Part shown: positions 1 to 64,000 of the stretch, one piece after another
How positions within the stretch are numbered: the stretch's first letter is position 1
How the letters are laid out: each line of letters starts with the position of its first letter
Assembly (NCBI GenBank): GCA_964016885.1
Contig: OZ024740.1
Location: 144,646,001-144,710,000 of the forward strand
DNA: 64,000 nt
Direction of reading: 5' to 3'
From: Eledone cirrhosa
Lineage: Eukaryota
Notes under the pieces: generated by a model
Told to the model about the DNA's origin: nothing
The model's input: only the letters and a program-made list of their open reading frames with translations
The model's database searches: none
Translations under genes and position numbers: made by a program

Positions 1-485
1 TATATATATAGATATACACACACACACATAAATATATACAGATATATATATATAGATATATATCGATATATATAGATATATATATATATATATATAGATA
101 TATATATATACACACACACATATATATATAGATATATATATATACACACACATATATATATATATAGATATATATATATACACACACATATATATATAGA
201 TAGATATATATATATACACACACATATATATATATATAGATATATATATATACACACACATATATATATAAATAGATATATATATATACACACACATATA
301 TATATATATAGATATATATATACACACACACATATATATATATATAGATATATATATACACACACACATATATATATATATAGATATATATATACACACA
401 CACATATATATATATACACACACACACATATATATATATAGATATATATATACACACACACATATATATATATAGATATATATAT

Positions 486-518
<33 letters not shown>

Positions 519-527
519 CACACAGAC

Positions 528-560
<33 letters not shown>

Positions 561-563
561 GAC

Positions 564-594
<31 letters not shown>

Positions 595-729
595 GACATA
601 TATATATATATATATACACACAGACATATATATATATATATATACACACAGACATATATATATATATATATATATACACACAGACATATATATATATATA
701 TATACACACAGACATATATATATATATAT

Positions 730-779
<50 letters not shown>
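1..779. repeat. Compound (TA)n/(CA)n microsatellite ending in (GA)n
   Basis: Visible TATATA/CACACA/GATATA units; (GA)n at ~733-778. Confidence 0.97.
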
Positions 780-780
<1 letters not shown>

Positions 781-1810
781 TGAAACATTCCCAGCATCGT
801 TACGTAACTACCCTTGCAAACAAGACCTGGCAACTGAGGGAAAGTAACCATCAATACACCCTGAAGTGGAAAAAAGTATCTAATGCACCCCCATATCGGA
901 GTGGTATGAGAAGCTGTCGATTATGTGACCTCGAGCTGTTCCACATTTTGAGTTCGAAGAAGAAGTTACTCAACGATAAAATTGAAAGATCAATTTATTG
1001 TAACCATAGACTCAAAGAAAAGTTTTCTCACTACAAGTGCAAATCGAACCCTTAACCTCTTGCTACCACCTGACAAACTGCATATACTTAGACTTTCTAC
1101 CCTCTTATTGTATCTAACCCATTTAATTACCCACAAAAACCAATACCCCTCCCTTCGCCTTCATTCCTTTTCTATTTCTTTTCGTTTTTTTCCTTTCTTC
1201 TCTCCCCTTTTTGCCTATCTTTTCTTTTCTTCTCCCCCCCCCTTTATTTTTTATATATATATTTATCTCTCCATCCCTCCCACTATAAACAATTTAATTC
1301 TCTTTAACTCACTACACTTTAAATCAACAACAGACATGACTGATCAAGGAATCCTTCCACCTCTACGCCTCCCTCCATCTCAGTTTGTCACAGGACTTCC
1401 TAATTCTTCTCCCCCTTCCTCTCTCTCTATACTATTCAGTTTGTCCCTCCACTTTCTAATTCCTCTTCCTCTCTCTCTATACTAGTAAATACAATTCCCC
1501 CCAAAAATGTTTTTCTATGTATTAAGAACTTTTTAAGAGTAACTTACTCACTATTTTGAACAATTATTATTGAGTGGTTGCTATTTGCAGTACAGCAATA
1601 TGAGGTTGCACCTACCAATGGAACGGTCGTAAATACCTGGATAAAATCCTTTTTTTAATGCTTACCTGTGTTTTCTCTTTTATACTTTAAGATTGAACAA
1701 AATTCTTACAAACTTGTGGAGTTACCCCTAACCGTACGTTGAAACCATCCATGAAACTGGCTTTCTTAACCACGAACTGGATCACAATAAGCAATTTTCT
1801 GCTTCCCTAA
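780..1810 (+). mobile_element. Penelope-like element (PLE) 3' fragment: GIY-YIG endonuclease C-terminus plus 3' UTR
   Basis: ORF 780-1055 ([48 protein letters not shown]) resembles the PLE GIY-YIG C-terminus; bounded by microsatellites. Confidence 0.8.
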
Positions 1811-2244
1811 CTATATATATATATACATACATGTATATCATCAGATGATGTGTGTATATATATATATATATATATTTTTTTTTTCCGTTAATATATCATA
1901 AAAATTTTATGCTTTTAATAGCAATTTAACAATGTGTTAATAGCTACTCTTTTGCCAGTCAAAGTTTACAATTGATAATTCACTTTTGCCATCTGCTAAA
2001 AATTAATTACTTGAGATGAATAAGTGTCCTGAAATGTTGCTACAGTTTAACTGACTCATGGTCTTAATTTCTTGAGATATAGCTTTTATGAATAATCATG
2101 ATGATGATAATAGTGCTGCTTTGCTACTTCATTTGAATAAACATTTCCATAAAAGTTTACGATAATGTCGTGTACACACATATACAAACTTCGAACATTG
2201 GTATAACAATGAGATCATATTCTGATTACATACATACGTACATA

Positions 2245-2395
2245 CATACATGACGATGATGATGATGATGATGGCTGCAACTTGATTTTGAGTAATACCA
2301 TCGCTTGATTCTTCAGTATGAGCATCATGGACATGGCTTTTTAGTCCTGCTGGGGACTTGCCTATGGCCAGCAATACAATGCATTGCAAAAAATG
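2245..2395 (-). mobile_element. 3' end of C2H2-zinc-finger RTE LINE
   Basis: Minus peptide KSPAGLKSHVHDAH; 3' end similar to that of the element at 59127-61560; (CAT)n tail. Confidence 0.6.
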
Positions 2396-2769
2396 TCATA
2401 TCAAGCGATGCCTGTGCCTAAAACTTTTTTTAAGTGAGGAAAGGCTTTGCATGGGGCCAATTCCACTCTCTGAACATCGAATGCATTTGCCCAAAAAGAA
2501 GATCTGGTCTACATCATTGGATGCAAATGAAATCACAGGTTTTATATCAGAGAGACCTTCTCCTAGAGAGATGTCTTAATGAAGACAAGAAGACTCTCGC
2601 TTTACAAAATAAAAAAATTTATTGGATGGCCGTTGACTCTCCTGTCTTCCTCCACTACCCAGTACAACCTGTGCATGGTCGGGTTGTCGGCAACTAAACC
2701 GCAACCCTACCAAGCTTGGTTGGTGAGTAGGGTGATTTTGGACACACTGCAGGATGAAATATGTACATA

Positions 2770-3565
2770 CAGCTTTTGAGTATCGCATCATGTCCCTCCG
2801 ACAACATCGACTAACCACCAAGCGTAGGAGCATCTATTGAGCCAGTCTGTCTACATGAGACAGATAAGATCATGAGAGTTGGGAAGGAACTCCTTGAAAA
2901 ATGCTCTTTGCATGATAATCAAAAACTCACATCCAAGAGAATTGCCCAGCAATACCAGTGAATCCATGGATGAAAAGCTCATGCTTATCAGCAAAAAAAA
3001 TCAGGCATGGAGGCTCACAAGTGAGAGTAATATAGATAAGCAAAGTAGTCTTTCTTGGACCAATCTCACTTTTGAAGGATATGCTTTTGCAATCCAAGAA
3101 CGGGAAATAAATACAAAATACCTCATTCACAAAAGAGATAGGGATGCAAGCAAAACACCTAGATGTGACAACAATTGCAGACTCTGCAGAATTAACATTG
3201 AAGATGTCATCCATGTCATAAGCAGCTGTCGAAAGATGTCATCACAGTACTATCTACCTATGAGGCATGACATAGTGGCCAAAACACTGTACAATGCAAT
3301 CCATAGAAAAGATAGCCCTGACAATAAACATTAAAAGTTACAGCAATGTGGAAAACATATACGTACATAATATGAAAGAATAATGGTGGAATGTTCCAGT
3401 CAAAATCCTAATAAAATGCAAGCATAACAAACCAGATATAATGATATGGGACAGGGAAAAGAAGGTATGCACAGTAGTGGAAGTCAGCTGCCCAGCAGAT
3501 GCCAATATAGTATTAAAGATTAGTGAAAAGGAGAACATCTATGCAGAACTAATGAAGAATCTATA
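2770..3565 (+). mobile_element. R4/Dong-like non-LTR retrotransposon C-terminal fragment (restriction-like endonuclease), decayed
   Basis: EGYAFAIQE..CRLC..EDVIHVISSC..RHDIVA (CCHC knuckle + RHD), then after a frameshift NKPDIMIWD..VVEVSCP (PD-(D/E)xK-like). Confidence 0.85.
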
Positions 3566-3569
3566 GGTC

Positions 3570-3692
3570 TAATTTGCCATTCATCCTTTTGTGGTTGATA
3601 AAATAAAGTACCAGTCATATACTGGGGTTGATGGAAATGACTTTTCCCTCTCCACAAACTGCTGGCCTTGTGCTTAAATTAGAAGTCATTAT
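3570..3692 (+). mobile_element. 5'-truncated SINE (family of 27083-27270)
   Basis: gccattcatccttt..gataaaataaagtaccag..ctgctggccttgtgc core and tail. Confidence 0.65.
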
Positions 3693-4088
3693 TACTCTGA
3701 GGATTTGCAAGAAAATAGATTCAGTAGTAAACAGTATTATCAGCTTAACCTAGCTAAGGAACTTCATATGTTGCTAATGACCATGAATTTCACAACTTCA
3801 CACTACTCTTTCTTTTATGAATATTTGTGGCTTTATGCTTATGCAAAAAAAACTTTCCAACTAGAACAGTTTATCAACAAATCTATAAGTTTGTTCAGTT
3901 GCTAGCTATGGTGATTATGTATTGGTCTACTTACAAAATACCTAATAGTTCATACCATATGATTTGTGTTGTGTGCCCACAGCAAAGATACTTAATACTT
4001 AAAGCCCTATTTCAAGTTGTAAGAAAAGGGTTATCATAAAAAATAAGAGTGTTTACCAATGCAAGTTGTAGTAGCATCATAAAATTAA

Positions 4089-4307
4089 CTCTTAACGTCC
4101 TGTACCACATGAAACTACATTAGCAAGACATTCTCGAATAGTACAAAATAGCACAATGACTGATTCACATAAAAAATTATAGTCTTTACTTCAGTTTACT
4201 GCAAATTTTCCCAACTATCTATTCATTAATGAAGATGCTATAAACATTTGAATTATCAAACCCAATTTTTAGATATTTTCTGCTAAACCATTACAAAATG
4301 TTAAGAG
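4089..4307. mobile_element. piggyBac-like MITE with TTAA target duplication
   Basis: TTAA|CTCTTAACG...ATGTTAAGAG|TTAA; homologous to inverted copy at 5493-5700. Confidence 0.75.
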
Positions 4308-5099
4308 TTAATGGCCATTTGGATAGTAATAAGTTCTGCCAGACTGATTTTCTCTAGAAATACATTAAACATTTTTTTAGTCATATTCCAGTGAGTTATA
4401 TAACATTTCATAGATGCCTGAGCATAAATTCTGACCAGAATAAACTTAAGATAATCCACAGGTGTTCTATAATAAAAAAAAATTAAAAAACATTGAATAA
4501 AGAACAATTCAGCAATTTATTTCCTCACAGAGAGCACCATAAAAATCTTTTTTTTTATGTAAGCAGGATAAAATAAGTGTATGTACTGAATCAAAAGAAA
4601 AATCTGTCTTGTTTTACTATTATATTTAGATTGAAGAGTCCATTTTTAGTGAGACTATAGCTAAAATAACTGATGATGAGAATTATGTCAAAGTACTAAA
4701 GTTGGTAATATAAACTTTTGCTTTTCATTGCTACCTTATGGTGTCACCCACTTTCAGAAGTTTTGTGCTAAAAATGGCATTACATAGAGTTTTACTTTCA
4801 TTGTTTTTGTTTTGTTATAATCTTACTGAATGAAAAATAGATTTTCTACACCCTTTTTATCACAAATGCTTAAATTATCTTTTATAATATTTGGGAAATA
4901 GAACAATACCACAGAAACTTCTCACCAATAACAATATTGATTTCTTTTCAATTGGCACAGAACATTTTTTTCTGGAGATAGGGTACAGTCAAACATTTGA
5001 GAAAAGCTATAGAAACTTCTCACCAATAATGATAATACAGATTTCTTTTCAATGGACACAAAACATGAGACTTGTTGCCCTCACAAAGGAAATAAATAT

Positions 5100-5278
5100 C
5101 AGATGTAGACCATGAACAAGATGGATGGATAACATACATGAGCTCAGCTGGTCTCACTTAATGATCCAGCTGGATCAATTGGAGACAGTTGCTTCTGATA
5201 GAACCCCATGGAAGGCATGTCTGAGGACTCCCTCTGCCTCCATGACCTTCCCAGGAATAAGTGACAAAAAAGAAGAAA
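5100..5278 (+). mobile_element. REX3/Expander-like RTE 3' fragment
   Basis: RP*TRWMDNIHELSWSHLMIQLDQLETVA..W; related to 23462-24215. Confidence 0.65.
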
Positions 5279-5492
5279 ACTTAATATAAATGTTATTTGG
5301 TGTTATAATAATTTTAGTAATCAACATATTCAAATTATTTTGTGTGAATAAGGTGTGTAGGGCATGAGGTCAGCTCCATGCTTGAAAAATCATGAATATC
5401 ACATATTCCCCTGCATTCCCCCTAAAAAAATAAGACCTGGGGCCTTTGCACATTTCCAAAAAGAAACCTTGCTTTGTAAAAATTGTATTTAA

Positions 5493-5700
5493 CTCTTAAC
5501 ATTCCAAGTAAAAAATATTTAAAAGCAAGTTTCTTAATTCAAATGTTTATAGTTTCCTTATGAGTGGACAGATTTTTGTGAAAATTTGCAGTATTCGTGT
5601 AAAGACTTTAAATTTTAATGTGAGACAGCCATAATGATGTTTTCCACTTTCCAAAGACTGTCTTGCTGATGCAGTTTAATGTGCTTCAGGACGTTAAGAT
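5493..5700. mobile_element. piggyBac-like MITE, inverted copy of 4089-4307
   Basis: TTAA|CTCTTAAC...GGACGTTAAGAT|TTAA; reverse complement aligns along the first copy. Confidence 0.75.
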
Positions 5701-5826
5701 TTAAAAATCGATTATATTCAGATACTCATTTCTAATTGTGTAAAACCTATATGATTTAATACAAAAAACTATTTGATTACCTGTCAACACTTACATTGAG
5801 TTTTCTAAATGTATTTATTTACATTC

Positions 5827-7762
5827 ACACCATGGTCACCCGGATAGTCAACCAAGTCATACAGAATGGGGTTGTTCCGAAGGACTGGCGTAGCAGCATT
5901 ATCGTTAACTGTTATAAGGGTAAAGGAGATGCCCTAGATAGGAGTAACTATAGAGGCATTAAATTAATCGACCAGGTCATGAAGGTCACGGAAAAAGTAA
6001 TAGCGCAACTAATCAGAGAGCGAATTGATCTAGATGAAATGCAGTTCGGGTTTGTGTCAGGAAAAAGTACCACAGACGCTCTTTTCATTGTACGACAACT
6101 ACAGGAGAAGTACCTAGCTAAAAGTAAACCCTTATACTTAGCATTCGTCGACTTGGAGAAGGCCTTCGACAGAGTCCCCCGTTCCATTATCTGGTGGGCT
6201 CTTAGAAAACTAGGTGTTGATGAATGGCTTGTGAGAGCTATACAAGCCATGTATAAAGAAACAGTCAGCTTGGTTAGAATTAACAACGAATATAGTGAAG
6301 AGTTTAGTGTAAAAGTTGGTATTCATCAGGGCTCTGTTCTTAGCCCCCTACTATTTATTATTGCCCTCCAGGCTATAACAGTGGAGTTCAAGACCGGCTG
6401 CCCATGGGAACTCCTATACGCAGATGATCTAACGCTCATAGCTGAATCAATGGCCGAGCTAGAGAAGAAATTCCAAACATGGAAGCACGGCCTAGAATCA
6501 AAAGGCCTTAAAATTAACCTGGCTAAGACTAAAGTTCTAGTTTGTAAGAAAGAAAATAAGGCGGCGGTCACCTCCGGGAAGTGGCCATGCGCAGAGTGTA
6601 GGAAAGGCGTAGGTAGAAATTCCATTTTGTGTCCCAAATGCAAAGTTTGGGTGCATAAAAGATGTAGTGGGATCACAGGTAAGCTAACTAAGAACATAGA
6701 TTTTACATGTGGCCGGTGTTCTGGGGCAATAAGTAGCAGCAAGTGCCCACAAAATACTAGCTCTTTCAACTGCGCAGAGGGTTCTATAGAAATAGTGGAC
6801 AGCTTCCGTTACCTGGGTGACAAAATCAGCAGTGGGGGAGGGTGCTCTGAAAGTACAGTAGCTAGAGTCAGAACTGGGTGGAAAAAGTTCAGAGAGCTTA
6901 TACCACTATTAGCCGCTAAAGAGTTCTCCCTAAAAATGAAAGGCAGGCTGTACGATGCCTGCATACGAACAGCAATGTTGCATGGCAGTGAGACCTGGGC
7001 ATTGTGTGCAGAGGATATACGCAGACTAGAGAGAAACGAAGCTTGCATGCTCCGCTGGATGTGTAATAGTAATATACGTGAACGACAAAGCATAAACGAA
7101 CTAAGGAAAAAATTAGAAATAAGAGGGATCAGATGTTGTTTACTAGAGAGAAGGCTACGTTGGTATGGTCACGTGATGCGCATGAAGGACGATAGCTGTA
7201 TAACAAAGTGCAGGGCAATAAAGATAGACAGTAGCCACGGAATAGGCAGACCCAGAAAAACCTGGGACGAGCTGATAAACTCCGACCTCACACACTTACA
7301 CCTCACCAAGACAATGTCACTGGACCGAGACCTTTGGCGGTACTCAGTAATAGAGAAGACCCGCCTTACCTAAATACAAAGTAAAACCTACTACAGTCAG
7401 TAGGCATCTCTAACAAAATACACCCCCGTCCCACCACCCCCACCCCATCCACACCGCCCCCTTCTATGTAAAGTTATGTTGGTGCCACACCATCCAGGCC
7501 GAAACAAATGAGATCGTGTAGGTGTCACGACAAAAAAACACACAGTCCACGCTGTAATGTGGCCGTGTAGGCAACACGGTAAAAACCTCCCAGACCCACA
7601 CTGTAAATGTGGTTGGTGTTAGGAAGGGCATCCAACTGTAGAAAACCTGCCAGACAGTCCTATGCGAGCAAGACAATAACTCTTGCCTCAAGTGGGAAAA
7701 CCCCCGTCCAAACCCATGCAAGCGTGGAACACGGACGTTAAACGTTGATGATGATGATGATG
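5827..7762 (+). mobile_element. RTE-clade LINE with PHD finger in the RT, 5'-truncated, young copy
   Basis: Uninterrupted RT ORF, 3' UTR and (GAT)n tail; near-identical to 26056-26949 and 19165-19570. Confidence 0.95.
5829..7373 (+). CDS. Partial ORF2 of RTE LINE: reverse transcriptase with inserted PHD finger and thumb/C-terminal region
   Basis: Motifs NYRGIKL, QFGF, FVDLEKAFD, HQGSVLSP, LYADD, FRYLG, LRWYGHV, GRPRKTW; open frame but no native start (5' truncated). Confidence 0.9.
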   Translation, partial: TMVTRIVNQVIQNGVVPKDWRSSIIVNCYKGKGDALDRSNYRGIKLIDQVMKVTEKVIAQLIRERIDLDEMQFGFVSGKSTTDALFIVRQLQEKYLAKSKPLYLAFVDLEKAFDRVPRSIIWWALRKLGVDEWLVRAIQAMYKETVSLVRINNEYSEEFSVKVGIHQGSVLSPLLFIIALQAITVEFKTGCPWELLYADDLTLIAESMAELEKKFQTWKHGLESKGLKINLAKTKVLVCKKENKAAVTSGKWPCAECRKGVGRNSILCPKCKVWVHKRCSGITGKLTKNIDFTCGRCSGAISSSKCPQNTSSFNCAEGSIEIVDSFRYLGDKISSGGGCSESTVARVRTGWKKFRELIPLLAAKEFSLKMKGRLYDACIRTAMLHGSETWALCAEDIRRLERNEACMLRWMCNSNIRERQSINELRKKLEIRGIRCCLLERRLRWYGHVMRMKDDSCITKCRAIKIDSSHGIGRPRKTWDELINSDLTHLHLTKTMSLDRDLWRYSVIEKTRLT

Positions 7763-9179
7763 ATTCAATGACTTATGTTTAACATACCTGAATGTAAATA
7801 TAGACACGCGGTTGTGAAAGCTAATATATATGCCAGGTCACGTGTTGTTACTGATGGCCTAGTTGACTATCCCAGTTCACTCAAGTGTAATTAAATAAAT
7901 GGTTCAACAAACAATTTCACATACTAACACCTGAATGAAAACATTAAAGTAACATTATGCACTATATGATGCCCTAAGCGTGTGTTTATTTTGCTTAATT
8001 GTTAAACCAGCCTTTTTAATTGGTCTAACAGTTAAAGGTTATGCTCTCAGCCTCATTGGATTTCATCCGCTCCAGTCCGTTTAAAAGCACTCATATTCCC
8101 TCAATCAAGTTATTTATTATTATATTAGACAATATCCAAAAGAAAAAAAATATCATTTGATAGTGTTTACTCGACAATTTCAGCTCGATGCAAATAATAT
8201 TACATACAACATGGAATATGTGACATAATTCGAGGGGTAAAATGTACTCATACAAATATATTTTCATATTTGTAAATGTATGGGAGATTTCCAAAAAAAC
8301 AAGTGCCATGTGGAAACTTTATATCGATTAATACAGCAGTTTATAGGGTTGAGATAATGATAGATATCGTGAGTACTTTTCAAAAAGAAAAAAGAAGTCT
8401 TGAAGCGTTTAGGTAGCTTGTTGCAGGTGACATTTCTAAGACACGAACAAATGTCACGCTTTAAGACAATAAAAGAGAAGAATTTAAAAGCACTACCCAC
8501 GAGTTGCTTTCACATAATTATATTCGTCCCGCTATTTCATTTGTTTTTTGTATTAGATACAAATGGTATTTATTTAAATGCATTCTATTGAAATAATTTC
8601 ATTCTTACATATATCGTCACAAAACCAAAGAGGGTACCTTTATGCGATCGCTCAATCTACTAATAATAGTAACGAAATTCACATTTTATCACCTTAACAA
8701 AGGAAGAAAGAACACACTGGACAATAGTCCTAAATGACGGTATGACCACAGCTGGAAGGCCTTTGAACACTAATCAGGGATGACATGAAAATAAACACAA
8801 ACACTACTACCATACCCATCAACGGACATGTTGGTACATCTATTCAACATTTTAATTCCTAAGCGCATGCACGCACACACACGCGTAATTATACACACAG
8901 TACTGTTAACGCAAAGACACATAAATAGATTTGAATGTAAAATTCTTTGAGAGAACCAATGAAGAAAACCTCTAATCGGTCGCTTGGCCTGCTAGAAAGA
9001 ATAGCCACATTTCCCTCAGATCATATCATAGTTATAAAATAAGAAGGACAGGTTGAATAATGTAGTCCTGGATATAAAAAGAGAAGGAATGGTCAAGATT
9101 AGAAAGTTTACTAGCGCAGTGCTAGTTTTGGGGCAGAAAAATAAACTTTGATAAAAGTTCTTTTGAAATGTTTCCTTAC

Positions 9180-9355
9180 CTGAACAAGTGTCCATCTCTG
9201 TCCACAAAATAACTACCCCGTTCGTCTCGAGGCCAATTGGATTCTTTAGATAGAATTTCATAGAACAAAGTGTCTGGCTGACTAAGTAATGTTTCACGAG
9301 TAGTCGTATAAAACATACCGCCAACATTTAATTTTACAATCCTTCTGTCAGCCAT
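9180..9355 (-). CDS. First coding exon of a KCTD-family BTB/POZ (T1) domain protein
   Basis: MADRRIVKLNVGGMFYTTTRETLLSQPDTLFYEILSKESNWPRDERGSYFVDRDGHLFR; hallmark LNVGG..YTT and YF.DRDG..FR; in-frame stop upstream of the ATG; phase-2 donor AG|gtaagg at 9179. Confidence 0.92.
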
Positions 9356-10380
9356 CGCACCCTGAAATGCAGTCTTCTTTGTATACTTGAAGTTATTCAG
9401 TTTCGACTTTTGTCAAAACTTTCTCTAGTGAAAACTCACTGCCGTATGCAGCGAAAATAGTTGGAAATATATATCTTGCAACCCGGGAGTTCCAAATTAT
9501 GGGCAAATGTAGAAAGCTTAACATAAGTCAAGCTTTTTTGTGAGTGTGAGTGAATATTTCGTGGTGTTAATATATGAGTAGTCTGTCTTCAGTTTTAATC
9601 TTCAGTATGCTATAAGCATATTAAAATATATTCTTGCAGAAAATGCTGTACATTTTGGAAATTATTTTAGGAAATAAACTGCAAAATAAAAAATAAAAGA
9701 GATATGTTGGATAAATCTATTATAAAACTTTAGACTATTTAATGAAAATGATTACGGACTTTATAAAGATTTAGCAAACTCAATAGGAAGCTTCTGGTTT
9801 CAAATTATTCGTTGGCAGGTTTCTTTAAATGCCGTTCACTTCAAAAGGATCGCGATTTCTCTAGATTCTATAAGCCTACCAATAATGATTACACATACAT
9901 TTATATAGAATGAGACTTTTTTTTAGAAATTACCGAAATATATATTCTAAATAGTATGTAATGGTTGTATATTGATAATTACAAATATTAAAGTGATATT
10001 TTGAAGCTAAATCTTTAAATTATACCTTTTTCTTATTCAAACGGTAAATAATTTTAAAAACCATATGTTAGCATAAAAACATTTTATTTCATTTTCTTCT
10101 TTTCAACTATATTTACATATTTTATCATTATGTAAAAAGATACAGTTCTTTAAGATAATATTCTAAGAACTTTGATAAACTGATATTGAAAAATGGATAA
10201 AGAGAATAAACATTGACTTTACGATAAATTAAATTTTAAAAAGGTAATCGTTAATATTATATCAATATAAACATTGAATAGTTAAACTCCATTCAAAAGA
10301 AAATTATGTCACTAGAAGAAACAACAAAACCGATTTGATTAAAAGAAAAAAAAGCGTACCATTCACTTGTTCCACTTCCT

Positions 10381-10662
10381 TATATATAAACCAGCATCGG
10401 TAAAGAACCTAACACTACTTTTGTCGTGTACTTCAAAGAGTTGAAATGTTTTAAAATAGACGGCTGCATTTTAACAAAGACATTCTGAATCTGATGGAGG
10501 TTGTGTATATGTGTTGGTATTCTGTTGACAGTTGTGCCAATTCTTAGTTGTTTTTTTTATTTGTTTTTTTTTTATCCCACACTATACTAAAAATACCCGA
10601 TTATAAAACAGTATATAACAAACCTCGCATTAATCTCTGCAACTTCTACGTCCACAGTAAGT
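10381..10662 (+). promoter_or_regulatory. Possible TATA box and first non-coding exon of a transcript divergent from the KCTD gene
   Basis: TATATATAAA at 10381-10390 and CA|gtaagt donor at 10657, in largely repeat-free sequence. Confidence 0.3.
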
Positions 10663-11836
10663 TTCAAGAAAGATTGAAGTTTGTATCATGAAGTAGAATA
10701 ATGAAAGTAGCTGTGTGAGGTGGGGATATTTCAGTTTAAACCACCACGTTTCAACTTCTCAACTATTTGCAGGAAATTTCTGTTTTGTTCGGGTTGTTTT
10801 TTTGTTGTTTTTTTTGCTTTTGTTTTCGTTTTTTTTGTCTGAGATATTTCCTTATATTTGCTTTTAAAAACATATATATAGTGGCCTTCGAACAATCCTT
10901 TTTTTTTTTTTTTTCTTACGCTACACGAGCTGGAAGTTATGTTGTTTTAGGCGACAATACAAACTGTCAGCTTGAAACCAGAATTTCGCAGCTAAATGAC
11001 ATGCTGGGAAAAAAGGCAAAAGATATTTACTATTTGTGTGGCGCCGGAGTTTTAAAAGGGGAAAACAAAGCGTCGTCTACTTTTATAAGGAAAAAAATTG
11101 AAAAGGGAAAGAAGACAAAACGTCCGAACTACTACACAACTTTAGAAATAGCGCAATAAGAATGCTTTGACATCAAGTTTTGTGTATGTGGCTGAGTGTG
11201 TGTGCTACTAACAGTGGTCGATCAGCTGTGAGCAGAAATAGCACAACCGCGAAAGTTTTATTAAACAAACAAATGAAAAACTAACAAGCATATATTTCGA
11301 TTATTTCCAGTAAATATACAACTTATGGTGACAGGCGGTAACAATAAAGATGTATTTATGTGTGTATATATATAATATATATATTAACGTTATACTTTTT
11401 ATTTTACAAATGTATACTTTTATCTTACAAATTCAAATGGGGAATAAATATATATAATAATTTAATGTTTCTTTTGAATAAGATGCTCAGTAATTACGTC
11501 GGAAATATATGGAGAGTTGAAGTAGCAGACCGACGGAGTAATTTCTAATAATTGCTTAACGCTGCTTGTAGTCAACGTTGGTGCTGTTTTTGTCACATAG
11601 AACTTCTATTTGCTAACAAGGGTTGAGGAAGGAAAGTAGTTTCTTCTTTCTTCCCTTTTTTTTTTTAGGCAGACGAAATATTTCATTTTGAGACATTTGA
11701 AAATTGAAACAAGCTGGTCGTGGAAATACGGTATTCCTACAGAGATTAAGTACATGGGTACTATAGGTAATTAGAGAGTCCCTGTTAGCTTGGGATTAGG
11801 AAACAAACGAATCTTTCTCTTTTCTCTCTCACACAC

Positions 11837-11884
<48 letters not shown>

Positions 11885-12146
11885 ATACTGTTACAAGATT
11901 AAAAACAAAGGAATTCTATGGAGGATTTGCAAAACAACCAGACGAAGTGTCCTAGATTTACACTATTATATATATATATATATGTGTGTGTGTATTTTTA
12001 CATCCTTTTTTTAAGGCAGTATTCTATGAATGGATACCTTTCTGACACCATATTGTTTATGTAAGACAACCAAATGTCACCAGTTGCCATGATGTCAATT
12101 CAAAACGAAGACAAACACATACACACTCAAATGTATCTACCTACCT

Positions 12147-12320
12147 CAGACCTGTCAACTCTCTCCGTCCACGGGAGATCTCCCATTCATTCGGGGTGGG
12201 TGAGAGATGGGTATAGCTTTCATTCTGTAAAATCTCCCCCATTTTGCCTCATTTCTCCCCCGTTTTGGGACACTTTTCCATGGAACTCCCTGTTTGGGGT
12301 TTTAGTAGTTGGCAGGTCTG
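12147..12320. mobile_element. hAT-like MITE with 6-bp target duplication
   Basis: TIRs CAGACCTGTCAACT / AGTTGGCAGGTCTG (13/14); CTACCT duplicated at 12141-12146 and 12321-12326. Confidence 0.8.
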
Positions 12321-12344
12321 CTACCTGCCTACCTACATACATAC

Positions 12345-13197
12345 ATCATCGTTTTTTGTTTTTCCACACACGCATAGGTTGGACGGGTCCTTCTCAGCAC
12401 AGCATCTCTCCACTTGCTGCGTTCCTTCGTCATCTCTTCTGTGAGTCTCAGCAATTTGTGGTCACTCTCACCACCTCTGCTAAGGTCATTCTTGGTCTAC
12501 CCCTACTGTGGCTTCCTTCCACTGGCATTTCTTCACTCATCGATCATCATCCATGCACATATGCCCATACCAAAGCAGTCTTTTCTGCTGCACATCACTA
12601 CGGATTCCTCTTAAAGCCAGTTCCTCCCTCAGCTTGTCAAAGCTATGCTTTTTACTCATTGCACATCCATCAAAACATCGTTGCTCCATTTCTCTCTAGT
12701 CTATGCCTGTCCTCTGCAGTCACAGCCCATGTTTCACTACCATGCAGCATCGCATCATACAGTCATCCTTTTGTACGCAGGGAGAAACCTTTGGTTGTCA
12801 ACAGTGGAAGTAACTCTAAACTTTTTCCATCCTATCCTTATATAGATATTATTCTCTCAGAGCACCCTCCTCCACTGCTAATTAATTCACCTAGATAGCA
12901 GAAGCTATCAACCACTTCTATGGACCCTTCCTGTGACTGGAAAAGGTTTACATCATTGACACTCTTCCCCTCGATTACCTCTGTGCATCTTCTACATACA
13001 AAGTCTTCCCTTCCTGTTAGTCTACCCATTATACCACTACATCTCTTGTGTACCTAAGATTTACGTCATGTACATCTTATGGAGTTTATACCTACTCCTC
13101 TATATTGAGCAGGGCCAGTTCCCTGAAAGAATCAGTCTCTTATCTTTTTCCTAAACACTAACACTTTAGTTTTGGCTAAGTTTACCCTCCATACATA
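12345..13197 (-). mobile_element. Decayed, internally deleted RTE-PHD LINE
   Basis: FVCRRC..IEVVDSFCYLGELISSGGGCSE on minus; family 3' end. Confidence 0.85.
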
Positions 13198-13199
13198 GA

Positions 13200-13353
<154 letters not shown>

Positions 13354-13665
13354 GGCATGCAGTTTCCGTCAAACATTTTCTCTCACAAAGACTCTTCCAC
13401 TCCAAGGCTATAGTAGAGAACACTCACTCATGGTGCTACATCATGAAATCAAGTCCAAAACCATATGGTTGCAATGTGACCTTGTTAACTATATAGCCAT
13501 GCTTGTGCTTATTATATAGATCTCTACGATCTTTGGCCTGAATCCTGTCACTGAGAGGTGGAGGTATGCTAGTGAAACTGTAGAGTAACTGGCTACTGGA
13601 TCAACCTTTAATAAACTACATATTGGGAAGTGAAGACATAGAAGGATGGGAGTGGTTTAGCTCTT

Positions 13666-13703
<38 letters not shown>

Positions 13704-14079
13704 CATATGTACAGTAATACCTTGGTTAGCACTCAAGCAAAAGAACACTACACAGTGTTATTATAATATATCATAAATAGAAATACCAGCTTCATAGACT
13801 ATTCTTAGCAATGATACTAGCAGATATCACTAAAAGGAAACAATATATATATATATACTGAAATTCACTACACCTTCAAAAACTTTAGTTAACTTCACAC
13901 AATGTGATATAACACAATGTGCTCTACAATTATGACAAAATAGAAATTAATTAAGATCTAGTGTTAGAACAAAATTATGAACTAAGTTAAATCAATCAAC
14001 TTTAATCTAGTATAGAGGCCTTCACCTTTAATTCAGTTGAAAAGCAGCTGTAAGAAATAAGACAGAAGCTGTTAATACA

Positions 14080-14575
14080 TATCTGTACAGAAAGAATACA
14101 AGATTTAACTGAAGCTGCATAAATATGTATGCAAACACACATATTTATATATGTAAACATGTAAATATATCTTCTTTTTATATTTCTTTGCAGACTCAAA
14201 AATATGAACCTGGCCCAAGATTAGGTTTTAGTTGGAACCACCCTCAGAAGTTGTGTACATCTTTTATTACCCACAGAGTAATATGTAACTAATAGCTTTA
14301 TAAGCTCACCAAATATAGTAATAGCAACAAACTGGAAGCACTAATTTACATATCATTAGTGTCTACGCTAGTAACTAATTCAATTATTTATTAAATTGTG
14401 CACTAAACAACTGAAATATACTATAGATATATGTATGTACAGAAACTGTACAGACAACTCTTTATATATGTAAATGCATCTTATGCATGTTTCCCTGCAG
14501 ACTGAAAAAGATGAATATCCTAACCTAAGTTTCAGTTCTAGTTGAAACCACCCTCAGAAGCTGTGCACATCACTC
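14080..14575 (+). repeat. Diverged local direct duplication (~310 bp offset)
   Basis: ctgtacaga..tgcagact.aaaa..gaaccaccctcagaag.tgtg.acatc occurs twice. Confidence 0.7.
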
Positions 14576-15621
14576 AGGATATTTCTTAGTAAACTGATTC
14601 ATGATTTTGTTAAAACATGATATGTTGCTGAGTTAAGTTGTGCAGCTCTTCAACATAAAAAGTTTCACTATGAGAGTCTAACTCCTCCAAATCTTCCATA
14701 TTGACATTTTGTATTCAACTTTTACTGGCTCACTTGATAATTTTATTGATCATTGCTAGTACTATTTCTTCATCAAATTTCAAGAAGTCATACTTTTGAC
14801 CATAATTTCTTCCAAAATCTTCTCATGTAGTTCTTAGCTACTTTATCTCAGGCTCCTATAATATTATCTATAGCTTTATGATGTGGCAGATTTATCAAAG
14901 GTTATTGCATATTGTTTATCTTGTTTCTTTAATAAATTATTTGAAAGAGTAATAGGCCTTGATGTAAAAAAGTACACATTAATTCATAGGCTGGAGTAAG
15001 GAAGTGGTGTCTGGTGTTAGGTAAACTACTTTCACATAATTCCTGGTCTGAATGGTGTTAAAATTCTAGATGTGGCCAGATGTATTATTAATGCATAGTA
15101 TTATCAGGAATAGTTGAATGTGTTTATATATATCATACTTCATGTGTTTTCACATTGAAAGCTTCTAATTAAAAAACAGTAATATCTACATTAGTTTAAT
15201 TTAAAGTCATCAAATATATTTATATTCTGTATTTCTTTGACAGAAAATTTGTTTACTGTAGACTATCTTCATTTCCATGTATTTCATATTTCTTATATTT
15301 AATCTTAGCTGATGTGGTTTCTTGCTTCTCAGAAGTTTCTTTGTTAGTATTTTAATCTTAATAATAATAAAAATGTGATTTGTGTTGCTGTCAGTGTTGT
15401 GTTGTATTCTTGAGGATTCTACAGTTGAGATGCATTTGCAAACAAACACAACAGCCAACAGATACCAATGTTTAGTCATAGGGTGATGCTTTTGACAGTT
15501 TTTACCATTGTAGAATATGTTTGTTACACTGAAGGAATTATGAAGCTGCAGTCTTTTTTTAATTGATTTTACTAACATCTAATTATCCTAAGCATAGAAG
15601 CAAGTTCTCATGATAAAATCC

Positions 15622-16116
15622 TACTCAAGCATTGAAGTCTCCCAAAATATCGAATTTTCATTGATGAGAAGAATGATGAGTTACATGCATATAATGTAGA
15701 GGACAACTGGAAATTCTTGCATGACAATCTTTGGCAAACTACTGACAAGACTTGCAACTGGAGTAAAGTGCCAGTCAGACAGAGGGTGACCCGATGGGAA
15801 ACAGTGGATAGAGCCAGTAAAACAGTGGATAGAGCCAGTAAAACCAAGAGACAGACATGGAAAGACTGGAAAAATGGCTGTAACAGAGACCAGTACTAGG
15901 TAGCTAAGAGAGAAGCTAGACAACAGATAAACACAGTTCATAGAGAGGCTGAAGAAAGAAAGTTTGTCAACATCTTGAGACATATATCGCTGAAACTCAC
16001 GGAGGAGATGATGAAGAAACGTGATGAATAGAGGGATGCCGTGCTGAGAAGAATCAATCCAGCCCATGCAAGCGTGGAAAAGCAGACATAAAAATGATGA
16101 CGATGATGATAATGAT
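15622..16116 (+). mobile_element. Internally deleted RTE-PHD-family fragment (EN-RT linker joined to 3' end)
   Basis: YNVEDNWKFL..RVTRW..KRQTWKDWKNG..AKREARQQ like 33064-33400; ends gcaagcgtggaaaagcagac..(GAT)n. Confidence 0.75.
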
Positions 16117-16644
16117 GGCATGTTGTTTAAAACTCTCCATAAATTTTTATAGAATTTGTCTTTGCATTCATTGTCTGCTTAAAGAGTGGGAGCTTATGTA
16201 CTAATAGTATTTGCAGAGACTGATCTGAATTGCCATTTAATTTTAAGTACAGACATACTCATTTTCTCCTTTGGGACTATTTATGCTGTTAAAGAATTTA
16301 TTACTGACTATTTTCAGATGATACTCTTCAATTCTGCACCTTTGCCGGCCTTTTCTACACCCATACTAACCTATAAGTGCAGCAGGAGTTAAGAGATTTT
16401 TCTTTGGCACCTCTGATTTGTCAAAAATGTCCATCTAGGAAACTTTGGGCTGTTTTTATAGGAAAGGAGGGAACTATTCACCCACCCACCAACCTTTTCT
16501 TTATACGCTTGTCACTAGTGAGTTCACAGCTGCTTATTTGATATTCACAGAAAACCTATCAGTCTTTGGACTGTCCTACTATCCACTACTTATAGACATG
16601 CTGTATTGGGACTGGTCGACCCCCGCCCTACATTGTTGAGTTGG

Positions 16645-16860
16645 CTTGTAAGTGAATGGTTCAATAGCAATATTGACAAACAACATTGTAAATTTATCCA
16701 GTTTGGTATTGATTTTTATCTCTATTACAAAAACTATCCTCAAAAGCTTTAACCTTTCCAATACCATTATACTTGTGAGTGAATCTGTTATCAAAAAAAT
16801 CATGCATGCACAAAATTCCTTTTTGTTTTTTGACAATATTACCTGGGTAAAAAAAATGGG
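16645..16860 (+). mobile_element. Penelope-like RT fragment
   Basis: EWFNSNIDKQHCKFIQFGIDFY / IKKIMHAQNSFLFFDNITWVKK resembles PLE RT (FIQFDI.DFYPSI..IMH.RKSLLF..WVKK). Confidence 0.65.
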
Positions 16861-16966
16861 AACAAATTATATGCTGCCTCCATGGGCACATATGGTGGTG
16901 CAGAAATATGTGAAATTATAAGAATTTACATTTTAGTAAAAACCTTATAAATTTCTTTTAATGATA

Positions 16967-18845
16967 TCATCATTATCATTTCCATTTAGCTTCAATTCTC
17001 CCATACCTGCATGGGTTAGATGGGTTGTCCATGCCAGGAGGCAAGTCTGACCATGTCACACCTTGCTCCAGCAAGGAATAAAAATTTGGCCAGGAATTTT
17101 ACAGCTGGATGCCCTTCCTAATACCAACCACATTTACAGTGTCGGATTGGATGGCTTTGTCATGAGGTGGGACAGGCTAGTTGGCTGCGCCAAACCTGTC
17201 TCACAACAGAACCACAGTTTTGGAGCCTGACCCATCTCACAGCGGAGCCATAGTTTAGGAGCCCGATACTGGAAGGCACCGATACGAGGAGCCTGACCCA
17301 TCTCACAGCATAGCTACCATTTTGGGGGCCCGGTATTGGATAGGGAGGGACAGGTATAGGGCTAAAATTTGGGAGCCTGGCGTTGAATGGCACCACTATG
17401 CGAAGAGGCCAGTTAGATCCCAGTACTGGATGGCACGAATACGAGGAGCCTAACCCATCTTACAGTGTGGCCATTGTTTTGCGGCCCAGTATCAGATAGC
17501 GCCGCCATGTGGAGGGACAGCCTAGTTGGCCACACCAAACCCATCTCACAGCGTAACCGTCATCATCACTCGTCGACTACTGTCGAGATGATGGATCTCA
17601 CTCTCATGCCCCAGAATTCCCTGTCCCCCATCGCTGCCCCCAGGTCCTGTAACCATAGTTTAGGGGCCCGATACTGGATAACACCGCTATGAAGACAGAT
17701 ATGTGTGGAATCAGTTTGGGATCCTGGCTCACAGCAGGAACAATGTTTTTGGAGTCCAGCACTGGATGACATCACGGGACAGGTCAATTTGGTCACACTG
17801 AACCCCTCTCACAGAGACACCCCAGTTTCAAGACCAGGTACACTTCACACAACAAACCCTTCTCAGTACGAAACCACATTTTGGAACCTGGGGCTTGCGC
17901 TGAAACCATCTCACAGCAGAACCATGGTTTCGGGCTCGGCACTGGATTACACCACTATGAGGAAAGACAGGCCAGTTGGTCACATCGGACCCTTCTCTCA
18001 GCAACATCCCAGTTTCAGAGCCAGGCACTCTCTACGTGACGAACCCTTCTCAATACAAAACCATATTTTGGGAGCCTGGGATTGTATGGTACCACTATAA
18101 GGCGGGACAAGCCATTTGGCCAGGCTGGACCCTCTACACAGCGGACCTTAAGTTCAGGTTCAGAGACTGGCACTGGGTGACACGACTATGAAGAGAGACA
18201 GGCCAATTTAGTCATCCTGAACTTTTCTCACAGTGGCACCTCAGTTTTGGAGGTGGGCATTCTCCACATGATGAGCCCTTCATGAGATCACATTTTACTT
18301 CTGGAGCCCCACACTGGATGACCACGATGAAACTCTCGTGGGCCTACCATCAACCTTGTTTGTGGTGTGGCCTGGGAAATGCCATTTTGGTCTGAGTCCA
18401 ACGTTGAATTGTCGGAATGGGTTTTTTGTTGAATGTTGTAGCACCAGAGGACTCAGTCCTGTTTCATCTCCATTAGGAGATTTAGTTGAGTCAAGTCCAA
18501 CCTTATTGTTTCATCCCATGTCTTCCTGGGTCTTCCTCTCTTAGTGCTTCCTGCAACTTTTAAAGCCCTACACCTCTTTAAGCAGCGGTCATCCTTCATG
18601 TACATCCTGTGACCATACCACCGCAGTCTTCTCTCTTGCACACAGCATTTGATCCCTCTTATACATAGTTTCACTCTTAATACATTAACGCTTTGCATTC
18701 ACGTACACTTCTGTTACACATCCAAATGACCATATATACTTTGTTTCTTTCCAGCCTCTGTAAGTTCTTGCCATGCAGAGCCCATGTTTTGCTACTATGT
18801 AGCATTGCTGAGTGCATGCAAGCATCATACAGCTTGCCTTTTAGC
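16967..18845 (-). mobile_element. RTE-PHD-related LINE 3' part with a long 3' UTR containing a tandem array
   Basis: KGKLYDAC..RRLRWYGH..RGRPRKTWD at ~18450-18845; ggatgcccttccta motif and tail at ~16967-17140. Confidence 0.8.
17160..18335. repeat. Degenerate ~65-70 bp minisatellite inside the LINE 3' UTR
   Basis: Recurring cccatctcacag..ccatagttttggagccc..actgga..cacc.ctatga. Confidence 0.75.
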
Positions 18846-19042
18846 TTATATATATATCTATATGTACGTATGTATATATATATACGTATGTATATATACA
18901 TACGTACATATATATATATTGTTATACTTTGGGAGGGTCATGCTGCCAATAAAAACACACGCACCTGTTAGTTTTCACTTTAATTTATTATAAATTTCTG
19001 GTTGTTTAGTTGGTTTGATAACCGGATGGTTGTTTATATATT

Positions 19043-19085
19043 GTCAAAGCTCTTTCGTCACACATTCTGTGACCTTCTCAGTGAC
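19043..19085 (-). ncRNA. Minimal type I hammerhead-ribozyme-like motif
   Basis: gtca CTGAGAAG gtcaca-gaatg-tgtgac GAAA gagc TT tgac; stems I and II pair, core deviates from CUGANGA. Confidence 0.5.
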
Positions 19086-19164
19086 TGGGTTTTTATTTTG
19101 TGTCTCTCCTTTGTTCTGTCCTATACCATCAAAAACGAGATGGTGTGTGTATATATATATATAT

Positions 19165-19570
19165 CATCATCATCATCATCATCATCGTTTAACGTCCATC
19201 TTCCACGCTTGCATGGGTTTGGATGGGAGTTTTCCCACTTGAGGCAAGATTTGTTGTCCTGCTCGTATAGGACTGTCTGGCGGGTTTTCTACAGCTGGAT
19301 GCCCTTCCTAACACCAACCACATTTACAGTGTGGACTGGGAGGTTTTTACCGTGTTACCTACACAGCCACATTACAGCGTGGACTGTGTGTTTTTTTGTC
19401 GCGACACCTACACGACCTCATTTGTTTCGGACTGGATGTTGTGGTACCAACATAACTTCACATTTAAGGGGGTGGTGTGGATGGGGTGGGGGTAGTGGGA
19501 CGGGGGTGTATTTTGTTAGAGGTGCCTACTGACTGTAGGTTTCGCTTTGTGCTTAGGCAAGGCGGGTCTT
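19165..19570 (-). mobile_element. RTE-PHD LINE 3' UTR copy
   Basis: Reverse complement of ~7360-7762. Confidence 0.92.
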
Positions 19571-19595
19571 GTATATATATATATATATTGATTGA

Positions 19596-19808
19596 CTTTC
19601 GTCAAATCGGACCGAGGAAACAATGTTTCCATTGGTCTTTCCAGTTGCTAATACTATCTATCGGTCGCAACTCCAGGTAGAAGGAGCAACGTGAAATAAA
19701 GTGTCTTGCTCAAGGTCATAACGGATTACCTGGTCCGGGAAACGAACTCACAACCTTACGATTGTGAATCCAATTCTCTAACCACCCACTCAGCCACCCG
19801 CCTTCACA
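19596..19808 (-). mobile_element. tRNA-derived SINE (CORE-like family)
   Basis: Minus strand: A-box tggctgagtgg, B-box-like gagttcgtttcc, then ccttgagcaagacactttatttcac. Confidence 0.75.
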
Positions 19809-20489
19809 ATATATATATTTTTATATATATATATATATAAATATTAAAACAATGAAATTAAACAAAAACGATTAATTCATAGTAAAACTAATTATTTTAC
19901 GATCGTTTCTGGGGGTAGCACCCCCGTATCTCCATTCAATTATTGATCTATGTAAAATATATTACAAAATATCATAGTAAGAAAAAATACATACGTCTTC
20001 ACTACCCACCATCTTCAGAAATAATGAGTTTTTTTTTATTGAAGAATACATTGAGTTCTTCATACGGTTTAGACCCTACCATTGATTGGTAGATATATAT
20101 ATATATATAAAGCAAAGTTGCACTTGAAAAAAAAATGAAATACATAGGAAAATGAACCAAAGTATCTACTTCCTCATCAGCCATAATTCGTGCATAATGG
20201 TGGGATTGCATAATATTGAGCCAAGGTTGCACAACAGTTTAAAACTAGATGCCAGAAAGATGCATATGAGCTAACACAACAACGTAGAGATAGTAGACAG
20301 CATAAAAGAGAGGACAACTACAGAGTACCTTTCAGCCTTGACAGAATCTTATCCTTTTTTTTTTTTTTTATACAAAATGATGATCAATAAAACTTTTCAT
20401 TGTAAATCTTAAGGCTTTCAGTTAATAAAACCTCATTCCAAAGCACTGTCAGATAAATAGATTCAAATCCTTAAGTAAAACCTAAAGCA

Positions 20490-20596
20490 CTGGCAATATT
20501 CCTCACTGGCAATTTTCTCAATGGCAATTTTCCCCACGGGCAATTTTCTGCCTGGTAATCTTCCGCCTGGCAATTATCCAACTGGGAAATTTCCAT
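20490..20596. repeat. ~15-bp tandem repeat (GGCAATTTTC...) of a probable non-autonomous DNA element
   Basis: About 7 degenerate ggcaattttcc units. Confidence 0.6.
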
Positions 20597-21050
20597 GCAC
20601 GCTAAAAATAATGCATTGATTAGCTGCCTCGGCTTATAAATAAGGTTGGGATTTTTGCCCATTTCTCAGACATAAAATAGGGAGTGGAGGTCGGCTTATA
20701 TTTGAGTATATATGATAAATCAAGTGTAAGTATGATGGGTCAATTCCAAGCATAATACACGGGATATTTTTTTCAAACCAATATATCAGCAACATTATGT
20801 AATTCTTTTGCTTATCTTTAGAAATTCGTCTGCTGAAGACATGTCTGCCTGAATTTCTGTTACATTAATTAATGTGCATGACAAGAGATTAGTCAATAAA
20901 CTAAGAGATGGAGATGTAGTACCCTATCTTCTTATTCATTAATATATAATTGGCAGTAGCACTGAGACAGTATTTAAAAATAATAGGGGTGTATATGGAA
21001 TCATATATGAAATGTAAATATATATACAATAAACATATGAAAGCCTCAAT

Positions 21051-23076
21051 CATCATCATCATCATCATCTTCGTTTAACGTCCATCTTCCACGCTAGCAT
21101 GGGCTAGACGGGAGTTGTCCCACTTGAAGCAAGGTTGGTCTGGCAACCATGTCTCGCTCATATAGGACTATCTGGCAGGTTTTCTAAGGCTGGATGCCCT
21201 TCCTAAGATCAACCACATTTACAGTGTGGAACTGGGAACTTTTTACTGTGTTACCTACACAACCACATTACAGCGTGGACTGTGTGTTTTTTGTTGTGAC
21301 ACCTACACGATCTCGATCTCGATCTCATTATCTCATTTATTTGGACTGGATGTTGTGGAACCAACTTTACAGATATAGGGTGGTGTTGGTGGGAGTGGCA
21401 AGATAGGGTAGGGGTAGTGGATTGGGGTGTATATTTTGTTAAGAGGTGCCTATTGACTGTAGGTTTCGCTTTGTACATAGGCAAAGCGGGTCTTCTGTAT
21501 TACTGCGTAGCGCCAAAGATCTTGGTCCAGTGACATTGTCTTAGAGAGGTGTAAGTATGTAAGGTCAGAATTTATCAAATCGTCCCAGGTTTTTCTGGGT
21601 CTACCTACTCCGTAGCTACCATCAATTTTGATCCCCCTGCACTTTTTTATATAGCTGTTTTATTTCATGCGCATCATATGACTATACCAACGTAGTCTTC
21701 TCTCGAGTAAACAGCATCTGATCCCTCTTATTCCTAATTTCTCACTTAGTTCATTTATGCTTTGCTGTTCACGTATATTACTATTACACATCCAACGGAG
21801 CATGCAAGCTTCGTTCCTTTCCAGTCTGCGCAGGTCCTCTGCACGCAATGCCCATGTCTCACTGCCATGTAGCATTGCTGTTCGTATATAGGCATCATAC
21901 AATCTGCCTTTCATTTTTAGAGAGAAACCTTTTGTGGCCAACAGCGGTATAAGCTCTCTGAACTTTTTCCATCCCCACTCTGGCTACTGTACTTTCAGAG
22001 CACCCTCCACCACTGCTGATTTTGTCACCCAGGTAACGGAAAGTGTCCACTATTTCTATAGAACTATCTGGGCAACAGAAGGAGCTAGTATCCTGTGGGC
22101 ACTTGCTACTTATTGCACCTGAGCATCGGCCACATATAAAATCTACGTTCTTAGATAGTTTACCTGTGATCCCACTACATCTTTTATGTACCCATAGTTT
22201 GCATTTGGGACATACAATGGAATTTCTGCCTATTCCTTTCCTACACACTGAACATGGCCATTTCCCAGAGGAGACCTGTGCCCTATTTTCCTTCCTACAT
22301 ACTAGAACTTTAGTCTTAGACAAGTTAACTTTAACGCCTTTTGATTCTAGGCCATGCTTCCATGTTTGGAATTTCTTCTCTAGTTCAGCCATAGATTCAG
22401 CTATAAGAGTTAGATCATCTGCGTATAGGAGTTCCCATGGGCAGCCAGTCTTGAACTCCTCTGTTATAGCCTGAAGGGCAATAATAAATAGGAGGGGGCT
22501 AAGGATAGAGCCTTGATGAACACCAACTTTTACACTAAATTCTTCACAATATTTATTGTTAATTTTAACCTTACTGACTGTTTCATTATACATAGCTTGT
22601 ATAGCTCTCACAAGCCATTCATCTACACCTAGTTTTCTAAGAGCCCACCATATAATGGAGCGGGGGACTCTGTCAAAGGCTTTCTCCAGGTCAACAAAAG
22701 CTAAGTAGAGGGGTTTACTTTCAGCTAGGTACTTCTCCTGTAGTTGTCGTACAAGGAAAAGAACGTCTGTGGTACTTTTACCTGACACAAACCCAAACTG
22801 CATTTCATCTAGATCAATTGGCTCTCTGATTAGTTGTGCTATAACTCTTTCTGTGACCTTCATGACCTGGTCAACTAACTTAATGCCTCTATAGCTTCGC
22901 CTACCTAGAGCATCCCCTTTACCCTTGTAGCAGTTAATGATGATGATGCTACGCCAGTCTTTTGGTATGACCCCATTCTGTATTACCTGGTTAACTATAC
23001 GGGTGACCATAGTATGTCCCACCATTCCAGATGCCTTCAACATCTTAGCAACTATCTCCGAAGACCCAGCTGCCTT
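21051..23076 (-). mobile_element. RTE-PHD LINE, 5'-truncated, frameshifted
   Basis: ORFs 21895-23043 and 21660-21941; GCCTCAAT duplicated at 21043-21050 and 23077-23084. Confidence 0.95.
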
Positions 23077-23270
23077 GCCTCAATATCAAAGAAAAAATAT
23101 TCTTTCATTATGAAAGACTCATTTTCTCTGTTTTGCTCTATGAGCATGTCACATGTGAACATGTTACAGAGCAAAAAAAACACACATGTATTTCCCCCTT
23201 TTTTTTTCTCATTTATTTCTGTTCCTTCCCACTCTTTATCTTTCTATTTTATCTTTTATTTCTAACTCTA

Positions 23271-23306
23271 TCTTCTGATGAAGGACTAGTATGAGAAACG
23301 TTAAGA
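23271..23306 (+). ncRNA. Degenerate minimal hammerhead-like motif in a pyrimidine-rich repeat
   Basis: tctt CTGATGA aggactagtatga GAAA CG TT aaga; stem II poor. Confidence 0.35.
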
Positions 23307-23461
23307 CTCTTTTCCTGCTATTTCAAGCATAACTAATATATTTCTTCAATGTCTCTTCTTTAATGTAGAAACATTTTACATGGCTGAGGACAATTACAAC
23401 CAGGCACACATTCAAAGCTACATCCAAAACACAATAGCATATAAGTCATCCACTATAAACA

Positions 23462-24215
23462 ACTTCTTCTTCACCCACTTATTCCTGAGAGGGTCATGGG
23501 GGCAGAGTCCTCAAACACTCCTTCCAGCAGGTCCTGTCAGAAGCAACTATCTCCAGCTGATCCGGCTGGATCCCCAAGCAAGACCAGCCAAGCTCATGGA
23601 TGTTATCCAACCATCTTGCTTGGAGTCTATCCCTAGGTCTCCTGCCTGTTGGTTTTTGCCTGTAAAATCTGTCTAGTGATTCTTTCCTGAGACATTCTAA
23701 CCACAGTATCGGAGCTGTGATCTCTCAATTCGGAGAAGTAGCAGCTCTACCTGGAGTGACTCTCTGATCTCTGAGCGATGCACTCTTTCAAGTAACATTA
23801 CCCCAAAGGCCCTTTGGAGGAACCCCATTTTGGCTGCTTGTATTTGTGATCGTATTCTTTTGGTCATTATCCAAGATTCGTAACCATAGATAGGGTTGGC
23901 AAGAATACCGAATTGAAGATAGCGAGTTTGGCTTTTACACCTACCTCCCTTCTGATTACTGAATACTGAAGCTGGCACATTACTGCACCAGCTCCTGGAA
24001 TTCATACACTTAATTCAGCCTCTTGCCTTCCATCACTCATGAACATGGGCCCTGACATACTTGAACTTCTCCACCTGCTTCAGTGGAACTCCATTCACAT
24101 GTAAAGTGCACTGTGCAGACTTCCTTGTAAGGATGAGGGTCTCAGTTTTTGCAGCTCTGATTTTCATTCCAGGCATGCAGTACTTGGCATTAGACCTATC
24201 AAGTGCAAATTTATT
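23462..24215 (-). mobile_element. REX3/Expander-like RTE LINE 3' fragment
   Basis: YGYESWIMTKRIRSQIQAAKMGFLQR..IRESLQVELLLLRIERSQLRY. Confidence 0.85.
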
Positions 24216-24307
24216 CCTTTCTAAATTTAAAGTGAAATAAAATAAAATAAAATATTAACTATACTAAGATTAGTATCAACTGTTATTTTCAAATTTTTAT
24301 TATAAAT

Positions 24308-24545
24308 AAGATACACACAGGTATACAGTGTACCTTTTCTAAACCAGATACACATGCAGGGATACAGTGTGCCTATTTCAACTGGATACACACAAGGATA
24401 CAGTGCACTTATTCTAAACCTGATACACACAGGGATACAGTGTACCTATTATAAACCAGATACACACAGGGATAGCATGTACTTATTCTAAACTGGATGC
24501 ACACAGGGATATTGTGTGCCCATTGTAAACCAGATACACACAAGT
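24308..24545. repeat. ~37-bp minisatellite, 6-7 copies
   Basis: agatacacacagggatacagtgtacctattctaaacc units. Confidence 0.9.
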
Positions 24546-24886
24546 TAAAAACTGAATAGAATAAAAATGATAAACAAAAAAAATGGTCTTTGTGATGATA
24601 GCTCAGCAACGACACTGTTGGCAACAGAGATAAAGTTGGTCTAATCCTGTTTGTTAGGAGGAAGAGTGTCAAACCAAGAAGATATGACATTGTCAACACT
24701 GTCAAGGAGGTTAGGGTCAGCTGCAACAGAACAGGTTCTTCTTTTTAGAAAGTTTAGGACCACGAAGGCTGAATTTTATTGTTGCTGTAACTACACAATG
24801 ATAACTGCCATTGATGAGACTCAATATAAAAAGGTAATTTTCAAACAATGCTCTTATAACAATATGAGTTGTCATAACTCATAATT

Positions 24887-25105
24887 GTTTCTACTTTTGG
24901 CACAAGGCCAGTAATTACCCAGTGCATTACTGGTACTTTCATAACTCATAATGTCAGCAAATGTTAAGACGGTGATTCTATGTTGCTTACTTAATTATTT
25001 ATTCATTATTTATGGTTGACTTTGCCTTTCATCCTTACGGGGTCGATAAAATAATGCACTGGGTAATTGCTGGCTGGCCTTGTGCCTAAAGTAGAAACAA
25101 TTATT
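24887..25105. mobile_element. Two short truncated SINE 3' ends in opposite orientation
   Basis: 24887-24938 (-) flanked by duplicated tcataactcataat; 25015-25105 (+); both match the tail of 27083-27270. Confidence 0.7.
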
Positions 25106-26055
25106 TATAATTTATGATGATTCTTTTGGACAGCTATGAGGAATATATCAAATATCAAAGGCATTTTCATTATAGATTTGAAAGACTAAACACATTAAAG
25201 GAGAACAAAACTGGATATAGCAGAGATTAAGAAATATGTATGTCTTCAATGAAAACGTTTGGGAAACACAGCATTATACTGATGAAATCTCAGAGGTAAA
25301 CCCAGTTTCAGCTGGATTTTAGCTATCTAGTGTTGCATACAATTTACTGACTAAAAAGAAAGAACTGAACAACACAGAAAAAATATTTATCAAAGACAAT
25401 CCTAAGCTCATGTTCCCACTAGCAAAGTGAATTTATTTTCGTTACTTTATTTCGGATGAAATATACTGCCTATTTCAAATAACTTTTAAAAATCAATCAA
25501 GAATTTTTAGGAAATTATAAAAAAAAAATATTAACTTTGTTGTTATTAAGTTGTTGTTTGAAAGATAACAAAATATTGATACAAAATTTGATGGATGCAG
25601 TCTTAGTTCAAACATTTAATTTGAACGTTTTTTTAATGAGCAGGTATTGTAGCACAGGGTGGTCTCAGGTAGCTTGATATCGTTTCATTTAAGATGAAGA
25701 CTATATTCTTTCCATTTACATGTTCCCTTTCCCAAACTAGAATTGGTTATACAGATCTAATCAGTTACATTTAATACTACATAAATAATTTGTATGATGC
25801 AATTTCATTCTAATTACATGCTTGGTGTGGAAATCTTGGAATTATTTGGAGGAGAAGCTTTTATCACTGATTTCCTTTTCTGATATCATCTTACCTATTT
25901 TTAACTTAAAATTTATTTTTACGTACACATTAAAATACTTTGATAAGAAATATTATTTACAGAAGGAACAAATTTAGCAAATATTTCACATCTACTTAAA
26001 TGATTAACCAAACTTATAATTTTCTTTAGCCTATTGCAGAAAATATTATTTCATC

Positions 26056-26949
26056 TGAAAGTACTGTAGCTAGAGTCAGAACTGGTTGGAAAAAGTTCAG
26101 AGAGCTTATACCACTATTAGCTGCTAAAGGGTTCTCCCTAAAAATGAAAGGCAGGTTGTACGATGCCTGCATACGAACAGCAATGTTGCATGGTAGTGAG
26201 ACCTGGGCATTGTGTGCAGAGGATATACGCAGACTAGAGAGGAACGAAGCTTGCATGCTCCGCTGGATGTGTAACAGTAATATACGTGAACGGCAAAGCA
26301 TAAACGAACTAAGGAAAAAATTAGAGATAAGAGGGATCAGATGTTGTTTACTCGAGAGAAGGCTGCGTTGGTATGGACACGTGATGCGCATGAAAGTCGA
26401 TAGCTGTATAACAAAGTGCAGGGCAATAAAGATAGACGGTAGCCACGGAATAGGCAGACCTAGAAAAACATGAGATGAGCTGATAAACTCCGACCTCACA
26501 CACTTACACCTCTCCAAGACAATGTCACTGGACCGAGACCTTTGGCGGTACTCAGTAACAGAGAAGACCCGCCTTGCCAGTAGGCATCTCTAACAAAATA
26601 CACCCCGTCCCGCCACCACCCCCACCCCATCCACACCACCCCGTTCTATGTAAAGTTATGTTGGTGCCGCGCCATCCAGGCCGAAACAAATGAGATCGTG
26701 TAGGTGTCACGACAAAAAAACACACAGTCCACGCTGTAATGTGGCCGTGTAGGCAACACGGTAAAAACCTCCCAGACCCACACTGTAAATGTGGTTGCTG
26801 TTAGGAAGGGCATCCAACTGTAGAAAACCTGCCAGACAGTCCTATGCGAGCAAGACAATCACTCTTGCCTCAAGTGGGACTACCCCCGTCCAAACCCATG
26901 CAAGCGTGGAACACGGACGTTAAACGTTGATGATGGTGATGATGATGAT
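26056..26949 (+). mobile_element. RTE-PHD LINE 3' fragment
   Basis: Near-identical to 6846-7762; one nonsense change (TGG to TGA). Confidence 0.95.
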
Positions 26950-27082
26950 CTCTAACAAATGCTTATTTCTATGATCCTATAGTCTGAAATAACCAAAGGT
27001 TTACTACATTATGACTTTTTTTATGTGAAGATGAAGAGTTATTTTTTTAAATATACAAAATAGGGAATATTAATTAGAAAGA

Positions 27083-27270
27083 TGTGGATTGGCAGTATCA
27101 GTAGAGGGTCGGACACCATGCTTTGTAGCACAGTTACGTCCCTTTACGGACTGAGTTCAAATCCCGCCGAGGTTAACTTTGCCTTTCATCCTTACAGGGT
27201 CAATAAAGTGAAGTACCAGTAATACACTGGGATAATTGCTGGCCTTGTGCCAAAAAGTAGAAACAATTAA
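27083..27270 (+). mobile_element. Full-length tRNA-derived SINE (core resembles the Meta-SINE domain)
   Basis: A-box tggcagtatcagt, B-box gagttcaaatcc, core gcctttcatccttac.gggtc.ataaa..agtaccag; inverted copy at 37425-37614. Confidence 0.8.
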
Positions 27271-27859
27271 TTAGAAAGAAGTACATTTATAATGATATAT
27301 CCATCATTAATAAGCAAGTTTTTACCTTTTCAAATAGAATATATGAAAGCAATGTGGTACGTGTGTCAACATTGAATATATAATCACAAGAATACTTGGA
27401 GATTAGCAGTAGTCGTTTTTAGGGAATGTAGAAGTAAACAATTAGATATATTACTTCTCCTTGAGGAGGGAAAATATTTAATATTTGAAACAGTTTCATA
27501 TCTGAGTTTCATTTCCTCTAAAATTCTAAAAACACCATTTCTCTCACAACCACTATTAAAAATATATTACTTTGTCTATTCTCACCTTTCTGTGATATTG
27601 TTGTAGTTGGGAATAAGGACTTTTAACTACTGTTATAAATTAGAAGACAAGAGAAGGGTATGTTACATTTATTTTAGCTCACAAAAGCAGTAAACTTTAG
27701 GTAGCATTAATTCAGCAAATATTATCAAGGCAGTTTGTATTAATGATATTTTGGACATAACATTACAAGAAAAACTGATAAGTAATAACTAAATTAGGAT
27801 GAATCAATTTAATAACGGAAAAGAAGTATGAGCATTAGTCAAATTGGCATTTTTTTTAA

Positions 27860-29668
27860 CATTATAATAAATGATATTTTATTCAGAATTGTATAAATAA
27901 CATTACATATTATTTATAATTCTTAGAGAATAAAAATAGACACAAATAATATATACAATACTTAACAAATATATCAGATTAAATCAATTCACCACCAAGT
28001 GTGACAATTGGCCGCACATCATGAGGGTCAATGGAATATTTTGAGGCAAGCTAACATGCTTGCAACATAACCATGGGTGATGGTGTGGCTAAGGCGCTGA
28101 AACAACAAGGAACCCTCACAGGCATCACCCGACACCTCAGTAAGGGAGCCGCCAGCGATGACAAGAACTTCACTGTCAGCGGCTCCACATTTCCGAATTT
28201 TGTTCCATTCGGCAATGGCAGCAGTGACTCCTACATTTACCATGACATGGGAGGGAGCAAAATAGTCACTGACTGTGGTGTCCCAGATGAGACACCTACC
28301 CAGGGACAAATGGTAAGGTTGTCTGGGCTCTTCCAATCCCTTCTGGATAATCCAGCCAGCTCCAGAATCGAGGGGATATTTACCCGAGCCAGGGCTCATT
28401 TAATGATCAGGTTTAGCTCGGTGTGGTGAGTGAAATGACCAGCATTCAGGTGGCAGGACAAACCATGTAGGCCTGTGGAGTTGAGGGACCTACCGCAGCG
28501 ACATCTCAGACCCCCCACAGACAACAGCTTCCACTCAAGTGCAATGGAGATGCGGATTTCGTTCTGACTGAGAAGGCCAACAATGTTGACCACAGGCGGT
28601 CATCAATCCAGTCCCCCTGAGAACTTTGCACTTGCAGAAAGTAAGCAAAACCTAGAAAATTGATTGGAATGATTAAAGAGAGATTTAAAAGTTTCCCTTA
28701 AATGCAGATTGTTGCATACTCTCTGCTTCTGTCTATCCTCATCAGTAACAGGAACTGACAAACACAGCTCTCTCCACTGTAGTAAAGCTTCATTCATGTT
28801 CCTGGTGTATCTAGTCCATGTTGGAAAGGAGAGGACGTTACCCACCAAAGGGGAACAAGTGTGGATAGAGGAAAGAAAGCCAGATAGAAACAAAGATGTG
28901 CATTTGCGCAGACCGAGACCTCCAAACTGTTTGGGCAAGGCAGCTTAGTCACAAACTTTGGAGAGAGTCAAACATTGACCAAACCTTCGAACTCACTGAA
29001 TATTAAGTCGTCAAAGTGTTGTAGAGATGATGAGAATTTGTAAGAGGGACTAACTCTGAGGAAATACAACAGCTTAGGGATTGACAAATAATTCCCAAGT
29101 ATAAAAAATCCTTGGTGAGGCTCAATAATGTTGAGATTTTTAAAAAGTTGCTCAAGGTTAGCCAACTTAGATCAAAAGATGGACTCGAAAGCTTGGTCAG
29201 TAATTGGGGCTCCAAGGAAGCACCATGTTGATGAGGGAGGAACCGTGATAGAGGGGAAGGACTCTGTGAACAGGTCAACAGTCTGCTGATGTAAAGCTGG
29301 TGGTTGAGGAGCCCGAGCTCATATTTTGAACTGTTGATGGGAAGGCCCCTATGACCCAGTTCCTGAATCATCGTCTTCGCGGCTGCAAGGACCTTGTCTG
29401 GAGAACCCCCAAATAAGCATCATCCAGATACCAGACATTCAGATCTAGGTCAGCTCCCATCTCGGTGATGTCATCAATGCCCAGTGCAAAAAGAGCAGGT
29501 CTGAGCGGGTCACCCTGTTAGACTCCTGTGGCAGATAGGAGGAAATGGTTGCCAAAGGAGGAGGGCCCTAATAGGCTTGCCAAGGAAAGTGGTAAAGCTG
29601 CGGTGTCCTCTCCTTTACTGAATGGAGGATGATATCCTGACTAATGGAATTGAAAGCATTTAGAATGA
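27860..29668 (-). mobile_element. CRE-clade non-LTR retrotransposon, decayed (RT plus restriction-like endonuclease)
   Basis: QGDPL, WYLDDA, GGLGLR, CRCG..GLHGLSC, WDTTVSD, FQRLS on minus strand; stops and frameshifts. Confidence 0.88.
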
Positions 29669-29999
29669 GTTTTGTAGTAGAGACTAAATATCAAACCATC
29701 ATCCATTGTAGAAGCTGACTCAAATGCATGTGCTCCTTCTAAACAAAAGTCATTGAATAATATTCCTAGTGCCGTGAGATATATCTAAAACATTAAGATG
29801 AACTAGTTAAACTGAATCATGTGTCAAGATAAGAAATGTGATACAAAATATAAAATGTTAAATTTGAAGGCTTTTGGTTTCTGCAGATGGATAGAATTCC
29901 TATCACTACCCACTTTACAGAGTGTACTGGGTGTATTCTTCACAGCACCAGCACTAGAATTACACACAAGCAATTTCAAATGTTCTTGCTGAGAATTTT

Positions 30000-30430
30000 G
30001 TCTTATATCAGTCAGCCATTAGGGATGAGAATTAATAACTATCCACATTATGGCAACAGTTGTTTCAATACAATGACTTTCAATAAACTTATCTGCACAA
30101 CAAAATACAGAAGAAATATTTCAAATAAAGAGATAGATATTAGGATACTTTTTGATGTTCTCCACTTATAAAATTGCCAGACCCTAGAACTGGAAACCAA
30201 TACAAATAATAACATTTAGAATATCTTTCAAATCTTGGATTACAAATGGCATTCAATAATCCTAGAATTTATTTCAGAATTCAATTGATATGAACCTTCT
30301 TTTTAGAAACTGGTGAACTATACTCTCAAAGACAAGGTATTAAAAATAGGAACCAAATCACTTCATCTGTTATATCAAGTATTATGTCATATTGACCCTC
30401 ATGACTCTTTCCTTAGGCAAAGAGAATACT
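30000..30430 (+). mobile_element. Possible decayed Penelope-like RT remnant
   Basis: ILFDVLHLY and ELYSQRQGIKIG resemble RT motifs A and B; heavily degraded. Confidence 0.3.
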
Positions 30431-30659
30431 GTTCTTCAGTTATTATTTTTAAGAAATCGTTATTATCAAAGCAATAATATTGAATATAGTAATACTTGCA
30501 GAAACACTATCGTCTGAGCAGTTTTCTATGAGTATGTATGAGTGGTGTGTGTACATATGCGTATTTTGCAATGTATACATAAATGTATGAAAAAGTAAAA
30601 CTGCATTTTTTACATATGAATTATATAAACTCACACCAACATATCTGATTTTGCAGTTT

Positions 30660-32215
30660 CATCATCATCATTTAACGTCTATCTTCCACGCTAACATGGG
30701 TTTAGACGGGAATTGTCCCAATTGAGGCAAGATTGGTTGTCTTGCTCGTATAGGACTGTCTGGCAGGTTTTCTACGGCTGGATGCCCTTCCTAACACCAA
30801 CCACGTTTACAGTGTAGACTGGGAGGTTTTTACCGTGTTACCTACATGGCCATATTACAGCGTGGACTGTGTGTTTTTTTGTTGTGACACCTACACAACC
30901 TCATTTATTTAGGACTGGATGTTGTGGTTCCAACATAACTTTACAGAGAGGGGGGGGGGTATTTTTGGTTAAGAGGTGTCTACTGACTGTAGGTTTCGCT
31001 TTGTTCATAGGTAAGGCGGGTCTTCTGTATTACTGCGTAACGCCAAAGATCTCGGTCCAGTGACATTGTCTTGGAGAGGTGTAAGTGTGTAAGGTCGGAA
31101 TTTATCAAGTCGTCCCAGGTTTTTCTGGGTTTGCCTACTCCGTAGCTTCCATCAATTTTGATCGCCCTGCACTTTTTTATAGAGCTGTCGTATTTCATGC
31201 ACATCACGTGACCATACCAACATAGTCTTCTCTCGAGTAAATAGCATCTGATCCCTTTTATTCCTAATTTCTCACTTAATTCATTTATGCTTTGCTGGTC
31301 ACGTATATTACTATTACACATCCAACGGAGCATGCAAGCTTCGTTCCTCTCCAGTCTGCACAGATCCTCTGCACACAATGCCTATGTCTCACTGCCATGT
31401 AACATTGCTGCTCGTATGCAGGCATCATACAGCCTGCCTTTCATTTTTAGAGAGAAACCTTTAGTGGCCAATAGTGGTATAAGCTCTTTGAACTTTTTCC
31501 ATCCCGTTCTGACTCTGGCTACTGTACTTTCAGAGCACCCTCCACCACTGCTGATTTTGTTACCTAGGTAACGGAAGGTGTCCACTATTGCTATAGAACC
31601 ATCTGGGCAATGGAAGGAGCTAGTATCCTGTGGGCACTTGCTGCTACTTATTGCACCTGAGCACCGGCCGCATATAAAATCTATGTTCTTAGTTAGCTTA
31701 CCTGTGGTCCCACTACATCTTTTATGCACCCATACTTTGCATTTGGAACATAAAATGGAGTTTCTGCCTACTCCTTTCCTATACACTGAGCATGGCCGTT
31801 TCCCAGAGGGGACCAGTGCCCTATTTTGCCTCCTACATACTAGAACTTTAGTCTTAGACAAGTTAACTTTAAGGCCTTTTGATTCTAGAGGCCATGCTTC
31901 CATGTTTGGAATTTCTTCTCTAGTTCAGCCATCGATTCAGCTATGAGTGTTAGATCATTTGCATACAGAAGTTCCCATGGGCAGCCGGTCTTGAACTCCT
32001 CTGTTATAGCCTGAAGGGCAATAATAAATAGGAGGGGGCTGAGGACAGAGCCCTGATGAACACCAACTTTTACGCTAAATTCTTCACTATATTCGTTGTT
32101 AATTCTAACCTTGCTGACTGTTTCTTTATACATGGTTTGTATAGCTCTCACAAGCCATTCATCAACACCTAGTTTTCTAAGAGCCCACCAGATAATGGAT
32201 CGGGGGACTCTGTCA
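30660..32215 (-). mobile_element. RTE-PHD LINE, 5'-truncated
   Basis: ORFs 31885-32151, 31382-31903, 30980-31378; 3' UTR and tail. Confidence 0.95.
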
Positions 32216-32829
32216 TGTTTATTTAATCAAAAACAAAAATATTTATTCTCGACAAAATGGTTACTCTAACATGATTAAACAGTGATCGAATATGCTTCAT
32301 CTCCAGACATGATCAGCATATGCATGGTTAAAAGAGCCCAACATGGCATATATGATGAGGTTGTGAACTGGTATTGACTTTCAAATATAACAGGTTTATT
32401 TTCTATTGATTCACAGATTCGGAGGGTTCTGTGTAGTGAATTATGTATACTATAAATATAAAACTATTTTCACAGCATGTGAATGATACAAACTTGCATC
32501 AACATATTTGATCTTGTGATTCGTTTAATTTAATACATAAGTACAATAAATACATTCATTGTAATTATTGATGGTGTGGGTAAACAATATCATTATCAAT
32601 GTCGTTACCGTGGTGATTGTCATCATTTTTACATTCACTTTTCCCTTGCAGGGAAAGCAGACATTAAATGATGATGATGATGATATATGTACATATATAT
32701 AGAAAATAGGAAAAAGTATACTACCCTAAGTATTGAGTACTCGGGTGCGCTATGGTCCATCTGGTTCTTTACCACAATTCCTTTGTTATATAAATATAGA
32801 TATATATATAGGTGTGTATATATATATAT

Positions 32830-35708
32830 CTGTAACACAAACTTCAAAAAACGAGACAATCACTTGATCACCTATAGATCAGGGGAACACGCCAGTCAGA
32901 TAGATTATATCCTTACCAAAAGACGTGACAGAGTGTCTGTTGTAAACACTAAATCCCTCCCCCATGAAGAATGCACTTCCCAACATAGACTGATAATTAG
33001 CGACCTCATAGTCAGGACGAGACGTACTCGACAGCAGAAGAGGACTATCCTCAGGAGGAAAATATGGAAATAAAGGACCCCACAGCCAGTAACAAATTTA
33101 AAAGCATATTACTTGATGCTTTTAACAGTAAGGAAGAGCAATTAGAGATGTACAATATAGAGGAACAGTGGGATTTCCTGAAAGTTAACTTGCTGAAGGC
33201 GACAGATGAAATCTGTGGCTGGAGCAGACCTATAGGCAGGAGGAGAGTAACTTGGTGGTGGAGTCAATCAAGGCCAAAAAGCAGGCTTGGAAAATATGGC
33301 GGGATGGGGGAAGTAGAGAACACTATCAAGTGGCCAGGAGGGAAGCTAGGAGACAAGTGTACTTTGCAAGAAGGGAAGCAGAGGAAAGAAAGTTCAAGCA
33401 TGTTCAACAACGCGAGGACCAAAAACGTAAGGTGCTCAGGATTGCTAGACAATGTGTCAAGGAAAACTGTGATATTGTCAGGGAGAAGTGTGTCCGTAAT
33501 GATGATGGTGTACTTGCCATCACTAACGCTGATAAGAAGATAGCTTGGAAGTGTCACTACGAGAGGCTACTAAATGAGGAGAATAAATGGGAAAAAGATA
33601 GTCTGCCCCACATCGATCCAATACAGGGACCAGCAGTGCAAATTGAAGGTAGTATAATAAGTAAGGCAATCAAAGATATGAAGACAGGCAAGGCAGCTGG
33701 GCCTTCGGAGATAGTTGCTGAAATGCTGAAAGCATCTGGAATAGTAGGACACACTATGGTCACTCGGATAGTAAACCAAGTCATACAGAACAGGGTCATA
33801 CCAAATGACTGGCGTAGCAGCAGCATCATTAACTGCTACAAGGGTAAAGGAGATGCCTTAGACAGGGGAAACTATAGAGGCATTAAATTAATAGACCATG
33901 TATGAAGGTCACAGAAAAAGTTATAGCACAACTAATCAGAGAGCCAATTGATCTGCACAAAATGCTGTTTGGGTTTGTGTCAGGTAAAAGTACCACAGAC
34001 GCCCTTTTCCTTGTACGACAACTACAGGAGAAGTACTTAGCTAAAAGTAAACCCCTATACTTAGCTTTTGTTGACTTGGAGAAAGCATTTGACAGAGTCC
34101 TCCGCGCCATTATCTGGTGGGCTCTTAGAAAACTAGGGGTTGATGAATGGCTTGTATAGCTTTCACAAGCCATGTATAAAGAAACAGTCAGCAAGGTTAG
34201 AATTAACAACGAATATAGTGAAGAATTTAGTGTAAAAGTTGGTGTTCATCAGGACTCTGTCCTTAGCCCTGTCCTATTTATTATTGCCCTTCAGGCTATA
34301 ACAGAGGAGTTCAAGACCGGCTGCCCATGGGAACTTCTGTATGCAGATGATCTAACGCTCATAGCTGAATCAATGACTGAACTAGAGAAGAAATTCCAAA
34401 CATGGAAGCATGGCCTAGAATCAAAAGGCCTTAAAGTTAATTTGTCTAAGACTAAAGTTCTAGTATGTAGGAAGGAAAATAGGGCACAGGTCCCCTCTGG
34501 GAAATGGCCATGCTCAGTGTGTTGGAAAGGAATAGGCAGAAATTCCATTTTATGTCCCAAATGCAAAGTATGGGTGCATAAAAGATGTAGTGGGACCACA
34601 GGTAAGCTATCTAAGAACATAGATTTTATATGTGGCCGGTGCTTAGGTGCAATAAGTAGCAAGTGCCCACAGGATACTAGCTCCTTCCATTGCCCAGATG
34701 GTTCTATAGAAATAGTGGACACCTTCCGTTACCTAGGTAACAAAATCAGCAGTGGTGGAGGGTGCTCAGAAAGTACAGTAGCCAGAGTCAGAACGGGATG
34801 GAAAAAGTTCAGAGAGCTTATTCCACTATTGGCCGCTAAAGGTTTCTCTCTAAAAATGAAACGCAGACTGTATGATGCCTGCATACAAACAGCAATGTTA
34901 TATGGCAGTGAGACATGGGCATTGTGTGCAGAGGATCTGCGCAGAGTGGAGAAGAACGAAGCATGTATGCTCCGCTGGATGTGTAATAGTAATATACGTG
35001 AACAGCAAAGCATAAATGAACTAATTGAGAAATTAGGTATAAGAGGGATCAGATGCTGTTTTCTCGAGAGAAGACTACGTTGGTATGGTCACGTGCTGCG
35101 CATGAAAGATGACAGCTGTATAAAAAAGAGCAGGGCTATCAAAATTGACGGAAGTTATGGAGTAGGCAGACCCAGAAAAACCTGGGACGATTTGATAAAT
35201 TCCGACCTTACACACTTACACCTCTCTAAGACAATGTCTCTGGACCGAGATCTTTGGCGCTACACAGTAATACAGAAAACCCACCTTGTCTAAGTAAAAA
35301 GCGAAACCTACAGTTAGTAGGCACCCAGTAGGCACCTCTTAATCAAATATACACCCCCATCCTACTACCCCAATTCCCCCACCCCACCCCCATCAACACC
35401 ACCCCTTTCTCTGTAAAGTTATGTTGGTACCACAACATCCAGTCCTAAATAAATGAGGTTGTGTAGGTGTCACGACAAAAAACACACAGTCCACGCTGTA
35501 ATATGGCCGTGTAGGTAATACGGTAAAAACCTCCCAGTCCACACTGTAAACGTGGTTGGTGTTAGGAAGGTCATCCAGTCATAGAAAACCTGCCAGACAG
35601 TCCTATATGAGCGAGACGACCAATCTTGCCTCAAGTGGGACAATTTCCATTTAAACCCATGCTAGCGTGGAAGATAGACATTAAACAATGATGATGATGA
35701 TGATGATG
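32830..35708 (+). mobile_element. Longest RTE-PHD LINE copy (APE C-terminus, RT, PHD, 3' UTR), frameshifted
   Basis: CNTNFKK..SQIDYIL..SQHRLII (APE end); RT motifs; ORF 34172-35293; (GAT)n tail. Confidence 0.96.
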
Positions 35709-35750
35709 ATATATATAGATAGATAGATAGATAGGTGGATATAGATATAT

Positions 35751-36909
35751 ACTAGCAGAATGGCCCGGCGTTGCTCGGTCGGGATTTGCTCTAGGGTTCT
35801 TATATATTTGATATATATTTATCCTTATCGAGCCTCGTGAAATAAATATGTTTATTTATATTTTGTTATTGTGTATTCAAAAATATCTGTACACGAATAT
35901 ATAATTATATATATATATATTAAAATAACAGATTAAAGTTTAAGCAAAGAATCGCTGCTTTCTCCCTTAACGGGATCTTCTGAAACTAAAAAAATTCTAT
36001 CTGTGAAAGCAGAAGTAAATATTTCGAAAAACGCTACACACTATATATATATATACACACACTATATATATATACATATATACACACACACATATAGCGT
36101 CATAATGTCGTAATGCAGACAGCCAGACATACAGACAGATATTATAAAGGCGCAATGTTATATCTATGTATCTATCTAAAAAGAAAGACTAAGAATTATA
36201 GAGAGAGATCGCTAAATCGCCTAATGCGGTCCCTAGGGCATAGAAAATTTGAAATTTGTTTTGCTCAAAACACTCACAGGACCATAATTATTACATGTGT
36301 ATAGTTTGAAAACAATCAGTTAGGTGATTCTCGAGTTTTAGGGAGTCAAACAGACACATTCTCTGTTTTAGATATATAGACTAGCAGAAAACCACCCAGT
36401 GGGCGGTTTTCTGCTAGCAAATCTAGTGTATATACTGATATTGTTGAGATTTGGATGAGAAATGTTTTCGGCACCACATGTTCACCGTCTCTCGGTGTGT
36501 CTTTTATGCATGTATAAATATATATGTTATCTATACGGTGAAATCTTTGAAATAAATATATGTTAAAACGAAAAAGGAGAAAAAGAGATTAGTGACGAAA
36601 ATATAAACGTTATGATATAACGATGGAAATATATCTTCAAATGGTCCTTGGCATGGTGTCAAGTCAGAACCGCCTCGAACTGGTTACTTCTGGCTTGTGC
36701 AAGGTGTCTCTATAGCAACCAGCGATTCCCTTGGCCTCAGTGACCAAAGTCAGTGGAGAGGGGAAGGTAATGTTTCTATAGCGACAGTGTTTCTCTTGGT
36801 AGTACCAAAGTGGAGAAAGGAAGGGGAAGGTAATATTTCTGTAGCACCTACATTTGAGTTTTAGGGAAGGACAGACAGACAGACAAACAGAGAAATGCCC
36901 ATATATTTC

Positions 36910-36915
<6 letters not shown>
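35751..36915 (+). mobile_element. Two tandem Helentron/DINE-like non-autonomous elements
   Basis: Starts ACTAGCAGAA..cccggcgttgctcgg (35751) and ACTAGCAGAAAACC..GGTTTTCTGCTAG (36379); ends gagttttaggg..(acag)n; parts recur at ~53855-54240. Confidence 0.65.
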
Positions 36916-36958
<43 letters not shown>

Positions 36959-36986
36959 CACACACAGAAATGTATATATATTTCTC

Positions 36987-37025
<39 letters not shown>

Positions 37026-37303
37026 CACACACAGAAATGTATATATATTTCTGTGTGTATATATATATATATTACACACGCAGAAATGTATATATATTTC
37101 TGTATGTATATATATATATATTTCTCTGTGTGTATATATATATATATATATAACACACACAGAAATGTATATATATTTCTGTGTGTATATATATATATAT
37201 TACACACGCAGAAATGTATATATATTTCTGTATGTATATATATATATATTTCTGTGTGTGTATATATATATATATTACACACACAGAAATGTATATATAT
37301 TTC
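36900..37303. repeat. Minisatellite of palindromic units
   Basis: acacagaaat-gtatatat-atttctgtgt hairpin units separated by (TA)n. Confidence 0.9.
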
Positions 37304-37424
37304 TTAGAACAAAATTATTATTAATGTTTTGCTGTTCATAACAATTGGAATTGAAAAATTACTTTTGAAATTATTAGTTATTTTACTAATGCTTAGATAT
37401 GTAAAAATGAAGCAATGTTTCTAA

Positions 37425-37614
37425 TAATTGTTTCTACTTTTGGCACAAGGCCAGCAATTACCCAGTACATTGCTGGTACTTTATTTTATCGACCCCGTGA
37501 GGATGAAAGGCAAAGTTAACCTCGGCGGTATTTGAACTCAGACCGTAAAGGGACGTAACTCCATGTTATGAAGCATGGTGTCCGACTCTCTACAGATTCT
37601 GCCAATCCACCGCC
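37425..37614 (-). mobile_element. Full-length tRNA-derived SINE
   Basis: Reverse complement of 27083-27270 family. Confidence 0.82.
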
Positions 37615-38794
37615 CTAATGTCTGTACATAATGAGGGAGTGAGAGGGAAGAGAAAGAAAGGCAGAGGTGAAGTGACGAAGTGACTCTCTCCTCCTCCTCC
37701 TCCATCTCCCATTCGTCACAGCGATAGGGGGGAGAAATGTTAGTGTGTTACAAAGAGAAAGAGTGAGAGTGAGAGAAACAGACAGACTAAAAGAGAGGGA
37801 TAGCTGGAGAGAGAGAGATGATGATGATAATAATAGATATATCATTGAAAAGCTTTCTGTTTTTGTTTCTACAATATCAATAACTACTGCTTTTTATATA
37901 TATTTAGTGGCTGTAACACATATTTAAATGATTAAATGCAACAGATGTTATTTATTGAAGTTCTTTTCTGTTCAACATTGACCTAAATATAACACAACAG
38001 TGACAACAAAATATTCATCATCATCATCATTTCAATAAAATGGAAATGTCCTTCAATGACCGAACAACCTATTAAGAGTAAAATTAAATTTTCCTTATCG
38101 TATCTGTATGTATCAGTATATCTAATAAATCTATTTTAAATATTGATCTTTTTTTAAGTTTGTCTTCCAACAAAGAAACATTGAATTTACTGCAGCTTTC
38201 TACAATTTTCAATTTTTTTTTTCCATTTACAATTCTACCTAATTTGTCTGGGCTAGAAAGTGGAAAGCTGTCTTGCAGATTTGTCAATATGACATAAGCA
38301 TAGAAACATACAGGATACAGCTAGCAGTTAGTTATGAAAATAATGAGATTTGTGTTCACATATTTTGACTTAAAGTTCTCAAAGTGTAGATGTAATATAA
38401 GCAGGATGTGTATATTATATGCATTATTATCGCTTAAATATTGTTTTAATTAATTTTATAAAAATATTTCTCATTTTATTGACATGTATTTTTTTTTTGT
38501 GCCACTCTTCTAACCGCTCAACCAGAAAATGGAAATAAATTTTATACATCATCTGCAAAAAAACAAGTTACTGTTAATTATGCAATGGGGAAAAAATATT
38601 AGTCAATGATTTTCATTACTCCAGCTAGTATGAAGCTTCAGATGTGTTTTGGTTTTATTATGGCCCCATCAATGAATCCATATTGTTCATTGTACTTTTC
38701 AAAGTAGTGATATAAGAATCACTATGTAAATGAACAAGACTCTTATTGTGAATTGTGTATAAAAATAGATTTACAGAATAAATACTGTATTTCA

Positions 38795-39435
38795 TTATCA
38801 TCATCGCCATCATTTTTATGTTCACCTTTCCATGCTTGCATGGGTTGGATGAGTCTTCTCCAGCACAGGTTCCCTCTACCTGTTGTGTTCCGTCATCATC
38901 TCTGTGAAGGTCAGCTCTCACCACTTTTGTCCGAGTCTTCCTCATCCACAGTCACCTTCTACTTTGAGCTTCTCACATTTTTTCAACTAACGAGTACTCA
39001 CCAGCACGTTGCCTCTGAAGCCTTTTATGTCCAGTTTTTCCTTCAATTTATATATACTTAGTCATTCATGCACATCCAGCAGAGCATGCTATGCTCAATT
39101 CTTTCTAATATTCACATATTTCCCACATCACACTTTGTACACAGGTATCATATAATCTACCCTATATTGTTGCCAGCAATGACACCAGCTCCCTGGACTT
39201 TTCCACTTTGTTTTATTTCTGGATACTATATTTTTGAGGTAGTCTCCTCTACTGATAATTAAGTCATTTAGGTAACAGAGATTATCAATTACTTTTAAGG
39301 AGTTTTTTAAGTGTATCTTTCAACGATGCTCTTACTACTAATAATCCCTGTGCATTTGCCACACACAAATTTACATGGGTGCACTGTATGAACTTTCTAT
39401 CCATTCTTTTTCTGGAAAGCACAGCCATTTTCATA
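38795..39435 (-). mobile_element. Old decayed RTE-PHD fragment
   Basis: Family 3' end plus remnants FVCGKCTGIISS and DNLCYL. Confidence 0.65.
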
Positions 39436-39777
39436 TTGTGTGATATATGCTTTTCAAGATTTTTAAGCCTAAAAATTAAAAGTGCATTTTATGCATAAGA
39501 AATAAATATTACCATTTTTTTCTCAGTTACAAATAACAAGACAGCATGACCAAAAATAAATTATAACTATTGTCCAAGCTAACTTATATTTTATAATTAT
39601 ACCTATACTGAATATTGTATTAATCAAGGCTGTTTCCTACTTTATCAACACAACAAAATAATTCAGAATTAAAATGTAAAACTGAAACAGAAAAATAAAT
39701 TATATTTAGTTTCTGTTTATACACTGGTGGGTACCTTAGTTTGTGTATATACACTACTACAAGAATATCTATTATAT

Positions 39778-40460
39778 TTCAAGAGAGCTTTGGCCCGGGC
39801 GAACATCCCCTCAATCTTAGACCCATCTGGGTTGTCCAGAAGTGACGGCAAAAGACCTGACGGCCTTACCCTATACCCCTGGTCGAGAGGCAGGTGCCTT
39901 GTCTGGGACGTCACTGTTAGTGACTCTTTTGCTTCTTCCCACATCCTGGATGCTGCGGTTAGGATGAGAGCCACAGCTTCCGCATCCGAACGGAGTAAGA
40001 CCCTCAAATACTCTGATCTGTCGGTCAGCTACATTTTTCAGCCTGTGGCTTTCGAGACGTTTGGGGGAGTCGGGCAGCTGACTACGAGGTTCCTCTCTTC
40101 ACTGGCGGCTCGCCTAATAGAGGTAACTGGCGAATCTCACGAGGGCGCTTGGTTGTTCCAGCGCATTAGCCTCGCCATCACCCGAGGCAACGCTGCGAGT
40201 GTGCTGGGTTGCCTCAAAAGTCATTAGAGAGGTTGCCCAAGTACCCCTCGCTGTCTTTTGCTCTGGTGTTGGCTCGGTTGTTCACCTCTCCCTTTACATT
40301 TTCTTTAATATTGTAACATTAAAAGAATATATCTTTCTGAAAGAATCGCGAGCAATTTATAATGTTATCTAAGCATTTGTAATGTTATTTATGTATATAT
40401 TTAAAACATATTTGTTATGTTATTCTACTGTAAATTTATTTATATGCTCTGTTTATATTT
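39778..40460 (+). mobile_element. CRE-clade retrotransposon 3' fragment (endonuclease plus 3' UTR), better preserved
   Basis: RSDGKRPDGLTLYPWSRGRCLVWDVTVSD..KY..FQPVAFETFG..FQRISLAITRGNA. Confidence 0.9.
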
Positions 40461-40462
40461 TC

Positions 40463-40672
40463 GGCACTACAACGCTATTAGCTGTCAGTCGAAGCAGCCG
40501 ATGAAAGCAAAACATCGTTTATTTTCGTATTACTACCACGTGTAAGTGGAGTTACTTAAATGAAATTTTTTTTTTTCACGCGTTTTTTAATTTTTTTTTA
40601 TTAAAGCATATAGATGTAAGTGGAGTTACTTAAATGAAAATATAGGTGGCCCTTAAAAGGGCCAAATTAGAA
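40463..40672 (-). mobile_element. Truncated GGCACTAC-TIR MITE carrying a histone-type stem-loop
   Basis: TIR ggcactacaacgctattagctgtca; reverse complement aligns with ~62665-62907. Confidence 0.8.
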
Positions 40673-40734
40673 TATACCGCTGCGTTTTTACAGTTTTACT
40701 AGTTACACATACACACACACATATATATATATAC

Positions 40735-40817
40735 ACACGGTGTCCCCTCCAAAATATATACACACTTTGATTACTTTGCTGTTGAAGTGTGTATACATTT
40801 TTTGTGGGACACTGTGT
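40735..40817. mobile_element. Tiny Tc1-like MITE/hairpin
   Basis: cacggtgtccc..aaaatatatacacactt / aagtgtgtatacattttt..gggacactgtg. Confidence 0.65.
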
Positions 40818-40818
40818 T

Positions 40819-40857
<39 letters not shown>

Positions 40858-41198
40858 GGAAGGGAGAAATTTTTGGATGCTATACCTGACATAATAAAAA
40901 ACCAAAATACACCCCTAACATTTGTCGGAATATCAATCACGAGAGTAGATAAATAAATATATAAATACATAAATAAGAAATGATAGAAAAGGAAAAGAAC
41001 ATTATGTAATATTCCCAGTCACCCTAAATTTTCCCTAAATTTCAAAACCGGGAGGGGAAAGTCCGAGGGTTAAAATCCCAATGATGGTACCTCAATACTA
41101 GTGTATCCCTTCGCATTACAATTTAAAGCAATACACATGATCGCTTTGATGACTCTTATTCGTTTCTAATTGTCTCGTTTTTTTCTCTTCTTTCTATC

Positions 41199-41251
<53 letters not shown>

Positions 41252-41390
41252 AAAATCTTTCCCTCTATCTATCTCTTTCCCTCTCTATCTTTTGCCATAA
41301 AAACGATAATGATAATCAATTCAATTAAGAAATATATATATATATATATATATATGAAAAGTGTAATTTTCTACACAAAACGAAGGTTAT

Positions 41391-41942
41391 AGAGAAAATT
41401 GAGGTTGGTAATGGCAGATGGAATATATAAGAGACAGAATACTTTTTTGTGAGAAAACATAATTTTATAAGGTAAGGAAATAATAAAGGGTATAAAAAAT
41501 GACCGGTTTCGATGGGTCTGCAAAAGCCATCTTTTCAAATGTTGATTAATATTAAGAAAAATTAATAATACGAAGAGTTAAAATTTGAGACTTGAAAATT
41601 CAAGTATAAAATTCATTGTGGGATTTCATAGCAGTTTTCATCTAGGTAGCAACAACAGGTTGAAAGGGACACAGCAGTCAACCTGTTGTTGCTACCTAGA
41701 TGAAAACTGCTATGAAATCCCACAATGAATTTTATACTTGAATTTTCAAGTCTCAAATTTTAACTCTTCGTATTATTAATTTTTCTTAATATTAATCAAC
41801 ATTTGAAAAGATGGCTTTTGCAGACCCATCGAAACCGGTCATTTTTTATACCCTTTATTATTTCCTTACCTTATAAAATTATGTTTTCTCACAAAAAAGT
41901 ATTCTGTCTCTTATATATTCCATGTGCCATTACCAACCTCAA

Positions 41943-41950
<8 letters not shown>
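41391..41950. repeat. Near-perfect palindrome (273-bp arms, 14-bp spacer), probably inverted PLE pseudo-LTRs
   Basis: 41391-41663 is the reverse complement of 41678-41950 with one visible mismatch. Confidence 0.95.
41798..41845 (+). ncRNA. Minimal type I hammerhead ribozyme, U3-A8 core variant (mirror copy 41496-41543, minus)
   Basis: aacat TTGAAAA gatgg-cttttgcagac-ccatc GAAA CCGG TC atttt; palindromic stem III, GUC triplet. Confidence 0.65.
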
Positions 41951-42032
<82 letters not shown>

Positions 42033-42194
42033 ATTATTATTATTAATAATAATTTATTAAAATTAAATACCATTTATTCTGCGGCAGACAGCTTCATCTT
42101 CCCAGAATCGTAGTACTGGTCGTTATTGTATGTGTGTGTTTGTGCGTATATATATATATATGTGGTGTATATACGCATTCACATATTTAGAGGT

Positions 42195-42332
42195 AATATC
42201 ACGTGAACACAATCACGTGACAAATCACATTATTCTTTCAAAAGGAAAAGTTTGGCGCCATTTTTCTCCAGGGAATAGCGCGTCAACAAACGCAAGAGAA
42301 AAGAAGAAGCAAAAGATAAGAAAATGGTAAAT
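42195..42332 (+). promoter_or_regulatory. Putative promoter and ATG-only first exon
   Basis: TCACGTGA (42199) and TCACGTGAC (42213), YY1-like GGCGCCATTTTT (42254), AAAATG|gtaaat at 42324-42332. Confidence 0.45.
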
Positions 42333-42761
42333 AATATCAGTTTCCATTTATTAATATATTGTATATATATGTATGTATGTATGTATATATATATATATAT
42401 ACTTCGCAGACCAGACCCCTTCTTCCTCCCGTTAGACCTGTGCGAAATTCCTTCCCTGCTCACATTTCAACCAGGTTTGATGGTCTTTATTCTCTCGTTC
42501 ACGATTTCACCGAACTTAAATTCATAGAAATCTGGGACTTGTCTCTTTCTTCCTCACTTTCTGTTGCTTCACCATTTTGTTTGTTTACCCTCGCGTCCCT
42601 TTTATTTACGTGTCCCAACGACTTTTTTTAGCCGTTGCTCGCACCAACCGGAGGTATATGGTCTTTAAAGCGATGAAATGCCTATGATGGTTGGAATATC
42701 ACTGATGAAGGACAAACTTTTTTCATATGTAACCCATTTGCAACTCCGCAGCGCCCTTATT

Positions 42762-42814
<53 letters not shown>

Positions 42815-42817
<3 letters not shown>

Positions 42818-44850
42818 GAGAATCTAAATTATGTTAATTTTAAATCTAACCACCCCACTAACATTAAAAATGCTATAGTTAATAATATTGGAAAAAGAAT
42901 ATCAAACCTATCATCTAATAAAAATATAATTGATGCTAACGCCAATTACTATAATAATGCGCTTTCTAAAGCCGGTTATCCTGATAAAATCAAATACAGT
43001 AAAGAAACCAATCCTAGAAGATCTTACAGTAAAATAATTAATTATGATCATTCCAATAACATAAATAAAAGACCTAGATACAAAAATATAATCTGGTATA
43101 ATGCTCCTTTCTATATTTCTATTAATAATAATATTCCAAAATTATTCTTTAGTGCCTTAAATAAATGCTTCCCTCCCTCACATATCTATAGTAAAATATT
43201 TAACAAACATATAATAACATTTTCCTATTCCACCTCTTCCAACATCTCCAACATTATCTCTAAACACAACAATAAAATATTAAATACTAAATCACTTCCT
43301 TCCAACACTGAATGTCATAATAATAGCAGTAGTACTCCCGACGTCATTGTTAACTCTAGGCTAGTTTCTGCAAACTCAAATACGACGTCAAACGTAACTT
43401 CGTCAAATGTTCTTAATCCCAATCTAAATCAGGAAACTATTATTCCTATCGTAAATAACTTCTCCAATCCAATTCCTCCTATAGATAACACTAGGTTAAT
43501 AACTCTGTTAATTTCTCTAATCGCAATTGTAATTGCCCTGTTAAAAATAAATGTCCTCTCAACAACCATTGTCTTGAAAAAAAACTTAGTTGTTGAAGAA
43601 TATATGAAACTTAGATGTTGAAGAATATATGAAAGAACTGCTTGATTCTTCTGACTCCCAAGTACAGATATTTCTAAATCATTTACTTAAAGAATGGAAG
43701 ACACCTGTGATAAAACAACTTGTCAACTCTAAACAGTCGACCAAACAAACCAGTGCCAGTAATTCTAATAATCAACAAAAAACTCAGACACTACCATCTA
43801 AACTTTCCAACAATACAGAACCTTCCAAAAATATACCCATCTTTCTACCTTATTTCAATATTATTTATTATACATTATATAATACTAGTTACTCATTCTA
43901 TATCATTCCTATTTATCACTTTCCTTTCTTCCTCTTTTCTTTTAATTTCTAACCTCTAATCTGTACTTTTTCTTCCTAACTACTTCTCAATTCTTATTAT
44001 TACTCACCACAACATATCCACTCTTCCATCTTTTTTCATATCATTGGCCATAAAAATTATTATTACCTTTTAAATACTTTATAGCATTACCTTTAAAAAT
44101 CCTTCGTAAACATAAACATTTTTTTGACGTTAGATTATTCCTCCTCAGTTCATTATATTTTTCTCCCTTTCATGCTCGTCTGACTTTTACATATCACACA
44201 TCACAATACATAAAAACAAACTTAAACCCTAACTAATCTCCTTTATTACATTATATTATTACCATTAGAAAATACTTCATAAACATATATATTTTGATGT
44301 TAGAGTCTTCTCTTCCTTAAACACTATTTTCTTCTTTGCTTTCTGCGCTCATTTGTAAATGAACAATAATAATTCTTAGGGGTATAAAAACCCTAGAAAA
44401 TGCTATTTTCATCATTTCTAAAAATAGCAAAACAATTGATGCTTTGAATAGGGCCAAATAGAAGTCGTTAGACATGCCCAACCAACCGTGATGCCTAAAC
44501 CAATCAGCTTCAGTAATCCAGTGAAACTACACACCGATTGGTCGAAATACAGTTTGCAAAATATAGCATTCTGTAGCCGCTTTTCACTGTATATAAAGGC
44601 ACAAAATTTACCCATCTCATTACAGTTGAAAATTGTAAACTTGACTGTCACCACAGAATATGAACCTGAAGATTGCGAAAGCATGAAATTACTTGTTCAA
44701 TTAACACTTAACACTCTACCATACCATTTCATTCTAATACCATTATAATTTTAAAGGATTGTAAATAAAACGAGTAAATCAGACAAAGTTGGAATTCCTT
44801 TTATTAATATAATCTTCTATACACAATCATACACACCCGTTTATATTTTT
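42815..44850 (+). mobile_element. Penelope-like element fragment (RT thumb/linker, deleted endonuclease, 3' UTR)
   Basis: YVNFKSNHP..RISNLSS..YNNALSKAGY..KNIIWYNAPF..KIFNK..FSYS..CNCPVKNKCPLNNHCL; between (TA)n tracts. Confidence 0.88.
44661..44699 (+). ncRNA. Minimal type I hammerhead-like motif in PLE 3' UTR
   Basis: tgaac CTGAAGA t-tgc-gaaa-gca-t GAAA ttac TT gttca; stem I 5 bp, stem II with GAAA tetraloop, stem III imperfect. Confidence 0.55.
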
Positions 44851-44851
44851 T

Positions 44852-44926
<75 letters not shown>

Positions 44927-45159
44927 CTTTTAAGCTATTTTGTAGTATCTCTGTTCAGGAACACACCACTTATATTAAATTTATCTCCCTGGAGCTTTGT
45001 AAAAGTCTGAGAGATTGGCTACATATCACACATCACAATACATAAAAACAAACTTAAACCCTAACTAATCTCCTTTATATATATATATTTTTGTTTAGAT
45101 GGAAGACAAAACAAAGAAGATGAATACAAAGATGAAGAAGAGAAAGATAAAGATGAAGA

Positions 45160-45560
45160 ACCTCACTGCACCGCACCGCACAATACCGCACTGCACAACA
45201 CCACACTGCACCACACCACATCGCAGTGCACCGCACCACACCACATAAAAACATACAACACTACACCACATAACACAACACAACACACCACTCCTCACTA
45301 CTCCACTCCACATAAAAACACACCACAACACACCACTCCTCACTACAACACACCACACTACTCCATACCGCAACACAACACACCACTCCTCACTACATCA
45401 CACCACATAAAAACACACCTCACTACATCACACCACACTACTCCACACCACATAACACCACAACACAACACACCACACTACATCACACCACATAAAAACA
45501 CACCACACTACTCCACTCCACATAAAAACACACCACACTACTCCATACCACATAACACCA
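45160..45560. repeat. Degenerate (CACCA/CACTA)n pentamer tract; similar tracts at ~46687-46990, ~48295-48502, ~52310-52470
   Basis: Directly visible. Confidence 0.85.
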
Positions 45561-46686
45561 AAAATTTTTTCCTCATCTTTTTTTCATGCGTTATCAACTA
45601 ATCTGATCTCCAAGATGTTTGTTATTGACTCTCTCTTCATGGAAAACTTAGGTGGATGCACTTCTCTCATTTAACCCCAGAGTTTTCTTTAAGATTTTTC
45701 GTATGTTATCAACGAATATGACCTCCAAACCAGTTGGAAATGATTAGTTGTTCTAGAAAAAAGGAGGGGTAAAGCGGGTGGAAAAACCATTGTCGTTTTG
45801 TAGATATATACCCTAATGATTTTTCTTCGGTCTCCATTTGAGTGCTATCAACTAATCTGACCTTTTAGTTGCTCTGAATCAATTTTTTTTCCCTGGGATT
45901 TGGAAACTAAAACTAAATTAAACATAAAATTAAATCTAGCCCCAACCCTAAACTCTAAATCTAAACCAAACCAAACTAAATCTAAATATAAACATTACCT
46001 CAACCCTTAAACTAAACCCTAAACTATACCCCAACCATAAAACTAAACCCTAAACATTACCCCAACCCTAAAACTAAACCCTAAACTTTACCCCAAACCT
46101 AAAACTAAACCCTAAACTTTACCCCAACCCTAAAACTAAACCCTAAACTTTACCCCAACCCTAAAACTAAACCCTAAACTTTACCCCAACCCTAAAACTA
46201 AACCCTAAACATTACCCCAACCCTAAACCTAACCCAGGGAAATAAGTTGATTGGAAGCATCTAGGAGGTCAGATTAATTAATAGCACAGGAAATAGCACA
46301 GGAAATAGCACAGGAAATAGCACAGGAAATAGCATAGGAAATAGCATAGGAAATAGCACAGGAAATAGCACAGGAAATTAATAGCACAGGAAATATACCG
46401 AAAATGATTAAGTCCCACAACATATAAGTGGGGTGTAGATCTGCAAAACTCTTCCCTTCTCCCTCTCCTCTTTCTCCAAAGCTAGTTGTTTTTGACTGGT
46501 TTGGAAGTCATATTCACTGATTACGCATGAAAATAGAATCAAAGAGAAAATTCCGAGTAAGCAGGGATTATCCGGGTGAAAGGGGAACCACCTCACCCCG
46601 CCGTTTTCCTGGGGGGGAAAGTCAGTTTCAAGCATCTTGGAGATTGGATTAGTTGATAGCACATGAAAAATAGGATGAAAAAATTT
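45561..46686. mobile_element. Foldback module: long imperfect inverted arms around a telomere-like array
   Basis: ~45561-45898 pairs with ~46233-46686 through repeated TATCAACTAATCTGACCTCCAA-like motifs; 12-bp tandem aggaaatagcac at ~46280-46395. Confidence 0.7.
45905..46234. repeat. Telomere-like (CCCTAA-variant) array with a 31-bp higher-order unit
   Basis: taaaactaaaccctaaactttaccccaaccc repeated. Confidence 0.85.
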
Positions 46687-47016
46687 CACATCACACCACA
46701 TCAAATCACTCCGCACGCCATCGCATCACACCACGTTTCGTCTCGTCTCGTCTCGCCTCATTTCACCACGCCACGCCACATTTCACTATGCCACATCACA
46801 TTTCACCACGCCACGCCACATCACATCACATTTCACCACGCCACGCCACATGCCATCACACCACATGCTACCACTCCACCACACTCCACTACACCACACC
46901 ACTGTCCACTACACTAAACCACACTCCACTACACTACACCACACCACTGTCCACTGCACTAAACCACACCATACTATACTACACCACTGTCTATTCGACT
47001 GTTTTCTATTTCGTAG

Positions 47017-48250
47017 GTATGTCCAGTTACAGTAAGAGAAAGAAAGTTATTTCAAAGGATCTGAGTAAGTAAACACTTCATTGACCATCATTTTAAGCAG
47101 AATCTCAGTGTAGTTTTAAATTGACCTTTTCATATGATTACACCTCAGTCTTAACTTAATCACCTGTAGATGGATGCTACATGTAATGTTAAAATTAGTT
47201 AAACACTGTTTCCCCCTTCTCATCACATGTGGATGCTACATGTGTATTGTTAACATTAATCTAACGTTGTGTCCTCCCCCCCGTCTCACCATATCATACC
47301 ACACCACATCACACCATGTTGTACCACACCAGACCACATAACACCATGCTATACCATATATATATGAGCTCCCCACTCGTTATATTAACTGTATCTCCTC
47401 GGTCTTAACTTAATCACCTGTAAATGTAATGTTAAAATTAATTAAACACTGTTTCCCCCTTCTCATCACATCTGGATGCTACATGTGTATTGTTAACATT
47501 AATCTAACGTTGTGCCCCCCCCTCCCCCCGCCTCACTATATCATACCACACCACATCACACCATGTTGTACCACACCAGACCACATAACACCATGCTATA
47601 CTATATATATATATATATGAGCTCCCCACTCGTTATATTAACTGTATCTCCTCGGTGTTTCGTGAAAGTCTGAGAGATCAGCTATATATTCGTTTACAAT
47701 TTTTTTTAATATTTAGATGGAAAAGAAGAAAAAGACGACGAAGCAGACGACTAAAATGAAAATGACAACAAAGACAAAGAAGACACGGGAAACGAAGATG
47801 ACGAAAAGAAGAAGAAAGTATGATCTCAGTTCAGTGTAAACCTAATGATTTATAGATATGATCTTAGTTCAGTCTTAACCTAATGACCTGTAGATACGAT
47901 CTATTTAGGTTTAACTTAAACATTCAAAGATATTTGTATATACTTTTGTTGATGTTTGACATTGTTTTTTAGTTATGAAATAGCTTATAAGCTACATTAT
48001 AGGATCACAGTGCATGAGCACACTGTTCTTTAAATTAACTTTATCTCCTCAGCACTTTGTAAAGTCTGAGAGATAGGCAACATATATGTTTTACATTCTT
48101 TGTTTTTGGTATTTAGATGGCAGAGGAGAAGATAAAGGCACAGAAGAAGTCAAAGGCACAGAAGAAGTCAAAGGCACAGAAGAAGTCAAAGGCACAGAAG
48201 CAGTCAAAGGCACAGAAGAAGACAAAGAAAATGAACAAGAAGAACAATTA
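47017..48250 (+). pseudogene. Possible spliced mini-gene or pseudogene for a small basic/acidic protein
   Basis: Exon-like 47017-47064 (cgtag|..|gtaagt; MSSYSKRKKVISKDL) joins in phase to 47717-47817 (acidic, in-frame TAA); third acceptor at 48117. Confidence 0.35.
47143..47657. repeat. ~260-bp tandem duplication
   Basis: gtcttaacttaatcacctgta..gagctccccactcgttatattaactgtatctcctcggt twice. Confidence 0.88.
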
Positions 48251-48540
48251 TTATTACTATTATTATGTTATTATTTGTATTATTATAATCAAACTAAGCC
48301 ACACTACATCAACCTATACCATACCACACCACACTGACAAACATTATACCATACCACATTATCCAACACCACACTATGAAACACTGTACGACCTCACATC
48401 AGACCATGCTATGAAACAATATACCATACTACACTATACAACAATAGACAACACCACACAAGACTATGAAACACTATACTTTACCACACTATATCACACC
48501 ACTCGAGTTAGAGAGGATCAACTTTTTTCCTGGAAAGTAG

Positions 48541-51500
48541 AAAACCTAACTTTAAGCTAAAACCGAACTTTAAAAATAACACTTACCCTAACACTTGCAC
48601 TCACACATGCTCTAACAGTGAACTTAGCGCTAACATGAAAACTAACACAAACACAAAATCTGAAAACTAACATTAAATAGAAAACTAACACAAACACTAA
48701 CACTAAAACTGACACTAACACTAACCTGAACACCAGCACTAAAACTAACACTACTGTAAACACTAATACAAACACTAACACTAACCTGAACACTTACACT
48801 AAAACTAACATTAGCACAAACATTAGCCTGAACACTAGCACTAAAACTAACACTACCATAAACATTAACTCTGACCTGAGCACTAACACTAAAAGTAACA
48901 CTAACTCTAACCTGAAAACTAAGCTAACATTAACCTGAACACTAACATAAACACTAATGCTAACACTAACAGAAATACTAATGCTGACATTAACATAAAA
49001 ACAAAGACTAACGCTAACACAATCACTAACACTAATGGAAACATCAAACACTAATGCTAACAGAGATACTAACACAAATATTAACACTAAAACTAACATT
49101 AACACTAACATAACTTGAACACTAACACTAACCTGAACACTTACACTAAAACTAACATTAACCTAAACACTAGCACTAAAACTAACACTACCATAAACAG
49201 TAACACAAACACTAACACTGCTCTGAGCACTAACAGTAACACTAACACTACCATAAAAACTAACACTAAAAAAACACTAACACTAACCTGAACACTAACA
49301 CTAAAACTAACACGAAAACTGATACTAACCAGAAAACTAAGCTAACATTAACCTCAACACTAAAACAAACACTAACATTAACAGAAAAACAAAGACTAGC
49401 ACTAACACTAATGGAAACACTAACACAAACACTAACACTAAAACTGACACTAACACTAACCTGAACACCAGCACTAAAACTAACACTACTGTAAACACTA
49501 ATACAAACACTAACACTAACCTGAACACTTACACTAAAACTAACATTAGCACAAACATTAGCCTGAACACTAGCACTAAAACTAACACTACCATAAACAT
49601 TAACTCTGACCTGAGCACTAACACTAAAAGTAACACTAACTCTAACCTGAAAACTAAGCTAACATTAACCTGAACACTAACATAAACACTAATGCTAACA
49701 CTAACAGAAATACTAATGCTGACATTAACATAAAAACAAAGACTAACGCTAACACAATCACTAACACTAATGGAAACATCAAACACTAATGCTAACAGAG
49801 ATACTAACACAAATATTAACACTAAAACTAACATTAACACTAACATAACTTGAACACTAACACTAACCTGAACACTTACACTAAAACTAACATTAACCTA
49901 AACACTAGCACTAAAACTAACACTACCATAAACAGTAACACAAACACTAACACTGATCTGAGCACTAACAGTAACACTAACACTAAAAAAACACTAACAC
50001 TAACCTGAACACTAACACTAAAACTAACACGAAAACTGATACTAACCAGAAAACTAAGCTAACATTAACCTCAACACTAAAACAAACACTAACATTAACA
50101 GAAAAACAAAGACTAGCACTAACACTAATGGAAACACTAACACAAAATAAAACACTAACACTACTGTAAACACTAACACTAAAACTGACATTAATACGAA
50201 CATTAACCTGAACACTAACACTACCATAAACCACTAACCTGAGCACTAACACTAAAAGTAACATGAGCCCTAACCTGAAAACTAACACTAACCAGAAAAC
50301 TAAGTCAACATTAACCTGAACACTAACACTAACACTAACAAAAATGCTAACACTAACAAAAATGCTAACACTAATACGAAATCAAACACTAATACGAACA
50401 CTAATGGAAACACTAACGCCAAAGCTGACACTGACGAAGATGGCTATGCTGGCACAAACGCTAGCGCAAATGTTGACACAATCGCTTACGCTGACACAAA
50501 CACTAACGTGAATACTGATGCAGGTGCAAAGGCGAATGCTGACAAAGACTCTGACGCACACGCTGATGTAAATGCTACACAGACTCTAACGCTGACGTGG
50601 ACACTGACACAAATGCTCACGCTGATGTAAACACTAAAGCAAATGCAGACACTAATGCAAACACAGACGCAAATGTTGATGCAGATGTTAAAGCAAACGC
50701 AAATGATGACAGCGATGCTAATGTGAACCTTAACGCAGACGTAAACATTGACGTAGAAGCTAAAGGAAACACTGATGCAAACACTAATGAAAATGCTGAC
50801 ACAGACGCTAACACACGTTAACACAGATGCTAACGTAAACACTGATGCAGATCTTAATATAAACACTGACGCAGACGCTAACACAAACGCTGACAGATGC
50901 TAACACACGTTGACACAGACGCTAACGTAAACGATGACATAGAAGCTAACTTAAACGCTGACACAGACGCAAATGTAAACGCTGACGCTGATGTAGATGT
51001 AAATACAGACGCTGACGTAGAAGCTAACACAAACGCTGACACAGACACTAATGTAAGCGCTGACGTAGAAGCTAATGTAGATGCTGACGTAGAAGCTAAC
51101 GTAAACGATGACGTAGATGTTAACGTAGACGCTGACGTAGAAGCTAACGTAGATGCTGACGTAGAAGCTAACGTAAACGCTGACATAGACGCTAACAAAA
51201 CGCTGACGTAGTTGTTAACGTAGAAGCAGGCGTAAAAATTAGTGTTTACCCTTATCGCCGAAGCTGATCTCCAAAACGTAATTGCTGATACGGATTGCCA
51301 AAGCTAACGCGGACGCAAATGTTGAGGCAGTTTTGCCGGCGCTGACGTGTATGCTGACGCTAACGCAAATGCTGATGCGGACGCTAGGGCTAAGGCTAAC
51401 GCTAACGCTGACGCAAATGCTGAAGTTAACGCTTACATGGGATATGCAGACGCTGCAGTGATGCGGACGCCACAGGAAAGGTTAATGGAAACGCTAATGC

Positions 51501-52200
51501 TAACGGAAAACGCTGACGCAGACGTTACGGAAACGCTGACGTAGAAGCTAATGGAAACACTGACACAGACGTTAACGGAAATGCTGACAAAGACGTTAAA
51601 GGAAACGCTGTCGCAAACGCTAATGCTAATGTGAATGCTGATGCAGATGCTGACGCAAATGCTAACCCCTACATAAATGCAAACGCTGACTCAAACACTA
51701 ATGCAAATGCTGACGTGTACGCTGATGCAAACGCTGACACTGAGGGAAATGCTGACACTGACACAAGTGCTGACGCGGACGCTAATGATAATGCTGACTC
51801 AGAAGCTGATGTAGACGCAGGCACTGAAACAAACACTAATGCTAACACTAATGTTGACTCAGACGCTAAGGGAAATGCTGACACAATCACTATCACCAAT
51901 GCAGACGCTGACGCAAATGCTGACATAGATGCTGACACTTACGCAAACACTAAGGCTAATCCAAACACTAACGCAGATGCTAACACCAGTCTACATAGAC
52001 ACTAACACAAAAGCTTACATAGACGCTTATACAAATGCTAACGCTGAGGCAGACAGTAACGCAAACAGTAACTGTAAGAGTAACAGTTACAGTAACACTA
52101 CCAGTGACAGTAATGCTAACAGTAACACCGTCACTAACAATAAACTTACCATTAACAGTAAAACTTACCCTAACACTAACCCTAAATCTAACATTAATCC
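48541..52200. repeat. 3.7-kb degenerate hexamer array (AACACT grading to GACGCT/AACGCT) with an internal 735-bp duplication
   Basis: 6-nt periodicity throughout; identical ORFs 48794-49111 and 49529-49846 are offset by 735 bp. Confidence 0.9.
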
Positions 52201-52319
52201 AGAGAAAAAAGTCATTTGCAATCACATTTAAGGTCACTCTTTAAGATATAGAAGATAGGCATTACATTTTAATGATTTTAATTTAAAGAGAATCACGCTA
52301 TACGATGCAACACAATAAC

Positions 52320-53755
52320 ACACCACACCACACTAACCTACACTACACCAAACCAGATTATACCATACCTTGGTAAATTTATGATAGGTTTCCACTACAC
52401 CAAACTAAACCATACCAAACTACACCAAACCAAACCACACCATAACAAACTACACCATACTACATCACACCATGCTATTGAACTCAGTGTGAACATTTTT
52501 CTTCCTGCTTTTTTTGTCTTTTTTTTTGCCATACTTCACTATATGGTAAATTTATTACAGAACACCTACTCCTACCATTTACATAACACCATGGTATGGA
52601 CATCAATGTGACAAATTTGCTACCTGCTTTTTTTTTCTGGTTACCACCTCAAACTGACATCAAAGGTGCTTGCAAATGACTATTTTCCCACACATTATCA
52701 ATGAATATGACATGGGAATCTATCGTTTACAATTGGTTTCCATTTCATAACTTCACCAAACCAAACCAAACCACACCATACCAAATTACACCATACTACA
52801 TCACACCAAGCTATTGATCTTGGTGTGAAACATTTTCTTCCCGTTACCTTTTTTTTTTTTTGTGTGTGTGCTTACCACCCAATCTGACATTAAAGGTGCT
52901 CCCAATTGACTATTTTTTTTCCACTTATCAATAATTATGACATGGAAACCTGTCGAAAATGACTATCTTTGTAGAAACTACACCAAACCACACCATACTA
53001 CATCACACCAAAATATTGATTTTGGTGTGACCAATTTTCATCTGGCATTTTTTTTTTTTTTTTTTTTGTGCTTGTGCTTACCACCCAATTTGACATAAAA
53101 GGTGCTCGCAAATTACTATTTTATGCACATATTATCAATGGTTATGACATGGAAACCTGATGAAAATGACTAGCTTTGTAGAAAAAAAGAGCGAGGATGT
53201 GGGTGGAAATACCATTTACAAAGCTAGCCATTTTTTATTGCAGCGGAAGTCATATTTTTTGTTAATATGTTAAAGCATAATCCACTGCGAGCTTCTTGGA
53301 AGTTGATAGCACATGCAAAAATAAAGGAAAAATTTTTTTCTAACATAAATCAAAGTGGAAATTTAAATCCTCACTTATAACAAAGCACACCACAGCACAT
53401 TAATCTATCCCAATCCACACCATAACCATACTTCACCATATGGTAAATTTATTACAGAACCCCTACTCCTACCATTTACATCACACCAATGCTTGCAGTT
53501 GACTATTTTTTTCACATATTATGAATGAATATAACTTTGAAACCTATCGTCAATGATTAGCTTTGTAGAAAAATGAAGGCAGAAAGTGGTTGGAAAAACC
53601 ATTCACAAAGCTAGTTATTTTTAATTGTAGTGGAAATCATATTTGTTGTTAATATGCTAAAAAAATAGTCAAATAGTCAATTGCAAGCATTTTGGAGGTC
53701 GGATTAGTGGATAGGACATAAAAAAACAAAGCAAAACAAATATTGTCTATATGTT
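52320..53755. repeat. Diverged ~200-bp modules with hairpins, related to the foldback arms
   Basis: tcacaccaag..cttggtgtga hairpins; ttatcaat.aatatgac motifs; ctagctttgta..tacaaagctag stems. Confidence 0.7.
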
Positions 53756-54261
53756 CCTGTGGAAAGTCGGGTCTTCTGTATTACTGTGTGACACCAGAGG
53801 TCATGGTCGTGTGTCATTGCCCTTGAGAGGTGCAATTGGGAAAGGTCGGCTTAGAAATATTTACTTCTGCGTTCACAGATTGACTTTTTTTAGTTTCAGA
53901 AGATCCCATTAAGGGTGAAAGCAGCCGATTCTTTGCTTAAACTTTAATCTGTTATATTAACAAATATTTGCTCTACGGTTCTTATATATTTGATATATAT
54001 TTCTCCTTATCGAGTGCTCTTTGGATGTTAGTCTTCAAATTCATTATTATTACTATTTGGCTCCCTTGATTGAGTACTCTATTTACTTATATTCATCATG
54101 CAGAAACATCTGAATATTTCTACAAAGAACATACCTGTACCAAGCGGGAAGAAATACCTAAAACTACATCTCCACGAACTGCTCTACGGTTCTTATATAA
54201 TTGATATATATTTATCCCTATCAAGCCCTCTTTGGATTTTAGTCTTCATATGTATTATTAT

Positions 54262-54298
<37 letters not shown>

Positions 54299-54384
54299 TG
54301 TGTGTGTATATGTTAGATTATATATGTGTGTGTGTATATATTAGTTTATATATATGTGTGTATATATATATATATATACATATT

Positions 54385-54750
54385 GAGAGCATTGGCCTTG
54401 CAATCGAAAGGTTGTGAGTTCAATTCTCACACCGGGTGATGTGTTGTTTCCTTGAGCAAGACACTTTATTTCACATTGCTCCAGTTTACTCAGCTGTAGA
54501 AATGAGATGATAGGACTGGGGTCCCTATCATTCCACTGCAAAGTGGTCGTGGAGGTGCCACAGCAAAAAAGCACCCAGCCCACACTGTAAAGTGGATGTG
54601 GAGGTGCCACGGGAAAAAAGCACCCAGCACTCACTGTAAATGAGGTTGGTGTTAGGAAGGGCATCCAGCTGTAGAAATCAAGCCAGAATCAGTTCCTGTC
54701 CCACCCTTGCAAGCATGGAAAAAGTGGACGTAAAATGAAATGATGATGAA
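54385..54750 (+). mobile_element. tRNA-derived SINE with RTE-PHD-type 3' tail
   Basis: B-box gagttcaattc, ccttgagcaagacac core, gttggtgttaggaagggcatccagctgtagaaa and (GAT)n tail shared with the LINE 3' UTR. Confidence 0.82.
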
Positions 54751-54751
54751 T

Positions 54752-55082
54752 GCTCCCAGCTGTGGTCACCCCATAGTATCAAACTAACGATGGAGCTTGA
54801 AGCAATCCAATGAAGCTACACCAAGAAGGTTGCCACGATGAAGGAGATAAACTACTGGGAGAGTCTAAAAGAACTGAAACTCTACTCCTCGGAATGAAGA
54901 TGGGAGAGATATGTAATGATATACATATGGAAAATCCTGCGGGGACTAAGACCAAACTTTCGCATTGAGAGCTGGACCAATTCTCGAACAGGACGTCACT
55001 GTGTGGTACCAAAGGTCACGTCTTCCACATCTAGAATCAGGAGCAGCTATTGCAATAGCCTGGGGTTCAAAGGCCCTCAACT
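54752..55082 (+). mobile_element. CR1-clade LINE fragment
   Basis: SQLWSPH..LEAIQ..YWESLKELKLYS..IYIWKIL; inverted relative of 57670-58312. Confidence 0.8.
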
Positions 55083-55154
55083 TGGTTTTCAAAATTTAAA
55101 TTTGTGTTTCCTATTCATCAATGCTTCAAGCAAGCTATAAAACTCTGTTATATT

Positions 55155-55537
55155 TCATCATCATCATTTTATGTCAGTTCTTCTACGCTAGCATGGGTTG
55201 TCCTGTTGTGGGCAGTGTCCGGTCGGCTGACCTTGTCTTGCTCATATGGAAACTGATTCTGTCTTGATTTCTACAGCTGGATGCCCTTCCTAACACCAAC
55301 CTCATTTACAGTGAGTGCTGGGTGTTTTTTTTTTTTGCCGTGGCACCTCCATGACCACTTTGCAGTGGAATGATAGGGACCCCAGTCCTATCATCTCATT
55401 TCTACAGCTGAGTAAACTGGAGCAATGTGAAATAAAGTGTCTTGCTCAAGGAAACAACACATCACCCGGTCCGTGAATTAAACTCACAACCTTTCAATTG
55501 CAAGCCCAATGCTCTAACCACTGAGCCATGTACCTTC
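55155..55537 (-). mobile_element. SINE with RTE tail, inverted copy of 54385-54750
   Basis: Reverse-complement similarity; A-box tggctcagtgg. Confidence 0.82.
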
Positions 55538-55544
55538 TATTGTT

Positions 55545-56232
55545 GGCAATGTTAGGTCACGTGACCATGTCTTGCTCATAAAGAACTGATTTTGGCTTGG
55601 TTTCTACAGCTGGATACCCTTCCTAATGCCAAGCTCATTTACAGTGAGTACTGAGTGTTTTTTGTTGTGATTCCTCCACGACTACTTTACAGTGTGGACT
55701 GGGTGTTTTTTACCGTGTCACCATCACGACCACTTTACAGTGTTTCGGCCTGTTCTCATGAAAGATATATTGGCGGGTGGGATGGAGTGGTGCATACTGT
55801 ATGTATATATCAGCCTTGGCCTGGGCCCGTGGGAAGTTGGGGTTTCTGTATTACCTCATAATGCCAGAGATCTTGGTCCTGTGTCATTGCCTTTCAGAGG
55901 TGCAATTGGGCAAGGTCGGCTTTTATCACTTCATCTCAAGTCTTTCTGGGACTTTATGTAGCTGTCATCCTTCATACGAATCACATGTCCATACCAACAT
56001 AATCTCCTCTCCTGCACACAATATTTGATTCCTCTTATGCCTAGTTTCTCTTTCAGTTTGTTTATGCTTTACTGTTCGCGTATATTACTATTACACATCC
56101 ATCGGAGCATACAAGCTCATTCCTTTCTAATCTACGCAAGTCTTCTACACACAGCGCCCAGCTCTCACTACCAAGCAACATTGCCGTTCATATGCACACA
56201 TAATACAGTCTACCTTTTATTCTGAGGGAAAA
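55545..56232 (-). mobile_element. Decayed RTE-PHD 3' fragment
   Basis: Matches family C-terminus and 3' UTR. Confidence 0.8.
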
Positions 56233-56285
56233 GCACACACACACACACACACATATATATATACACACACTCACATATATATATA

Positions 56286-57262
56286 TACTAGCCGAATTAC
56301 CAGCGCCTTGCTGCGTTTCACTCATTTCTTTTGTAAGAAAATGATGATTGATTTTAAATCAGTGATATAATTTATGGAGAAAAACTAAAATATAATGCAT
56401 GAAAAATTGGAAAACATCATTTTTTGTAATATATCAAATCAAAATTGCATTATTAAATCTTATTCTTATTTTGTTTCTTGTAAATAATTTTTTTCAAAAT
56501 ATCAATTGAAAACTTTTGTGAATAGGCATCATATCTTGTCATTTACCTATGATTTAAGTTTCATATAAATCGAAAGGGAAAAGTTTTCAGCGGGGTTTTG
56601 TACCCCCGGGAACCCTAATAGGGGGTTTAACCACCATTAAGGTGTCTTATAGTATTGAAATTTTGTGAATAGGCATCATATCTCTTCATTTATCTATGGT
56701 TTAAATTGCATATAAATCGAACCGAAAAAATTTTCAGCGGGGATTTTGTGCCCCCTGGTGAACCCTAATAGGGGGTTTAACCCCCATTAGGGTATTGTAA
56801 TTTTATTGAAATTTGCTGAAATGATGTGAATAGGCATCATATCTTGTCGTTTACCTATGGTTTAAATTGCATATAAATCGAAGGGAAAACATTTTCAGCA
56901 GGGGTCTGTGCCCCCTGGTGAACCCTAATAGGGGGTTTAACTCCCATTAGGGTATTTTAATTTTATTGAAATTTGCTGAAATTTTGTGAATAGGCATCAT
57001 ATCTTGTCATTTACCTATGGTTTAAATTTCATATAAATCGAAGGTAAAGTTTCAGCGGCGGTTTTGTGCCCCCGATGAACCCTTTGATTAAAATGAAATA
57101 TACTTATACAAGTACCCTGGGCAATGTAGTTTCAGAATATATATGTTTATGGGGGTCTATCTCCAAAACCATAGGAGTTCGTAAAATCTTGTTCCATTTA
57201 TTGGCCAAACTTTTCACTATAGGGCGTTTAACCCCCATTAGGGTGTCTTAATATTATTGAAA
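56286..57262 (+). mobile_element. Helentron/DINE-like element with internal ~150-160-bp tandem repeats
   Basis: Start ACTAGCCGAATTACCAGCGCCTTGCTGCG; units tgtgaataggcatcatatct..cctaatagggggtttaa from ~56517, 56664, 56826, 56985. Confidence 0.7.
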
Positions 57263-57266
57263 TTTG

Positions 57267-57300
<34 letters not shown>

Positions 57301-57669
57301 CACAAACACACACACACATATATATATATACACAAACACACACACATATATATATATACACAAACACACACACATATATATATATATATACACAAACACA
57401 CACACATATTTATATCTTTTAGCAGAGCATTTTAATATTGCCACTCACTGAAAACCCTTTGCTTGTTTGGAATAAATGAATCTTGAAAATTAGGAGTGCC
57501 TGTCAGTGTGTGTGTTTGTCTACTTAGCATCAATTTACTACCCTCCCCTACCACCAGAAAATGTATAAATACCACGATATTACATTGACAGTCGGCTTTT
57601 CTGATGATTTCCTCCGAATGAAACAGTTCTAGTCCTGTTGAAGCCATTTCTATATTAAATATATATATA

Positions 57670-58312
57670 TACTCTTTTAGCTGTTCCAGCCATCTGGCTG
57701 AGACCATGATTGGGCACTGCCCTTGTTGCTACACATTCTATCTCCAGCCTGTGTTGGCTGGCCATTGATGTAAGAGGGGGTTCGTTGCTGCTGCCCTTAG
57801 TTTACCTTCGTACTGTGATGTGGGCTCATCCTGGATAACAGGGTGTCGAGAAGTTTCTTGAAAATATCCACGGCCACACCATGTAGATCTCTCAAATCCC
57901 TCGGCAGTTTGTTGAAGAGTTGAGGGCCTTTGAACCCCAGTTATTACAATATCTGCTTCTTGTTCTAGATGTGGAAGACGGGACCTTTGTCACCACACAG
58001 TGACGTCCTGTTCGGGGGTTGGTCCCGCTCTCAATACCAAAGTTTGGCGCTAGTCCTTCCAGGATTTTCCATATGTATATCTCTGCGTATCTCTCCCGTC
58101 TTCGTTCCAAGGAGTAGAGTTTCAGTTCTTTTAGCCTCTCCCAGTAGCTCATCTCCTTCATCGTGCAATCCTCTTGGTGTAGCTTCGTTGGATTGTCTCA
58201 AGTTCCGTGGTTAGTTTGATACTATGGGGTGACCACAGCTGGGAGCAATAGTCCAGGCGGCTTAGGACAAATGGCCTTCATAGTATCAACATGGTCTCCC
58301 GGTCTCTTATAT
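57670..58312 (-). mobile_element. CR1-clade LINE 3' fragment
   Basis: MSYWERLKELKLYSLERRRERY..YIWKILEGLAPN. Confidence 0.85.
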
Positions 58313-58489
58313 AGAAAACCTCAAATAAAAAGTCAAGATTTGTTTCGATTTAACAGAGCAGAAAGAATTCGCGTCAGAATATTCCAACCAATCCAGCCTA
58401 TATCAGCTGAATAAATATGTATATGGAGATATATATATATACACACCCACATGCACATATATATACACACACACGCACGCGCACACACA

Positions 58490-58850
58490 CATACATACAT
58501 GATGGCTGCCCCCTCGTTATCGAGTATGGCCATTGCACGATATACCATTATTAATAATTATTAATTAATTCTATCGTGCAATGCCTGTGCATGAAGATAT
58601 TTTTTTTAATGAGGAAGACTGTGCACTGAGCCAATCCCACTCTCTGAGCGACAGTAGCTATAACCCGAAAAGAAGAAAATATCAACATCATCGGTAACTA
58701 CTGAGCCGCAGGTTTTATATCGGAGTTATCCCAGTTTCCTGAGTTGCCTTCTTCTAGAAGAATGCCCTGACAAAGGCTAGGGGTCCTTCACTCCCAGTGG
58801 TTTAACCGCGCGATCAGGTGTCCAGCCCAATTATTTCTATGTCCCCGCGC
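58490..58850 (-). mobile_element. Non-autonomous RTE derivative (5' UTR-like region joined to 3' end)
   Basis: Minus: gggcattcttctagaagaaggcaactc..tataaaacc, then gcaatggccatactcgataacgaggggg.cagccatc(atgt)n. Confidence 0.5.
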
Positions 58851-58929
58851 ATGTACATACACATGCACCCATGTATATACACATATACATATACATACAT
58901 ATGTACATGTGTATATACATATTTACACA

Positions 58930-59125
58930 CTTTTGGATGGCCGTTGACTCTTATGAGATCTTCCGCCCTTTGTCAGGTTTTGTTTTTTGTCCTGCAGGGT
59001 GTCCAAAATCCCCCTCCTCACCAAGTAAACTTGGTGGGGTTGCCGGTTTAGTCGCCGACGACCCGACCATGCGACAGGTTGTACTGGGTTAAATGTTACC
59101 AATAGCAGTCAAGAGTGACCCGACA
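58930..59125 (-). mobile_element. Short interspersed repeat; related pieces at ~2615-2760
   Basis: Shared acccagtacaacctgt.gcatggtcggg..ggacac.ctgcagga and gagtcaacggccatccaa. Confidence 0.6.
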
Positions 59126-59126
59126 T

Positions 59127-61560
59127 ATATCCATACATACATACTACATAATGCTGCAAACTCGTGTTCAAGTATTGCCATCGCCCGATAAAATGTTCAC
59201 AAATGTGACTCTTTAAACCAGCCAAACTTTAGGCTCCCCCGAAACCTTCCATTGCTTTGTTCTGGCTGTATGTTCACATGTATCTTTTAAGACCTCCCAT
59301 GCTTGTACATTTCTTACACCTTTTCAGATCATGATCTACATGAGGTCTACTGATATGACTTTGTTCATGTCTAATCAAACCAGCTTTGCTCAGGCTGACT
59401 CGACCACAGTGCTGGCAAACCAGATGATGTTCAACAGCAGGCAGTTCAGAACAGTCTCAATCCTCACCTTCCTTTTCAGTGTTAGGTGTTCTCTCCGACA
59501 AGTTTCAAAGTGTTCACCACCTGACTTGATCAAACGTCTCCACTTCACACAATCGTCAGCCATTTTCTCCCATTCGTCAGATGAAATTCCAGCACAAGCC
59601 AAGTTGCCCCTGATACAGTCCCGGTACCGCCTTTTTGGTTTATGTGGTGGTCTCCTTCCTTCACACAGTTCTCCATAGAGAAGTTGTTTTGGAATACGAT
59701 CATTAGATATCCGGACCACGTGACTGCACCACCTCAACCGATACCGAAAGATTATGCTCTCTATAGTCATGCACCTGCTCCGTTCTAGAACTTCCAAATC
59801 ACTGGCGAACATTTTCCACCACACCCCAAGTAACTTATGAAGAGATTGTTGGTGAAATCTCTCCAGATCCTTGAGGTGCTTTCTGTATGTGACCCATGTT
59901 TCACAAACATAAAGTAAAGAGGAGACGACACAAGTCAGATACACTTTCACCTTGGTTTTGATAGTGATACCTCGTCTGGACCATAAACGTTGATGCAGCC
60001 GTCCAAAAGCATCACTGGCTTTCTTGATTCTTAAGGATATTTCATTATCATGTGTGCATGAAGTGTTCAACGTACTACCAAGGTAAACAAACTTGTCAGC
60101 AACTTTTAGCCTCTTTCCGTACACGTACACACTTGGTGCAGTGTACTCGTTTCCAGGTACTGGCTGATACATCTCGACAGTCTTTTCCAAGCTTATTGTG
60201 ACGCCCTAAGTGCTGCAAGCTGCAGAAAAAGAGTTCATAATATGCTGCATGTCACTTTGTGAGTATGCAAAAAGATCGCAGTCATCTGCATACAAAAACT
60301 CACGGATTATAGATGTTAAAACCTTTGTGCTTGTACCAAAGCGCCTGGTGTTGAACAACCTTCCTGAAGTGCGATACCTGATGTAAACCCCATGAGAACA
60401 ATATTTGAATGCCATGAGAAACACTATCGTAAAATATAAGGAAAACAGAGTTGGAGCCGGAATGTCCTTCTGCTTCACTCCATTTTCAACTGATATTGGT
60501 TCAGAGATGCTACCACCAATACTGACCAAAGCCTTCATGGAAAAGATGCAGAATCTTCTACCCTACCTTGGATTTTTTTTCCACAACGCAGTTCGATTGA
60601 CAGTGTCAAGTCAACAAAGACCTGGTAAAGGTCCATACATTGTTCGATACACTTTTCTTGCAGCTGCCGAGCAGAAACGATCATATCCACTGTTCCTCTT
60701 TCGTTTCTGAACCCACACTGCTACTCAGGCAACACATTCAGAGCAACTCTTGGGATCAATCTATCGATCAATATTCGACACGACTTTACCAACTACTGAA
60801 AGAAGGGATATGACATGATAATTGCCACATTTGTCCTTGCCGTCCTTTCCTTTATGGAGAATCACCATGAGCGCATCCCTCTTGTGGGACATTCTCATCT
60901 TCCCACACCATTTTCATGAGGTCAGTCAGGCGCTGCGTGAAGTTTTCACCACCACACTTCAAAACCGCTCCACTCAGACCATCCATGCCAGGAGACTTAC
61001 CACAGTTCAGCTTATGCACAACAGAAGTCCCCTCTGCAAGAGAAGATACATTAGCCATCTCATATGCTTCACTGGTTCAATAGGAATGGAACAAATGAAA
61101 TCATCATCAACCTGGTTTAAGAGCTCATCAAAGTGATCTCTCTATCTGCCGAGTGTCTTTTGGGTCACGCAGTAATTGCTTGCCATCTTTCGATCTCAAA
61201 GGAGCCACTGGAGAGCTGAAAGGGCCATACACCTCTGTGAGTAGAAAGTGCGGCAGTTTCACATTGTTGCCGTCAGATGCCACTTGAACTTCATCTGCTT
61301 TGTTGCTCCACCAGGTATTTTGCATAGCCCTGAGTTTCACCTACACTTCCTTCTTTACCTGTCTGTAACGCTCATAATTGTCACCAACAGAGCTACCACC
61401 TTTAAGAACTGCATCAAGTGCCTTTTGTTTTCTGTCTAGCAGAGCCTTGACCTCCTGGTCATTCTCACCAAACCAGTCCTTGTTTTCTTGTGACAAAGCC
61501 AAGGACCTCTGCTGAAGCCTCATAGACCGAGCTCCTGAAGTCCTTCCAGTTGTTCTCATA
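59127..61560 (-). mobile_element. RTE-1/BovB-like LINE, decayed, with C-terminal C2H2 zinc fingers
   Basis: NGVKQ..APTLF, FLYADD, FVYLGSTL, LRWCSHVVR..RIPKQLLYGEL, CQHCGRVSLSKAGLIRHEQSH. Confidence 0.9.
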
Positions 61561-62284
61561 CACGCATACATACTTACATATATACATGTATACATACATG
61601 CATACATCCATCCATACATACATGTATACACACATACATACATCCATCCATACGTGTATACATACATACATACAATGGTTAAAGTGTTTGATTGACGACC
61701 ATAAGTTCATGGGTTCATATTTGGGACCGGGTAGTTATTGAATCAACCTGATATCAATGTTTATTATACAGCACACTTCCTCTTTGGTATAATATGACAC
61801 ATAGTAATATCTAACATAGTACCCATCTAATCTGTTATATGATTTACCTTTCCTCTGTGAAGGCACATGCCTTAGGGGTTACGGTACTGGACTAACCATT
61901 ATAAAGTCATGGGCTCGTTTCTTCGATCCTGCAGCATGTTGCGTCCTTCAGTAAAATACTTTAGTTCGTGTAGCATCTTCTACCAGGACTTGCGGCAGAC
62001 GGATAATATCAGTAATGGAAAAAAACTTGTTTCATTAGTATGACCTGGAAATCAGTTCCACTCTATTTATCTTCTTTATTAAAGGCAATCAACTTATTTT
62101 TTATTTTATTCTTTTTCTTATTTTTCCCTGTTTGTTAAATAAATTCCAAAATATCGAAATTTTGTAATAAAATTTCCATAAAAGTTAATGTTTACAATAC
62201 AATAAAATGTAATAAAATGTATTGAAGTCGACGAAATGTGGACCTTCATTTTTGAAAGATGGATAATGCTATAAGCAGACCTTA

Positions 62285-62522
62285 CAATATTGTACCACAA
62301 TTTTCCTTTGTGCAAAAGTGGGCAGCCGAATTTAGGAAAGGATAGGGGATTCTTGAAGATGACCCAATGTCTGGACGTCCTACAACTGCCACTACCGAAG
62401 AAAACATTGATCTCAGTACTGCAACACCGATGGAAGAAGTGTGTGGAACGCAAGGGAGACTATGTTGAAAAATAAACCTCATTTGGTCACATTCCATGAG
62501 AGTATCTTTGTCAACCCTCGTA
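62285..62522 (+). mobile_element. Internally deleted mariner transposon remnant
   Basis: VQKWAAEF..LEDDPMSGRPTT joined to LQHRWKKCVERKGDYVEK*; terminal CCCTCGTA. Confidence 0.85.
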
Positions 62523-62557
62523 TCTATGCGCAATATACGTAAAGATACAGAATTACG

Positions 62558-62907
62558 GGCACTACAACGCTATTAGCTGTCATATTTGTTGGTGAAAAAA
62601 ATTTGATTATAAAACTTAAATTTATGAATGACTTGTTTTCTACATTGATAACCATGACTTGTTTTCTAATTTGGCCCTTTTAAGGGCCACCTATATTTTC
62701 ATTTAAGTAACTCCACTTACATCGATATGCTTTATAACCAAGACTTGTTTTCTAATTTGGCCCTTTTAAGTCTTCCCCCTCTCTCTCTAAAAAAAAACGC
62801 GTGAAAACTCCACTTACGCGTGGTAGTAATACGGAAATAAACGATGTTGACGAGTGACGTCACCGCCTGTTTTCCACTGGACTGACAGCTAATAGCCTTG
62901 TAGTGCC
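62558..62907 (+). mobile_element. Complete 350-bp MITE with 25-bp TIRs carrying a histone-type stem-loop
   Basis: GGCACTACAACGCTATTAGCTGTCA (62558-62582) / TGACAGCTAATAGCCTTGTAGTGCC (62883-62907), 24/25; no clear TSD. Confidence 0.88.
62673..62691 (+). terminator. Replication-dependent-histone-type 3' stem-loop motif (also 40645-40663, minus)
   Basis: GGCCCT-TTTA-AGGGCC-ACC: 6-bp stem, 4-nt U-rich loop, ACC flank. Confidence 0.6.
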
Positions 62908-64000
62908 ATATTTTCATTCTAAAAGAATTGCAAACAATTTGTAATGTTATTTATACAACTGTAAATAAACAAACTTAAAGACTCGAGAGAAATTATGATA
63001 AAAAAACAAAAAAAAACTCATTATAATGCAAAATAACGTTGGTATATCATTTAATATGTTAAAATCGTTATTTCTTTTTATGTTATTAAATGATTTAAAA
63101 ATATTAAACAATATCTATTGAATATATGTTAAAAAGTATATTGACTGGATGGTCAATATACGCCTTTGTGCTTTTGTTGTTTTTTTTCTATTATGATGGA
63201 TTATTGAAACATAAAAACTTAACAAATATGTTTTTGTAGCAGCACTTATACATATATAACAGTTTATAAACTGAAATATATTTCCTTGTTTCGCCATTTC
63301 CATTTCAAATTTACATATTACTTTAGAATCATTTTGACGTGTTCATAAATTAGGAATTAACTTTAATCAGTGCCTAACTAAACGCATTTTAAAAATGCTC
63401 ATAATTGTTAATATGAAGTCATCAGAAAATAAAATCAATAGTGCTAGTAATAAAATATTGTTTTTATTTTCATTTAGACAGATATCCATGTTATAAATTG
63501 ATACTATCTACATACGGTGTCAACGCAATTTTGTTTCATAAAATTACTAAAATTTGGTTACAAAACATGGAATGGATTACTTTAAACTTTTTTCTTTTAC
63601 TTTGTGAAATTTTAAAATGCTGAGTTTAAGATTCTGTTTTTTTTTTAAATCAATGCAAAAAAGCTTTAAGTTTTTAATTTAAAAATTGCCAAATTCTGAA
63701 TGTCTGATCTTCAAAACATACAAATTTGAAGACCGTTTTAACTGGAATCTATATGGTGAGGATAAAACAATATAGTTTCAAAAAAAAAGCATCACAAAAA
63801 AGTTAGAGACGTTTTTTTTTAATCCATGCTTATACGATCAATTCTTTGTGACAACACCACCATGTCTGCATCGCCATACAAAATTAATAGTAAAATTGAA
63901 TATAAACTTATTTATATTCAAATATATTTTCGGGGAAAAACTTGATCGTGTAATTTATGTTGGCTCTCATAGTAGGTATACTTTTAAGACCTACACCGGT

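Follow-up and report, generated by a model that had tools for sequence, protein, structure and literature searches.

Merlin transposons have terminal inverted repeats (TIRs) of 24-462 bp that start with 5'-GG and produce target-site duplications (TSDs) of 8 or 9 bp, and they are listed as abundant in Octopus bimaculoides (PMC8101967, available part). The family described here resembles Merlins, as characterized in that part of the source, in its 5'-GG TIRs, 8-bp TSDs, DDE_Tnp_IS1595 transposase, and internal tandem repeats. It differs in forming units that measure 20-25 kb (as much as 48 kb, probably through later insertions) and in having a host histone 3' end, recognized by its sequence, in its arms.

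Other transposons share some of these features. Pack-MULE and Pack-CACTA elements have a host gene fragment between their TIRs and are mobilised in trans, and Pack-MULEs are given a size of 1-7 kb, the Merlin units here being far larger (PMC6431247, available part). The Pack-TYPE elements are MuDR or CACTA, whereas here the transposon is a Merlin, the host is an animal, and a 3'-processing signal is present in both arms. An extra internal TIR, as found here, is also seen in MULEs with multiple TIRs (PMC3310237, available part). The En/Spm elements of Chondrus crispus, at 16-20 kb, are likewise DDE elements with TIRs and TSDs that exceed 15 kb, while the word "Merlin" does not occur in the available part of the review of natural cut-and-paste elements that describes them (PMC6431247). 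In contrast to En/Spm, the cargo of the Merlin is made up of repeats and broken retroelements, not extra genes, and its transposase is a single 302-aa terminal ORF.

Histone mRNAs have been termed the only known non-polyadenylated mRNAs (PMC4604434, available part). The 3' end that replication-dependent histone mRNAs carry (RF00032, SLBP/U7) is similar to the Merlin arm in the hairpin, the ACC, and the downstream sequence, which is as in the host H4 gene. The Merlin arm differs in that its 5' flank has been replaced, the loop lies 137 nt from a stop codon that is not that of a histone, and AATAAA is present upstream.

A single giant element in the window

The window (the whole stretch of Eledone cirrhosa DNA that was analysed, 64,000 nt) contains GGCCCTTTTAAGGGCC at exactly two sites, 62673-62688 (+) and 40648-40663 (-). 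The mean number of matches to the 16-nt hairpin was 0.08 per window in 100 shuffles, compared to the two observed. Both hairpins have a 6-bp stem, a 4-nt U-rich loop, and ACC, and both score 34.0 bits with Rfam Histone3 (RF00032; E 4.7e-6), which is exactly the gathering cut-off. The sequence-only reading of this DNA had proposed a genuine histone stem-loop in a family of TIR DNA transposons, and the score agrees with that. It had also noted the lack of a histone coding sequence nearby, and none was found in the window by tblastn with H4.

That reading described two copies of a TIR element with an unchanged loop. The loop is identical at the two sites, but they are the two ends of one element. 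The 8 bases outside 40463 (the left end) are the same as the 8 bases outside 62907 (the right end), forming an exact 8-bp TSD, and therefore the window holds one element of 22,445 bp. The proposed 350-bp TIR element at 62558-62907 did not survive a search of the species' own 3.0-Gb genome with that segment (874 candidates, 40 scored, 30 fetched). The sequence to the left of 62558 is common to 30/30 matches inspected, extending for more than 1.5 kb in most, and the right flanks vary. Because the left flank is conserved in all 30, 62558-62582 is an internal TIR and not the end of an element. A TSD was sought around 62558-62907 and none was found, and with the left flank conserved as well, a stand-alone 350-bp MITE was rejected. 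At the 40463 end, the outer flanks vary among 30 fetched genomic left ends. The features are as follows.

40455..40462 (+): left TSD, 8 bp, same as 62908-62915
40463..62907 (no strand): non-autonomous giant Merlin element of 22,445 bp lacking a transposase, with TIRs at both ends and an exact TSD
40463..40488 (+): left TIR, 26 bp, begins GG; variable flanks in 30 left ends, 303 exact genomic matches
40603..40663 (-), inner limit approximate: left-arm segment, H4-derived by arm alignment, facing outward; stem-loop at 40648-40663 (Rfam 34.0 bits)
41391..41950 (no strand): foldback insertion, 560 bp, 97.5% self-complementary (self-BLAST), unmatched in the other copies examined
44356..57082 (no strand): cargo of tandem repeats and retrotransposon fragments, in collinear blocks common to transposase-carrying 22-26 kb copies (BLAST between TSD-bounded copies)
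59390..60562 (-): broken reading frames as cargo (ORFs), common to most right-end copies, no Pfam match; presumably LINE-like, from motifs
62300..62532 (+): cargo fragment (translation), common to right-end copies, no Pfam match; likely a mariner deletion fragment
62558..62582 (+): internal TIR copy; left flank conserved in the matches examined
62673..62735 (+): right-arm segment, H4-derived by its match to H4 L255/L036 (62/64) and by Rfam; stem-loop at 62673-62688, ACC, and downstream sequence with AAGT at +17
62759..62770 (+): second loop, truncated, produced by tandem duplication of 86 bp
62882..62907 (-): right TIR, differing from the left TIR by one mismatch; flanks vary, and the same end is found 3' of Merlin transposases
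62908..62915 (+): right TSD, 8 bp, same as 40455-40462

The truncated loop at 62759 lies 86 bp downstream of the first, in accord with the tandem duplication of about 86 bp suggested earlier. No transposase was found in the element by tblastn with the family transposase. A Pfam scan of its 49 ORFs, which short host exons could escape, gave no family over the cut-off; one weak match below the cut-off was disregarded. Of 22.6 kb of the window element, 15.2 kb are covered by matches to one or more of six other TSD-bounded copies. Outside the element, the window has several repeat copies, 78-93% identical, at 5760-7373, 21049-23080, 26054-26949, 30659-32215, and 33686-35710, which we take to be an RTE-like LINE.

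The Merlin family and its transposase

PF12762 has 150 scored matches genome-wide, and one subset of these sits between TIRs of the window element's type. The family transposase is 302 aa long, matches DDE_Tnp_IS1595 (PF12762) with an E value of 6.7e-19, and has three catalytic blocks, at residues 148, 210, and 246. The most similar proteins in the database, at 63-85% identity, belong to Octopus bimaculoides and O. sinensis. Cysteine pairs (CPSC ...) are present at the N-terminus of the transposase at L149:2407-3312. The transposase copies and the window element have the TIR and arms in common, and the window element has a 26-bp TIR starting with GG at both ends and an exact 8-bp TSD. By these sequence features the family is Merlin, and its past activity is read from the TSDs. 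The superfamilies hAT, MULE, P, and Helentron were set aside once the TIR proved to be shared with a Merlin transposase. Another Merlin family (L310, G000:C11:53.551-53.554 Mb), with a protein about 37-39% identical, forms a divergent inverted pair and has no loops.

The TIR has 303 exact matches in the genome, of which 100 were listed. When 36 pairs of facing neighbour ends were chosen by hand, 26 had an exact 8-bp TSD (two of these fall within (AT)n and carry no information) and four had a TSD with one mismatch. The other six had no TSD and were discarded as probable ends of different or nested elements. Target duplications were found in 22 of the 27 hand-paired ends more than 15 kb apart, with sizes of 17-48 kb. 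Four transposase-carrying copies of 22-26 kb have 16-23 kb in common pairwise and are largely collinear, which puts the size of the mobile unit proper at about 20-25 kb; elements above this, up to 48 kb, probably contain later insertions. In many giants the transposase is terminal and follows two damaged TIRs arranged head to head.

To our knowledge, these units exceed the sizes of known Merlins. A literature search, which left most subscription papers and Repbase outside its range, found no paper on giant Merlins. Several TSD-bounded giants on G000 C1-C4 and at L272-L289 have a terminal transposase, about 23 kb of repeat cargo, and a loop-less far end. Smaller forms also occur: at L141:2754-6034, L144, and L145 there are head-to-head palindromic Merlin dimers of 2.8-3.3 kb with two divergent transposases and up to four loops, and these transposed as units with 8-bp TSDs.

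Origin of the stem-loop

The genome has 12 full-length H4 matches, and the host H4 protein starts MTGRGK. With the count beginning at the first G in the stem, the window arm is identical to the H4 gene L255/L036 in 62 of 64 columns, and L255 is the best match among 11 histone loops scored. The differences are one deleted base and one substitution at loop position 4, a position that is variable among host histone genes. The parent H4 locus is at G000:C7:67.458 Mb. H4 paralogues also have downstream bases in common with the transposon arm; since this downstream sequence is common to other H4 paralogues, it is native to histone loci, and the transfer went from gene to transposon. A sister family of foldback MITEs (family B), about 600-1000 bp long with its own 8-bp TSDs, retains the native 5' flank and about 350 bp downstream of H4, and one MITE (L034) keeps the final 27 coding nt of H4 plus UTR. 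Judged by sequence identity, the arm segment is a 3' end captured from an H4 gene of the host. As in Pack-TYPE elements, the TIRs enclose a piece of a host gene whose parent locus can be identified.

There are 608 exact loops genome-wide, compared to the 12 full-length H4 genes. The suggestion that a transposon family spreads stem-loop sites therefore holds at the level of DNA. The native 5' flank is present at 66 of the exact loops (family B), and the family-B loops are the best candidates for real SLBP binding. Foldback MITEs that retain the native 5' flank and bear two outward histone loops separated by about 46 bp (L032-L060, mostly at G000:C18 4.9-12.7 Mb) have identical flanks in many copies, a sign of spread within a larger repeat, and they make up most of the genome's Rfam Histone3 matches. 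At G000:C2:321.566-321.572 Mb (L142/L253) an H2A-H4-H3 group is found between two family elements, one inserted about 60 bp past the H3 loop. No paper on a transposon with a histone stem-loop was found in the literature searched, which likewise did not extend to most subscription papers or Repbase.

When 44 transposase sequences were placed in a tree, all 34 rows with a loop fell on one side of a branch with 100/100 support. On the other side are six rows whose arm is visible but loop-less, and four in which no arm is visible. The tree is rooted only at its midpoint, with no outgroup, and its bootstrap is not fully settled. The conventional 1.2-1.9 kb Merlins of the lineage are loop-less, as are 28 of the top 30 PF12762 loci, which mostly belong to a distant Merlin family. 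This distribution suggests that the loop was gained once. Within the loop-bearing clade, the loop is on both sides of the transposase. Branch lengths indicate that the lineage is too young for a test of selection between clades.

Position and flanks of the loop

The sequence-only reading had predicted an autonomous partner with the loop in sense orientation 3' of the transposase stop. Such partners exist: 30 of 42 transposase 3' ends examined have a sense loop downstream, mostly 137 nt after the stop. Sense orientation is weak evidence, being nearly automatic, because an inverted copy of the loop lies upstream of the transposase in the other arm. The spacing from stop to loop is 97-497 nt in the 30 ends and 24-40 nt in host histone genes; the mode of 137 nt is about four times that of the host genes and falls outside the 25-60 nt described as critical for regulated histone mRNA stability (bioRxiv 10.64898/2026.10.14.759114, available part). 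AATAAA is found upstream of the loop in 27 of the 30 ends, a count whose weight is reduced by the frequency of this word in AT-rich DNA. Loop-bearing copies have this AATAAA, and loop-less sisters lack it at the corresponding position (L149:3316-3450 compared with L294 and L298); its origin may coincide with the capture or postdate it. Among 88 ends picked by exact TIR alone (from the 100 listed of 303), 55 have an outward loop, two have only an inward loop, and 31 have no loop within 350 nt. The loop-less ends include the far ends of TSD-bounded giants.

The 5' flank of the loop has changed. The window arms have TTT at -3 to -1 before the stem. In all 30 transposase ends A is absent from -1 to -3, while 22/22 host histone loops have A at -2 or -3, and the minimal SLBP site with wild-type affinity includes two 5' adenines (PMC10388802, available part). 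The U at -1 lengthens the arm stem to 7 bp. On the other side of the stem, the sequence-only reading had seen no purine-rich U7 downstream element, and here the comparison with histone genes tells against that caveat. What follows the stem is native H4 gene sequence, kept in the arm with one base deleted. AAGT follows the stem at +17 in the arm and at +13 to +17 in 15 of 22 host histone loops. In the host histone genes at L251-L266, AAGT at +13 to +17 is often accompanied by a word similar to GATATG or GATGTG near +35. These words are candidate downstream elements, and they are not purine-rich in the vertebrate manner. The host encodes an SLBP gene. The one candidate U7 snRNA (L292, G000:C3:314686447-314686503, -) has a word resembling an Sm site and scores 29.7 of 34 bits, below the cut-off, and was not accepted. 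Four sequence runs considered as RNA evidence were also put aside, as their contigs are of unrecorded kind and one covers an H3-H4 spacer evenly, as DNA would.

The loop is not more conserved than its flanks, contrary to what the earlier proposal of a functional loop had anticipated. In the 53 ends, out of the 88 picked by exact TIR, that span the core, there are substitutions at 18 of 838 loop bases and at 18 of 2259 flank bases, with one subfamily-diagnostic site omitted. With GC matching, the rates are 2.9% for the loop and 1.7% for the flanks (p 0.30), and no compensatory changes of stem pairs were found among the 53 ends. Copies retrieved through their resemblance to the loop region were excluded from the count as biased. 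Decay among inserted copies says little about selection in the active lineage, where the power of this comparison is low.

Cargo or working 3' end

The family is an unusually large Merlin with histone 3'-end cargo, and histone-type processing of its transcripts is improbable. The loop in the arms is most likely passive cargo that was copied along with them. Some observations count against passive carriage: the loop persists in all subclades of the loop-bearing lineage, it is perfect and followed by ACC and native AAGT, the kept piece being close to a minimal processing cassette, and the host has SLBP. The active lineage might use this cassette as a working histone-type 3' end, with some transposase mRNA lacking poly(A) and linked to S phase or SLBP-rich oocytes, but we regard this as unlikely. 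The sense loop 3' of the stop in 30/42 ends, the exact stem-loop with ACC and AAGT at +17, the single gain followed by the largest expansion of the lineage, and the SLBP gene of the host are consistent with such a role. The loss of the 5' adenines of the minimal SLBP site (PMC10388802, available part), the 7-bp stem made by U at -1, a spacing far beyond 25-60 nt (bioRxiv 10.64898/2026.10.14.759114, available part), the upstream AATAAA, the mirror copy upstream of the transposase, and loop conservation no higher than that of the flanks all argue against it. With such a role, the transposase mRNA would be the first non-histone mRNA processed by SLBP/U7, from a 25-kb cut-and-paste element timed to S phase, and we doubt that it is.

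The outward loops could also act without controlling the transposase, as weak terminators or SLBP decoys on read-through and antisense RNA that starts within the elements or on host introns, limiting foldback double-stranded RNA. The predominance of outward loops (55/88 ends, with two inward only), the native 5' flank of the 66 family-B loops, and the excess of the 608 loops over histone genes would fit this role, but a single arm duplication gives the outward orientation by itself, loop-less ends also transpose, and the comparison of 53 ends shows no selection signal, making it quite improbable. Transfer from the transposon to the H4 locus, or chance convergence of a GC hairpin, is largely refuted and extremely improbable. 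Merlin copies do insert beside histone genes (L142/L253), but H4 coding sequence lies inside a MITE, the downstream sequence is common to several H4 paralogues, and loop-less sister Merlins exist.

If the loop is passive cargo, as we prefer, its history may be reconstructed from sequence identity, with the order of capture, foldback, and enlargement being provisional. One Merlin derivative would have captured the last codons of H4, the 3' UTR, the loop, and about 350 bp downstream. Foldback or copying from arm to arm would then have placed the fragment in both arms, facing outward, and later deletions would have cut it to the loop and about 50 nt, with the native 5' flank replaced. A damaged inner end may have forced the use of a distant TIR, giving units of 20-25 kb, which transposed and left TSDs. 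The window copy would have lost its transposase, and each of its ends has a loop arm. For the transposase mRNA, the prediction is an end made by ordinary polyadenylation, at the AATAAA some 66 nt upstream of the loop.

Significance

The presence of 608 exact histone stem-loops in a genome with about a dozen H4 genes is a trap for Rfam-based histone annotation, even if the loops are passive. The loop variants, which number in the hundreds and include some that retain the native 5' flank and others that do not, are a natural set for studying what confines SLBP/U7 processing to histone genes. If it is true that the loop ends the transposase mRNA, this would break the rule that only histones use the SLBP/U7 pathway, and S-phase timing would mean transposition from replicated DNA, which raises copy number. 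One lineage of a 302-aa Merlin transposase has on many occasions mobilised units of 20-25 kb, which are considerably larger than the natural cut-and-paste elements in the available part of the review (PMC6431247). The mobility of giant Merlins bears on genome expansion and on vectors for large cargo.
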